Positions 1 through 64,000 of a DNA stretch of 64,000 bases are shown piece by piece. The notes under the pieces were generated by a model. It was given only the letters and a program-made list of their open reading frames with translations. It had not been told where the DNA came from and made no database searches. Within the stretch, counting starts at the first letter, position 1, and every line of letters starts with the position of its first letter. Source of the stretch: Takakia lepidozioides (lineage: Eukaryota > Plantae > Bryophyta); assembly GCA_030704615.1 (NCBI GenBank), contig CM060731.1, forward strand, positions 17,112,001 to 17,176,000, in the 5' to 3' direction. Position numbers and translations under genes: made by a program.

Positions 1-25
1 CCTTTCAGCCAAGCAAGAAGAGAGG

Positions 26-3000
26 ATGGTTCTGAAAGGGGATACTGTACACATTAAGATTTCAGACCAAAATGATGGGGACCAAGGATTGAAAAGACCT
101 CTATCTTCCAGTGGTTCTACGATCTTGCATGAGGACAGACCAGGCGAGGACCCGGCACCAGTGTCTACCAAGATGAGGATGGACCCTGATACACCCTTTG
201 CTGGCGATGGTGGAAATGAAGACCATGCACATGAGCATGCACTTCAGCAGAGATCTGGTAGATTGTGCAGCACGTTGGCTACATCCAACGATATTCAAAA
301 ATGGCAGAAAGAGATTAGAGCCGTTGAAAGGAAAATCTCTGCAGAAGGACGATGTGACAAGTTTGAGCTGATGACAAAGGATCAACAAGGACAAGCAATG
401 TTCCACATATGGTGTGTTGAGTGTGAGGATGTTTATGCACGGTCTGGGAAAAACAAACCATATGATGCATGTGCAAACTTTATGAGATCTCATTTGAGGA
501 GTGAGGGGCATCGCATAGCCTATGAGAGGCGTCATGGGAAGGGTTCATCACAATGTGTCATCAGCCCTGTAAATGCAGATGAAGCATTAGACGCAAAGAA
601 GAACAGGGTGAAGGAGGCATTAGAGGAAGTCGCTCGGTTTTGTGAGGACAATCCTGGAAACAGATTTGAGATTGTGGAAGCCACAATTGGAGACTATTCG
701 CAGTTGGGTTCCATAAGGATTAGGTGCCCACTGGATTCGAAGTGGCTACTCTTGTTTCCAAGGACAGGTTCTTTGCAATCTTCTTTGACAGAGCATGTGA
801 AAGGAAAAACTCATGTCGATGCAGAGATTTGCCAGAAGGTTGGAAGTAGTGAAGGACCTTGCAAAAAGAGAGGAAGGCCTCCAAAGCCTATGATTGCCAA
901 AGATGTAAAGCAACGGGATCTAAGCTCTTTCTTGGTCAGTCAACCTGTGTTGCCGTCCCCACCACTTGACAATCCAATTGTGGCATCAACAATGGGAGCA
1001 TCCTCGTCACAAACTCCATACGCTTGTGTTGACGCTGCCCAACGGGGAGATCTGATCGAGGATTGACAATTACAGCAAAGGTCCCAATGCAACAAAGGAA
1101 GAGACAGTTTGTGTTGGGGCCTATGGGATGAATGGTGGGAGTACAACCAGCAGAGAATAAGTCTGAAACCATTCCTTCAAGATAGCAAGGGAGGAAAGAA
1201 GTGGTATGTCGAGCCGTTGACAAATGCAACCATCACTCTAAACAATCAAGAGCATAAGGTTGTTGGTACGTTTCGGCACGCGGATTGTTTTAGAGTGTCA
1301 TTGGATGGGGAGCCATTTCCAAACTTGAGATGTTCAGCATGTTCTTCCATTCCCTTGGAAAATGACTTCAGAATGAGGGTATATAGAGAAAGAGGTGCCA
1401 TGGAATGTAGAGGGGAGAGAGATACTGGCAAGGGAAGAAGGTTGTCATATCTTGGAAATGCGGAGATTGTCAAACAAGTTTACAAAAACAGACAGGAGTT
1501 GAGGCAGTTGAGGTTCAAATTGTGGGAGGCCAGGACCAAAGTGGCATCATTGTCTGTGCGATGTAGGAGTTTGAAGGAGTCTGGGATTGAGGCAATTGAA
1601 AGAGGAGATGTTCTCAAATTTTGTCGTGATATTGTTGATGCACATAGGAGGGGGGATTTTGAAGGAAAAGAAAGTTTGTGGGATTTTCTTGTTGATATGG
1701 GCAAGAATATTGACAGGTCTCCACAAGGGAAGAGGTATGGTACTAGCACAAAAACAATGTTTGAGACTGTGCAGCTTTGGGGGGGTCCGAGATTGCATCA
1801 TTTTTTGGCTTCAAATGTGGGGGGTCCTTCTATTGATACTACAAGACGGTCTTTGAGGAAAGGTTTGAAGTATAGAGCGGGAGAAACGGATGATATATTT
1901 CAGCATGTGGCTGGAATTTACAGAGATGTGATGGAAGATGCAAATATTCCATTGGGAAGCATCCCAGTGATGGTGGCCGAAGATGAAACTGTTGTGAAGC
2001 GATTGGTACGTTGGATTGCTAGGGATGACACCCTTCTCGGGTTTTGTGGGCTTCAAGACAACCATGTATGTATTTCAAATTTTGTGGTGCAAGTGGGAGA
2101 AGGGGAATCAGGGTACCAACATATTGTGGAGGCATTCAAAAACAATGTGGTTGCCCATTATGCTAGAGTGTTGATAGCAAATCCTCTACATGTACGGTTA
2201 CCTCGATTGGTATTGGTAATCCAGCTCACTTGCAATAGATTTGACAACAATTTTGTGAGATCACAATGGGAAGTGGTGAGACAGTTGTGGGACAAATATG
2301 TGAGGGACGTGGTTGGGCCTATAATTGGGCATGCTTCAGACGGAGATAGTAGGAGGAGAAAAGTGATGTTAGAAGATTATGCCAATGGGGCTGGAAATAG
2401 ATTTTGCATCCCTTGGGAAGGATGGTTGTTTACAGGTCGAGTGTGCAACGGGGGAGATATATACGGACTCCATGATCAGGACTTCATCCACAATGGGAAA
2501 AAATTGGTAAATCCCTTGGACAGTGCATCACGGACTTTGGTGTTGGGTGATGAGGTTGCTACATTGAATCATGTGTTATTGGTCTACCATTCATTTTCAG
2601 TGGACAAGCATGGACTTCGGGAATGTGATATCAAAAGAGAAGATCGACAGAATTGGGCAGCAGCTCAACGACTGGCATCTCGGAAGGTGCAAGCTTGTTT
2701 GAGGGAGTTACAATCAACTGTGAATCATCGAAGAGAGAGGACCAAAGGTACTGAAATTTACCTATACATCATTTCATGCTACATCGACATTTTTTTGTCT
2801 CCTCACATGTCATTGTGTGAGAGGGTACAATCTGCTGCGAAGGTATCATTTTTTTTCAGATTGTGGAAGTTGTGGCTATTCCAGCACGAGGTGTATAATC
2901 TGAAATCCTTCTTCATTAGCAGGGAAGCATACTTGGATTTACAAATTTCATGCCACTACGTGGTTCTACTTATCAAATTGTTCAAGGATAAGTTTAATCA

Positions 3001-4235
3001 TGTGCAAGTTCCTTTGAGCCTTGTTGGTTCAGATGTGTGTGAAATATTCTTCAGCAAAGTGGGAGGTATGTCACGGAATGAGAGGACATATGACGGGTGT
3101 GATTTGATTGAGAGTGCGGGAGCATTAACACGCATATCCGAGTTCGAGGCGAATCCAAAAGGACCCAAGTTCTCAAGAGCTCACAAGAAACAAGAACACA
3201 TATGGTCTTCTTTGGAGAAGAAGCCAGGTATCCCCCTTGCTGATTTGTCCGACTTTTCTACTGTCCAATCGGATGATTGCATTGTGGAGGCTTTGAAAAC
3301 TGGATTTCTAGAAGCGCAACTTTTATGCCACTTGGGATGAAACCAAACAAAGCAACAAACTTGGATTGGTGGAATGAGCCATGGACAATTGAGAGACAAA
3401 TGGAGGTCGAGCTATTCAAAAGCATGGAAGAGGAGGGTGATGATGTCAATGCCATAGATTCTATTTGTCCTCTTAATGCAGACACACATATTCAAAATGA
3501 GGTCGTGGAAGATGAATTGGTGTGCGGGCCTTCGAATTCAATGGAGGATGTTTTGAGCCAACCTTTGGATGATCATGCGGAAGAGGTACTTGTTCAAAGT
3601 GAATTGAGACATACTCTGGATGCTGTCATTGATGAGTTTGAACAAGAGAAAGATGGATCGAAGGCAGTGGTTCCATTTGTCAAAGTAGACGGGAAGACCA
3701 TATTCAAAAGCACTTTGGTTAGCCAACTCAATGGCAACCCTACTCTATCCAAGGATAGATTGACACGAGTAAGAAGTGCATCGATGTTGTTTTGCCGAGA
3801 AAACAAACCAACTACCAGCAACAAAGCCACGAGCTTGGGATTGGGTTCGGATTGTGCTGTATTTTTTGTTGATGGGGAGACTGCGATCCAAACTACAAAC
3901 AGGAAAGGTAGACCAGGGAAAACCTGCAGAGGAGCAACCAAAGGCACTTGGTATTTGGGCAGGGTTCAAAGAATGCGGAAGAAAATCAATAAGCGGTTTG
4001 TAGAATGTAGGGATTTGTTGATTTATTGGAGCGTCCTTCTCATATGGAGATTGGGTTAGCATGGTACCAAAAAATTCGAGGAGGGGTCTATACGTACGAT
4101 TTGACGGATAACATGATGGTTGATTTGGATTCCATTATCGCGTTAGCATGTTTAAAGTACAATGTCAAGTCAAACACATATGTTCTTGATGCAAATGACC
4201 GAAAAGTCTTTGACAACTTTATCAAAGGCAAATAA
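26..4235 (+). pseudogene. P-element/THAP9-like DDE transposase (~1400 aa), disrupted by one in-frame stop and two frameshifts
   Basis: ORFs 26-1066 and 1109-3340 are in the same frame, separated by a single TGA (1064-1066). Apparent 1-bp frameshifts near 3335 and 4015 join ORFs 3277-4059 and 4026-4235. Motifs occur in P-transposase order: AEDETVVK, HASDGDS, DFIHNGKKLVN (D-x2-H-x2-K-x2-x-N), DRQNWAAAQRLAS, SDVCEIFFSK. The N-terminus has CxxC...H...H finger-like motifs and an AT-hook (KKRGRPPK). Confidence 0.72.
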
Positions 4236-4527
4236 TTTTTTTAATTAATTTGTTAGATTTTATTATGTTTTAAATGAATAAATTCGATATAATATAAAAA
4301 CATACATATACATATTGGAGGGTTATTTTTAATGATGAAAAATGAGAATATACATACAGAAGGGGGTACTTTTCGAAAATTGTAAATTTTTGTATATTTA
4401 CAGGAGGGGATTTTATAATCTTCAAAAAGTATGTACAGAGGGGGTATAAATTATCCAAGGACCCGTATACAGGGGGTTTTTTTATTAGGCGACGAACGCA
4501 CGTGATACGCACAGTTTATAAAGAGTG
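4236..4527 (+). mobile_element. Putative right end of the P-like transposon (subterminal repeats, candidate terminus ...TTTATAAAGAGTG)
   Basis: AT-rich tract with repeated TACAG(A/G)nGGGG motifs at about 4355, 4399, 4434 and 4468. It ends in AGAGTG at 4527 (reverse complement CACTCT...), exactly where CRE-like coding sequence starts abruptly. The left end lies outside the window. Confidence 0.45.
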
Positions 4528-5713
4528 CACCCCCCGGGATCCGAGGGGACTTTAGCTCGCCAACAAGCCGTCCTTCCCATCTCCTTCGGAAGTGTAGGCT
4601 TGCTTTCCATAGTCAGCACTTCCCCCTTTGCATTTTGGGGCAGCTGGGCAGCCCTTGCATCCCCCTTGTATGTGCAGTGAATGACCCCTGCTCACAAACC
4701 CCATTGCTCACGTCGACACTGACACCTACCATTTTCAACAACATATTTGCTCTGCACAAGATCTTTTTCCGGCACCAGCACGAGCTTCCTCCATTCGAGC
4801 AGTTGCTTGCCCAAGGCATCGATCATCTACAGGAGACTATCACGGACCACATGCATCAACACTCCTTCTTCGGCATGCTTTCTAGCAGCTCTTCCTCTGA
4901 TGTGCATCGTGCCAGGTTTTTATCATGTACAGGTGCAGGGCCAGGTGCAAATGCATGGCTGACGGCGCGACCCACCATTACCCTCTTTTGCTTATCATCA
5001 CCCATCTTTGCCACGACTCTCCAATTGCAACTTGGGCAATCGCATCCCTCTATGCTGGGCCTGCAACATTGTTTTTGCCACCAGCCTATCGACACACTTG
5101 CTGTCCACCTCCTTCGATGTCCATGTGATGGAGATTGCACCACCACCCATGACGTCGTCTGAGACCCTGTCGCATCGATTACGCAGGAGGCTGGTTTCCA
5201 TGTCTTGCGAGAGCAATCTCATGTCCTCCCTTCTCACACTCTTCAGTCCACACGACGACACGTCGATATCATCTTGTCTAAAGATGGTCTTTGCACCCTA
5301 GCCGACGTTGTCATTGCCGACCCTATCTGATCGGACCTACTCTCACGTTCGGCATCCTCCCAGGGCTCTGCGGCTTTGATTGCTGCTCAAGTCAAGAAAT
5401 GCGACTATCAGGACAGACATCCTACTAACACTATTTTCCGGATCCCTTTGGCTGCGGAGGTGTTTGGCTGTCTCCATTGTCAGTTCGACGATCTACTCCA
5501 TTCATGTGCCCTTCAAGCGAATTTCATATGCCTTTTGTTCTTGTGGCCTTCTACAAACAAAAAATTGCCGTTACATTACAAAGAACTCAGGCAATGGCCA
5601 TGTTACATCGGGTAGATGTAGCTAGATCGGCTTCATCCCACCTCCCAACTCTCTCGGACGTTATGCCCATGTTGCCCTCCGACTTACTTCAGGTGGTAGG
5701 TTGGGATGATTGA
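4528..5713 (+). mobile_element. Degenerate CRE-clade non-LTR retrotransposon, 3' part (post-RT region, Cys/His finger, restriction-like endonuclease)
   Basis: Broken frames read ARQQAVLPISFGSVGL, RARFLSC..PGANAWLTARP, CFCHQPIDTLAVHLLRC...THDVV, HVDIIL, LADVVIADP, IPLAAEVFGCL and IAVTLQRTQA. These resemble C-terminal motifs of RLE-type (CRE) elements. Multiple stops and frameshifts. Confidence 0.7.
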
Positions 5714-6065
5714 TCAATTTGAATAGCTTATTTTAGCTTGCTTCCATTTCCTCCTTTCTTTGTCCTTTCCCAGGTTTTGGGGTTTTTCTATCATATATTC
5801 AAATACCTCATGTTTCATGTAAATAAAGTTGTACATGATTTCATCACATGATTGCACGCTTTTGGTGGGGAATTACCCGTTTGAAATATTTAGATCTATT
5901 GAACTTTCAAAGTTTGTGCATAGAAACTTGGTTAGTGTGTGGCAAAAGAAATGCAACAAGAGTAGCAAGGATAACATCCAACAGATGGCCAATGGTTAGC
6001 TAGGGCACAAGGCTATTTTAGAAAGGGTCGTGGTTCAAACCACATAGGTGTACGTTGGATGTCAC

Positions 6066-6748
6066 CGGCGTTTGTTTTATTGGCGATTTTTCGCCATTTG
6101 GCCGCCTAAAAATCCCCTTGGCGAATGAAACAAAGGGAAAAAGACGTCCAAATAAGGCAGTTTTTGCCAAAAATTGGGGGGTCTAAAAAGGGTCCTCGCC
6201 CATGGACTGGGGAAGCACAAATTGTCATCATGGCGGGCCCCATGCAGATGATCTGACAGACGAGATGAGGAGTGGGTTGGGCCTCCTCTGTTCCATGGAG
6301 ATGCTCGTCCCCTCTCTTGCCCTACGCGCTCGTAAAGCTTTGAGTCTGCAGTTGTGGTTTTCACATAAGAAAGAGTTCCATTTGCCTATTATGGCTTTCA
6401 ACTAGTGATAACGGGCACATACCACCTCGGAAGTGGTTTGTGGTTCAATCCACCGATTGGTGTCACAAAGGTGTCCACCTTCCTAGTGGATGGCACTAAC
6501 CCTTTGGGATGAAGAGTAACGCTTCCATCGGGAGGCGTCAAATATTATATATATATATATATTTGGCTTTCCACTATTTCTGTAATTCGCCTTCTATTGC
6601 TCCTCAACATCCATTTGATTTGCAGAATACCACAAGAGTGGAAATACATGTAGCCTACCAATTTGAGGAAAATTACATAGAGTGGGCCAATTGCACTACG
6701 ATAATATAGTCATTCGTACCCCTTTTCAAAATCCTGAAAAAAACACTG
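6066..6748. mobile_element. Non-autonomous hAT-type element (MITE) with 8-bp target-site duplication
   Basis: Perfect direct repeat GATGTCAC at 6058-6065 and 6749-6756. Imperfect TIRs CGGCGTTTGTTTT / AAAAAAACACTG (consensus CAGTGTTTTTTT). No coding capacity. Confidence 0.8.
6400..6562 (+). mobile_element. tRNA-derived SINE-like repeat B, copy 1 (inside the hAT MITE)
   Basis: Reads GGGCACATACCAC...GGTTCAATCC...TGTCACAAAGGTGTCCACC...CGGGAGGCGTCAAAT followed by an (AT)n tail. Homologous to the copy at 7090-8065. Confidence 0.65.
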
Positions 6749-7089
6749 GATGTCACCCATTTATGGCCACCTAGCTATAAAAGGGCGTACTTGGATCAAC
6801 CAGTTACTTAATGTGCCAATGCTTGGGGAACCATGTTGAGTAATTGTTGTTGTTGCATTAGTAAGAGATTTTTTATTTAGATGATGATTTAGGTTCCAAA
6901 TTTTTATTTTTTGCTTGCAGAGCCCACCAAAGGGAGGCGGAAGGAACCTAATAAAATGTATACCCCATACCTTCTTTATAGTCTTTGGAGACGGTGGTGG
7001 CGCCTTCTAGAATGGGCCCATCGCTCATCCCTTTTGGAAACCTCTAGAAGTAGAAGGAGGGCGTACAGAGTGTCTGCGCAGACAACCAG

Positions 7090-8065
7090 CATGTAGCCCA
7101 GTGGTAATGGGCACATACCACGTTGGATGTGGTTGTGGGTTCAAACCACGGTCTGGTGTGTCACAAAGAGTGTTGGCCGGGTATGGCATCTAGACATGCA
7201 TACCCGGCGGTTATTTGCCGGTTATGCACATATGCATACCCGGAAAGTGCAGCCCCCGGAGGAACCGACTATGGAAGGGAACCGGCAAAAGCCATCGAGC
7301 TTCCTAACCGGCTAGAGAACCGGCATTGTGATTATAAGGGTGTTATACCTGGAGCAAATGGGGATGGCGTAGAGGCGGTTCTAGATAATATAGGTATAGG
7401 GGTTGGTGATGGTAGGGTGATGGTAGTTAAGATTATTGTTGGACAGATCCTGGTTATGTCTTACTAGCAACAATATGTCTACAATGGTTGGGGAGATTAA
7501 GTGCACAACATTGAGGATGTCCAAGTAAATAGGAAATTAATTAGTTGGGCATTTGGCTAAACAATAGTTATAAAGTTAGTGTATTACAGGGGCAGCCTGA
7601 AGGCAATAGATAGATGATAGGAGTTGAACGTTTGAACCCGAGACCCACAGGCCAATCCATGAGTGGCTTACAACCATGCCATAGCCCTCTTGTGTACTTA
7701 CACACACATAACACAAAAATGCTAGAGAAACTAAAAATGTAGAATGGATGAATCCCGTAACCGGTACCATGGAACCGGCAATTTTTAAGATGGCATAACC
7801 GGTAGATTGAGAACTGGACAAGAGAAAATTCATTTGTTTAATGAGAACCTGTAACCGAGATGTTTTTCAAACCTATTGATATACCCTGCCCCGGCCATCC
7901 ATATTTTTCAAGGAGTAGGCCATAACCGGACGGGAAGAGGGCTCAAAACATGGTACCCGGCCAACACTTGTCCACCTTTCAGCTGGAAGGAAGGTAATAG
8001 CCCTTGTGGTGAAGAGACACCATAAGTTAGGCTCCCTTCGGGAGGCGTCAAATATATATATATAT
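7090..8065 (+). mobile_element. tRNA-derived SINE-like repeat B, copy 2, split by an 800-bp TIR element
   Basis: A box TAGCCCAGTGG (about 7094) and B box GGTTCAAACC (about 7138). It resumes at 7969 with TGTCCACC and ends CGGGAGGCGTCAAAT(AT)n, as in copy 1. Confidence 0.68.
7169..7968. mobile_element. Non-autonomous TIR element (MITE-like), perfect 15-bp TIRs
   Basis: AGTGTTGGCCGGGTA (7169-7183) and TACCCGGCCAACACT (7954-7968). Many internal ACCGG/ACCCGG motifs are clustered towards both ends. Confidence 0.8.
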
Positions 8066-8713
8066 CTTCAGCGCATGTCTTGGGCCCACCGCCCTCCCAT
8101 TGACCCTCCTACTTCTACGCTAACCCTATTGGCTCTTCCCCACACTGTCGGGCTGCCTGACCTTCCCAAACTGGGCAAATGAGTTGGGGTACATAGCTCC
8201 CCTTTACATGAAACATAGATGTTTCATATAGCTCGAGTTTTCCATAAGGTCACGGAAATTATGAAGTGGTCACTAGCAGTGCGGAGTAACCCTAGTAGGG
8301 TTTCAGTTTTACAACATTCCACTGTAGTCACCTGCCCGCGTGTCATGCGTGACTACGTTAGCATAGCCTAGTGGTAGCTCAGTTGGACTGCCACAGGGGT
8401 GATTCTGGGTTCGAATCTCCCTTCCTACTAGTGTGTGATACGAAGCTTAAAACCATGTACCTTTACCAATATACCATTTGTTTGCCCCCTCCCCCACCAC
8501 TGCAGGATAGTCACGCATGGTTGAAATGACAGTGAGAAAAGGGGACAATGACTGTGGGGGTGTAAGATACATGCAACAGTCTTGGCAGCAGGTCAGGGCT
8601 GCGGTGTGAGACACACAGAGGAGGCCAGGGTTTTGAGTTTTGAGCTGCCTGCATGCATCGTCTCTCTCGTTTGCGGGCCGCTACCAATTCACACCAGCTA
8701 CCTGCTGGTAGCG

Positions 8714-11700
8714 ATGTCCACTCCGTTGGCTTCCCTGGGGAACAGAAGCGTAGAGCAGCTGAAGGTGGCTGAGCTGAGGGAGGAGTTGAAGCTACGGGGC
8801 ATTAACGTTAAGGGTTTGAAGAAAGATCTGGTCGATCGGCTAGCGGAAGTTCTTCGCCAGGAAGAAGAGCAGCGAATCGCAAATGAGGCTGCAGAGGCTG
8901 CAAAAGCAGCCTCTGCACCTGGACTTGAGGAGCCCGAGCTTGAAACTCTTGTGCCAGAGAAGAAGCTCGATGAGTCGGAGAAAGTGTTGGGTTCCGCGGA
9001 ACTTCCTGAGAGTGTAGACGATGTTAGTCCTGTCAGAAAGCTTGTCCTGTCGGAGGGAAACGGAGAAGCTGAGGCAGAACTGAAGCCGTCAGGTCTCAAG
9101 CCCACGGCAAAGGCGGATGCTGAGACAGGTGATCTGGCCAAGGAAGAGAATGGCTTGTCTGAGTCCGACAAACCTGGGGTTGGTGCGGAGTTGGCCCAGC
9201 AGGAACTGGAGCCTGGAGTTGATGCAGTGGAGGAGTCTGAGGAGGAGAAGATTGTTGAACCTACACAGGAGCCTGACTCCAAGCCTGAATCTGTATCCGA
9301 GCCTACGTCTTTACCTCCCTTGACACCAGAAACCAAAGTTACCCCGGTTGAGCTGCCGGAGCTTGAGGAAATTCCAGGGGAGCCAGAAGCCGCGACTTTA
9401 GGTCTGGACAAGAGCACAGTGGAAGACAGGGATGTTAACCCTAATGTGGAAGTAAAACCCTCTGCTGTAGTGGAAACTGAAAGCGTAGAAGACGAGGTTA
9501 TAGAAGGGTTGAAGGGGGATGTGAGTGAAGGCTACCAGGAGGAAGGGTTGATAGTCAAGAGCGAACGTGGCCAAGAAAATGTGTTAAGCGAAAGCGAACC
9601 TGTAGTGAAAGAAACGGGCGACGTAGATGTCGCTAGGGAGGTGCTAAGCGAAAGTGAGCCTGTGGTGGAAGAGAGGGTCAAGGAAGATGTTCCAATGGAG
9701 GTGCCAATCGAAAGCGAACCTGTGGTGGAACTGGGGGTCAACGAAGATGTCCCAATGGAGGAGCCAAGCGAAAGTGACGTTGCCAAGGGGGAGACCCCGA
9801 GCGAGGGGCATATGAAGGGGGAAGTTATGGATGTTGGAGAGGAGTGGAAGGTCAAAGCTTTAAAGCCCATGGAGATCGATGCTGACATGCTGGCTGGATC
9901 AAAACGGAAAGATGGAGGTACATTGTCTCAACTTTTCTTGTCGAGTTCTGCTGTTAATTAGTTAGTCTTACCACCATAGAAGATATATGGGATCGATAGC
10001 TCAAGCCCAATGGAGTTGATTATCTCGGTTTAAGAATAAAGCTGCTTTTAAAGTGTGGGGATGTGTTAAAAACTCTGCGTGGTGAACTATATGCTATCGT
10101 TGCTTGATGGGGCCTGAACACTTCTCCTGGAGAGGCCAATGTGTGAGACATACATAGAACTTGGCTTGCATTCAGTTTGTAAGAATCCTACAAGCATTTG
10201 GCTTTGCTTCTGCACGTAGTTCTCATTGTGAGAACCCCTTGCTTGGTAATCAGGGGTAGCTTGGTGACCAAAGTCAGACTTGTCTGATAAATATGATCCC
10301 TCCCCCCCAAGTCCTTTGGTCTTTTGACAGACCATGGTTTCTGTGGGGGTTATAGTCTTTACTGTTATATTGCATGCTTTGGTATAGCATAGCAGCCAAA
10401 GTGACTGTAACAGTATACAAAGTCATCTCTCTAAAATTTGTTCTTGGTTTCTTAGGTATGCACTTATGATTGTGGATGGAAGGGATTACCGTCCTGTTGC
10501 ATTGCTCAGCATAGCATAGCAGAGCAGCCATAGCTACTTTACTTACTCATCAAATCTTGTACAATGACATCATCTCCCAAGATTGAAAATTTTATCTCAG
10601 TTGTGCACTTATAACTCCTACATAGCGCAGATAATGAGGACGTAATGCTGATATGCAGTTGATCTTTCTATGCTTATTCCCTTCTCTTAGAAGGTACTTG
10701 TGTCAGCCCTTTAGGGAACACCGTGATCATGCAGTTAGACATATTTATTGTTCATATGGATTTGACGGTGGGATTTTTACTAAAGGAATTGTTTGAATTT
10801 TAACACCAGATGGAGAGCTGAGGTCACAGGAGCCCACCAAGAGACAACGGCGATGGAACTCTGGGAAGAGTGCGGCAAGTGAAAATGATGCACGACCCCC
10901 CCCTAAGTTAGTGACCACAGATTCTTTGAAAGCGACCACTGTTCGTGAACCAAGAGAGGTGGCACCACTGCCAAGTGCTCCCTCTCCATCTGTGGCAGCT
11001 TCATCTACACCAAACAGCGACCATGCTGGTGTGTCTGAGAGGGTTGCCATTTCCAGGGGTCTGCTGTCAAGGACGGACACGGCAGTCAATGGGGACACTC
11101 AAAAGACACGTGTTGGTGAGTTTAAGAAATATAACAGTTTACCAATTGTTCTGGGATTCTTTGTGGTCAAGACATACAGTCAGCTGTGCATGTTTTTAAC
11201 TGACGTTTGGCCGTTCTAATTGTAGAGGAAAGTCCATATTTTCTTCACACGATGTCAACTGTGATGGGGTCCTATGTTGTAGCTGGCCTTAATCCCTTAC
11301 ATAGGTCAATGGTTTATATTCAGCCGTTGCACATGTACAGGAAGTCCTCACTCTAGGGGTTGGAATCGCTCACTGTTTCCACTCAGGCGCCAAAGTGCTT
11401 AAGTAGCTCTCTTGTTGTGATGATCACTTTAGGAAACCCAACTGTCAAGGGGCTGTTTTGCCACCTTTGCTGTCCCAGCTGCATGTGTTCTCCCTTGCAC
11501 TTTGTCACCAAAACCGTCATGTCCTGAAGATCATCCTTTTGCCACAAGGATCCGTCATCTGCATGCCAAACTCACTTTGGGATCCGACTGGGCTCGTACC
11601 TGTGGAATGTCCTGACCCTGTCCCTACTTTTTACCCCTTGGAATATCCTTTATGGTCCTCCAAGTGCCTCACACCCTATCTGGTGGTGGACACTGATCTG

Positions 11701-13799
11701 GTACAAGATTTGTGAACCAGGTGACCTGTGGTACTAGCAGCTGTACATGAAACCTGGTCCAGTGAAAGCGTTGACATCACGTTATCCTCACTTTGTCTAT
11801 TTTGTCTGTGCAGTACCTCCTTCGCTGAAGGCACCCACAACATCTCTTAAGATTGATAGATTCCTACGGCCTTTTACATTCAAGGCAGTGAAGGAGCTGT
11901 TAGCACAGACTGGCTCTGTCCAAGATGTGTGGATGGACCCAATTAAAACTCACTGCTATGTTACGGTGCGCTTTCTGTTCTGTTATGTTTACCTGTTTGG
12001 GTTTTGTGCCTGTGGTTGGAGATAGATGTAACTTGCTAGACTCATAGGTGGAGGGCAGAATGCTGGGGCCAAAGCGACATTCTTTGCAGGATTTTGCCAT
12101 CTTTCTCTTGTTCTACTTGTTCAAATTGTAACACTCGAGTCTGGCTTTCTCTTTGCTCATGTGCTAGCCATTTTCAGTCTGGGTGCTATCATTGTAGACA
12201 TGTCCTGGTGACGAAATTTTAGTTTGATTCGTATTGATTTGTTATGCTCCTCTTTATTGCGTGCAAACATGATTCTGGAGATCTGCATGTAACTGAAAGG
12301 GATTGGGATGCATTGGTAACTTGCAGTTTTACTCTGAAATGTCATGACTTTGTTAACGTGGTTACCATCACCTTACACATTGGTTATCTCTTTGGCATTC
12401 TCAGTATTCAACTGTGGACGAGGCAACGGCCACTCGCAATGCACTGTACAATCTACAGTGGCCTCCCCAGGTTGGACGCCTGTTAACGGCTGAGTTTGTG
12501 GAACCAGGAGAGGTTAAGTCTCGCTGCAATGGTGAGAAAACTGTGGTCACACCTGTCACTACCCCTAGGGGACTACCGGAGACAGTCAGGCCGACCTCTG
12601 AAAATGCGGGCCCAGTTCCTCCACCTGGTCATCCCCCTCCCTCAGCTCCAATACCGGCTTCTGCACTTCCTCCACCCCCTCCTCTGCCCCCTCCACCAAG
12701 GGACAGGCCTCCTATGCCAATTAAGCAAGGTGAGAAACTGTCTCCTTTGTCTGTTTGTTAGATGGGGTTGTTTGATACAGCCCAAAGTGCAACCCGAATT
12801 AAATTATTTCTAACGGGTTTTTCTAGCTCAGGACTGATTCTTGAGAGATTGAAGTCCATGTGGGGGCAAAGGTTCTCAATGTTGTGTGGGCATCAGACCT
12901 GGACTACTGGGTAACTTTATTCTGGTTCCTAAATTCTTTGTTGCGGCCCAAAATCTCTTGAGCTAGCACTAACAATGTCCTCAAGTTACGCTATGGGTTG
13001 AAGTGGCCTGGATGAGTTCAATTAAGGGGAGAGTGAACCAGATTACAGTCGTAATCCAGCCAAATCTTTAATGGCTGAAAGAGCTCTGCAAACTAAAAGG
13101 CCCGCGGCTGATGCTGCGGCTTAGTTTTGGTCTGGTGATTTTTGTGCACGTTTATCAATGTAGTACAGCCTATCAGCATTGTTTTGGGATAGGATGTTGA
13201 ATAGGTTAACTTGAAGGTTTGGCTTTTCTCTTGAGTGTTAAATGTGAGTTTAAAAACTGGTAGAGATATGCATGCACACATTATGTCAAGACAGAGGATT
13301 GAGTAACAGAGGGTAATACCTGGAGTCAGGAATGATTGGGAGACCAGGGAGTAGGCCGGAATATTGAGACCCAAACTGCCTCAAGAACCCTAATAAAACA
13401 TGCTAATTTACTGAATCCTCAACAGCTTGGCCTCTTTCATGTCAAATATTTCGGCAGTTCTGCCGCTTCTTTTCCTGGTTGTTAACAATGTCCAAAGGTT
13501 TGCTCCGCTTTTGACCTCCAGAACTCCATAGATGGGAGACAAATAGAGAGACCAAGAGAAAGAGGGAGACTGACTGAAGTCTGCACTTGTGAAGTTCTAT
13601 CTCCTGTAGTAGTTAAGCTTGGCATTGATGACTGTGTTGGACAGATATGGAGCCTCAAAGTCCAACGCTGGATGATCTATTCAAGAAGACTCGAGCCAAG
13701 CCGCATATCTACTATATGCCACTCACCGAACAAGACGTGAGAGAGAGGCTCTCAACTAGGAATCAGACACCCATGGCGAAGCCCGCCGTTAAGGTGTAA
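8714..13799 (+). CDS. ACINUS: ACINUS-like SAP-domain/RRM/RSB-motif splicing factor, 5 coding exons
   Basis: Exons 8714-9917, 10810-11115, 11814-11965, 12405-12729 and 13645-13799, all GT-AG and in phase. SAP domain (LKVAELREELKLRGINVKGLKKDLVDRL), Acinus RRM (IDRFLRPFTFKAVKELL...IKTHCYVTY) and RSB motif (LDDLFKKTRAKPHIYYMPL). Confidence 0.9.
9581..9780 (+). repeat. 60-bp coding tandem repeat (about 3.3 units) in ACINUS exon 1
   Basis: Units start at 9581, 9641, 9701 and 9761 and encode VLSESEPVV / VLSESEPVV / VPIESEPVV / EPSESD. Confidence 0.8.
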
Positions 13800-14704
13800 G
13801 TAGTGGCCGCTGATGGAATCTCACAGACCATTCCACATCAGCTCTTGTGGGATATTTGCAGGGCACTTATCTGGACGAGACGCAGTGCAATCAATCTATG
13901 CTAGAAATTATGATCATAGGACAAATTAATAAGAGCCCCTGGCTGTAAGATTTTCAGCAATATAGCCACAGCTGACAGTTTATTTGTGTATGAATACTTG
14001 TTTTCCTTTTTCCTCTTGCACATTCTCTGTAATAACTGTAGCTGCTCTTTTCTGCCACTGCAGACAACTGCTTCGTGAGAATATTAACAATCTGCACCCC
14101 ACATAGTGACAATTAAATCCCAGTGGGGTAGCACTTGGAAAAAAGCGATTAATCAACACTGTTCGACAAAAGTGTTATAACACTCGTCCCTGGAAGGGCA
14201 GTCAGACCAAGTAACTCTAGTAGCAATTTCCTATTTCTTCGCTACATACTCCTGAGGTCGCTCCACACCTCTTCATTAGAGGACATTAGAGGATTGAGAA
14301 GAAAGCCGCTCTTCTTTTCGACACATCAGAAAATGTGGTACAAATTGAACTGGCAAGGCACTGCAATCAATATATGAGAAAGACCGACTCCAGATTCCCT
14401 TTTGCAATAAAGCCACAATTGGATTGGTGGTTGTGGACAGCTCTCAAAGCTTGTTCTACTATCAACACAAAGGCTCCTTTCCAACCTGCATCATCAAGTC
14501 ACCCACTTCTGGTTTGATTCAGTAATTGCTAATACATGCAACTCACAGTTTCTGCATTCATCTTCCAGGAATTTTATGTACTGCAAGCACCGAAAACAAA
14601 GAAGGTGGGCAACCTGTTTCATCCAGCAAAGAGTTACTTAACACAACAATTTGGTATGAAAACTTACGAAGGATGGCAACACTGTATGCATCACTTTGCT
14701 CAAT

Positions 14705-17700
14705 CTACGGCTGATTCAGATGTTCTTCTTCTTTTCTCTTCAGGCCCCTCTGCGTAACAAAGAAATGTTTTAAATGGTCAAACTGTCATCACTAGTGTTC
14801 AGACAGTTCAGACATTGCCACTAAGTCTACCTTGAAACAAATTTTTTCTAGCTTACTGGAGTCTATTGCTTTTGCCCTTGGTCATTACATCCTGTCTACA
14901 TCCCTCTACATACTCTTTTATCTATTCTTTCCCTGTCCCAGGATAACTTCTTTGTTCTCCCTCCATATTACGCATCCCCTCCCTCAACAGTCTGTCAGTG
15001 TGATATACAGTATTGAAGTACTAAGACTAAGTATAAACAAAAGGATAAGGGCACTCTTACCTTTATCAGTACAATTGGTGAACTTACAGGAGCTGACCAT
15101 GTCTATAGAAATTGAACTGCAGGCAGAGGATATTCTCCCACCAACGGTAACGGATACGGTGGGTGTAGGCACGCTTGCTGAACCAACAATATTCATTAAC
15201 AAGTCCTCCACTTGTAAGGCAGTCGAGTCACGATTTGACTTTGTCAGGGTCAAAATTGCTGTAAGGAACCACAGGAATTCACTTTACTGTGGTGCCATTG
15301 TATACGGTCCTTGTTAACCATTCCAAATGAACATAGGCTATAAAATTTGATCCTGCAGGATCTGACCCACTTGGAACCATTGTGGGGTCTTTACCGTCTA
15401 TGAGACGCCAAGAATTGGGACAACCCCTGTGAATAGTTAACAAAAAGTTCCGCGTACAAGGGAGCAAAAGCTTAGAACGGCCTGGCTTGACATTATGCTG
15501 ATCAACACTGCTACCATAGGCCTCTACCTTACTACAGGTGAGATTTGTGACCAGGGCTGAATGGCAGGCCAGCATTCTGCCCTCCGCTCTCTCTTGGGCG
15601 CAGAAGGACCGGAGAGATGTGATCATCGACCAGTCTATTTCCATCATAGCAAACACTAATCTTCCATCTTTAGGCTGATTCTCTGTTGGTGCATAGTCCT
15701 CTGTCTAGCTCACCTACCAAAACATCATCTATTAGAGTTTCCCTGTTATCAAAGCAATATATACACTGTTGTCTGTCACTTTTCCTAGTTAAGCTCAAAT
15801 TCAGTCATCCTGGGATGGTACCTGTGTCAGGGCGTTGCTTGATGGCTTCAACAAATGGCAGATCATGGCCATATCTACAAGCGGGGAGTGAACCAAACAC
15901 CTGCACTCACTCAAAGCTTTATTGTGGGTGAACTTACAAAGTACCAAACAGTAAATCCTCTGTCAAAAAGCTCTGCCTGGCTGAGCAGCAGAAATTTCCG
16001 CACTAGTTTGTTGGAGTCACCTTAACTTTTGACTACAAAGCACCAAAAGGGCAAAGTTACTCATAGCAGATAAAAAGATAAAGCAGATAGGTCTCACAGC
16101 CACTTGAGGAGAGGAGAGCAAGGCCATAAGCGCATCCTTGAAGCGCTCACTTTGCAGCTCCATGCGTCCCACCTAATATACACATTGAAGAAATGGCCAG
16201 GGATTTGAAGAACGACATTCAGTTAGCCAGAGCCTCAAGATTGTCTAGAATGGTCACACGAGGGGCAGATGATGGGGCAGTTTACAAGTGTTGGCTCCTT
16301 CAAGTGAACTTCTCGATAGTCACGTAGTCACTCACATGAAGTCTTGCAATGGTCAATGCAAAGAGACCTCCTTCAAACTTTCCTTGCTCATACTTTTTCT
16401 AAAACTCTATCCATCTCTGTATCGGTCATAGTAACTATCTCACATTCTGAGCAACTCTCAGTAAATGTCTAACCGTCTGAAGTTCTCGGATAGGCCAACT
16501 CAATGTTCACAAACCTCATCAACAATGTGCAGCTTGATGGCCGTGCTTGGCATCAGCAATGGCAAAACCAGTTTCTCAAATGCCTCCATGGCAAAGTAGT
16601 ACTTTCCAACCTGAAACGCAAGCAATCAAAGTCAATGATGTCAGAGGTGCTTTTCTTTCATGTATATAGCAAGGTCCCACCATATGAAATGTCCCGAAAT
16701 GTCCCTAGCTACAGGGAGCCATTGTAGCCAGATAGAGTCGTATTCAGCAGTGCCATCCAAACATTGACGTTGGTCATCTCCAGAAAAAACTCTTGGGTAA
16801 AAACAGAACGACAAGGGCCGTCTAACAGACCTAACGAGTACGCAAATGAAGCATAAGTACCTCCCTATGAAGTATCCAGCATCACACAAAAAGAAAGGAC
16901 AAAGAGAACTAACTGACCTTTGGACCACACCCTCTTCTTAGCCTGGAAAGTGGGGCACGCTCCCCGGACAGCGTCTCTGTCACACACATAGTACAGACCA
17001 TTTGTAAATTGGAGAGAACGTACTCATAAGATTTGTTTGCTATAGCCTATGACAGATTGTACTGTACTCATTAAGACGTTGTTTGCCGTAGCCTTGTGGT
17101 CATAGTGCGCCTCCCCACCCCAGTTTGGCGGAACAAAAAGGAACAGAACCTAACCTTGTGAGGGGCTCACTCCGGTAGATGGATTTACCTTGATATAGAC
17201 AATTAGTTCGGACTTTCCAGATCTTCTAGAAAGCCCTTCACACAAGCATCAATTTGATGTGTATGAGCTGCCAAGCAATTAGATCCCAACGGGGTCAGGG
17301 CTTTGGGCTCTGCCTCAAGGATTTCAAAGTTGGTAAACAGAGGTTCGGGAACAATGATCTTGATGTTCCTGAAGAAGGTCACTTTCTGGTGAGAATATCC
17401 CACACAATGTATCAGAAAATGGATATTGTCTTCAGGCTGTATCCTTCGAGAGAGAGAATGAATGTACTTACAAGATTTTCTTTGCCTTGGGGCCATAGAC
17501 CCTGAGTCCAGTTTGGATGGAAACATAGGGAATAGAAACTACCTTTGTCAAGGGCTCACTCCTGTAGTGTGACTTATCTTGGTCAAGACAATTCGTTTGG
17601 GCTTTCCAGATATCCTCTAGAAAACCCTTCACACAAGTATCAATCTGCTGTGTGTGAGTAGCCCAAAAACTAGACACCAGCAGGGCCAGGGCTTAAGGCT

Positions 17701-20700
17701 CAGCCTTGAGATTTTCAAAGTTGGTGAACAGAGGTGCAGGAACCATGTTCTTGATGTTCCTGAAGTGGGCCACTCTCTGGTGAGAATACCTTGACAATGT
17801 ATCAAGAAATGGATTTTCTCTTCAGGTTGTCCGCACAGTGGGAAATTACAATCTCTTTTTCCTCTCTGCATCTGTTTATTGTTCAAAGGTAGGATCCCTG
17901 CCCTGAGTTTAAGGTAGGCCCTTCAGATCATCTTTAAGGTCCTTGTCACAGACAGGAAACAAGTTCAGGGAAGTTTTATGCCTAAATTCATTCTCTTCGT
18001 ACAGTCTTTGGGCATCAAACATGGCTTTGGACAAAACCCCCTCAAGGTCAGCGTCATCCAGTAGGGGGAGAGAGAATGCACTCACTAACATACTGTAACC
18101 TGTAACCTTAGACCACATGCCAATGTGCAAGGAGTAGCACAGGGGTGGGGATTGCAAAGTCACTGCAGGGGCCACTAGCATGGCTGATCGTTCACTCGAG
18201 CATTCAAGGAAGCTTTCCAGATCATGTCCAGATTTCCTCCAAGACAGGCCATTGATTAAAAAGTTCACCCAGGTCTCAAGACTCTACTGAACCATCAGAT
18301 GCATTTCCAATAGCCGAGTTGGAATGACAGACGGATGTCCAAACACACCTCATGGGATAAATAATTTCTACTCTCATCAACTGACACCATCTAACCTTGA
18401 GATCAACAGGAGGGAAATATAAGAGCATAATGTCAGTAGAAATATATCGTTAAAACTTATCCTGTGCTTCCATCATATTGTGGCCTATGGATGAGAACAA
18501 AGATGTCCCATGCAATGTGACGGTGAGGTGCATGTATACACACCTATGTCGAGCCCGATTTTTTCACCTGTTTTTGGATTTCTGGCCTCAATGGTGTAGA
18601 AGCCAGCAATCATGTCCTTTGGTAACTTCTTCAGGGCACTCAATACCAGCCTGCAGTCACCCACTCCTCCCATTCCTCTTGTTACACAATCATTTAAGCA
18701 AGAAACATCAGCCATTTACTGCTAGGGAGAATACTTGGTATTGATGGCGGAGAGACAATCTAGAGTAAAGCAAAACCTATACAGCAGTATCATAGAACCT
18801 TAAAGTATCCTTCTAAAAGTATCGAGATATCTCCACACTTACAAGTGAAGGTAGCCAAAAACACAGTACTGAGAAGATCTGATCTAAGGTTAGAAGGATT
18901 TTCAGAAGAGAAACCAAGAAACAAACAGCAATGAAAAGGAAAAAAGAGACTAGACAAAAGAAGAAAGGAAGAAAAAGAAGCAAGGCCAAAATTGACACGG
19001 ATACAAATGAATCAATGAACACGGATTCATCTTGAACCCGTATAGGACTTGGTGGCTGTCTCTCACCAATCCATGGACCAAGAAGAACAACAACATGTAT
19101 GGTAGTGACAAGCCACCATCACTTTCCCACGATTTCGTCAGCTCCCAACAGAGGGTATAGGTTTGTGCACAGAGCACGACCAACGTACTGAGTTTCTGTC
19201 ACATATCCGGAAGTAAGGCTATCAATTAAACAAAGTGCCAGGAAACAAGTCAAAGAAGACCAAAAAAGTGAACACATGAGGGGATATACGAACGAAGAAG
19301 ACAAGAAAGAGAAAAGAAAACAGAGAAGAGAAGGAGGAAGAGATAAAGGGGCAAGTGAACTCCCTGTAGTAAGTGGGTTTGTACAAGCTCACCACTTGAT
19401 ATCACTGGAGTCGGGAATCGATCATCTTAAAGATGCCAAAAGCCGATACTCCAAACAAAAGGCCTTCCTTTCTAAGCAAGCCTCTTGCCCTTTTGATGTG
19501 ACGAGGTTGTGAGTAACCTTTCTCCTTGAGGAGAAGAATCAAACCTTAAAAAATACCCAAAAAGTAGCTATGCTGAATGTGTATGGACTTACTGTAGTGT
19601 ATGTCCTCATATCAAGAAATGACGATGGTGATAACGTGGGGATAAGATTTGCCAAACGGTTTGCCTAATGTATGAAGTACTGGTCATAATTTGCTGGAGG
19701 CCAACAGGTGCTAATGTCCTTAATATCCAGCAGCAACTGCTCAAGCCATAGTCTCCTTGCCTTCTTGCCCCATCCACCTCAACTCTCTTTTTCTCCACAC
19801 CCTCCATCCAACACCTTTCCTATGTGGGAATTCCTTGTAGTAATCTAATATCTTAAGGGAAAATGCACCAGTTTGTCACAACAGAAGGAAATATCATTCA
19901 CACATGACAGGTTTGGAACCATAAATTGCCTTCTCAACTCTGTGTCTTGCCAGGCATTGCAGCAACCCGAGACCTAAATATTACTGCATCCGAGAGGACT
20001 GCAGAGGAAAAAGGAGCTTACGAAGTTTTGCCCACGCCTGCATATCACATCCCATGCCATCCCCCAAGCCCACAATAACCCATATAGGCAGAGTCAGTAA
20101 AGGAAATGATAGAAAATCGCCATTCCTGTTGGGACTACCGTGTCAGCTATCCCAAACCTGGCAAAACGCTCAATAAGCAGCCTTACAGTATCTTTTGAAA
20201 GGCCTTTCCTGCGAAGAGCCCATCTTCCGTCTACGGCATCTTATCTTAAAGAACAGTGAAATAGTTCCTCTCTCCAATTTACTACAGCTGCTCTTTCAAA
20301 ACGGTGTTTTTTTATGCATCACCACCGGAACTTCACTTCAGTCGTGGACACCGACAGTCTCTGCCTCGAAAAGAACATCGTTTATAATGGTGTTTGTGTC
20401 TGTGTGTCGTAAGACCTCCAGTTTGCCGCTATTTTGGTAATGAAAAATTAGAAACCCGCACTTTGGATGAAACTTAGGATGTGATCAATGCGACTGGGGT
20501 ATCAGCCCATATGCGAGACTTGCCATAGAGGTCTTGCAGGGCATCCGATTACCGAGAGTTGGGTAACATATTATACAGGCTGACATTGGGCGAGGATGAC
20601 GGCCATTCCAGCCTGGCTTACAAAGCCTCTAGCTGGAAACAGATGTGCTGTGCGAACATTACACTGCCGCCCACACTCTCATAGACGAAACTACGTCCCC

Positions 20701-20897
20701 AGCAGGACTATAAAGTAGGAGAAAGACATGAGTTTGGATCTTGCAAGCAAGACCACACGAACATGCACCATTGAATTCCTAGAGAAAATGGGAGGTGAGG
20801 ATCTACCTGGCTGGCCGGTGACAAAGACATTGATAGCAGACGAGGCTGTTGGTTCAGAGCCGTCCAGCTGGGCCACAGGTGCTTCAGCGCCTACCAT
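14705..20897 (-). CDS. NTPCR/THEP1-family nucleoside triphosphatase (NTPase_1), 8-9 exons
   Basis: Exons 20897-20807, 20037-20022, 18650-18544, 16976-16918, 16610-16515, 16172-16098, 15900-15822 and 15258-~15098/15088, plus a possible last exon 14749-14705. Spliced in phase they give VFVTGQPGVGKTSLV...AGFYTIE...IGLDIETLSGERAPL...VGKYY...FEKLVLP...IVDEVGRMEL...GSLP..RYGHDLPFV...LTLTKSNRD, the family motifs. The 3' end is ambiguous. Confidence 0.88.
17030..18300 (-). mobile_element. Two tandem 5'-truncated LINE 3' fragments in an NTPase intron
   Basis: Both encode a degenerate C..C..PE(E/D).IHFLIHC.GYSHQ...FRNIK..VP.PLFTNF finger region (about 17200-17445 and 17590-17900) typical of LINE ORF2 C-termini. 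The two copies are visibly homologous. Confidence 0.7.
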
Positions 20898-21402
20898 GCT
20901 TCTTCCTCCTTCTCATGGATTCCTATCTCGCCCGCCCCCCCGCTCTCTCTCTCTCTCAACACTCCCCTGCGCTCGTCTCCCTCGCTGCCGTGCAGACTGC
21001 CACCTTGCTCTGGCTTCTCCAGGGGACATCACCTCCCTTGTCACCTCATTGCAGTCTTCCAGCCGACGAAGACGACGAACGTTCGTCCAAATCGGGACGG
21101 AGACGACTGACGCCGACGTGAATTACAAACTTTAGGGCGTCACCTCGTATGGGACCTGAGCCATCCAGTGCATGGCGCTCTGGGGATTTTGTACCATTAT
21201 TATATTTGTTGTCGGATCAGGCGACGAACAGAGCTCGGCCGTATGGATGTTTCATCCACAGAGATTGACCCCGGCGAGACCGGAGATTGGGAGGGGGTTG
21301 TTTTGTTTCTAGGGTTTGCTGCGCGGGAGAACGCCAAGAGAGAAAGAGAGGAAGAGACAAGAGGGAGAGCAAAAGCTCGGAGCTATGGGGCCTGGGAGGA
21401 GG

Positions 21403-24400
21403 ATGGCACCATCCAGGGACGAAGAGGAAGAGGAGGAAGAGGAAGTGTCGTCGAGTGATGTAGAGGGGGAAGCGGAGGCGATGGAGGAAGATGGGGAGCA
21501 GGGGAGGAAGGGGGGGAGGAGGGGGAGGGGGAGGGGGGGAGGAGGAGGAGGAGGAGGATCCGGAGGAGATTGCAGCGATAGAGGAGGCAGCGGCGGAGGT
21601 GGAGAATGAGGATGCATCCAAGTCTCCCGTGGCCGGGGGTGGATCGGGGGAGGAGAGTGATGGGGAGACGGATGGGGAGACGGAGGAGGATGAGAGAGGT
21701 GGGTCGAAGCTTGAGGTGGCGCGGAGGGAGAGGCAAAGGTTGCACGAGTTGAAGAAGCGGAAAAAACAGGAGGTGGAGAATTTTCTGCAGGAGCAGAATG
21801 CGCTTGTGGACTCGGATATGAATACCAAGGCGAAGGGGAGATTGAAGTTTCTGTTGCAGCAGACGGAGATCTTTGCGCATTTTGCGCAAGGTGCGCAGGG
21901 TTCGGATGTGCCGAAGAAGAATAGCAGAGGGCGACATGGGTCCAAGTTGACGGAGGAGGAGGAAGACAAGGAGTGTTTGCAGGAGGAGGAAGACCCACTT
22001 GCTACCAGGGGTACCAGGTTGCTCGTTCAGCCGTCTACCATTCAGGGGAAAATGAGGGATTATCAGTTAGCTGGGCTCAATTGGCTCATTCGGTTGTACG
22101 AGAATGGAGTGAATGGTATCTTGGCTGATGAAATGGGATTAGGGAAGACGCTGCAGACGATATCGCTGCTAGCGTATCTGAATGAGTTCTGTGGGATATC
22201 GGGGCCGCACATGGTAGTGGCCCCAAAGTCCACTCTCAGTAACTGGATGAACGAAATTCGCCGCTTCTGCCCTGTGCTGCGCGCTTTTAAATTCCATGGT
22301 AACCAAGAAGAGAGGGCGTACCAAAGGGACCAACAGCTAGTGGCTGGAAAGTTTGATGTGTGTGTGACAAGTTTCGAGATGGCCATCAAAGAGAGAACGG
22401 CTCTCCGGAAGTTTAGTTGGCGCTACATCATCATCGATGAGGCCCATCGCATAAAAAATGAATCCTCAATCTTAGCCAAAACCATGCGATTATTCTCTAC
22501 CAATTACAGACTTCTTATTACAGGAACTCCTCTTCAAAACAACTTACATGAGCTGTGGGCACTTCTGAATTTTTTGCTTCCGGAGATTTTCAGCTCCGCT
22601 GAAACTTTTGATGAGTGGTTCCAGATCTCGGGAGAGAATGACCAACATGAGGTTGTGCAGCAGCTTCACAAGGTGCTTCGTCCTTTCCTTCTGAGGCGGC
22701 TGAAATCTGACGTGGAGCGGGGCCTGCCACCTAAGAAGGAAACGATACTGAAGGTGGGCATGTCTCAATTGCAAAAAACCTATTACCGAGCGCTCCTGCA
22801 AAAAGACATAGATGCTGTGAACACAGGTGGGGAGAGAAAGAGGCTACTCAACATAGCAATGCAGCTACGCAAGTGCTGCAACCATCCATATCTTTTCCAG
22901 GGTGCGGAGCCTGGTCCACCATACTCCACTGGTGAGCATCTTGTTGAGACTGCAGGGAAGATGGTGCTTTTGGACAAACTGCTACCTAAATTGAAGGATC
23001 GCAGTTCTCGAGTGCTTATATTCTCGCAGATGACCAGGCTTTTGGACATTTTGGAAGACTACTGCCAGTACCGCACTTACCAGTATTGTCGGATTGATGG
23101 CAACACGAGTGGAGAGGACCGCGAGAGTGCGATTGACTCTTTCAATCAACCTGGCAGTGAGAAGTTTGTGTTTCTATTGTCCACCCGGGCGGGAGGTTTG
23201 GGTATCAACTTGGCCACTGCAGACATTGTCATTCTCTATGACAGTGACTGGAACCCGCAAGTGGATTTGCAGGCTCAGGACCGTGCACATCGCATTGGTC
23301 AGAAGAAAGAAGTCCAAGTGTTCCGCTTCTGCACTGAGTATACCATTGAGGAGAAGGTGATAGAGCGGGCATATAAGAAACTGGCATTGGATGCACTTGT
23401 CATCCAGCAAGGTCGCCTTGCAGAGCAGAAAGTGGTAAACAAGGATGATTTGTTGCAAATGGTGCGCTTTGGGGCAGAAAAGGTGTTTAGTTCTAAGGAC
23501 AGCACCATAACTGATGAAGATATTGATCGCATCATTGCCAAGGGAGAAGAGGAGACCGCTGAACTGGATGCCAAGATGAAGAAATTCACTGACGATGCCA
23601 TCAAATTCAAGATGGATGACACTGCTGGCCTTTATAACTTTGAGGACAAGGATGAAAAGGATGACGCTAAGTTGGACCTGAAGAGGATGATTGCAGACAA
23701 CTGGATTGAGCCACCCAAGCGTGAGCGCAAGCGCAACTACTCAGAGTCTGACTACTTCAAGCAAGCCATGCGCGCAGGAACCATCACCAAACCACGCGAG
23801 CCACGCATCCCTCGCATGCCTCAGCTGCATGATTTCCAGTTTTTCAACACACAACGGTTGACCGAGCTTTTTGAAAAGGAAGTAAGGTGTCTTTTGCACG
23901 CAAAGGCTGCTGGAGGGGGAGAGGACGTCAGGATCATTGAAGACGTTGAGGAAGTTCTCACAGACAAGGAACAAGAAGAGAAAGATCAGCTCTTGCAGGA
24001 AGGTTTCCAAAACTGGGCACGGAGGGATTTTGTTGCATTTGTGCGGGCCTGCGAGAAATATGGAAGAAATGACATGAAGAGTATTGCAAATGATATTGAA
24101 GGGAAGACTGAGGATGAAGTAGAGGCGTATTCAAAGGTATTCTGGAGTCGATACAAGGATTTGAATGATCATGAGCGGATAATTAAGAATATTGAAAGAG
24201 GTGAGGCTCGTATTTCACGAAAGGATGAGATCATGAAATCTATTGGTAAGAAGTTGGACAGGTATCGCAACCCATGGCTGGAGCTCAAGATCCAATATGG
24301 GCAGAACAAAGGGAAGCTTTACAGTGAAGAATCTGATCGGTTTTTACTCTGTAGTGTTCACAGATTGGGATATGGCAACTGGGAGGAGTTGAAGGCAGCA

Positions 24401-24712
24401 GTCCATGCCTCACCTGTGTTTCGTTTTGATTGGTTCGTTAAATCACGGACACCGTCAGAATTAGCACGGCGGTGTGACACGCTCATCCGACTGGTGGAGC
24501 GAGAGAACCAGGAGCTTGACCAGCGGGAGCGCCAGGCACGTAAGGATCAGAAGAAGTATATTAAAGGAAGTTCGTCACCAGCAAGGCGGACAGCGGCGAA
24601 TTCGTCATTCATGGAAGAGAGGGATGGCAATAGCAGTGGGTCTGGGCTAGTCAAAAAGCGCAAGGAAGCAAGCCTCGATGCTTTCAGGACAGTCGCAGGA
24701 AAAAAAAATTGA
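21403..24712 (+). CDS. ISWI: ISWI chromatin-remodelling ATPase (CHR11/CHR17-like), intronless
   Basis: Uninterrupted 1073-aa ORF 21491-24712 with SNF2 motifs (ILADEMGLGKT, DEAH, QLRKCCNHPYLF, QAQDRAHRIGQ) and a HAND-SANT-SLIDE C-terminus. The likely true start is ATG 21403 (MAPSRDEEEE...), in another frame before a G-rich tract at 21500-21545. Confidence 0.93.
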
Positions 24713-25779
24713 CCAGGGAAAAGTTGGATAGTGGCTTGTCATCCATTGAAAGCATGTAGTCTCATTAGAGTTCTTGTTGAGGTCTCCTTCCTTGCCTTGC
24801 CTGTACTCACCTGTGTATTGAAGCACATTTCAGGTTTTGGACTGACTGTATATCTTTGTGCCACAATTCTTGAGCACATCTGAATGTCCATTGGGTTACA
24901 CAAATCAAGTGAGACCTGGTACGCAAACCAGCATAGTCAGTTGGTGGTTAATTAGCTGAGATTTTTGTTGAGATTGTGAAGCTTCTGTTATCTTACCCTG
25001 TTTCTCGGAAAGTTATGCAGTTGTTTATATCGTGTGATGGCTGGCTGCCTGCGTACTGTACAAAATGTCATTTTGATTCTGAGGAACAAGGACGGGAGGT
25101 CTTTCTACCCCCTTATTTACTAGGTTAGCAGTAGCAATTTCTCCAGTTTGAATGGTGGGTAAACTGAGCTGTCTTCCCTTATGCTGGAGTCCAAAACCAC
25201 TATCACTGCCACTACATACTGGGATAAATAGCAACTACAGTAATGACTGGTCAAGATATCACTGGGAAGTCTTGTTTCCTGAGCATTGTATACAGAGGCT
25301 CCTTGTCTGAAGCTGTGCATTCAATCACATGGCAGTTCCTGCATTCCTTTTTAATGTGTCAGTGATGGTCATTATGATAAGATGCTAGCTATTGCCTTGC
25401 AAACCGCCACTGGACGTTTGATCAGAGGGGCAGGGAGATAGTGCTGTTGTGCCCATACCAGCAGAGGTGGATTGAGCGTTAGCTGCTTGTGTCCCTTGCT
25501 CCGCTTTGAGTGTGTCGTTCACAGCTCCAGTTGTATGGGCAATTCCAGAACGCCCTCAGACACGCAAGTTCATACCTGCATCCAACGGATCACGCACCCT
25601 TAGCTACCACCCTTTACTTCCATGCGTGTATTTCATCCATTGGATATCCTCCTCCCTGCATCCAGATTACATCCATGCTTGTCTCTGTTCATCCTTGAAG
25701 TTTTTCGCCACGTGGCCTCAGTGTACTTGACGAGAAGTTACGCTATAGCTGAGTGTACTGTACATACTCCGTTCTTTTA

Positions 25780-26200
25780 GGGTTCATTTAGGGCATGAGT
25801 CCTGCGCGATCAGAGTCTCATCTTCACACCATCTTGCAGGATGCACACACTGCCCTGTCCACTTCGATGTGCTTGTCTTTGTAGCCATGTTACGCACTTT
25901 GAATCCTTTGTTGTTCTTCCAGCGTTCTGCATAGAGGCGCTGTTGTCTCTTCTGTGCCTTCCCAACATTGTCGTGCAGGTTGTGCTCGAGTTGCCAGAAT
26001 GGTTTACACATTTTAGAAGTGGCATAGTATTACTTAGGACTCTAATCTGCAGGTGTTGATTTGTCAGCGCCATTGGTGTGCCCTCATCATGCCCAAAGTG
26101 GCAGGTTTGAGATATGCTTTGTGAATCAGGGTTTTTTTGTTTCTTTGCATGCAGAATACAGTTTGTGAAACCTTTGTAGTGAATGTTATCATTGTTCACA
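25780..26200 (-). mobile_element. Possible Ty3/Gypsy integrase C-terminal remnant
   Basis: NVGKAQKRQQRLYAER...FKVRNM resembles the N-x2-AQ-x-RQK-x2-Y...F-x-VG segment found after Gypsy integrase cores. Heavily degenerate. Confidence 0.35.
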
Positions 26201-27300
26201 GTATAACAGATCCAGCTCCTAAGGTTGTTTAGTGATTTTCCTGGACTGCTTGGTCAGTTGCAGCCATTTCCCATCATCTCTATCATCTTGGGAGTGTTGA
26301 GGTTCTTAATGCCCCTAGCTTGTGACAGGGCGCAGCAGCAGTGAAGATACTTTACATGAAGAGGACAAGCGCAGTGCATCTATTTGGCCATTTGGTCATG
26401 CTTTGAAACCATTCTGTAAAGTCTATTGTTTTGTGATACTTGGAACTCATTTGGCACTTTTTTGCAACCAAATGAACAGCTTGTGTCATTGCCAAGCGGG
26501 CTCTAGCCAAATTAAGTATCTTGCTTGACTAGGTGGCAACAATCAAGTGCAACAGCTGAGAAGGGACAGTCTAGGGTTCATTGCACCGCATATGTCTCCA
26601 CATTCACATTCCCTTGTTCTTTAATTGAGGCCTTCAAATTGATGAATGCAGTTTAGTTGGGAGCAGATTGTTGTAAAAGGTTTGCATGAACTTGAGAAAG
26701 AGCAGGTCAAACAATTTTTGCAAGTTACTGCTACTGATCATCCAGACATTCTTGAACTGGGCGTCACCTTCACGGAACTGAGGAGGATTTTACACTAGAT
26801 GCTTTGTCACCTAGCCAGTATTACATGAAGGGTGAAGGGTTTAGTTATGAAGATAAAGGAGATATTATAGCAGTTATATTGAATAGGTAAGCTTGGACCA
26901 GAACAAGGAAACTGTAGAGCCTAATGGAAGTGTGCCTATGCAGACAACAGGGGTTACCTCCACTACAGAAAGTGCAAATGCACATTTAAACTCACATCTC
27001 CTTCCTACATTCACTGTCTGATGCGGTAGGGTTACTGCGGAGAGCTCTTAAGACAAACAGCAGATTTGGTCAAGCAAGGCACCTGGGGGCAGGATGAAAA
27101 TCTCCTTATATAAAAATTGTGCAGCATTTATTTAATGCTTTTTCTCTTCAAATGTGACTTCTCTATCCTCTGCATGTGCAGAAAATTATCTCAGAGGATG
27201 TATTCACAATTCCAGGTCAAAAAGCGCAACGCAGAATGTAGTTTTTGAAATATCAACCAGGCTACCCTGGAGGGTAGAAGCAGGGCCGTGCGATGTCCTC

Positions 27301-29855
27301 TCAAGGCTTCAGCGCCAAGGACATACCGATCTTGGCCGTTTTGTCTAGTGCCTTGGTGTCCACCTCCCCAGAAAAGGTGACTAGTGATTTAGGCCTCCAT
27401 TCATGCTGCAGAAGAGCTGCCAACTTTCCGTGATTGTTCAACCGTGCCTTCACCATGGTTAAAACATCCAACTCATATAAACCACCCACAGTGAAGGTAT
27501 TCTCATTCTTTGAGAACTTGTGTGCGATCTCGGCAGCAACTGTTGTCCGCGACACCGGACTCACTGTGTGTAAGTAGGAGGCCTTCAGCAAGTCCCCCTT
27601 TTCACCTCTACAAAGCCAGCCACACCCTCTCTCTGAATCAGTGTTCACATTCCCATTCTTCACAGAAGGGAAGAGTACAATGTCATAATCTTCTATTTCA
27701 GCTTGGTCAAAGGAGCATTTGCCCAAAATATAACTTCAGTAGAAAAACCACCAGAAGGAAGGCATATGAGATGTACAAGATAAGAGACGCGTTGAAATCT
27801 GGCTTCACAAAGCCAACACCTGCATTGTATTTTGTGAGGTGTCCTGATGCTGTGTCAAACGCCAGTTCCCCACCCACAGCAAAGCCCTCACTTCCAATAG
27901 CTCCAGTAACCTCAACAACAGGTGCTGGCGTCAACCCAATGCTGCCTGTGATGCCCGCGTAATCTTGACGGTATTGAAGCTCAAGCTGCATGGGGCGGAC
28001 AAAATCACATGAAACACATGACTGATTGGACTGAATTATAGGTCCCACCTACTGAAAGCACAATTAAAAGTTGCATCTGCCCTCACAAAAATCACATATT
28101 AATGTGAGAATGTAGTGAACTCTGCACTTACATTTGAGAGGTAACCAAAAGCAGAAAATGAGATAACTGCATCCAAGGTAAATGTAGCTTTCGATGACGG
28201 AGACATGGAGACCAGGACAACAGATTTACACCATTTATCTACAGAAAACCTTGCAAACAATATACAGACTACTGAGACTAAAATACACAAAAAGATCTTC
28301 TAAAGCTTCAAATTATAAGTGGGAGGTAAGAGAGTGAGATACCTTGCCAGATTTGTGGTCTGGTATCGTGAAGCTGAAAACACTTTTAGCCCCTGGTGCA
28401 AACTCATCAACTGTAACAGTTGCAAATATCTGGTGACCAAGTATATGTTAGTGTTTTTTGTCTCTCATAGCAGTATGTGTTTGGTAAAACTACACCTCCT
28501 ACTGAGGGATCCAGTCCTCCTCATTAAGGTAGGAATCATGCAGAGCTGTCAAGTGCAACCCCTAAACCTCACAAATCAGCAATGCGGAAAAATTGAGACA
28601 ACAATTTTGGAGCCAACCAACTTCTTCAGACACATTACACCAGAATCTTAAATACTTGTATCAAGCCAATGCAAATCTCCGAACTTGGAACAATACCACT
28701 TCAACAAAACCAAAATAACAACATACATTTGACTTCGTGTCAACTTTCACATCGGCTGTGATGTTCTTGTTTCTGAAAGACGTGTTCACATCACCGGCAA
28801 ATCCCTCCCCCTTCTTCAGTCCTGTGGAGGTGAAAGCCTACACAGAACAACCAGGCAAGCATAGCAATGGTCAGCTTTTCCACAACTTTCCAAGCCATTT
28901 CCACAAGCTCTACAAAGATTACTCAGTGCTGCCAGGCACATGTACAGGTAGGAACATACTTAGCAGACTACTTGCAGATGTGATGGTCGCATGACCTTCC
29001 ACATCTATCCATGGCCTTTGTCTATTGTAATGTCTTGTGAGTATAAACAAATTGCCAGCTAGTCTCTAGCCAATATCTCCTCTCTGTCTCTCGACAGCAT
29101 ATTGCCTTACCAATCCAGATTGGGTACTTGTGGTGATTGTGAACTTTTGGTCGTAGGAGAAGTCCTTTGTGAGAAGATCTGCCATGCGCAAAGAGCCCCA
29201 GAATAAAATCAGTGAACTAGGGACAAGGCAGCACTCAGACACTGCACTAAGTTCAGACTGGCAAACAGAGAAACTACTACATAGTTTTTGGAGTGTAAGA
29301 CAAGGATGCAGACTGACTGTGGTTCACAGGTCCAATGCTGGTTCACAAATTAAGAAAAATGGTAAACTTCCAACCAACGTATGTCAACAAATAAAACTTT
29401 AAGCTTGTTGGCACTCTGCTGCATCTTGATTTCCAATTCTTTGTTGTCCAACCAAACGCCACTGACTTCCATGTATTAGTTCACGAACTTAAGAGGTTTA
29501 GCTCCTCAGAGAAGAACGTGAGTAGATAGATAATTTCTTCAGGAAATGAAGAATGAACACGCCGAATTAGGAAATACGGGTCTAATGTAGGAAACGCAAG
29601 ATTAGGATGTAAGAACTGTTTCCTCAAAACTTCACTGAGATTAGCCTTCCTCTGTGAAATCATCTCTGTTTCGTCAAACTCTTGGGATTGATGTTTTCCC
29701 TTCTCTTCTAAGAGGAGCTCAAAGGTCAAGCTGTTTGCAGAAGCATGTGCATCAACAACATTGCCAAGACACGAAAAATAGGAAGAGAAAGTAAGACGGA
29801 TCAAACCTTTGGTCTTCTTGCCAATCTCAGTGTAAAAACCTGGTCCCTTGCCCAT
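27301..29855 (-). CDS. VDAC: Mitochondrial outer-membrane porin (voltage-dependent anion channel), 6 coding exons
   Basis: Exons 29855-29807, 29178-29111, 28837-28727, 28429-28343, 27985-27777 and 27607-27301. MGKGPGFYTEIGKKTKDLL N-terminus, VKARLNNHG..AALLQHEWRPKS, and C-terminal KIGMSLALKP. Confidence 0.95.
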
Positions 29856-31853
29856 AACGAACAACTTGTGTACGCCCTCCCAGCCTGCTCAGCAACGGCA
29901 AGCGTGATCTTTGGTGTCCACTGCCAAAGTGAGAAGACAACAACAAATGAGCAGGATGTCATTGTACCTACACACACCAACAACGCTTGAAGCACTACCA
30001 GAGAAGTAGCCATCTTCGCCTGAACTGATTAGTAGAAGCATGAAGAGCACGAACTTCAAGACATATAGTTCCCAATACCACAATAGCAGGCTAATGCAAA
30101 CGACAGCAAGATCGCATCATCGGTCCCTCTAAGTATCATAGGACTGATCAGGCCACACGGACATACAGCCTCGATAATACCGTTGAGAAACAGACTCCAA
30201 CTCCTGCAAGTTGCTCAAGCTCATAGCATAAGGTTCAATTTCTGGAAAGACGCATTTGAGCATCTGCTACGACCACTCTGCTCGCGCAAGTAATCCCAAT
30301 ATCTCACAATGCGTAATGTTGACGACACACTTTCAAACTGGCAACACACACACTGCTGCCAAAGATGGCAGCACAATAGGAAGATCGGCGAGCTCTTGCC
30401 TCCCGAAAAGCAAAGAAACCATACAGTACATAACCCTGGGACAGTGGAGTGTGCAGACGGACTACAACACCATCATCTACCTCGGGCTCAATCATGTAAA
30501 TGGCGTAACAGCTTTCATCTCAGCAAAACCAGCACTTATCCCAACATCTTTATCACACACCAATTCCATCTCGTAAGCTTAAGCTTGCCAACACGCAAAT
30601 CCAGATCAAGAACGCACCTACACCGGGATGAGCACGATCCACTTCTAGGGCACAGTAGAAAGCGCCGAGGCGCGGCGAGGCGAGGAGACGGGCTGCGAGA
30701 CGGAGTTGTGTCGTTTACAAGAGCCGCGCCGCACTACCTTCTGCGGAACCGTCCCCCACTACGCCAGCCCCGGTTCCGTCCTGGAATCTGCAGCCCCCGC
30801 CATCTTCTGCCCGGTTCCCGGGGGACGGACCAGTTCCCGTATTTCCGTTCCTTGGCACCACTACGACTCCGCCACGTGTTCCATCTGAGGTTACATGGCA
30901 TCATGCCACATGGCCCAATCCGCAGGCACATGAGGCCAGCCTCGGTTAGGTTAACTATGGTTGGCTGGTTTGTATTTCAACCAACCCTACATCCATCCCA
31001 TCCATCCCAACAAAGAGAATGTAGGAGGTAAGCAGCCACACATTGAGAGTCTATGACATAAATTTTGGGGAAGGAAAGGAGAATAGACTTCCCACTTCCC
31101 TCCCACAAGCCACTGCAACTGTGTAAAGAGAGAGGAGATGTAGAAGGCCTTGCTGTTCATTGCGAGCTTGCCAGTTCAAATGTGACGCACAGTGAGCCAA
31201 TATGAAATTAAGAGCGAAAAGGAGAAACACCCCCTTGTATACATTCATAAAGATATGCATGCGGTGGTGGCAGGGGCATCCATTCGACAAAAACAAGGGC
31301 TAAGACAAAATGGTCCTCATTCCCATTACTCCATTCGGAACTCCTGGAATGGAACACCTGTAGGTGGTTGCACTGTTTTGCGGTTATCTTGACAAACTTA
31401 TTTGGCTTTTACAGCAAATTAAATTAAGGATAAAATAGAACCATACATTTGACCATGAGAACTTAATGATAGCAGACAATTATTTCTCCTCTCATTTCAA
31501 ACCTGGCAATTTTCATGTACACCTTCCGATGACGCAGCAATACTAATCAGAATCGCCACAGCACCACTGACTAGCAGGTAGCTTATTCATCTGTTGATGA
31601 CTTTATATTTACATTTGGGGTCACTACAGGAGGAGCACTCACTGTGGCTGCATATGTTCGATCAGTCAGCATCCCTGCACATGTATGCACAACCCATGTT
31701 AAATTCCTATGGTTGTGGTGTCATTTGCACTTCCTGTCACCTTGGGTGAAGCTTTGAAATTACTCAAACAACTTTGGGTCAAGTAAATTGATGGCTGACA
31801 GACCGCCTACCATCTCTCTCTCATTATTTTCAGATCAAGTTGGTTGTAGCTCA

Positions 31854-34800
31854 CTAGAGGATATGTGACAGGCCAGAATCAACATCATTTACAAAGGTAG
31901 GTTCCTGGTACTGATGCACCATCACTCCTCCCAATCCTCCTGTACTCAAATCTTCTCCATCTAAAGAAGTGAGCTAGCACGGGAGTCTAAGGTGTACACC
32001 TCTGAACTTAAATACAGTGATCATTGGGAAGGAAACTCACTCACACATGAGTCACATCTGTGTTGAGTGGGTAAAACAATTGCAAACACTAGTTTGATCA
32101 GGGTAAGTGCTACAGCGGTGTAAAACTAAGCTTCTTGCCCTTGGGTATTTAGACCCACCAATTTTAAGTAGGTCACAGGGACGTTGCCCCTCACAGTGTG
32201 TCATAGCCAACCTTTACAGGAAAAGGTACTGCCTACATCCAGCATTTCTACATCAAGTCCAGGGAGTTTATCCCTCTGTACTGCTTATGCGACCAGCCCT
32301 CACCACTCTTCAATATCACATCAGCAATCAACACCGGATAGATGTTGCTCAATCATGTCAATTGGCCACCATTGGGTGTGCATGAGATTTGAGAGTTCCA
32401 GACTCAAATCATCACCCACTAAAAGGTGGTGTTTACAGACTGGGAACTGCAGGAGTGCCATTTCTGTCAAAGATTAATAGTACCTCAGTGATAGATGTCC
32501 CCATCCATACAACACAATGGCTTGATTGAACATACAAGAAAGTCATTTAAAATACCTGTAGGGCGTGGTATCTCTGGTGTGCGCCAAACATCAGTTCTGT
32601 AACCTGAGACCAAAAACTCCAATTGTAAGTTTCACATCACAATATATCATATACAGAAGAGAGATGACGTCATAAGAGTTGTTACTTTGCAGATCAGCTT
32701 TCCAGCCATAGATCCGGCAAGAAACAAGTTTCCCAGTTTGCTGAAGTCATAGTCCTCACTGTCCTCACCGCCCTCGTATCCCATCAGTAAGATTCAAATG
32801 CTGGGTCAATACCATCTCATACGGAGAATTGAGAATGTATTCATACGATTTGATAGTTTGGCATATTAGCTTTCCAGCCATAGAGCCAGTGAAAACAACC
32901 CTACCTGCTCACCATAGTCCTGACTGCCAATCAGCAGGATCAAGTTATCCTCTCACTGGTAAATACACACTCATGTTGCATACACATTCATTCGTGTTCA
33001 TACTGTCTAGTATGAGAAGAGAGTATGTCTTTCTTTAAGATTCAACTCTCGTTGGTAAGTATCAATGCCATGTATGAAAAATATATTCATAAAGTTTAAT
33101 GGCTTCCTAGACCAGTTTTCCAGCCATAGGCCTGGTAAGAAACAAACCCCCCAGTTTGGTGCAAGTCATCCTCACTCCCAGTGATATTCCCAGTAAGATC
33201 CAGTTATCCTCTTACTGGTAAGCGCACAGTGGTGTTACTGTGACATTACTACTAGTACTGAGAAGCGAGAATGTATGTCTGATAGAGTTTTGGCCAGACC
33301 CAGTGCCCGGTTTGGACACAGCAGTAAATTAGGAAAGAAGGAAAAGACTAGAAGGCCAGCTGTATTGTTGTGGATACATTTCCAAATGGAGCATGAATCT
33401 AACTGTTATGTTCTCTAGAAGCTAGTTGTTGCACATATTCAGCTGACACTACAGACCCAAGGAGGAGTGCAGCTACTGATATTATCTGCTTCTTGGGAGA
33501 GGTAAAAGAGGAACAGTGCTGGTCTTCTTTTGATACTTCCAAATAGGGTTTCTCGGCTTGGCAGCCTACTCTTCAATATGCACCTCAGTCAGTTGCCCAG
33601 CCTGGGAAGGCCTTTGGTTAGTTGGTATCACCCAGCTCCCCTTTTCCCTTCTGTAAGGTGGGCACATAAAGCCAAGAACTGACTGCACCACTAGTTGTTG
33701 TACAGTAGACAGGCTCCTATTCTCCAGAGCAGGGAGGGATTGCATGAAGTGTATTTGTTGATATTTGTTGATAAGACTGGCATCAACAGGACTGGGGCTT
33801 TAGGCTCAGCCCTGAGGGGGTGAAAGTTGGTGAACAGAGGCGCAGGGATGTTCTTGATGGTCCTGAAGAGGGTCACTCTCTGATTAGAATACCACGGACA
33901 TTGTATAAGAGAATGGATATTGTCTTCAGGCCGCCCTCACATCTGTCATTGACACTCTCCATTTCCTCTCTGCATCTGTTTGTAGTTCAAAGGTAAACTC
34001 CCTGCCCTGAGCTTAAATTTCAGTCACCCAGGATAAGTAGGCCCTTCAGATTATCCTTGAGGTCCTCATCCAACTGGACACAAGTTCAGGCAATTTTTAT
34101 GCCGAACTTCGTTTTGTTCAGACATTCTTCGTGCTTCCAACAGAAAGAGAGAGAGAAAGACTCACTTTTAGTCATTGTGGGCTCAGGGCTGTGCACCACG
34201 TCCCTCAAGCCAGACAAAGCGGACTTAAGCTCTTGTGTCTGTGTCTCCAATGCTTTTATTATATTGCTCAATTGCTGACCCTCTGCACATACACAAGAGC
34301 AAATGAGTCTAACATATTTCTCAAACTCTGATCAATTATGTACCAACCCCTTGGAGGACATAATGTACCCAGTGTCTTAGCATAATCACTCTTGGATGAA
34401 GGGAACCCTAGCCCACAAGCCCAGGGAAGATAGCCCTAGAAACCTTGTGACTGGTTTCACATGCCTTCAGGAGTAGGGTATGAACAATATTTAGAGTGGC
34501 CGTATTCTCAGGAGTCAGGATGCCATGGATTAGTAAAATTCAATACTCAGGAGATTTCATGTCAGAGCCTTCGTCACAACATCCCAGGTCGTGAATGTGC
34601 CCTGACATACAGTGGACCCCTAGTCTAATGGTGGTCCAAAGACCTAGTGCAACAAAGATCTCTTCAAGCGGGCAAGGGTGGTTCCTCTGACAGCGAGTGG
34701 GAGGAACAGCGATCAATCAAAATGTTTTGTGCAAGTCCAAATCAATGCAGCAAAACATTCAGAGTGTAAAAGAATACCTTTAATCCTGGCTTGCGCTATC

Positions 34801-36997
34801 TCCCTCATCGCCGAAGCAACTTCTGCTGCAGCAGCAGCAGCTGCTGTCGCAGCACCAGCCGCCTCATTATCAGCAATTTCATTAGGTAACCTTGTTTGGT
34901 TCACGAAACCTGGGACGGCAACAGAAGGCTTGGGAGGATACTCAGCCTCGCCTTGGTCTAAGACAATGCTGCGCACCCATGCCTTGAACTGTGGTAGTAG
35001 ATACATCTGCATAGATAATCAGAAGCCCCAACCTTCAGTATTCAACTTCAACACTCTAGTTCATAATCACTGAAGGCCCAGTATGAGATCCAGGCTAGAA
35101 GATTTAAGTGAGAATAACAATCTCACTCTAGAGATGCACCAGAACTAGGGCAGAGGTCTAGGCCTCAACCATATTACACTCAGGAAAAATGTACAGTGCA
35201 CATACTAGAAGAAGCCACGAGAAGAAAACAGGCTGGGTGAAGAGTCAAAGAGACATGGTGCTAGGCAGCTTAAACAACACAACAAAACCTATATGAGAGA
35301 GAGACACAGAGAAAGACAGACCTTGGTGATAACACCAGCGCAGGCACCTGTTGCTGTCAGAACCCCCAATGCCAGCAGCCTTTGCCCCCAGCTGATCCCT
35401 CGTGGTTGCTGTGCTGGTGTGATTGCCTGCCCAACTCCCCTTTTTTGCTGAGCTGGCAGAACTGCTTGAGCACTTGAAGCCAATGCATCCCTTGCCTGCA
35501 TATCTGTCAACGTCCCCTTGATTACCTCCTTTGACAGACAAAACTAGCCTAACAAAATTGTAAAAAGAAAATTTGAACCACTACCCCTAACCCACAGATG
35601 AATGCTGAAAAAATGGTTTTGACACTGGTATGTCTACAAGACAACAAGAGAAGTTGAACTCCTGTCCTGAAGGATTGCAGGACAGGGCAGAGGAAGGGCC
35701 TATCACTGCAGGTAACATGCGCAGAAAAGCAAGGGCTCTGACATACACTTTGCAGGGCAATGCCAAGCTTGAACAAAGAGCCTTCACAAAAGCTTCTCAA
35801 CCACTGGCTGACCAATAAATATATGGCAGCCTAAGTGTCCGGGGTGAGGAATTGCACTCTTCCTCTTCATGCATACCAATAAAACCTGAATTCTCCTCCC
35901 AACCCCCATTTCCTCTTTTTGCTCTTCTTGGTGACAAACCTTACCACTCGATGGAATTGCTGTAGCAGCTGAATCAGAAGATGGTGGATCCTGGCCCACA
36001 TTTCCCATGCACAGCAGACTTCAGTCTCTTCTCTGGTATCTGGTTGAATCTAGTCAGAGCAAAAGTAACCTAGAAGTACAATCCCAACTTCTACACTAAC
36101 GGCAGGTCATCATTAAGAGTATAAGGGAACCTAGCCAGCCCGTGGAGTTTGAGCCAAAGTTCAGTGCTGTGAAACTTGTTAAAGCTGAGCTCTGGTGATT
36201 TATAAGTTCCTAGTTACCTGCACATCAAGAACACTAGACACACGATCTTACAGATCGAGGACTTTCATGTGAGAATTGGGAATTTGCCCACATAAAATAT
36301 TGTGAGGAGATACGTTAGCCTTGGTTCCACCTCTTCGTAATGCCTATGGCTGGTTGTCTGCGCAGAATTTGATAACGAATCGTTGACACTATCAGAAGGG
36401 GCACTAACATACCGGAACGCGATTGAAAGCTTCGTCAATTTCTTCCCTGGAGAGACCTTTCCTCTCCAGAAAAGACCTCCGATGCACAATTGGCGAGGAC
36501 TTCACTTTGGGGTGGGAAAGAAACTTGACCGCATTCTCAACTTGATCCTCCCTGATTGGCTGTGGCTCTAACCGCCACGTATCAGCCTTCCCTTTCTCCG
36601 CATCCTCCAGAGCTACCCCTCCCGCTACCTTCTCCACTGGCTGACCTGCGCTAATGCAGTTGAAAAATCAGTACCTACCAAAGCCAATGCAAAACATTTT
36701 CCCACTCCTCTTCCAGGAACTTCCAGCCGTCTCCTGTTTAACAAAGTAACACGCAAAGCTCGACAGACTTTGAAAACAACATTACCCGTACAACATGTTG
36801 CGAGCCATGCAAACCAGGCTTCACAAATCTACTTGCAATGCAATAGCGAAATTTTTTAGAGGTACACCGGCTTCATGACCGAACGGATCAACTAACCCTC
36901 ACTAAAAATTTCCACCATGCACATTGCTCTAGGTCGTGATGTATACACAGTCACACTAACCTAGGGGAGTAGACGAAGGCGCCTCCTCACCAGCCAT
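31854..36997 (-). CDS. PEX14: Peroxisomal membrane protein PEX14-like
   Basis: Start exon 36997-36961 (MAGEEAPSSTPL). Pex14_N domain IREDQVENAVKFLSHPKV...SFLERKGLSREEIDEAF (about 36645-36412), TM segment LLALGVLTATGACAGVI (about 35530-35322), YLLPQFKAWVR and Ala-rich exon (about 35006-34778), coiled-coil exon (about 34284-34166). The last two exons (about 32603-32556 and 31960-31854) are in phase but less certain. Confidence 0.85.
32690..33290. repeat. Local imperfect tandem triplication in a PEX14 intron
   Basis: CAG(C/T)TTTCCAGCCATAG-like units at about 32695, 32868 and 33112, with shared downstream motifs (AGTTATCCTCT..CTGGTAA, AGTCCTCACT). Confidence 0.6.
33690..34145 (-). mobile_element. 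LINE 3' fragment of the same family, in a PEX14 intron
   Basis: KLRAGSLPLNYKQMQRG...PEDNIHSLIQCP.YSNQRVTLFRTIKNIPAPLFTNF; clearly homologous to 17690-18010. Confidence 0.75.
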
Positions 36998-37633
36998 GTC
37001 ACATACAGCAATCCCTTCTGTGATCTTAATTCACCAAGACACAGACAGACAGACAGACAGACAGAACGCGAGAAGGAGAGAGCGGGAGGGAGCTTCGTTC
37101 TCTGTTCCCCTAACCCTAAACCTTCTCGGTTCATGTCCCCGAGTCCATGTCCTACGCCATCAATTATTGCATTTCGCATGTCCTGACAGCCATGTGCGGG
37201 AATGGCGGACGGAAATGGTGGAACAGATAGGGCACGACGTGTTCCGGTCAGAAACGGTCGTCGTGGTGAGTTTCGTAGGACGATTCCAAGGCAAGTGTGT
37301 CGAGGAGACACAGGCAGGTTGTGTGTGTCAGTACTGGTTGCTCCTCGAATGCCGAGCACAGATCCTGCCTGGACTACTGCCTGGGAGCATCCTTGCACGC
37401 GTTTGCTGGATCCCTCCCTGATGGTGGACGGGGTTGTGCATCTGCCCGTGCTGGCGTCAGAGCATCCGACCAGGTTGATTCGGTGAAGAGTATGTTGTGA
37501 AATCTCGCAAATTGTGGATGCACTGAGACAATGCTGGGAAGTGTGGATGGGCATGCAGCAGGGAAGCGATAAGCGTATGAGTGTTCTTTCCCTCCTGGGA
37601 GGGTGAGGCGGAGGAAGGGATCGTGTGGGCACC

Positions 37634-40031
37634 ATGGCAGTCAGGGGGGGACGGCCGATGGGTAGAGTGAAGGCGGTCATGTACCGAGCCGTTGTGCCTA
37701 CAATGCTGGTGTTTGTGTTTGCCACCACAGCCGCTCTGCTGTATGGAGACAGCTCCACTGCTGTACCGGTGAGCTATCTGTTTGCTCTCTTTAGTATTCT
37801 GCGTCTATCCTTCTGCGGTTTAGCTCATGTGAGGAAACAGAAGGTTTATTAGGGGCTAGCAGTGGGACTTGAACAGTCATGACTTCTCCAGCTTCGGGCT
37901 GGGGAGTGTGCTGCTTTATAGCCTGCGATATCGTCCTGGTTCCTGTGTAACATTCTGTGGCAAAGATTGCTTGTATGAGCTGAGTCTGAAGTGCACGCGC
38001 ATCTTGCATTGCCCAGTTTGACTTGAAGCTGACGTATCTGCAGGTGGGATTAGAGAAAACGTATTTGGCATCCGATCACGTGCATGCATACATGGCACGC
38101 ACATTCCTGGCCCTAAGACCAAAAGCGGATCCATTGAGGGCCAAAGTTGACAGTCTGTTCAAGCAAGTCAAGGACCAGATTGCCATAGTCAGTGCGTATT
38201 CTGCTTTTGCTCGGAAGGCCAAGTTGGATATGATGAAGGAGGTGCGCATATTTGCTGAACAGGCTAGGAACTACACGGAGTTGTTAGACAAGCCAGAAAA
38301 CAGAGCAATGCTGGAAAGTACTTCTGTTGACGAGGAGAACTTGAGGACATTTGAGAGGGACATTAGGGAGCGCCAGCGGGTGACAAGGCAGGTGATTATT
38401 GATGCCAAAGAGCTCTTTGACAACCAGCTCAAGATTCAGAAGCTGAAGGACACTATTTTTGCTGTGAATGATCAGCTGACAAAGACAAAGAAGCAAGGTG
38501 CTTTCTCGAGTCTCATTGCGGCAAAGTCCATTCCTAAGAGCCTTCACTGCCTCTCTATGAGGCTTATGGAAGAACGCATTGCTCACCCAGAGCGCTATCC
38601 CAAAGATAAGAATCCTGCCCCGGAGCTGGAAGATCCGGATCTTTATCACTACGCAATCTTCTCTGACAATGTGATTGCAGCTTCAGTGGTAGTTAACTCT
38701 GCAATCAAAAACTGCAAAGAGCCAGAGAAGCATGTATTTCACGTGGTGACAGATAAGATGAACTTAGGAGCAATGCAGGTTTGGTTCAAGATGCGACCAC
38801 CAGGGAAAGCCCACATAGACGTGAAAGCTGTGGAGGACTACAAGTTTTTAAATTCGTCTTATGTGCCAGTCCTGCGACAGTTGGAGTCAGCAAATTTACA
38901 GCGATTTTATTTTGAGAATAAAATGGAAAATGCCACAAAAGACTCTTCGAACTTGAAGTTTCGCAACCCAAAGTACCTGTCCATGCTCAATCATCTCCGA
39001 TTTTATCTGCCAGAGATGTACCCAAAATTACACAGGATACTTTTCTTGGATGATGATATTGTGGTCCAAAAAGATCTTACAGGGCTCTGGGAGATTGACA
39101 TGGATGGCAAAGTTAATGGGGCTGTTGAGACATGCTTTGGCTCCTTTCACAGATATGACAAGTACATGAATTTTTCACATCCATTAATTAGTGCAAAATT
39201 CAATCCAAAGGCCTGTGGTTGGGCTTATGGTATGAACTTCTTTGACCTGGATGCATGGAGGAGAGAAAAGAGCACAGAAGAATATCACTACTGGCAAACT
39301 CTGGTATGTTGGACTCCTCCACCCCACTGTTGATATTTAGTCTTGGTCCATACCAGATTGTGATAATTGCTTTGTTGATCTTGATGATAAGAGGTAGTCA
39401 TGCTGAGCTGTGGCAGAGAATGTTCTTGATGGCCTGCAACCATGTGTGTTGAAGTTGAGTTCAAGATTTTCATCTCTTATTTTCTTACTCTGTGAGAGAG
39501 GTTGGAACCTGTTGTTGCTTGACTTAGAACCTGCTCCAGTTACTGCTTGTGCTTCGGAACGTTTCTGTATGGAGGGCTGTGCTTTCTTAGAACACTCCAT
39601 ACAGATAGCGGGAACATGGATTTTTGGACCACAGCAGTGGAACAATTTGATGTTGGGCGTGTTGAGAGTAAATTAGCATTTGCTTAGTGGAAGTTGAGAT
39701 TTATGTAATAATAGGCTGACGCCACTTCTGTTTTGGTTTTTCTTCTCTTGTACAGAATGAGAACCGCACATTGTGGAAGCTTGGCACTCTACCCCCAGGG
39801 CTAATCACTTTCTACAAGACAACTAAGCCCCTCGAGAAGTCATGGCATGTCCTTGGGCTGGGATATAACCCTAATATCAGTATGGACAAGATCAAGAATG
39901 CTGCAGTCATCCACTTCAATGGAAACATGAAGCCTTGGCTGGATCTCGCCATGAATCAGTATCGAGAGTTTTGGACGAAGTATGTAGACTATGAGATGGA
40001 GTTTGTTCAAATATGCAACTTTGGGCTTTGA
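37634..40031 (+). CDS. GAUT8: Galacturonosyltransferase, GT8 family (GAUT8/QUASIMODO1-like), 3 exons
   Basis: Exons 37634-37768 (signal anchor), 38044-39303 and 39756-40031. Motifs IAAKSIPKSLHCLSMRL, YLSMLNHLRFYLPEMYP, FLDDD, LWKLGTLPPGL, HFNGNMKPW and terminal CNFGL. Confidence 0.93.
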
Positions 40032-41227
40032 CAGATCACAAATGTGTCACGGATTTTCAGATGATCACCACAATATCCGCAAGGACGGTGAACTTATAGG
40101 TTATGATGATGCTACACATGGCTGGTGGCAGCAAACAGATGTTCTGTTCTTGCCAGATGGGCCTCCTCTACGCATCCTAAATCATGGAAAAGGGCCTTGA
40201 ATATTTGGTTACTAGATGGCCACCTTATCCATGGTTTGTTAGGATTCCATTCCATATCACCCATCTAGTCTAGAAAGCTAGTCAGTCAAACGGACCTTAA
40301 ATGATTTGTGTATTGAGCTTTTCAGGCCAAGATGTATGTTTCAAGGCTTACCTTGTGAAATCCCGTCTTGGTTTTGTAAGCGTTTCTCTTAGTACCTGGA
40401 CCACGCGGGAGTAGCCATTGTATTAGACAAGGCTGCTGATTATATAAGCACATGGCCTTGAATCATATGTTACAGTGAGCACCAACACTTCTGAAAGTAA
40501 GAATGATTGTAGTCCTCTTACGGAGTGTTCTAACTACATGACATTCTCCAAAAATGACACCAGGGCTTTGATTAAACTTTTGGTGGCAGGTGGATTTATT
40601 GGTCTTGCTTGAGATTGTGAGATCTCTCTTGCAACTGCATGTCTATTCACCACCGTTCACTTCGTATCCATTGCAGATAACCGAGCTCTCTGTTGCCAAA
40701 CATCCATTGCCACTTATCCACTGCTTCAGGTGAATTTATCTTAGGTCATACGTGTTTCAAGTTTCAACTGCTTCTTCAGGTAAGTTTATCTTAGATCAGA
40801 GGTGTGGGACAATCTCCGGGGTTGCTAAGGTAACTGTGGGGCATTACTCCAGTACGAAGTGCATGGAAAGCCCTGCTGGGCCAGTTAACAATTGTCATCT
40901 TGCAGACAGATGCAACTATGTTTTACCACAATTGTTCACAAGCCTTAGTTCTCGATGCTTTCCTTGCTGTCGGCACTTTGTTGTAATGTGCATTAAGTGC
41001 ATAATTTTATAAGATTTTAAACTAATCATGAAGTGCAGTAGATCTCGTCATTTGCGAAGGAGGAGCAATTGCGCACCTAATCACTCCTGATAAAAAGCCC
41101 TTGAAAGGGTTGTAGGGTACCAGACAATGGCTGCCTTTGCTGGCATAGAACAGCAGCAAGTGGTCTAAAAAAATATTCTTCATTCAATTGTTTACCTCTG
41201 CGACTACAGCAGGACAATAAAATAAAG

Positions 41228-44200
41228 TTAGTCTGTCTGTTGGTCCAAATTTTGGGGCACAGAATAGTTTTGGTCTCGCCTTTGGCTGATGAACCAGCTC
41301 TTAAACTCGTGAAATTTTCCAGTCTTAATTGACTCTCGGATGGCCTGAAAGAATCGTAAGTAGTGATGCGTGTTATGTCTGCAAAACACACATTGCCCAA
41401 CGCAGTCACATAAAGATGGGCCGTGAGATTCTCAACAATCTAGCTTCTCACTTTCTGGACACATAATTCAACAGACATTCAACAGACATCACACAAGGGA
41501 TACAGGTAACTCACATGTCCAGCAGCGTCTGCACCAGCATTTCATGCGCATTAAGTAAATGGTTGATGTAGGCTCGTGAATGATTGCGACAAGCGTAACA
41601 TTGACACCCCTCTACCAGCGGTGATCTATCCAACCTGCCCATACATGAATGTCGACAGAGCCAATCAAACAAGAGTGGTGAGGTTGTCCACTGATCACGA
41701 TGTCAACCTTTGAGGGATTCATTCTGCTCGCTTATGCACTTCTGACCAACCAGAGCAAGAACTTACCTGGTAGAGACAGATCGGAGGTTAATTTTCCCAA
41801 AATCGGCACCAGTTATCCGATTTTCAGCTATCAGCATCCCATCAACGAGTCCCTTGTCATCCTTGCCCATCGACAGAGGGAAGGTCATCGCATAGCCCTC
41901 CTTAGTGAGCAAGTGGGGATATCTGAAAATCATTCAAGGAGCTCAAAGACAGAGGACCTTCTTTTCCACAATTACAAAAGGAGTAGTTCAAACTCATTAC
42001 AGTGATTGTACCAAGACATCTCATTCGGATTATCATCTTGGTCATTCTATGCAATAGCGACTGTGCAGAGGTTTGCTACGGTGAAGACCAAACAAAGAAG
42101 ACCCAACATATGTTCACCAAAACCATCAGCACTCAACTCTTTTTGAAGAATCCTCTATATGTATATACTGGATTAGACTTTGCTTACTGTACCCTCAGGG
42201 AAATTTTATCCCTAACTTTGTTGTTACTCATAGAGAGAATGTACTCAATCTAGAATGCAGGCTTTAAAGTGGGGCCCTAATATATGCGGAACCTCTGCCA
42301 GAAACATCAAGTAGGAGGAAACTTCCATGAGATCTACATCTCTAGGCTACTTTCAGGCATGTCCAGGCTTACCACAATGGTAAAGGATACGTGCTATCAA
42401 ATAGGTCGATGCCAGCAGCAACAGCATGCAGCACCTCTTCTGTAAGAGATTTCCACGAGCCATCAGTCAAGTTTTGCTCCACAAACTGTCTCTTGCAAAC
42501 TCAACCAAGGCTGAATTGATGAACCCCACTTGATGCATATTGGAAACATGGCATATTCCTTGCAGTAATCTGTTCCAAATGGCTATCACAAGACTAAAGG
42601 GGGGACTAGGTTTGCCCATCAGAGCTATTTACCTGGCATTCCAAGCCCACTGACATGGCGAGGCTTCTCTTCTGGTAGGTTTTTCTTGAAAGAAAACAGA
42701 GAAACAATATATGAGTCACTTCATCAATTCTCAAGCTACAGGGATGGAAAAGGAGGCTGGTTTCAACGGAGGCCAGTAAGGGCAAATTAAGATTTTTTTT
42801 ATGAAGAGATATAATAGTGAAGAGAAGGTGGGGGGAAGTTGTACAATAGCAGCCTCCAGAAGTGGGCCACGATCCTCTGCAGCTTCACCCAGCCCAAAGC
42901 CCCCGAGTGAAAAGCCTGCATCCATCTTTCCCAAACCCAAACATTAACATTGTCAAGTCCCCATTTCTACTTCATGACAGTGGGAGGGAGTTGGTGTGCA
43001 CTTTAAAGTGCACATCAGTGGTACTCTCCCTTCCTGTCTGACACACTGAAACCCTCAACATGCTAGAGAGATCATTCACACATAGACAGAAGACCAACAA
43101 GTATGTTGTGTGAGATTACAATTCCGCTGTGTCAAATGGCTAAAAAGAAGTGTACAATTGCATTGAAAAAAAAGCCCATAGGTCCGTTTCCCCTCGCTCT
43201 CCATTTCAGTAGAAGTTAATGTTTTGATTCACATGAAGTAGCAGACTTGCTCATGTCAGCCTGCTTTAAGACTGTAGGAGTGAAGCAGGATCCTACCTGA
43301 CACATTGCGAGTAGCTGTTTCTTGGGCAGACCGTGTCCGCTGCTCTAGGCTGTCCCCTCCTACCACGACTCCCAGGCACCTGGTTGCGTTCTCTGCCTGA
43401 CATGCATTGCATCAATGTTTTGTAGCCCTTGGAGAGAAGATTCTAGGAGCATGAATATCTCATTAGAGCCCGACTTACAACTTCCAGTCTAAATAGTCAA
43501 CAAGGAGTTTCCCATTACACTCTAACGTCTGCAAAATCAGAAAATTGCCAATCTGAAACCAAGTCATCAGGTCATCTTTGTAAATTTTCAAGTTCTGAGG
43601 TTCTGGACAACATTCACATCCAAAGGTGGTCTGGGAGAAGGGAGATGAGGCATACAGATTGCAGTGCAAGGCAGTGGTCAAGCCATTGCAAGGTACGATC
43701 CACAGACAGCTGGTTTCGCTTGTTAGACACATGTGCAGGCACCTCATCAGGCAGGCTAGCCCACAAATCCGGCTTGCATGCATTCACTATCTCCATATAC
43801 TTAGCTGGCCCTACCTGCCTCCCACGCATACACACAGTTGAAATATGAGAAAGAGACGTACTCATTAGCCTTGTAAACATGTATGCGACACATCACCTAA
43901 ACAGAGATAAGGACTAGGGAGAATAAACTTTTAGTACAGCACTGTTGTTAGTGCTCCTGAAATGACACTAAAGTTGTGAATTGCTGCCTCCATACCACTA
44001 GCATCAATAGGAAAATGTATTATATTGGCGCCAGTTTGGACTCACTTACTGTTATTCCGTACCAAGACCGCTCTAGTGACCAGATTGGGAGGGTCCTAAG
44101 AATGCCCAGGAGAGGCTCGGTCGCTCAAAAGCAGCAATTTGAACCCTCAATCGTCTAGCAAAACGAGAGAACCTAATCCAGCAATACAGGGAGAGAATGC

Positions 44201-45331
44201 ACTCAAGACGTTGTTTTTGGCTCGGCGTCGAGATTTTCAGAGTTGGTAAACAGAGGTACAGCAACAAATCCCTTGATGGATTTGAAAAGGGCTTCTCTCT
44301 GGTGATTGTACCCAGGACAATGAATCAGATAGAGGGAGAGAGAGTACCAAACGGCGACCAAACGAAGTCTCGAAGGAGGCACCAAGCTTGGTGGTGGACT
44401 CTCCATCCGCTTCATCCATGAGAGAATCCCTTGCGATAGCAACAATGCCATGATCAGGTAAACTAAGTAGCCTGTGCAAGCCTCCCACCTCCGCAACCAC
44501 CCTTGCTGAAGGACGCTCCAAGCTACAACCAGAGTAATCGTTTATCGGTCCATAATCAGTCCATGGATGATCCACAACAACACAAATCAATTCCTTATTT
44601 GAACAGAATTGCAACGCCAGAACGAAGATAAAATCCTCAACTATCTGTGCGGATTGCTACCGCCAGCCAGTTTAGCACAGCCAATCATTTCTCATATCTC
44701 TGTCAAGTCACAAGCCCCGAATTCGCCTCGCTACGAGACAAAGGACTTATTTCAACCCTGATGATTCCATGTTGAAAGAGGGATGCCCCGTGCATCCTGT
44801 GGATTGCGTCAAGGTCTTGGTTCTTACTATGCCCGTCTCTCACACAAAAACTAACAGAAGCTCCAGAAACCAGGTCAGTAACTTCAACGGTCGTAGATTT
44901 TTATGGTGCACCAATCGCTATCGGCAACATAACACTTTTTCACTATCTCTACCATACCTCTCTCTTTGCAGCTCGATGATATGCTGAGTGGAAAGCTGCA
45001 GAAGGATGAAGGAATGTTGTAAACCAATTGCGCATAGTCTTCTTCCCAAATTTTGTCCTGGTGATGTTGTGATAGCAATGATTTTACGGGTTCAAAACGA
45101 TTTCCTAGCTACTGTAGTACTCAGCATTCACAGGTCTTACAAATGAAGGGGGCTGACTTGAAGGGCATGCGCATCGCAATGCAGGGAGGGCAAGAGGTCG
45201 GGGGGTATAAAAGTCGGAAGACCCTTGCGAGTCATAAGCAGCAGGCAGGGCGTCTCCAGCTGCATGCCTACCGCCAGCTGCAAGGACCCAACTCGGGCCT
45301 GTGCACTGTATGTCCGCACCACGAACTCCAT
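41228..45331 (-). CDS. QTRT2: Queuine tRNA-ribosyltransferase accessory subunit (QTRT2-like), multi-exon
   Basis: Exon peptides ARVGSLQL...LETPCLLLMTRKG, GGLHRLL, KPDLWASLPDEV...SVDRTLQWLD, GFSLGGFGLGE, LPEEKPRH..GLG, AVAAGIDLFDS, zinc site CQCYACRNHSRAYINHLL, and HNTHHYLRFF..IRESI; stop at 41228. Confidence 0.9.
44170..44335 (-). mobile_element. Short LINE 3' fragment of the same family, in a QTRT2 intron
   Basis: LIHCPGYNHQREALFKSIKGFVAVPLFTNSENLDAEPK matches the fragments at 17.2-17.9 kb and 33.7-34.1 kb. Confidence 0.7.
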
Positions 45332-45689
45332 CTCCGTCCCTTCTTCACCTCCGCCACCACACCCACAAGGAGGCAGAGCTCCGGGGCTGCTTGCAAATTC
45401 TTTCAGCAGCCTGCAACATGAACGAACGAGCGCGGACGAACGATTGTGAGGAGGAACGTGAGATGCTCCAGCACCTACTGGATCCTCCATTGCACCTTCT
45501 TCCCGGCTCAGAGGCAGCAGGGGCATCGCGGGCTGTGTTGCCCGTGTGCACCACCAACAACGTTCTTCATCTCTGATGCAGGGAAGCTTTGGGTGGGTGG
45601 GTAATCTGTAGGATAGCCACAGATTGAGAGTGGGGAGAGAAACGCAACCCAACTCACTTGGGTTGTACAAAAAGGCGTCGAGTAGCAGA

Positions 45690-46883
45690 ATGGAAGGCCA
45701 GATCCATCATGTTCAAGGAGATGGCGAGGTTGAGGGAGAACAAGAAGAGTGCCCCACGAGCAAAAAGACTTCACCTTGGCAAAGAATGAAATGGACGGAT
45801 GCCATGGTCAAGATCCTTATCGGTGTAGTGCTAGTGGTGGGGGAAGATAGCAGCATAGATGGCAATGAAGGAAACAACAGCAAGCGGAAGTCAGGTATTA
45901 TCCAAAAGAAGGGAAAGTGGAAGTCGATTTCCAGATTCATGATGGAGAAGGGGTGCTATGTGTCTCCTCAGCAGTGTGAAGATAAGTTTAACGACCTAAA
46001 TAAGAGGTTCAAGAGATTGAATGATATTCTTGGTAAGGATTTGGCTGCTAATGTGGTCGATGATCATTGCCTTTTGGAGGCCGTGGATCACATCCTTCCC
46101 AAAGCCAAAGAGGATTGCAGAAAGATTTTGATCTCCAAGCATCTGTTTTACAACGAAATGGCAGCTTTTCACAGTGGAAACAAGGCTGCACTGTCCTCTG
46201 AGTTAGAATTGCTGCCCTCATTGATGCTGAAGGGCAGAGAATTTGTCGAAACAGGAAAATGCAAGCATGAACAATGCGATGAAGATGATGAGGACATGGA
46301 CGACGACGACGAAGACGAGGAGGAGGATGTTGATGCTGATAATGACCAGGATGATGACGATGATGGGGTAGACGAGGATCTTGAGCCGTTGGCGGATCAC
46401 CTCAGTAAACGCCGGAGGCTGTCAAAGAAGCTGGAAGAAGGCGGTTTAGGTTTATCATCATTATCTTTGCACAATGTTGCGAATGGCATACCCAGGAGTG
46501 TTGAGAATATTAATGCAGACTCAATGGGGATCTTGCAAGTAAGCGCAAAGGCATCTCGGGAACACCAACGCTGGATGAAGAGTAGGACCGTTCAATTAAA
46601 GGAGCAAAAGGTTGGTCTGCAAGTGGAGGCTATCAATCTTGAAAAACAGCGCTTCAAGTGGCAAAAATTCAGCTGCAAAAAGGATAGAGAATTGGAGAGA
46701 TTAAGGCTGGAGAATGAGAGGATGAAGCTTGAGAATGAGAGGATGACGCTACAGTTAAAGCAAAGGGAACTTGAAATAGACTCCCAAAGGTCGGAGACAT
46801 CAATGACCTCTCTGGCGCTTTTATTGGATAGATTGCAGGCAAAGGAGCCGACTGGTCCCAACAAACCTAGCGAGTTAAGTTAG
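45690..46883 (+). CDS. Trihelix (Myb/SANT-like) transcription factor, intronless
   Basis: SPWQRMKWTDAMV, QKKGKWKSIS..M.EKG..VSPQQCEDKFNDLNKRFKRL, SKHLFYNEM, an acidic tract, and a C-terminal coiled coil LEKQRFKW..FS.KKDRELE. First ATG at 45690. Confidence 0.9.
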   Translation: MEGQIHHVQGDGEVEGEQEECPTSKKTSPWQRMKWTDAMVKILIGVVLVVGEDSSIDGNEGNNSKRKSGIIQKKGKWKSISRFMMEKGCYVSPQQCEDKFNDLNKRFKRLNDILGKDLAANVVDDHCLLEAVDHILPKAKEDCRKILISKHLFYNEMAAFHSGNKAALSSELELLPSLMLKGREFVETGKCKHEQCDEDDEDMDDDDEDEEEDVDADNDQDDDDDGVDEDLEPLADHLSKRRRLSKKLEEGGLGLSSLSLHNVANGIPRSVENINADSMGILQVSAKASREHQRWMKSRTVQLKEQKVGLQVEAINLEKQRFKWQKFSCKKDRELERLRLENERMKLENERMTLQLKQRELEIDSQRSETSMTSLALLLDRLQAKEPTGPNKPSELS

Positions 46884-49374
46884 CAGAGGGTATCCATCAC
46901 CTATATCTCACAGTACAGCGGATGATTCCAAGATTGTTCTTTAGGCCATTTTTCTTTGTGGCACAAATGCTTGACAGTTAAGCCTCAATGGTTTTGAAGG
47001 TGGTGGCCCTCGCTTCATATTCTCTCACTCTTGCTCATCTCTTGAGCAGAGGCTTTTGGTGAAGCAAGTGAAGAAATGGTGTTGATTATGGGACTGCAGT
47101 ATGGATCATCACTACAATGAGATTGAGCTCTCGTCATATTGTTCCAGTTTGAATGGAAACTGGGTCTTCCTGGAAATGACAATGGGAACCAACATGACCC
47201 TGCAGGCAGTTGCCCTGCTCAGCATCACTTCCTTCCAAGTGGAGTCTGGGATTGAGGTACCAGCTTGGGGTACGAGCGTGTGGGCATCCAGGATTGTCGC
47301 CCGAATTGTCATGGTTTGGTGAAGCTCGGGATCAGGACCATGTCATCTCAACCCAGACCTTAACTGTTCTGGATCTCTCCAACCTTTTCAGCTTAGTACA
47401 GCATCCAATGTCTGCATTGAAGAAAGGTAAGAGAAAGTTGAGTATGACAACCAAGCTCCCTGCCATAGAGTCCTGTCCAAAGATCACCACATCCACCTAG
47501 AGACGGGAGCTCAGTTCCACAGCAAATTCAACATGGAGAGCTTGTTGTACCTTGTGATGAAGTTAATGATGCTGACAAATGACAAGTTGACAGGAGGCAA
47601 AACCAAGTACTGGGCACCCTCTGAACACCAGTGTTTCAGTTCTAATCAAGCATCCTGAAGCTCCTCTGCCATCATAAGCACCGCCTCCTCTCATGTAAAG
47701 CTCAACCAATGAACATGCACTCTGAGTTTTTCCTACTGGTCTACTCAGTACAAAACCCTCCTGTTGGCAACAGCAACTGCAGAAAGATACACTACCACAT
47801 AGTGTGAAACCCTTGCATACTTGAGAAAGATGAAAGCAGTATTTTATTGAATACTGCTGTACGGCATAATTGGAGGGATAGGAGTTGAGCAGCACTGTCT
47901 GTTTCTGTTCTTACAAAGAACAAACTGCGAGAGCAACAAAATTCTTCTTCAAACCAACCAATACAGATGCTGTCCACCTCAAAAGCCAGAAGGCAATGGG
48001 TGCTGTCATCAACTCCCTGCTTCTGGTTAGATCGGTTATACCTCGCGTCATATGTAACATGCTGCTTTTGTTTTGGTTTTCTGCGCAACCTACAGGTTGC
48101 ACCAGAGGAGCTGGCTGTGAACTTCTGAGGAGTCATTTGTTTCTATAAGAAAGAGGGCTGGAAGGTAAGTTCGAATGTGCATTTCCCTATCTCTTGTTGG
48201 AATTGGATATCCAATTAGTGCAGGGACAGCAGAGGATGCAATTTTGATGATTGCGAGGAGATTATTTTGGGATGGGATGCTTGTTTGTAGGTTAGGATGC
48301 CCTCAGTGTGCCAGGCCACACAAAGTTAGTGTCAGCATAGAATAATTTATTCTTGTCATCAAGTATTTTCTCTATTTTACACATGTTGTAGATGGTCCCA
48401 ATGTCTCTTTATGTTTCTTTATGGTGTAAAATGATATGCATACCAATTCTGTTGGTTGAACTTGAAGCCTCACAAATGGGTAGATATACAAGGGTGGAAT
48501 GAGCTTCTTGTCATGGAATCCTTTCGTGAGTAACTCCCTCATATTGGACCCCTGGACGTAATGAAGGTCGGAATTCCACCCCAAAAACATGTCACGTTTT
48601 GTAACCTGGGCTGAAAGGCTAGATACAGCAAATTGAGAGGATTATAAATGTTTCTCTTCTTCCTCTGCCTTGCCCTACCACTCTTGTTTATTCCAAGGTT
48701 TTCATTTTCTTCCCTCTCTGCAGTTCTACTGTCTTCCACATCAGCATGTATATTATGCAACACTTTGAATGCAAACCCCCTAGAATTTTTGAATGGAGAA
48801 AGTTTAACAGGAAATGTGACTGACTTCATTGAGAAGGTTTTGCTCCATATTTGAGTCATGTGCTTAGTTCTAACCTCCCAATACTGCACAAGGCCTGAAA
48901 CAATAGTGTTTCTCAAGTATAATTGATTCATTACTCATTAGCATGGTGTTTAAGGAACTCTCCATCTAGCTATGTTTTCGAAGGGATGCATAGGAAGTTT
49001 GGATTATGAGCTGTAAATTTGACTGGGCTCATCATCACCAGTGAGACTACAGGAGAGTGAGAGAGTTGAGAGTAAGTTGAGGGTACTTGCACCAGCGTTG
49101 GGATGAAACCTGCATGCCCCCAACAGAAACAGCTCACATGGAAAGGGCAATTTTCACCGTCGCGCCTGCATGTCTCCAACTTGATGGAGAATGCAGGGGA
49201 TGCCAATGTCAAATCAAACGATTGCCAATCAAAGAATTCTGTGCAGAGTGCTCACAAGTCTAGCTGATTCATGAAGAGTTTTCCGCCTCAACTTGTCAAG
49301 ATCAACATGCATCTGGACAGGCTTGTAGGCTCAGTCTGACCGCAGCATACTGACATCCACAAACATATCGCCAA

Positions 49375-52300
49375 CTAGGGGGGACCACGAAGACCAGCAG
49401 CATCATTCCATGCAGCGTGAGTGCTCCCATCGATAGTGGCATGCGTGTTGTCTTCTGCAGGTCTGTGAGATTGGCCACCGATCACAGCCGCACAGTCTGG
49501 ACATCTCGAAGTCTGCATGGGTCCTCCGCATTCTCCCACCACATAAAAGTGGCCATTGGGGCATTTATACCAGTGCCCTCGCCCTCCCACTTCCGCAGTC
49601 ATGACTTTGAGCAATGACCTGCTTGAAAATGTGGTGCTCTTTCGATTTCTCTTTCATTGTCATAGCTGCCCTGCATTGAGGATCATGTTTGAGTACCACA
49701 TCACACAGCAGCAAAACTTGGCTATGTTCGCCCATTAATCTGCCGAGGCATTGTGCCCACAGTATAGTTGCCTGGATGCCTAGTGCCTTATCAGCCCTCG
49801 TGATTGCACAGTCGACACCGATGTTGTTCAATTTGGAACCAAGTGCAGCACATGAGCTACTGGAAGTTCCAATCACGTTGGTCACATCAGCTGCAAGAGG
49901 GCTTCTCTCGACGACTAGGCGGAGGCAAGAGATGGCTTCCTTTCCTTGATTAAGGGCAGAATGTGCACAACCCATGCCAAAGTGGGCTTGTAGAAGCTCT
50001 GGATTTTGCCGTAGAGCTTCAATGAAATGGCCAAGCGCCATTATAGGATCTGCTGTCTTCAGCAATTCATTCCCTTTCCTTGTCATCTCAATGGCGTAAA
50101 TTCTTCGCTTTATTTCATCAACTTGAGCCAGCCTTGTCTTCACAGCAGTCGAGTAGCGGAATGTCTGCTGGATAGGTGTTTTGCAGGCGGGGCTGCAAAA
50201 AAGACAGATTTAGTTAATGCTCATGATCTTCATGAATGCAGATCACTTTAGAACTATCGTTGTGGCATGCAGGCAACTCTCTTGAAAACCGCGCGTGAAT
50301 GATGCTAGCTACTAGGAGCTCTGTACTGAAAATCGACTTGTAAGAAAACATCCACCAGCTCCTCGAGCAACCTGCATTACCGAAAAATTACTGATCTTGA
50401 CTTGTATATCATGTATGCAACATGTTGATTGGAATCCGGTATGTGAAGTCCTAGATGATCACTGTAATTTGGTCAGGATCTCGTTGGCACTTGTTTATCA
50501 TGAGGTCTGCTTATGTACAAGTACGTCAGAAATGTTCAAATTTCTGCCATAGCAAAGGATGAGACTTACCACTGCTTAAGCTTCACAGCGACAGAGGCGC
50601 TAGTACTGTCACAGTCTGTAGGCACGGAGGTTGCGTCGTCATGGTCCATCCAACCATCCAAGCCCGTGACCTCAAACACATGTCCGCAATCCTGCAGTTG
50701 TATGAAACGATCGGCTTCATCGAACTCACTGAGCTTCATTTGCGCTATGACATCAAATTCTTCAGGGTGACAGCGCCGGCATTTGGGGCATGGCTCCCCA
50801 CACAGTCCGCAACATGGATGCTTGCAGGTCCGAAGGGTCTTCTTGCATGGCACATTGCAGCGTGGCCGACGACATATTTGGTAGCACCTGTTGATCAACA
50901 ATCGCGAGGGTCAATGTTAGTGAAAAGAGCGCCCGCTTTTATGCTTCTCTAGATCCGCCAGCACTTGATGTTTCTAGATCAACATAAATCAGGCAGGCAG
51001 GCCTCTATTCAATTCATAGGGACAGTATGGCTGAGGCCCTCGTCATCATGAGGCTCCTGCACTTTGACCTCCCTATGAGTGCCCATCTTCTATGATCATG
51101 ATCAATCTAGATAGCTGTCAAAATCAAGCCATTCTCAAGTAGATGCCATTCATTGGATTACCTGAGCTTGCAACGAAAGTGCTTGCAGCGCCAGGCGCAT
51201 GGCTCAATGCAGGGTCGGCACTTAACTCCACACCCATGTGAGCAACGGCTGTGCACACAACGCCTCTGGCACTTTTGACGGCAGGGTGGACAAGAAAGCA
51301 AGCAGCCTTCCTGACAGGGGTGCGAGCATGGCATGATTCTTGCACATTTTTCTTTGCAAGGAACATGGTTAACCCCTTCCTGGCAGGTGCCACAAGTCCC
51401 TTTACAGAAGTGCCCACACTCAGGAAGCACACTTGTGCATGGCTCACGGCAGAGGTAAGCTGCAATGTCTTGAGAGCAAGGCACCTGAGCTGTGTGACCA
51501 CATGTTAGGACTTTCTCAATCTCTACTTGGCAGAGGTAAACTGCAACATCTTGAGAGCAGGGCACCTGAGCTGTGTGACCACATGTTAGGACTTTCTCAA
51601 TCTCTACTTGGCAGAGGTAAGCTGCAATGTCTTGAGAGCAGGGCACCTGAACTGCGTGACCACATGTCAGAACTTTCTCAATCCTTACTTGGCAAGTCTC
51701 TGGGACTACACATTGGTTTCCACATCGTCTTGGACAGGAATGACCGCAGTCCACCTTTTTCTCACATGGACGTTGGCAGACATACGTATCCACAGCTTGT
51801 GAGCAGCTGATGGTTGCATCATGCCCACATTGAGGCAGTAACTTTGAGACATTCTTGACACAGGGGGGACATTCACTCTCTCCATGGCACCGACATATGC
51901 AATTATGGCCACAGAACTCATGGTTTCTAGCACATGGTTTGGGACATGCAACGTTTTCATGGCCGCCGGGATGGCACCTCCTCGGGCAGGCGTGCCCACA
52001 GTCTAGCTGGTACAGGCAAGGCCTGTTGCAACCCCCATCTTGTACAAGGTTGAAGTCGATAGCGTTGGTGATTTTCGTCTCTGTCTCTGGATGATTTTGG
52101 CAGCTCAAAATAAGCTCAGGGCCCAAGCATTGCTTGCTGTTGAGGCTGTCTATCACTTCCTCCCACAGGCTGCTCCTCAGGCAGAGGAGTTTGGAATTTC
52201 CAAACATGTACAGCCCAATGCGTGCCCTTGACAGCGCAACACACACGCGATTAGCCACACCAACGAAGCCAATTTTTCCTAAGCCATCCTTTCCGGGATG

Positions 52301-55300
52301 CTGGTTGCTTCTTACAAGAGATAATATGATAATGTCGCATTCTTCCCCTTGGAAGTTGTCCACGCTGGTGACTGTTGGATACACGACATGTGTGCCTTGA
52401 AGAGGCACAGACAGGTCTGCAGTAGACGTTTCCGGTGCTGTCAACAAAGTATGCTTCAACACTCCCACCTTTCTGTCTGCAAGAAGGCCTTTAATAAGCG
52501 AAATCTGGCCAGAATACATGCTGAGAATGGTGATGTGCTCGGGGATATATCCTTGCTTTAGAAGGTAGGAGCAGAACTCTACTACAAGCTTAGCCTCCTC
52601 TACATTCTTCTTGCTCCCAGCATCACCGCTGCTGCTCTCTTCAGCTGTGTGATCCAGAAAGAACACATTACTTCTGACTCCTTTAACATCGTCAAAAGTG
52701 GACACAGAGGGGTGATTACGAAGCCGGGGGCCGTAGATGGGAGTGATGAGGGTAGCAATGGAAGGTCGCATCCTCCGTTGCATTTCCAGTGTCACATGCT
52801 GAACACCACCTGACAAAATCACTCTACTTCCATCAGTGACATGCAGAAAATGACAGCTGAAAATCTACGTCAGGCTCATGAATGCATGGAAGTCAGATTC
52901 ACTACTAGCAAGTGTACAGGCAAGGTGTCAGGTTCAGCTCAATTGATACTAGAGAGGCCTACTGGTTACACATGATGCATGCAGAGTTCTAGATACAGAC
53001 AGCTTAAATGATGCGAGCTCGGCTTTCTCCACCTGGCTCTCCAGATTAGAATCATACTGATCATGAAATATTGCAACATCTGAAAGGAGTCAGGAATTTG
53101 TGTTTGCACACTCGTTGTATCTAGGAAGAAAATCACAGCATCTGGAAAAATATGTTACTTGTTGCCAGGCGCTCAAACATGGACACGTCCAGTTTATGTT
53201 GGACTGCAAGGTTATACACTGCAACTGATGGACGCAGCTGCAAATGATCCCCAATCAATATGAGATGCTTCGTGAAAGGGCTGAGGCAGGCCACAATGTG
53301 GGCCTCCAGAACCTCTGCTGCCTCTTCCACAATAACGATCTCCGGTTTCAAAGCCACCAGTAATTCATGGTGACGTGCTGCTGATGTTGTAGTCATCCCT
53401 ACAACTCGGGCATTCCGAAGAAGAGACAGACTGATTTCACTCTCAATTGTCGCTACTGCTCGGCACGCCTCCTCATACCCGGAAAGAAGAGTTTTAATCT
53501 GTGTCCTAGTCTTTTGTTTTATCTCTTCCAACCAGAAATTGTGTAACTGATGCCTAGATGCTGCATCAAGAAGCCAAACATCGGGATAACCAACTATGTC
53601 GTGAAGGGGATACGCTTGGTCCTCTCGCCAACCTTGATCAGTCCCAGATTCGGCCCTATAGGGATCCTCTTCTGGCCCGCGGTTCATGTCCACATCAACT
53701 TGATCCTCGACATGCATAGACTCAATCTCTTTGGACAGGCTGTCATAATATGGACCATTATGAGATACCCCTCCAGTTCCAGCAGAATTTGCAATCAGGC
53801 CTGCATATCCAATGTGTGTTCAAATTATCAAGAACTGTGCTCCTCTCTTCGGAAACTACTGCACCTAGGTGTCGATAAAGAGCACAAACAGGACGACTGA
53901 TTTAAAATGTCGGTCCATGACAGATGCTAGCAATTGATCTACATATATTCAAACAAAGATACAAGTTTACAGTTCCAGGGGGATCCACAGATTCCTGCTG
54001 GGCTTTGTACAATGAGCACTAGATTAAGGTTTCACGTGCGATTGATTATTTACGAGTCCTTGTCAGTGCAATGATCTGCCAAAACCGAAATGGATTCATG
54101 ATCTAGATTGTGTGCCGCGCGGGATAAATTAATACCTAGGTTGCACCTACAGTACCTTCAACTGAGTCGCACTGCAGGGTACTCTCCGTGTGGTCGGGTC
54201 CAAACGCCTCTGCAGATGATGAGCTGCTTTCTGAACTACACTCTCCGTCACTCCAGGTGTCTACTTCATCCTGCAATGCTGAGTAGGGATTAGAAATCTT
54301 CATACGATCTTCCAGGTCAAACTCATGACCCACAGAGTTCCTCAAACCTTGATAATTCATGCGATAGCCGGGATCATATGAAGATTGAAGCCAGACCCCC
54401 ACAGTCGTCTGGGAGTTTTTCGCATTTGCAACGTTAAAGAACAGATGGGCAATCTGGTCCTTAGTTGCCACGCCACGCAGAGATTCCTTTGTCACCACTT
54501 TCATGTCCATGACTTTCAGAAGCTGAGTCAAGCTCTCCTCCAGTGCTTCTTTTGCCCTTTTTGATGTCTGGAGTTCATGGTGGTGAGCAATGTCAAGGCT
54601 CTTTGCAGACCTTTTCTCTTGTATAAGTGTATGCAAGCAGCGTTCCTGCAAAGTTTCGCTTTTGCTTCTGGCACCAAGACGGATAAGACAATTCTCATAC
54701 TTGTAAATGCCCTCTAAGAACTGATCCAGTGCATGGTTGGTAAAACAAACCACCAAGATGGGTCCTTGAACTAGAGCATTCTCAGTTTCCAGGGAAGGCC
54801 TCCTATGATTCAGACCCTTCAGCTCGGCCCCCGAGCCGCAACCCCGCCCGTTCCCCCACCTCCCCCTCCCCCTACCTTCCCCTCGCCCCGCCCGCGCGCC
54901 AGTGCTTGAAGAGGATTGTAGTCCTACGTCCAACCCGTAGACGTTTGCAAGTAAGACTCGCACTGCAAGCAGCCCTATGAAGGTTTTGCCTGTGCCCGGG
55001 GGCCCTTGGATTAAGGCAATTTCCTTTGTCAATGCATGTCTCAGCGCCCTCATCTGGCTGCAGTCAAGTGAAGAGGTGAATGACGGCCATTCTTCCAACA
55101 CGTTCAGGGTTTTCCTCCCGATATCTCTCTCCAACTCCGGAAAAATACAGCTCATATCGTACTGTAGGCCATTTTTACCCCCCAGAAGATAGCTGGGTGG
55201 ATTCACCATGGGCTCAAGGTTGACGAGGTGCCTTGAGAATGGGATATTCTCCATTTCCTCCTGCTGCAAACACTTCAATGCATGTGAATATGCCTCGAAA

Positions 55301-58300
55301 TATGCGGAGGAGGACTCCACCATGACATAGACCTTGCCTATGTGCAATAAACACTCTGCTGGTCCGATAAAGCGGACATCAATCACGCCCTTTTCTATAG
55401 CGCTAACATCTCGATGTGCCACTATTGCACAGCCTTGGATTGACTGGAAATCGTCCTGAGATATGCATAGCAAAGACCCCATCATCAGACTTTGATCAGC
55501 CTCCAAACGAGGGTCTCCCCTTGAAGGTTTGGCCCAGGTGTCAAAGGACAAACGGAATTCCGTGCCAGAAAAACCACATCGAAGGCCTAAGAGCTTGACA
55601 TGACGATAGACGCGCAAACCTTGGACCCCATGCCTGCCATGCGCGGCTGGCATTTGGTAGGACCGAATCCCGGCTCTGAGTGGCTCAATATAATCTTCCC
55701 GCAGAAGCAGAAATTGGGTTTCCAGATACTCCAATATCGATGTGTAGCGCACACCAACAAGGTTGACTGGCAGTGCAACATGCTCACGAGATAGAAGCTC
55801 ATCCTCACTCGGCATTATAGACATGCTCTGGAACTCCTTTCCCTGGCAGAGACAACATGTGTATTTAAAGGCAAGTTAGTCGAGCCCTACTCTCGCCCTA
55901 CTGCATGTACATTTGAAAATATTCTTTCCGAGTTGAACTACTCCATGTACATCATGTATGATCCTTGGGTTGCCGGAGTGCTGAGCTAGGTAATGAAACC
56001 TGCCGGAGAACAGGTCTATAGATTTGCATTTCTGTTATGGCACCTCTGTACAGTAATTATTTGTTAGATCAGAGCCATGATGTCCATACTCGTACGTGAC
56101 TGGAGAGCCAAAGATGATACATACATGTGGACCACTTGGTCAACTTGAAATCTGAGTGTACTAATTCACGGACCTCGGAGGAGCTGGACCTCCGAGACAC
56201 CGCAGCAGAGGAGAGCTCGCTGATCAACGGAGATCATCTATGAACATACAGGTCGCAATATAATAATTGGACATAATTCCCGGGATGTGCCAACTGGTAG
56301 ACTCAGGAACTTAGTCCTGATCAGAGAGAATCTTGTTCAAATAGTTTGACCGACAATTCATCTTGAGGAAACCTTAGGGAAAAGAACAGGTCTCGAGTTA
56401 CATGTTATGTACAGTACCTTCAAGGTGTCGTGTGGTTTCTCAGTTGCCAGAAGCCACCGTTGTTTGTCCCGGTGCGCAAGTAAGCGAGCTACATCATTTG
56501 CCAGCGCGTCCTTGGCTGAGCTGCCAGGGAGCGACTCCAAATGGCTCTTCACAGCATCCAGAGGAATCACCTTCCATCCATCTGAGGTGCGAGTTTGTAT
56601 CTCTTCTAGGACTGAGAGGTAAGCCTGCACAACGTCCATGGATTCATTTACGATTTGCACTTGAGAGATCTCAAACATAGCAAGTTTCATCACCAAACCG
56701 ATTCACTGGCGCTGCTAGGCAGTTAACATAGTCCGTATCTCATCACTACAGTTGACCGATTTTAGTACTCGTGACGTGTTTTGATGCCGATCTGTCTGCA
56801 TGAATACATCTAGCCCATTAAAGGTACAATATATATATGGGCAATGTGAAAGGTGGTAGAGTCCAACATGGATCTGATGTGAACTGTTATGTGCGCTGGA
56901 GACCACAAGATGTGCAGGTTGTATTTGCTCGACAAGAATATTTGCACTGAGATGGCGTTCTACTCGAGCATGATTGCGTAGTGCTTACGTAGCTTATGAA
57001 ATAACTCTACAGTTCAATTTCTCCGTGCAGCCTGCAAGATTAAATACTCCTGCTACATGACCCCAAAGTTTCTCACTATATCAGTTGACACACAATACGA
57101 GTGAAGTACTTAATTTAATTTAAAGTAAGCCAGTACCTGTAGGGCTCTGGAGCTTGGTCTCGCAAGTCCTTGGAGATGGGCTGACAAATTTGTCAGAAAT
57201 GATGACCTTGGCAAAATTCCGTATATTTTGTTGGTGCTTTCAAGCATCATGCTTGACCGGATCTCTTGTTTTCCCAGTAACGAGATTAGCATCTCAATAA
57301 CGGTCTCCGATAGATTGTGCTGCTCCACCAGATCTGAGAGCTCGGCTAGACCCTGACCATTGCTCAAGTAAACTATATTCTCTGAAGCAGGTTTTTTGAG
57401 CTGAATTTGTAACCATGCTTCCATCTGGTTAGATGAACGGAACCGAACTACACGACTGGTCACATCATTACAGTGCGAAAATCTGCATCTCGTCCCAGAC
57501 CTGCATCTTCCAACCTGGAAATTGCAACAAATTATCTTACCCCCTCCCCTACTTGGTGATCCTGGCGCTCGCAATACTGGAGGTCGATAGAACTGCTTAC
57601 TGTTAACATGACGGATTATTGTGAACTTGGGTAGGGGAATGTAGACTGCCTGTTGTTGCAAATACAGCAGTGCCTGCTGGAGTGATTCGTCATCGTCAAC
57701 AACAATTTTCTCTCCAGAAGTGTCACAATATCGAGCTTCGAGGCTTAGCTGTACTGAGCCTGATTTTAATAACCCTTCATTGAGACTAGAGAGAGCAGAA
57801 AAGGATTCGACCATCAGTTTCCGGAAGATACTGAATTCGCCCGACAAACTAGGCAGGACCACTATCTTGACGCTGTTTTCATACTCCAGCTTGATACGGA
57901 TTTTACTTTCACAACTTGAGACCTGCACGCGCCAACATGTGTGCGCAAATTATGTGAAACTGACATTTCTTAGCGGACAGTTCGACCACAAATCCCGTAT
58001 ATCTCCCGTACATATGCATGCATGATAGATATATAATCTGAGTACACATTGTAATCAAGCTAATCGGTTCAAATTATGTACAGTACTGGCTTCAAATGCA
58101 CATCCCTCATGACTTATATCATGTATAAATTTGAACGACCTCAAGGATCAATGTTAAAGGTCCGAAGTTTAGGTCAAGGATGCCGTAAGCACATTGTAAA
58201 CACTAAGGGTTCGATCTAGATGTCCATATCGAGTACTGGAAAGACACACAGGGACGTAACACTGCGTCGAAGACATCAGAATGTCATGCAGGAATCGCGG

Positions 58301-58662
58301 CCTCATATCATCTGCACGAATCTGTGGGATGGCTGTGCAGGTAAGGACATTATGAACTCTACACAGTAGCTGGATTCCAATATGTAAGGTATGAAAAGAA
58401 AAACTTGTATACATGGAGTGAGACTTACACATTGTAGCTCTCCCGGCACAGTCATGATACGGACTGTAGATAACAGCTCCGAACTCTCCTCTAAGTTCTT
58501 AGGCTCCTGTGGTGGATTAGATTGCAGGCTCGTCGCAGACCCGACAGAGAGGGGAATCCAGCGATCAGGCTGGTGCCACACCCTGCTGCTCTTGGGTCCT
58601 CTGTGCTTGGAGTGCGACTGGGTCTCTTCAACTGGGAACGCCTTATTTGACCCTCTACCCAT
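49375..58662 (-). CDS. ZNFX1-like SF1 RNA helicase / E3-ligase with added PB1, CCCH and TPR-like domains (copy 1; frameshift before the RZ finger)
   Basis: Exons 58662-58429, 57922-57137, 56624-56418, 55842-54156, 53800-53159, 52809-51162, 50887-50570 and 50192-49375, all junctions in phase. ZNFX1-type motifs: YLETQFLLLREDYIEPLR, IQGPPGTGKT, VCFTNHALDQFLE, VEEAAEVLEAH, IGDHLQLRP, VDNFQGEECD, VALSRA, a CGH-x-C NF-X1 array, IQLQDCGHVFE...CPACKTPI, and RZ finger HWYKCPNGHFYVVGECGGPM..SRCPDC..VIGGQSH. Confidence 0.9.
51449..51692 (-). repeat. 81-bp coding tandem repeat, three copies, expanding the NF-X1 finger array
   Basis: Near-identical units start at 51449, 51530 and 51611, each encoding EKVLTCGH..QVPCSQD.A.YLCQVEI (27 aa). 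Confidence 0.9.
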
Positions 58663-61600
58663 ATTTTCCGACTTTCTCTGTGGCCCTTACCTTTCAAGCG
58701 ATTGTTCGAGCAGATCAGCTCCCACCCACCGATAAAGTTCTACTTATATACCCTTTCCTCTGCCTCTCGCGGAATCTCTCCGATCAGCCGATATGGACTT
58801 TCTCATGTGCAACTATCTATCAATCTCTAGCACACGGACTGAACTCCTCCTTTGCTCCTTCAACAACCGTATCAGGCTTGTATCCCTTCGGCTCCCTCTA
58901 TAGTGATCAGTGCAGACGCTGGCGGCGGCGTTCGAGCGTTGTGACGTCAACTTCATTGATGAGACCCCTCCATGCAAAATATCAGCCTCACTTGAAATGA
59001 TGGCGTATTTACGCCGTCGCTCGTACTGATCACGGACGGACGATGAGCAGCCAAGGAACATTCCAAAGTTGTTATCGATTTGATGACAACCGCCTTTCCT
59101 CGTCTACCTCACCCATCGCCGTCACACTTCTCTGCCTCGGAGGCGCAGGATTTTGAAGGACACCCATGTGATGTTTCGCAACAGAGATCTGTTGGTCTGG
59201 TAAGTATGTATATGTGTATATATGTATATGTTGATCTCAACACGATACCAGACCAACTTAAGATCACAGCCTTCAGGGAAGACTTATGTGTGATCATAGC
59301 GTATACTACATCAATGGGCTCAGATCAAAGGACGAGCTTCAGCAAAAGCGAGCAAGAATCATACTAAGAGCAGGGCCGATCAGATAGGGACAGATCGCTA
59401 ATTGAGCGCAGAAAATTCTATAGTACCGTCGCAAGAACGCAAACTTGGCAAGGAGCTCAGAATCAATCGATTACAAGTACTGTTTAATCACCACAGAAGG
59501 TGATTTCAGCGATCATGCAACTAGGGCTCATTCACAGAGATCCGAGATCCAATTGCCGCAGGATTGCAACCGAATCAGTACTGTGGGATGCAGGAACAAC
59601 AACTTGGTAGATTGTGTACTCTCGATCTGGTGCGTTGTATGCGATCAAAGAATCCAGATGATGCATGCACAGGTCAATCCTGTTTCGCTGTAAGTAAAAG
59701 TTATGACTGCTTTTCCCAACCTGTTAAAATTGCCCAAAAGCTTATTTTGTATAAATATTATATATATATATATGTCTACTGGGGACTATTTTTGGGGCGT
59801 GGCAAGTAGTTGTCAGTGTGATTATCATCCTATTTTCTGCCCAATCTCAGTATTTATTTATCCAACTCAGTCTAAGAAATGACTCACAAAAGCATGCGGG
59901 CCATTCCTAATCTTCCAATTTGAGCTCTTGCACTACCCTTGCTGGTATCACCACTCTGGTATGATGAGTATGGAGGCTGAATACAGTACATGTTTTGGAC
60001 CATATCAAACACACATTCTTCAATACTTTCAAGTCTGGATTTGCCGCACTCTACTTGTATTTTATATGTCATTGGGCTTGCTTAGAATCGCTCTTGTGGT
60101 ACTCTAGGCGGAGTTGATATTAGCTAGTATGAGTTTCTACACCATTGTCAACTGATATTGGAGTTTGTAAGTCGCATTGGTGCCATTCCTGATACCCTAG
60201 AGGTACTAGAATCCAGGTTTTTTCTTAGTATTCCAAACCAGTGTTGAGGACATGTGCAAATTTTGTACTACCAAGAGACTCGTGGTATTCCAAAACCACC
60301 ATACCACACCAACAGTGGTGCCTAGTACCTACCGTTCGATACGACTGACTACAAATTCAGTCATATATATGCAGTCATAAAACTGTAATCTGTTGGCGAC
60401 TGATCCCTCCGTGTTCAGTTAGTACGACCGACGCCATGCGCGCCGTCGCTAAGTAGTTATGTAGTACGCCGTCATTTGGAAGCGAGGCTGATATTTTGCA
60501 TGCACGGGTCTATTCAATGCAGTTGTGTCCCTTCACTCGCTGTAGAGGGAGCGCAAACGCTCAAAGGCATCCTGTTGATCAACATCTGCATCCCTGAGAA
60601 GCTAATATGCGTGCGGTAGAGATTGAGAGAGTTGTGAGGCAGCCCATATCGGGGGATTGGAGAGAGTCGAGGCAGAGGAAAGGTTTCCCATTTCGGTGGG
60701 TGGGGAGCTGCTCATTTGAAGGCTATGGGGAGAAAACGGCCTGAAAAAATGGGTAGAGGATCAAATCCAGTTGACGAAACCGGGGCGAAATCAGGAGGCG
60801 TGATTAATACCAGGGTGGCGCGTCGGCCAGATCGTTGGATTCCCCTCTCTTTCGTGTCTGCGAACAGACTGCATGGGTACTCTGAGCAATGTAATCCACC
60901 GCAGGAGGCTAAGTCGAAGTTAGAGGCAAGTTCGGAGGTGTTGTCTACTGTCCCTATCATGTCTGCGCCGCCGAGAGACCTTCAAAGTGTAAGTCTCACT
61001 CCATGTTTTCTTTTAGTAGGTCTTGCATATTACTCAAGAGAATGACTTTAGCATCAACCTGGACAGAACTTAATAACTTACCTGCGGGCCATCCCACATA
61101 TTCTTAGCCAAGCAAATCAGTAAACTTCAAAGTGCCAATACTTCGTATCAGTCGTATTCTTGAATCAGGGATAACGAAAGATCGTGCAGATGATATCAGG
61201 CCAAGCTTCAAGCGACTGGGCTGCAAATGACATTCTCATATCTTAGACGTGTACAGTGTGTCTTTCCAGTCGTCGAAGTGGACAACCCTTTTAGTATTTA
61301 CATTGTGCATCTTGAAAAAATTTCCTACTCCCTGCAGGTCTCAAGTTGTGAAAGTAAACTGCGCTCGAAAATCCGTATTAAGCTGGAGTATGAAAACAGC
61401 GTCAAGATAGTGGTCCTGCCTTTATCGGGCGAATTCAGTATCTTCCGGAAACTGATGGTCGAATCCTTTTCTGCTCTCTCTAGTCTCAATGAAGGGTTAT
61501 TAAAATCAGGCTCACAGGTAAGCCTCGAAGCTCGATATTGTGACACTTCCGGAGAGCAAATTGTTGTTGACGATAACGAATCTCTCCAGCAGGCACTACT

Positions 61601-64000
61601 GGAGTTGCAACAACAGGCAGACATTCCTGTACCCAAGTTCACAATTACTGTAACTAACAGTTCGCCGTTCTATCGACCTCCAATATTGCTAGCGCCCGGA
61701 TCACCAAGTGGGGGCGGGGGAAGGATAATTTGTCGCAATTTCCAGGTTGGAAGATGCAGCTTTGGGGCAAGATGCAGATTTTCGCACAATGATGTGACCA
61801 GTCGTGTACTTCAGTTCCGTTCATCTAAGCAGATGGAAGCATGGCTACACTTTCAGCTCAAAAAACCTGCTTCAGAGAATATAGTTTACTTGAGCAATGG
61901 TAAGGGTCTAGCCGAGCTCTCAGATCTGGTGGAGCAGCAGAAGCTGTCGGAGACAGTTATTGAGATGCTCATCTCCTTACTTGGAAAACAAGAGATACGC
62001 TCAAGCATGATGCTTGAAAACACCAACAAAATATATGGAATTTTGCCAAGGTCGTCATTTCTGACAAATCTGTCAGCCCATATCCAAGCACTTCCGAACC
62101 CAAGTTCCAGAGCTCTGCAGGTACATGTGCCCCGGTTCACCTAATTAATTAACGTGTTGATATAGCGAGAAATATTGGGGTCGTGTAGCAGCCCTGGGTT
62201 CTTGCAGGCTGCACAGAGAATTGTACTAGTTATACAGCCAATCGTGCTCGATTCCGACGCCCTTTAGTCCAAGTAAGTGGCTCGGAAAAATACTAGGCCT
62301 GCACATCGAGTGCACATCTTGTGGTCTCCAGCAGTCACATCATGTGCATGTCCTTTGGACCCTACCATCTGATGGCAATGATCGCTACAGCCAGAGCTGC
62401 ACATCAGAATGTGAATACTAAAATCCGTTGACTTCAGGAAGTACGTGAACAGCCCATCTGAAGTGAGCACGAGCAGTGAATCGGTTTGGTGATGAAACAT
62501 TTTATGTTTGATCTTACAAATCGTATTGATGGAGATCGCGTGTGCAGGCTTACATCTCAGTCCTCGAAGAGATACAAACTCGCACCTCAGATGGATGGAA
62601 GGTGATTCCTCTGGATGCTGTGAAGAGCCATTTGGAGTCGCTCCCTGGCAGCTCAGTCAAGGACGCACTGGCAAATGATGTAGCTCGCTTACTTGCGCAC
62701 CGTCACAAACAACGGTGGCTTCTGGCAACTGAGAAACCACACGACACCTTGAAGGTACTGTAACATGTAACTTCAAGGACCTACCGGTTTTCCCTATTGA
62801 TCAATTGTCGGTTAAACAGAGCTTCTTTCTCTCTTATAAAGCACCAAATTTCATTTCATTTCTAAGTCTACCAGTTGGCACATATGCCAAGTTACATACA
62901 TGAACATTCTATGTATATCATCTATAGACTTACTGTATTGCAACCTCTATACATCTTCGCACATCTGCTTTTGTATGATCTGAATAGCTCTCCTCTTGAA
63001 AGCATTGGTGCGCGGTGTTTCTTAGGCCCTGGAAGACGTCCTTGGATTCTAGTAGTCTTTCAAGTTGACCACCTGGTTGGTCTACATCATCTTTGGCTCT
63101 ACAGTCCGTTCCACCTACATGTCACATGTCTAGATCACATGTTTACGTAGATGCCTATATGTTCAGAAAATGCAGATCAATCGTTCTGGACAGGTTTCCT
63201 CACTTAGCAGCACTCACAACAACCTGAGGATCATGTACCTACAAGGAGGAGCTGTTTCAATGAGCAATCTTGAAAAGAATATTTCTGTACACAGTAAGTA
63301 CTAAGGCTCTTGAGACTAAATCTGTTGGCATACGTGTATGTCTCTCGCAGGGAAAGGAGTTCCAAAATATGTCTATAGTGCCGAGTCAGGATGAGCTTCT
63401 ATCTCGTGAGCATGTTGCACTGCCACTCAACCTTGTTGGTGTGCGCTACACATCGATAATGGAGTATCTCGAGACCCAATTTCTGCTTCTGCGGGAAGAT
63501 TTTATTGAGCCACTCAGAGCCGGGATTAGGTCCTACCAAATGCCAGCCGTCCAGGCCAGCCATGACAGGGTCCAAGAGTTGCGTGTCTATCGTCATGTCC
63601 AGCTCGTAGGACTTCGATGTGGTTCTTCTGGCATGGAATTCCGTTTGTCCTTCAGGGTCAAACCTTCAAGGGGAGCCTCCCGCTTGGAGGCTGATAAAAG
63701 TCTGATGATGGGATCTTTACTATGTATATCTCAGGATGATTTCCAGTCAGTCCAAGGCTGTGCAATAGTGGCACATCGAGATGCTACGGCTGTAGCAAAT
63801 CCTGGTATGATTGATGTCCAATTCATCGGACCAGCAGATCAGTGGTTACTGGACATAGGCAAGGTCTATGTTATGGTGGAGTCCTCCTCCGCATATTTCG
63901 AGGCATATTCACATGCATTGAAGTGTTTGCAGCAGGAGGAAATGGAGAATATCCCATTCTCAAGGTACCTCGTCAACCTTGAGCCCATGGTGAATCCACC
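55198..64000. repeat. Large inverted duplication: arms about 55198-59045 and 60400-64000 (continuing beyond the window), spacer about 1.35 kb
   Basis: Reverse-complement matches cover exons and upstream DNA, e.g. CATGCAAAATATCAGCCTC (about 58971) vs GAGGCTGATATTTTGCATG (about 60484), and CCCACCCACCGA (58721) vs TCGGTGGGTGGG (about 60693). Confidence 0.9.
60725..64000 (+). CDS. ZNFX1-like paralogue (copy 2), divergently oriented; runs off the window end
   Basis: Exons 60725-60988, 61338-62120 (PB1 + CCCH), 62548-62754 and 63351->64000. They are open, in phase and have the same intron positions as copy 1, with closely similar peptides. Confidence 0.88.

What the first reader, a model, noticed from the sequence alone, without database searches (positions are those of the whole stretch)
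49375..58662. Plant ZNFX1-like protein with an unusual PB1-CCCH-helicase-NFX1-RING-TPR-RZ architecture: candidate RNA-sensing ubiquitin immune module
Seen: eight phase-consistent exons encode a full ZNFX1-type core plus an N-terminal PB1 domain (KIRIKLEY...ARYCDTSGEKIVVDDDESLQQAL), a C-x7-C-x5-C-x3-H finger, a TPR-like block and a terminal RZ finger that keeps the ECG cysteine and GGxxH histidine. Established: animal ZNFX1 is an RNA-binding SF1 helicase in antiviral immunity and RNAi inheritance; S. pombe Hrr1 is a relative; the RZ finger of RNF213 mediates RING-independent ubiquitylation; PB1 domains polymerise front-to-back (p62/NBR1, ARF-Aux/IAA). I do not know of ZNFX1 in Arabidopsis or of a PB1- and TPR-fused ZNFX1. 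Inference: a self-polymerising RNA sensor/E3 ligase acting in antiviral or transposon defence in an early-diverging plant, possibly linked to selective autophagy.
Basis: partly seen in the sequence, partly recalled or inferred. Interest (0 to 1): 0.92.

Follow-up and report, generated by a model that had tools for sequence, protein, structure and literature searches.

The report
Plant PB1-ZNFX1 RNA-sensing ubiquitin ligase
Non-flowering plants and their closest algae carry a relative of the animal antiviral RNA sensor ZNFX1 with an added self-polymerising (PB1) domain, apparently undescribed, but this particular copy has a frameshift that cuts off one of its two ubiquitin-ligase parts.

Summary
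The gene is real and is a true ZNFX1 (human ZNFX1 E 1e-58, UPF1 6e-4). The order PB1-CCCH-ARM-helicase-NFX1 stalk-Miz RING-TPR-RZ lies in one reading frame in a 7.1-kb spliced-form contig and in Riccia, Selaginella, Adiantum and Mesotaenium proteins. These form one streptophyte clade (100/99) and share two intron positions with this gene, pointing to vertical descent. Gymnosperm members lack PB1-CCCH; no angiosperm member was found. A survey of eight plant PB1 families lacks this one, and I found no paper on plant ZNFX1; databases already hold the architecture unremarked. Correction: the RZ finger is out of frame here. A net +1 shift near 49605-49617 ends the protein at 2,049 aa. Short-read contigs list no indel there, so it is probably real. 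A Cryptomeria paralogue breaks at the same junction. A head-to-head duplicate (dS 0.15) lies 2.1 kb away. No expression was shown. The scan had noted that duplicate and CSD-ZNFX1-PARP genes elsewhere in this genome, unchecked.

The parts
58429..58662 (-). Exon 1 (78 aa), lineage-specific N-terminal extension with a conserved RWIPLS motif (58563-58546)
   Evidence: motif kept in the paralogue and fused in-frame to PB1 in relative L007
57137..57922 (-). Exon 2 (262 aa): PB1, CCCH finger, first part of ARM domain
57614..57904 (-). PB1 domain, type I/II (beta-1 Lys and OPCA acidic face)
   Evidence: Pfam E 0.017 here, above cut-off in homologues; homologue model Z 12.8 to NBR1 PB1; motifs
57473..57529 (-). 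CCCH zinc finger C-x7-C-x5-C-x3-H
   Evidence: paralogue copy E 3e-9
57137..57430 (-).
   Evidence: homologue model residues 153-320 match human ZNFX1 ARM 9eve, Z 17.3, rmsd 2.8 A over 160
56418..56624 (-). Exon 3 (69 aa): second half of ARM domain
   Evidence: following intron shared with Riccia and Cryptomeria
54156..55842 (-). Exon 4 (562 aa): ZNFX1 1B barrel (about 55623-55309), Walker A (55005-54982), RG-rich insert (54900-54835), start of 1C insertion
53159..53800 (-). Exon 5: acidic end of 1C insertion, deviant Walker B EEAA (53330-53313), motif III, RNA-stacking Tyr
51162..52809 (-). Exon 6: second RecA lobe with motif VI Arg (52249-52220), NFX1-type zinc-finger stalk from 52102, including a recent 81-bp triplication (51448-51694)
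50570..50887 (-). Exon 7: last NFX1 finger and Miz/Z-RING (DCGH at 50691-50680); its CxxC is completed across the phase-2 intron
   Evidence: 54% identity to mammalian ZNFX1; intron shared with Riccia and Cryptomeria
49565..50192 (-). Exon 8, main frame: Miz end with Lys at the linchpin position, long helix, three TPRs (about 50090-49640), then stop TAA 49567-49565
49605..49617 (-). Net +1 frameshift inside the ubiquitin-binding helix that precedes the RZ finger
   Evidence: no indel listed in DNA contigs at two-copy depth
49375..49608 (-). RZ finger, intact in sequence but out of frame
   Evidence: Pfam 2e-26; up to 79% identical to plant homologues
58663..60748 (.). Shared divergent intergenic region (2,086 nt between start codons)
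60749..64000 (+). Head-to-head paralogue: exons 60749-60988, 61338-62120, 62548-62754, 63351 to beyond the window; all open; dS 0.15, dN/dS 0.47

Best explanation
This gene is a member of an undescribed streptophyte subfamily of ZNFX1 that added PB1 and CCCH in front of the ARM domain and has three TPRs between its two ligase domains. Shown: domain content, ZNFX1 clade, conserved catalytic residues. Inferred from human ZNFX1: the helicase is idle until single-stranded RNA enters its groove; the ARM domain pairs molecules; the Miz domain binds a ubiquitin-charged E2 and passes ubiquitin to the RZ cysteine and on to the protein itself, bound proteins or RNA. Inferred from p62/NBR1: the two-faced PB1 chains molecules head to tail, so that RNA-bound enzyme condenses into ubiquitin-rich bodies that sequester viral or transposon RNA. 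The CCCH finger adds RNA selectivity and the TPRs recruit a partner. This copy is one of a recent head-to-head pair and has lost the RZ half through a real frameshift. If expressed it is a Miz-only ligase, like C. elegans ZNFX-1, or a duplicate starting to decay.
For: Helicase hits human ZNFX1 at 1e-58, UPF1 at 6e-4. Walker A, EEAA Walker B, motif VI Arg, the Tyr1043 equivalent, Miz zinc ligands, a hydrophobic E2-contact residue and a basic linchpin are kept. ARM Z 17.3, PB1 Z 12.8, TPR fold TM 0.8 by target. Whole architecture in one ORF in P0154, Riccia fluitans, Selaginella, Adiantum, Mesotaenium. Streptophyte clade 100/99 with liverwort, lycophyte, fern and gymnosperm subclades; two shared introns. 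Human mechanism: bioRxiv 10.1101/2025.10.14.682297 and PMC13710534. Exonic indels between the two copies all keep frame while intron indels do not; dN/dS 0.47. RZ-less paralogues recur: Cryptomeria has an in-frame TAA at the same junction with a decaying RZ behind it; a Mesotaenium model ends there.
Against: No functional data for any plant member. No RNA evidence for this locus. The plug helix of human ZNFX1 cannot be aligned in plants, although the region is acidic. PB1 and CCCH are absent in gymnosperm members, and Marchantia polymorpha keeps PB1 but lacks ARM and the ligase end, so PB1 is dispensable for, or separable from, the core function. The indel table hid ten weaker rows, so an assembly error is not fully excluded.
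Confidence: 0.58

Rival explanations
1. The plant family works mainly like S. pombe Hrr1 and C. elegans ZNFX-1: a helicase partner of RNA-dependent RNA polymerase that holds silenced transcripts in condensates and sustains small-RNA amplification. The ligase is secondary, which is why RZ is lost repeatedly.
For: Hrr1 and ZNFX-1 do this (PMC9276528); C. elegans ZNFX-1 lacks RZ; several plant paralogues lack RZ or the whole ligase end while keeping the helicase.
Against: RZ is the best-conserved part of the plant proteins (60-79% identity against about 33% for TPR), and Selaginella, Calypogeia, ferns, gymnosperms, Riccia fluitans and Mesotaenium each keep a complete Miz+RZ copy.
Confidence: 0.25
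2. This copy is a young pseudogene; only the neighbouring paralogue is functional.
For: Frameshift in the last exon; no RNA contig laid; dN/dS 0.47 is relaxed; a weaker PB1/CCCH Pfam score than the paralogue's CCCH.
Against: One lesion in 6,150 coding nt, in the last exon, where nonsense decay is not expected; all other indels keep frame; splice sites intact. The RNA runs laid nothing for the paralogue either, even at 85% likeness, so both may be silent in those tissues or inducible.
Confidence: 0.3
3. The frameshift is an assembly error (for example one extra A in the AAA run at 49608-49606) and the gene encodes the full PB1-to-RZ protein.
For: RZ is perfectly preserved; a 3-A run lies at the site; ten indel rows were not shown.
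Against: Short-read contigs cover the site at two-copy depth (110) and list no indel among the best-supported rows; an error would be contradicted by both copies. A 4-nt insertion fits the homologue helix better, and 4-nt indels are common between the two copies' introns.
Confidence: 0.15
4. The RZ finger is attached conditionally, by ribosomal +1 frameshifting or by an alternative acceptor at 49618, giving RZ-plus and RZ-minus forms from one gene.
For: RZ intact; a phase-compatible AG at 49618; breaks at the same junction in other lineages.
Against: The acceptor at 49618 would remove the second half of the Miz CxxC and all TPRs; no good donor lies inside exon 8. The Cryptomeria break is an in-frame stop with a decaying RZ, not a conserved shift site, and all other homologues are simply in frame.
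Confidence: 0.04

Closest known systems
Human/animal ZNFX1 (PDB 9q9z, 9eve)
   Same: ARM, SF1 helicase with 1B barrel and EEAA Walker B, NFX1 stalk, Miz/Z-RING and RZ finger in the same order, with catalytic residues kept.
   Different: Adds PB1 and CCCH in front; the stretch between Miz and RZ is three TPRs with no sequence similarity to the mammalian helical region beyond its first 31 residues; basic (Arg/Lys) rather than Gln linchpin; plug helix not recognisable; RZ out of frame in this copy.
C. elegans ZNFX-1 and S. pombe Hrr1
   Same: Same helicase family; ZNFX-1 also lacks RZ but keeps Miz, like the predicted product of this copy.
   Different: No PB1, CCCH or TPR reported for them; their role is small-RNA amplification. 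Not compared directly here.
p62/SQSTM1 and plant NBR1
   Same: N-terminal type I/II PB1 with both faces; best PB1 structural match is NBR1.
   Different: They are ubiquitin readers (ZZ, LIR, UBA); this is an RNA-binding ubiquitin writer. No UBA domain; the WIPL motif in exon 1 is only a weak, lineage-limited ATG8-motif candidate.
Eight plant PB1 families of PMC7051960 (ARF, Aux/IAA, NLP, NBR1, Kinase, Kinase-derived, Phox, CBS)
   Same: PB1 with beta-1 Lys and OPCA motif.
   Different: No helicase-fused family is listed; the words helicase, AAA, NFX and CCCH do not occur in the paper. This would be a ninth family.
Database entries 'NFX1-type zinc finger-containing protein 1' of Selaginella moellendorffii and Riccia fluitans
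   Same: Same clade and architecture.
   Different: Automatic names only; many models are split or truncated; no paper found that describes them.
RNF213
   Same: RZ finger with catalytic Cys/His.
   Different: AAA+ ATPase giant; no RNA helicase.

Membership tests
ZNFX1 | SF1 helicase closer to ZNFX1 than to UPF1 | tested here: met
   E 1e-58 vs 6e-4; Pfam ZNFX1 domain 6e-18
ZNFX1 | Deviant EEAA Walker B, Walker A, motif VI Arg | tested here: met
ZNFX1 | N-terminal ARM domain | tested here: met
   model of homologue P0154, Z 17.3 to 9eve; exons 2-3 align to it
ZNFX1 | NFX1-type zinc-finger stalk after the helicase | tested here: met
   39% identity over exon 6 to mammalian ZNFX1
ZNFX1 | Miz/Z-RING ligase domain | tested here: met
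   DCGH and CxxC, hydrophobic E2 contact, Lys linchpin
ZNFX1 | RZ finger in frame at the C-terminus (not universal: C. elegans lacks it) | tested here: not met
   out of frame in this copy; met in 12 plant homologues
ZNFX1 | Acidic plug helix in insertion 1C | tested here: inconclusive
   region is acidic but not alignable
ZNFX1 | RNA-stimulated ATPase and ubiquitin-ligase activity | not testable with these tools
   needs biochemistry
PB1 domain, type I/II | Beta-grasp PB1 fold | tested here: met
   Z 12.8 to NBR1 PB1, 11.6 to p62; Pfam above cut-off in six homologues
PB1 domain, type I/II | Beta-1 lysine and acidic OPCA motif both present | tested here: met
   Lys in all 11 rows; acidic clusters kept, the first weakened in this copy
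PB1 domain, type I/II | Self-polymerisation | not testable with these tools
   needs filament or puncta assay
TPR domain | Three helix-turn-helix repeats | tested here: met
   TM 0.81-0.86 by target to 3-TPR domains
Hsp70/Hsp90-binding carboxylate-clamp TPR (CHIP-like) | Clamp Lys four residues before the first-helix Asn | tested here: inconclusive
   mostly Thr or a hydrophobic residue, never Lys, at that position; clamp positions recalled from memory, so a lead only
Selective autophagy receptor (p62/NBR1) | UBA domain and LIR/AIM | tested here: not met
   no UBA in Pfam scans; WIPL motif is weak and limited to this lineage
UPF1 | Helicase closest to UPF1 | tested here: not met
SDE3/MOV10 or senataxin | Helicase closest to these families | not tested
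   no direct comparison or outgroup was available; ZNFX1-specific domains make it unlikely

The most novel reading that the evidence does not exclude
Non-flowering plants have an RNA-triggered ubiquitin defence that flowering plants lost: PB1-ZNFX1 polymerises on viral or transposon RNA, ubiquitylates it or its proteins through the Miz-RZ relay, and co-polymerises through its PB1 with NBR1 to send the RNA bodies to autophagy. RZ-less duplicates, arising independently in several lineages, act as tuning or scaffold subunits.
Probability: 0.2. Interest if true: 0.88.

Novelty: new variant of a known kind. Interest (0 to 1): 0.64.

Why it matters
ZNFX1 has just been shown to be an RNA-activated, polymer-forming ubiquitin ligase, and the papers I could read do not mention plants. 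A vertically inherited streptophyte branch shows that the ARM-helicase-Miz-RZ module predates the split of plants and animals or reached plants before they left the water, and that it was remodelled with a dedicated polymerisation domain, reduced in gymnosperms and apparently lost in flowering plants, which is why Arabidopsis genetics would have missed it. It adds a ninth plant PB1 family. It makes two questions testable in Riccia, Ceratopteris or Selaginella: whether RNA-triggered ubiquitylation is an ancient antiviral mechanism independent of interferon, and whether polymerisation is needed, since PB1 can be switched off by point mutation. The copy in this window is a poor experimental subject because its RZ finger is disconnected.

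Tried and rejected
Structures were therefore predicted from a natural single-ORF homologue (P0154), not from this gene's product. Exon 2 as query in the search for homologous proteins gave nothing, which reflects the length window and says nothing about kin; the Atlas gave no usable hit and the Atlas fold search only unrelated PB1 proteins. A hidden intron restoring the RZ frame was rejected: homologues are collinear and no good donor exists. The alternative acceptor at 49618 was rejected because it would destroy Miz. Recent horizontal transfer was rejected: the clade follows plant phylogeny and shares introns; the sister group (an Acaulospora protein, support 46/13) is unresolved, and the tree has no non-ZNFX1 outgroup. 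RNA evidence: none; runs X6 and X7 laid nothing. The organism could not be named; the gene falls outside the liverwort, lycophyte, fern and gymnosperm subclades, so a moss or hornwort is my guess. Ishidate 2018, Wan 2018 and Otten 2021 were not held, so passing mentions of plant ZNFX1 there cannot be excluded. P0173's locus was not on record.
Full report
What is there. The minus strand from 58662 to 49565 holds eight exons separated by seven GT-AG introns of 274-575 nt. Phases match, no exon or split codon has a stop, and the total is 2,049 codons plus TAA. The spliced protein was never joined for a search; every search was exon by exon. Pfam finds PB1 (weak), a CCCH finger, the ZNFX1 domain, both helicase lobes, TPR and an RZ finger at 2e-26.

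The correction. The RZ finger is not in the reading frame of exon 8. The TPR frame stops at 49567-49565 and the RZ sequence lies in the +1 frame. In homologues the last TPR helix runs directly into the RZ helix, mostly with four residues where this gene has 16 nt. The shift falls in the helix that holds human Ile1835, which binds ubiquitin and is needed for RZ activity. No short intron fits, and the one phase-compatible acceptor would cut the Miz domain in half. DNA contigs of the likely source sample cover the site at two-copy depth and list no indel among the best-supported rows, though ten weaker rows were hidden. I put the lesion at about 85% real. The RZ sequence is still up to 79% identical to plant homologues, so the lesion is recent.

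The family. An exhaustive search with exon 4 returned plant proteins first: Calypogeia, Mesotaenium, Riccia, Marchantia, Ceratopteris, Cryptomeria, Selaginella, Ginkgo, Taxus. A 7,119-nt Logan contig encodes the entire order PB1-CCCH-helicase-TPR-RZ as one uninterrupted 1,992-aa ORF; it groups with Adiantum and, having no introns, is most likely a transcript. Riccia fluitans, two Selaginella genes, Adiantum and Mesotaenium have the same order, with PB1 above Pfam's cut-off in six homologues. A metagenome contig from a closer relative has the exon 1 motif fused in frame to PB1 and the same exon 2/3 and 3/4 boundaries. The PB1 fusion is therefore real at family level, although no read spans the junctions of this copy. 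A maximum-likelihood tree puts all 20 streptophyte rows, including both window exons, in one clade at 100/99, with liverwort, lycophyte, fern and gymnosperm subclades. Two introns sit at identical positions here, in Riccia and in Cryptomeria. This points to vertical descent from before land plants. Gymnosperm members lack PB1 and CCCH, and a gymnosperm-clade contig has in-frame stops upstream of its start. No angiosperm protein appeared among the named hits; nor did Physcomitrium, Anthoceros or chlorophytes. That is 'not found', not proven absence.

Structure. An AlphaFold2 model of the homologue's first 335 residues (pLDDT 85) has a PB1 domain (Z 12.8 to NBR1) and a helical domain whose best match is the ARM domain of human ZNFX1 (Z 17.3, rmsd 2.8 A over 160 residues). 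The plant protein thus keeps the animal dimerisation domain and adds PB1-CCCH in front of it. The PB1 has the beta-1 lysine in all 11 aligned copies and both acidic clusters, the type I/II pattern of self-polymerising PB1 domains. The C-terminal model shows a three-repeat TPR fold between Miz and RZ, where mammalian ZNFX1 has a sequence unrelated beyond 31 residues. The helicase keeps Walker A, the ZNFX1-specific EEAA Walker B, the motif VI arginine and the Tyr1043 equivalent; Miz keeps its zinc ligands, a hydrophobic E2 contact and a basic linchpin. The human plug helix cannot be aligned.

The duplicate. A second copy starts 2,086 nt away on the plus strand and runs off the window. Exons are about 92-97% identical in DNA (exon 1, 80%), dS is 0.15 and dN/dS 0.47; exonic indels keep frame and intronic ones do not. 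Both copies were under selection for most of their history. Loss of RZ in one paralogue recurs: a Cryptomeria copy has an in-frame TAA at the same junction with a decaying RZ behind it, and a Mesotaenium model ends there (its DNA could not be checked). C. elegans ZNFX-1 also lacks RZ.

Mechanism. Shown: domains, residues, clade, frameshift. Inferred from human ZNFX1 (bioRxiv 10.1101/2025.10.14.682297; PMC13710534): RNA binding switches on the helicase, ARM pairs molecules, and Miz hands ubiquitin from E2 to RZ and on to targets, also in trans. Inferred from p62/NBR1 (established knowledge; PMC6978347 abstract): PB1 chains the enzyme into filaments or bodies. The most likely role is sequestering and ubiquitin-marking viral or transposon RNA (0.58 for the whole statement). 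An Hrr1-like role in small-RNA amplification is the main rival (0.25). For this copy alone, a Miz-only product and early pseudogenisation (0.3) cannot be told apart, since neither RNA-like run laid anything on it or on its paralogue.

Novelty. The ZNFX1 papers searched do not mention plants, searches pairing ZNFX1 with non-seed plant names found nothing relevant, and a survey of 485 plant transcriptomes lists eight PB1 families without a helicase (PMC7051960). Three key papers were not held. The architecture is already in public databases under automatic names, and the core is a known family, so this is a new variant of a known kind.

Noticed in passing
window 2-4056 (+): Three abutting long ORFs (stop at 1064-1066, frame change near 3277-3337) without Pfam hits; language-model features match P-element/THAP9-type transposases at 0.94-0.97. 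A broken P-like transposon in a land plant would be unusual; lead only.
   Followed up: partly
window 21491-24709 (+): ISWI chromatin remodeller (SNF2-HAND-SANT-SLIDE) in one 1,073-codon ORF without introns; possibly a retrocopy.
   Followed up: no
window 51448-51694: Three 81-bp copies at 92% identity: a recent triplication of one NFX1 finger, lengthening the stalk.
   Followed up: partly
window 54796-54937 and 55013-55200: DNA contigs at up to four-copy depth, one of two-copy depth lacking the RG-rich insert: further fragments of exon 4 exist elsewhere in the genome, perhaps the Pack-CACTA fragments noted by the scan.
   Followed up: partly
window 58546-58563 (-), paralogue exon 1, L007 near 2245-2286: Conserved RWIPLS motif in an otherwise variable N-terminal extension; fits W-x-x-L but lacks acidic flanks.
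   Followed up: partly
L006 7076-11741 (Marchantia polymorpha): The M. polymorpha copy keeps PB1 and helicase but shows no CCCH, ARM, Miz, TPR or RZ and has a long branch; annotated as two genes. A poor model for the family.
   Followed up: yes
P0008, P0015: A neighbouring ZNFX1 clade carries cold-shock domains (with CCCH in P0008) at the N-terminus: the N-terminus of ZNFX1 is a swap site for RNA-binding or assembly domains.
   Followed up: partly
P0011, P0027, P0168: A second, fast-evolving fern/gymnosperm subclade whose models end before TPR and RZ.
   Followed up: partly
window 8552-9958, 37990-39330, 45612-46880 (+): Ordinary neighbours: SAP-domain protein, GT8 glycosyltransferase, trihelix factor.
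   Followed up: no

Follow-up and report, generated by a model that had tools for sequence, protein, structure and literature searches.

The ZNFX1 family is linked to innate immunity in animals. Human ZNFX1 combines an SF1 RNA helicase with an RZ/Miz-type E3 ligase and forms polymers, and self-assembly belongs to its known mechanism; it lacks a PB1 domain and dimerises via an armadillo domain (bioRxiv 10.1101/2025.10.14.682297). Our literature search for “ZNFX1” and “PB1 domain” together found no paper. Gene pairs and duplicates comparable to the one described here are known from several settings. Head-to-head NLR pairs of flowering plants, e.g., RGA4/RGA5 and RRS1/RPS4, join dissimilar partners, with an integrated decoy domain in one of the two. 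In bidirectional-promoter pairs, transcription starts on opposite strands lie less than ~1 kb apart in one shared promoter. Palindromic or inverted duplicates, e.g., sex-chromosome palindromes, are kept similar by arm-to-arm gene conversion, and exon-limited conversion is known in small gene families.

In a 64,000-nucleotide stretch of the Takakia lepidozioides genome (contig CM060731.1, positions 17,112,001 to 17,176,000; hereafter the window), two ZNFX1-like genes lie head to head, copy 1 on the minus strand and copy 2 on the plus strand, and point away from each other within inverted repeat arms at ~55196-59007 and 60465-64000. We consider it probable that they stem from a PB1-CCCH-ZNFX1-type SF1 helicase gene that was duplicated in tandem, in inverted (head-to-head) orientation, in a lineage-specific event; such a pair would be an ordinary outcome of this type of duplication. 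The exons are predicted from the alignment of the two copies (conserved frame and splice sites), and the features of the locus are the following.

49390 to 54138, minus strand: remainder of copy 1, with helicase lobe 2, NFX1-type zinc fingers, TPR and RZ finger (Pfam AAA_11, AAA_12, TPR); the transcript-derived homologue P0153 aligns along all of it (tblastn).
49605 to 49609, minus strand: apparent +1 frameshift in copy 1, between the frame of the TPR exon (stop at 49565) and that of the RZ finger (49602-49390), from three-frame translations.
54139 to 55842, minus strand: copy 1 exon 4 open frame, with the ZNFX1 domain and first helicase lobe (Pfam ZNFX1, AAA_11; tblastn against P0153); 54139 is the extent of the open frame, not a mapped splice donor.
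56418 to 56624, minus strand: copy 1 exon 3, 69 codons, from the alignment with copy 2.
57137 to 57922, minus strand: copy 1 exon 2, 262 codons, with PB1 (~57611-57904), CCCH finger (~57458-57532) and a helical region; AG acceptor and GT donor located, tblastn match to P0153.
58429 to 58662, minus strand: copy 1 exon 1, 78 codons from the ATG at 58662, probably a disordered N-terminal extension; ATG, frame and GTAAGT donor conserved with copy 2.
58663 to 59007, minus strand: duplicated 5′ flank of copy 1, including a conserved block (58948-59007).
59008 to 60464, no strand: spacer of the inverted unit, unique, 1,457 nt, contig-spanned, with two short AT-rich microsatellites (tandem-repeat search).
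60465 to 60748, plus strand: duplicated 5′ flank of copy 2, including a conserved block (60465-60525).
60749 to 60988, plus strand: copy 2 exon 1, 80 codons, ATG at 60749.
61104 to 61180, no strand: short high-copy repeat in copy 2 intron 1 (contig word depth ~3,800 vs ~30 nearby).
61338 to 62120, plus strand: copy 2 exon 2, 261 codons, with PB1 (~61368-61658), CCCH finger and a helical region.
62548 to 62754, plus strand: copy 2 exon 3, 69 codons.
63351 to 64000, plus strand: copy 2 exon 4 up to the window edge, with a complete ZNFX1 domain (PF25396, 74.5 bits) and a frame open to the last base.

A first-pass annotation of the window had described inverted copies with identical intron positions, conserved exons, strongly diverged introns and frame-preserving exon indels, and our comparison agrees with it on these points. 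The inverted orientation is confirmed by the repeat arms and by a bridging short-read contig; the three introns common to both copies occupy homologous positions, all in phase 0 and all GT-AG; exon blocks are 86-99% identical between the arms, whereas introns are ~50-68% identical; and each of the 15 exon indels (five of them in exon 1) has a length divisible by three, with no stop codon in 612 aligned codons. Exon 3, said to differ at about three residues, differs at 3 of 69. The start codons had been placed ~2.06 kb apart; they are indeed close, but the distance from ATG to ATG is 2,087 nt, the earlier figure having taken a TTG at 60716 as the start. Within the 630 codons that can be seen in both, the copies are ~88% identical and have the same domain set. 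Copy 2 is readable to codon 216 of its exon 4, and the intactness of both copies refers to the N-terminal third.

Copy 1 has a ZNFX1 domain followed by an SF1 helicase core (AAA_11, AAA_12), the combination that defines the ZNFX1 family, and further carries NFX1-type zinc fingers, a TPR segment and an RZ finger; copy 2 likewise has the ZNFX1 domain, its helicase lying beyond the window. Pfam finds the CCCH finger in both copies (37 bits in copy 2), and copy 2 outscores copy 1 for this finger as well as for the ZNFX1 domain (65-67 bits in copy 1). Copy 1 thus resembles human ZNFX1 in its ZNFX1 domain, AAA_11/AAA_12 core, NFX1-type zinc-finger stalk and C-terminal RZ finger, whereas the plant-type protein adds the N-terminal PB1 domain, the CCCH finger and the TPR segment. 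From its homology with the human protein, it can be presumed to join an RNA-binding helicase with a ubiquitin ligase of the RZ/Miz type.

The N-terminal domain of both copies is, judged by the fold modelled for copy 2 and by the score of a homologue, a PB1 domain, despite PF00564 scores of 17.0 bits (copy 1) and 16.8 bits (copy 2; E ~0.006) that fall below the gathering threshold of 23.6; the same profile scores 39.5 bits in P0153, above the threshold, and 22.4 bits in the Riccia homologue P0014. An AlphaFold2 model of residues 1-112 of copy 2 exon 2 (pLDDT 74.7; input alignment of six sequences) has the order β1-β2-α1-β3-β4-α2-β5 of the ubiquitin-like PB1 beta-grasp, and its best Foldseek matches in the PDB are PB1 domains (1wj6, 1wmh, 2bkf, 6tgs, 2npt; E 1e-4 to 1e-3, TM 0.7-0.8 by target), including those of NBR1, Par6, aPKC and MEK5. 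PB1 domains of type AB combine a conserved β1 lysine with an acidic OPCA motif, and both copies keep the basic lysine and acidic patch, as the first-pass annotation had it. All six aligned sequences have the lysine, and likewise the first Asp and Gly of the acidic stretch (D-T-S-G-E ... D-D-D/N-E), in which one canonical acidic position is Ser; on the acidic face copy 2 shows two charge differences, K to Q and D to N. In the helicase/ligase, the PB1 domain would serve as an additional module for head-to-tail oligomerisation, and two domains so nearly identical could mix in one polymer.

The same layout (PB1-CCCH-ZNFX1-helicase-NFX1-TPR-RZ) is found in liverwort, fern, conifer and zygnematophyte orthologues (Marchantia MARPO_0032s0139/0140, Riccia fluitans KAL2634476.1, Calypogeia fissa, Ceratopteris, Cryptomeria and Mesotaenium), to which exon 4 is 38-52% identical. 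In a search of a large protein collection the best protein match was 48-56% identical, with none above 56%, and the Marchantia N-terminal model bears the UniRef name “PB1 domain-containing protein”. The liverwort orthologues differ from the inverted pair of Takakia in their arrangement: at six liverwort loci of the family there is a single gene each, with no inverted partner within ~10 kb. The Riccia fluitans locus differs in a further respect, since its exon 2 and exon 3 matches lie 16 nt apart and there is thus no intron between them there.

The duplicated unit would have taken ~285-345 bp of 5′ flank along with it, and each copy would have retained promoter-proximal DNA of its own, with the 1.46-kb unique spacer in between. 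The two flanks are 85% identical over 61 nt and 68-75% identical elsewhere (blastn), the conserved block lying ~225-345 nt before each start codon. The spacer has no match elsewhere in the window. Duplicated flanks of this size around a unique spacer argue for two duplicated promoters rather than one shared promoter. The earlier suggestion that the copies are co-regulated through a shared divergent intergenic region is weakened accordingly; the arrangement points to duplicated promoters, not one bidirectional promoter, as the source of any co-regulation. Introns and 5′ flank, taken as neutral sites, have diverged by ~0.45-0.55 substitutions per site, which indicates that the duplication is old.

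Exons 2-4 have diverged far less, even at 4-fold sites. Jukes-Cantor distances between the copies are 0.41-0.64 in introns, whereas distances at 4-fold sites are 0.37 in exon 1 (7 of 24 sites differ) and 0.18, 0.09 and 0.09 in exons 2-4, where 26 of 223 sites differ as against 311 of 814 sites in ungapped intron blocks (p 1.6e-15). Exons 2-4 show 2.5-5 times less synonymous divergence than the introns do overall. Coding arms closer at neutral sites than the flanking non-coding DNA of the same duplication are characteristic of duplicates homogenised by conversion, and the contrast suggests an old duplication followed by exon-limited gene conversion. The first-pass annotation had asked for a test of gene conversion. 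Runs of identity, examined as a sign of conversion tracts, are only weakly non-random (p 0.009-0.07), and identity drops sharply exactly at exon borders. Selection explains such a drop better than conversion tracts placed at random would, and conversion would need mismatch-limited tracts, the alternative being constraint on synonymous sites. Judged from rate contrasts only, with no outgroup, occasional gene conversion between the inverted arms, confined to the better-conserved exons, has about an even chance of accounting for the low synonymous divergence of exons 2-4 and is its most likely cause. The locus shares with sex-chromosome palindromes its inverted arms around a unique spacer, and with conversion-homogenised inverted duplicates coding parts far more alike than introns, but classical palindromes have an arm identity of at least 99.9%, far above that seen here.

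Selection has evidently acted on both copies, as the first-pass annotation proposed. The dN/dS between copies is 0.49, not about 1 (Fisher p 1.4e-5 against 1), although as a pairwise value it is compatible with stronger relaxation in one of the two lineages. The indels all preserve the frame. In a symmetric multiple alignment with eight outgroups and strict polarisation rules, derived changes number 7 and 8 in the two copies. An apparent asymmetry of 12 vs 37 derived changes, obtained when the outgroups were aligned to copy 1 alone, was an alignment bias that disappeared in the symmetric alignment. From the sequences at hand, both copies are real paralogues under moderate purifying selection over the visible codons; under the preferred duplication they would have stayed open over 630 visible codons since an old event, with the same domains and no detectable asymmetry of divergence. 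We consider it unlikely that copy 2 is instead a partial or decaying duplicate, i.e., a 5′ fragment or a gene that turns into a pseudogene downstream, leaving one working gene and a remnant. Only four of its exons lie within the window, and the matches of two possible RNA runs are confined to the high-copy repeat in its intron 1 (61104-61180), with nothing from the gene copies, but its 612 aligned codons are open with every indel in frame, dN/dS is 0.49, derived changes are split evenly between the copies, and its CCCH and ZNFX1 scores are the higher ones.

The first-pass annotation had likened the locus to NLR sensor/executor pairs, i.e., a co-regulated pair that could co-polymerise through PB1, one copy sensing and the other executing, especially if only one copy keeps an in-frame RZ finger. 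Copy 1 without such a finger could, for example, act together with a copy 2 that has one. The likeness lies in the divergent orientation and short intergenic region (2.09 kb between ATGs) and in a family linked to immunity; both copies keep the PB1 lysine and acidic stretch, with the two charge differences of copy 2, the RZ finger of copy 1 is out of frame in the assembly, and human ZNFX1 polymerises and can ubiquitylate in trans, its RZ-less truncations being loss-of-function (bioRxiv 10.1101/2025.10.14.682297). Yet the comparison is not supported, and we regard such a pair as distinctly improbable, more so than a decaying copy 2. NLR partners are dissimilar, whereas these are near-identical helicase paralogues (~88%) whose visible parts have the same domains, and neither dissimilar sequence nor an extra or lost domain, the marks of partner specialisation, appears in the 630 visible codons. 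Divergence is symmetric, each copy has its own duplicated promoter region, and the six liverwort loci have no inverted partner.

The RZ finger of copy 1 is present in this assembly, its frame shifted by one base from that of the preceding exon, and two tblastn segments of P0153 overlap there in different frames. We reject a splice that would bypass the frameshift in view of this overlap and of the gapless alignment of P0153 across the site. The RZ frame itself is still open and 79% identical to this distant homologue, which is more in keeping with a base-calling error or a lesion of very recent date than with a long-established division of labour. A single PB1-driven hetero-polymer, in which copy 1, its in-frame RZ lost, is the RNA-sensing or scaffold subunit and copy 2 supplies the RZ ligase in trans, is given a slimmer chance still; if true, such a division of labour would make the pair a helicase-family counterpart of paired plant immune receptors.

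Inverted duplication is also a known route to new small-RNA loci, and the arms, 86-99% complementary over exon-sized stretches 3.5-8.5 kb apart, could in principle yield a read-through transcript that folds into long imperfect double-stranded RNA and gives small RNAs against the gene family. That this is the main role of the inverted repeat is very improbable, given open frames under selection in both arms and promoters that point outward, so that no known transcript would cover both arms.

Inverted repeats inside contigs are a known failure mode of long-read assembly. That a foldback, a chimeric join or alleles (haplotigs) joined in inverted order produced the pair is nevertheless very unlikely, although the assembly and the DNA runs that support it probably come from one sample: between the arms there are many indels and differences of 10% in exons and ~40% in introns, as neither a foldback copy nor alleles would show, the window has no N runs, and a Logan de Bruijn contig of short reads from two runs (3,414 nt, covering 57717-61133) passes from copy 1 exon 2 through the spacer to copy 2 intron 1, crossing both first exons with 1-2 differences, and so bridges both copies as no foldback artefact could.

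Under the inverted tandem duplication that we favour, Takakia holds a duplicated non-seed-plant relative of the antiviral sensor ZNFX1 with a PB1 oligomerisation domain at its front end. With exons far more alike than introns, the pair may lend itself to testing whether inverted arms exchange sequence by exon-limited gene conversion. Should the two proteins co-assemble, it would also offer a simple genetic handle, through single vs double knock-outs and PB1 swaps, on how polymerisation controls signalling by ZNFX1-type helicase/ligases.

The window carries two inverted, head-to-head copies of a ZNFX1-like gene, copy 1 on the minus strand and copy 2 on the plus strand, and this inverted duplicate pair is real. 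In four DNA runs from one sample, ~0.9 of the sampled words of the stretch are present, and in two of these runs a single ~3.41-kb short-read contig covers 57717-61133 with 1-2 base differences, passing from copy 1 exon 2 through intron 1 and exon 1 into the spacer and on to copy 2 exon 1 and intron 1. The runs are probably from the assembly's own sample, making their support independent by method and not by material. The divergence between the two halves of the inverted repeat (the arms), ~10% in exons and ~40% in introns, excludes a foldback artefact as well as allelic haplotigs. An inverted-repeat search of 44-64 kb returned 12 arm pairs with 81-99% complementarity, all between 55196-58993 and 60480-64000, and the right part, compared with the remainder by blastn, gave six collinear inverted blocks. 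In a global alignment of both arms, identity alternates between stretches of 87-99% and gap-rich stretches of ~50%; the gene models of both copies were read base by base from this alignment.

Exons of the two copies, from the arm alignment
58662-58429, minus strand, copy 1 exon 1
57922-57137, minus strand, copy 1 exon 2
56624-56418, minus strand, copy 1 exon 3
from 55842, minus strand, copy 1 exon 4
60749-60988, plus strand, copy 2 exon 1
61338-62120, plus strand, copy 2 exon 2
62548-62754, plus strand, copy 2 exon 3
63351 to window end, plus strand, copy 2 exon 4 (visible to codon 216, where the window ends)

All junctions are GT-AG and all introns phase 0, at homologous positions in the two copies; exon 1 and all splice sites were placed by conservation, since transcripts were not found for either copy. 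The first-pass annotation, which had put the start codons about 2.06 kb apart (2,087 nt between the ATGs as measured), described the pair accurately in its identical intron positions, its conserved exons and strongly diverged introns, its roughly three residue differences in exon 3 (3/69) and its frame-preserving exon indels. Each of the 15 exon indels has a length divisible by three, and none of the 612 aligned codons is a stop in either copy.

Divergence between copy 1 and copy 2 by exon (dS and dN by Nei-Gojobori; 4-fold sites as Jukes-Cantor distances)
Exon 1: dS 0.44, dN 0.24, 4-fold sites 0.37
Exon 2: dS 0.16, dN 0.073, 4-fold sites 0.18
Exon 3: dS 0.06, dN 0.019, 4-fold sites 0.09
Exon 4: dS 0.17, dN 0.084, 4-fold sites 0.09

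The duplication appears to be old as well as inverted. Jukes-Cantor distances reach 0.41-0.53 in introns over all aligned columns, 0.46-0.64 in ungapped intron blocks of at least 25 columns and 0.43 in the duplicated 5' flank, and only 26 of 223 4-fold sites in exons 2-4 differ versus 311 of 814 sites in the intron blocks (p = 1.6e-15). Intron rates several times those of synonymous sites are not normal, which leaves two possibilities: partial homogenisation of the exons following an older duplication, or constraint on their synonymous sites. We favor the former, in which gene conversion between the closely spaced inverted arms would have been limited to exons. A runs test for conversion is weakly significant (p = 0.009-0.07), and arm identity falls exactly at the exon borders, which counts against conversion; constraint on synonymous sites, which would likewise account for the low exon divergence, is the less favored explanation. 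Within the diverged intron 2 of both copies lie islands of 79-100% identity (57020-57083 / 62158-62218 and 56684-56708 / 62474-62498), which may act in splicing or regulation or be left over from conversion tracts.

In the visible part, both copies appear to be retained by selection, as had been proposed from the sequence: overall omega is 0.49 (p = 1.4e-5 versus omega = 1, Fisher) rather than the value of about 1 that would have spoken against the proposal. The most constrained part is the helical region of exon 2 (omega 0.27), and the short linker and CCCH segment have omega values indistinguishable from 1. Polarised amino-acid changes are split 7 versus 8 between the copies under a symmetric alignment, eight outgroups and strict rules, giving no sign in the visible part of decay or specialisation of one copy. 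An apparent faster evolution of copy 2 (12 versus 37 changes) was rejected because the outgroups had been aligned to copy 1 only.

This symmetry bears on the suggestion that the copies form a sensor and executor pair, as in head-to-head NLR genes. Head-to-head NLR pairs bring together dissimilar partners that divide the labor between them, whereas the Takakia partners are recent, near-identical paralogues, and we consider such a pairing very unlikely here. The one asymmetry found lies outside the interval covered by the first-pass annotation of the pair. The frame of the copy 1 RZ finger, the C-terminal zinc finger of ZNFX1-type helicases, is open at 49602-49390 (minus strand) and 79% identical to the distant homologue P0153, and is shifted by one base from the TPR exon, near 'caaa' at 49606-49609; the TPR exon stops at 49565. 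The RZ frame itself is still intact, which suggests that the shift arose very recently or is a base error. If real it could matter, because truncations of human ZNFX1 that remove the RZ finger cause loss of function, and the human protein forms polymers and ubiquitylates in trans (bioRxiv 10.1101/2025.10.14.682297).

The intergenic DNA, first described as a shared divergent region, consists of two duplicated 5' flanks around a unique spacer of 1,457 nt, which holds two small AT-rich microsatellites and has no matches elsewhere in the window. Arm homology extends past the ATGs into the 5' flanks, for ~345 nt in copy 1 and 285 nt in copy 2 at 68-75% identity, and promoter-proximal DNA was therefore carried along in the duplication. 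At the outer edge of each flank, ~225-345 nt upstream of the ATGs, lies a 61-nt block (58948-59007 and 60465-60525; 85% identical) with a 19-nt identical core containing a TGCATG motif; the block may be a core promoter or a cis element. This layout argues against a single shared bidirectional promoter: the two genes probably have separate copies of one promoter, ~1.4-1.5 kb apart, which makes similar regulation of both copies plausible. In copy 2 intron 1, 61104-61180 has a contig word depth of ~3,800 versus ~30 around it, is the sole part of the window matched in two possible RNA runs, and is probably part of a highly abundant repeat.

Searches and folding used single exons. The N-terminal domain scores 17 bits as PB1 in each copy, under the Pfam threshold of 23.6 bits; the homologous N-termini of P0153, a transcript-derived protein, and of the Riccia homologue P0014 score 39.5 and 22.4 bits, and the Marchantia N-terminal gene model is named 'PB1 domain-containing protein' in UniRef. 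An AlphaFold2 model of copy 2 exon 2 residues 1-112 (six-sequence alignment as input; pLDDT 74.7) has the canonical beta-beta-alpha-beta-beta-alpha-beta order, and its top Foldseek PDB matches are the PB1 domains of NBR1, Par6, aPKC, MEK5 and MEKK3. We accept the predicted domain as PB1 in both copies. Of the two features said to be kept by both, the beta-1 lysine is invariant among the six aligned sequences; the acidic motif is partial (D-T-S-G-E ... D-D-D/N-E), with K to Q and D to N on the acidic face from copy 1 to copy 2. Copy 2 intron 1 also contains an in-frame ATG 111 nt upstream of exon 2 (61227-61337), opening directly into PB1 and without counterpart in copy 1; were transcription to begin within the intron, this ATG could serve as an alternative start.

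Both copies are predicted to encode a PB1-CCCH-ZNFX1-type helicase. By Pfam, exon 2 of each copy carries a CCCH finger and exon 4 a ZNFX1 domain (copy 1 67.5 bits, copy 2 74.5 bits), with AAA_11, AAA_12 and TPR downstream in copy 1 only, copy 2 being visible to codon 216 of that exon. P0153 (1,992 aa), whose C-terminal end is the RZ finger, aligns to all of copy 1 from 57898 to 49390. About 2.5 kb past the copy 1 3' end, a single-exon 419-aa frame (45624-46883, plus strand) carries a DNA-binding domain of the Myb/SANT-like, trihelix type (PF13837, 47 bits) and has a tail that is acidic and coiled-coil. An exhaustive protein search with exon 4 found 3,712 relatives, the best of them only 48-56% identical; the closest named ones are the liverworts Calypogeia fissa, Riccia fluitans, R. 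sorocarpa and Marchantia polymorpha and, outside liverworts, the alga Mesotaenium, the fern Ceratopteris and the conifer Cryptomeria.

As far as can be seen, the head-to-head arrangement appears lineage-specific, because all six liverwort family loci examined with 10 kb of flank (three in C. fissa, one each in R. fluitans, R. sorocarpa and M. polymorpha) hold one gene on one strand, with no opposite-strand tblastn match. Public annotations of C. fissa and M. polymorpha split the orthologous gene into 2-3 adjacent models, in the order PB1/CCCH, helicase, TPR/RZ (liverwort loci L003, 9216-15931; L006, 9076-13741; L002, 10001-16850), so that databases do not show its full architecture. The more unusual feature of the locus is the PB1-ZNFX1 architecture, the pair as such being of modest interest.
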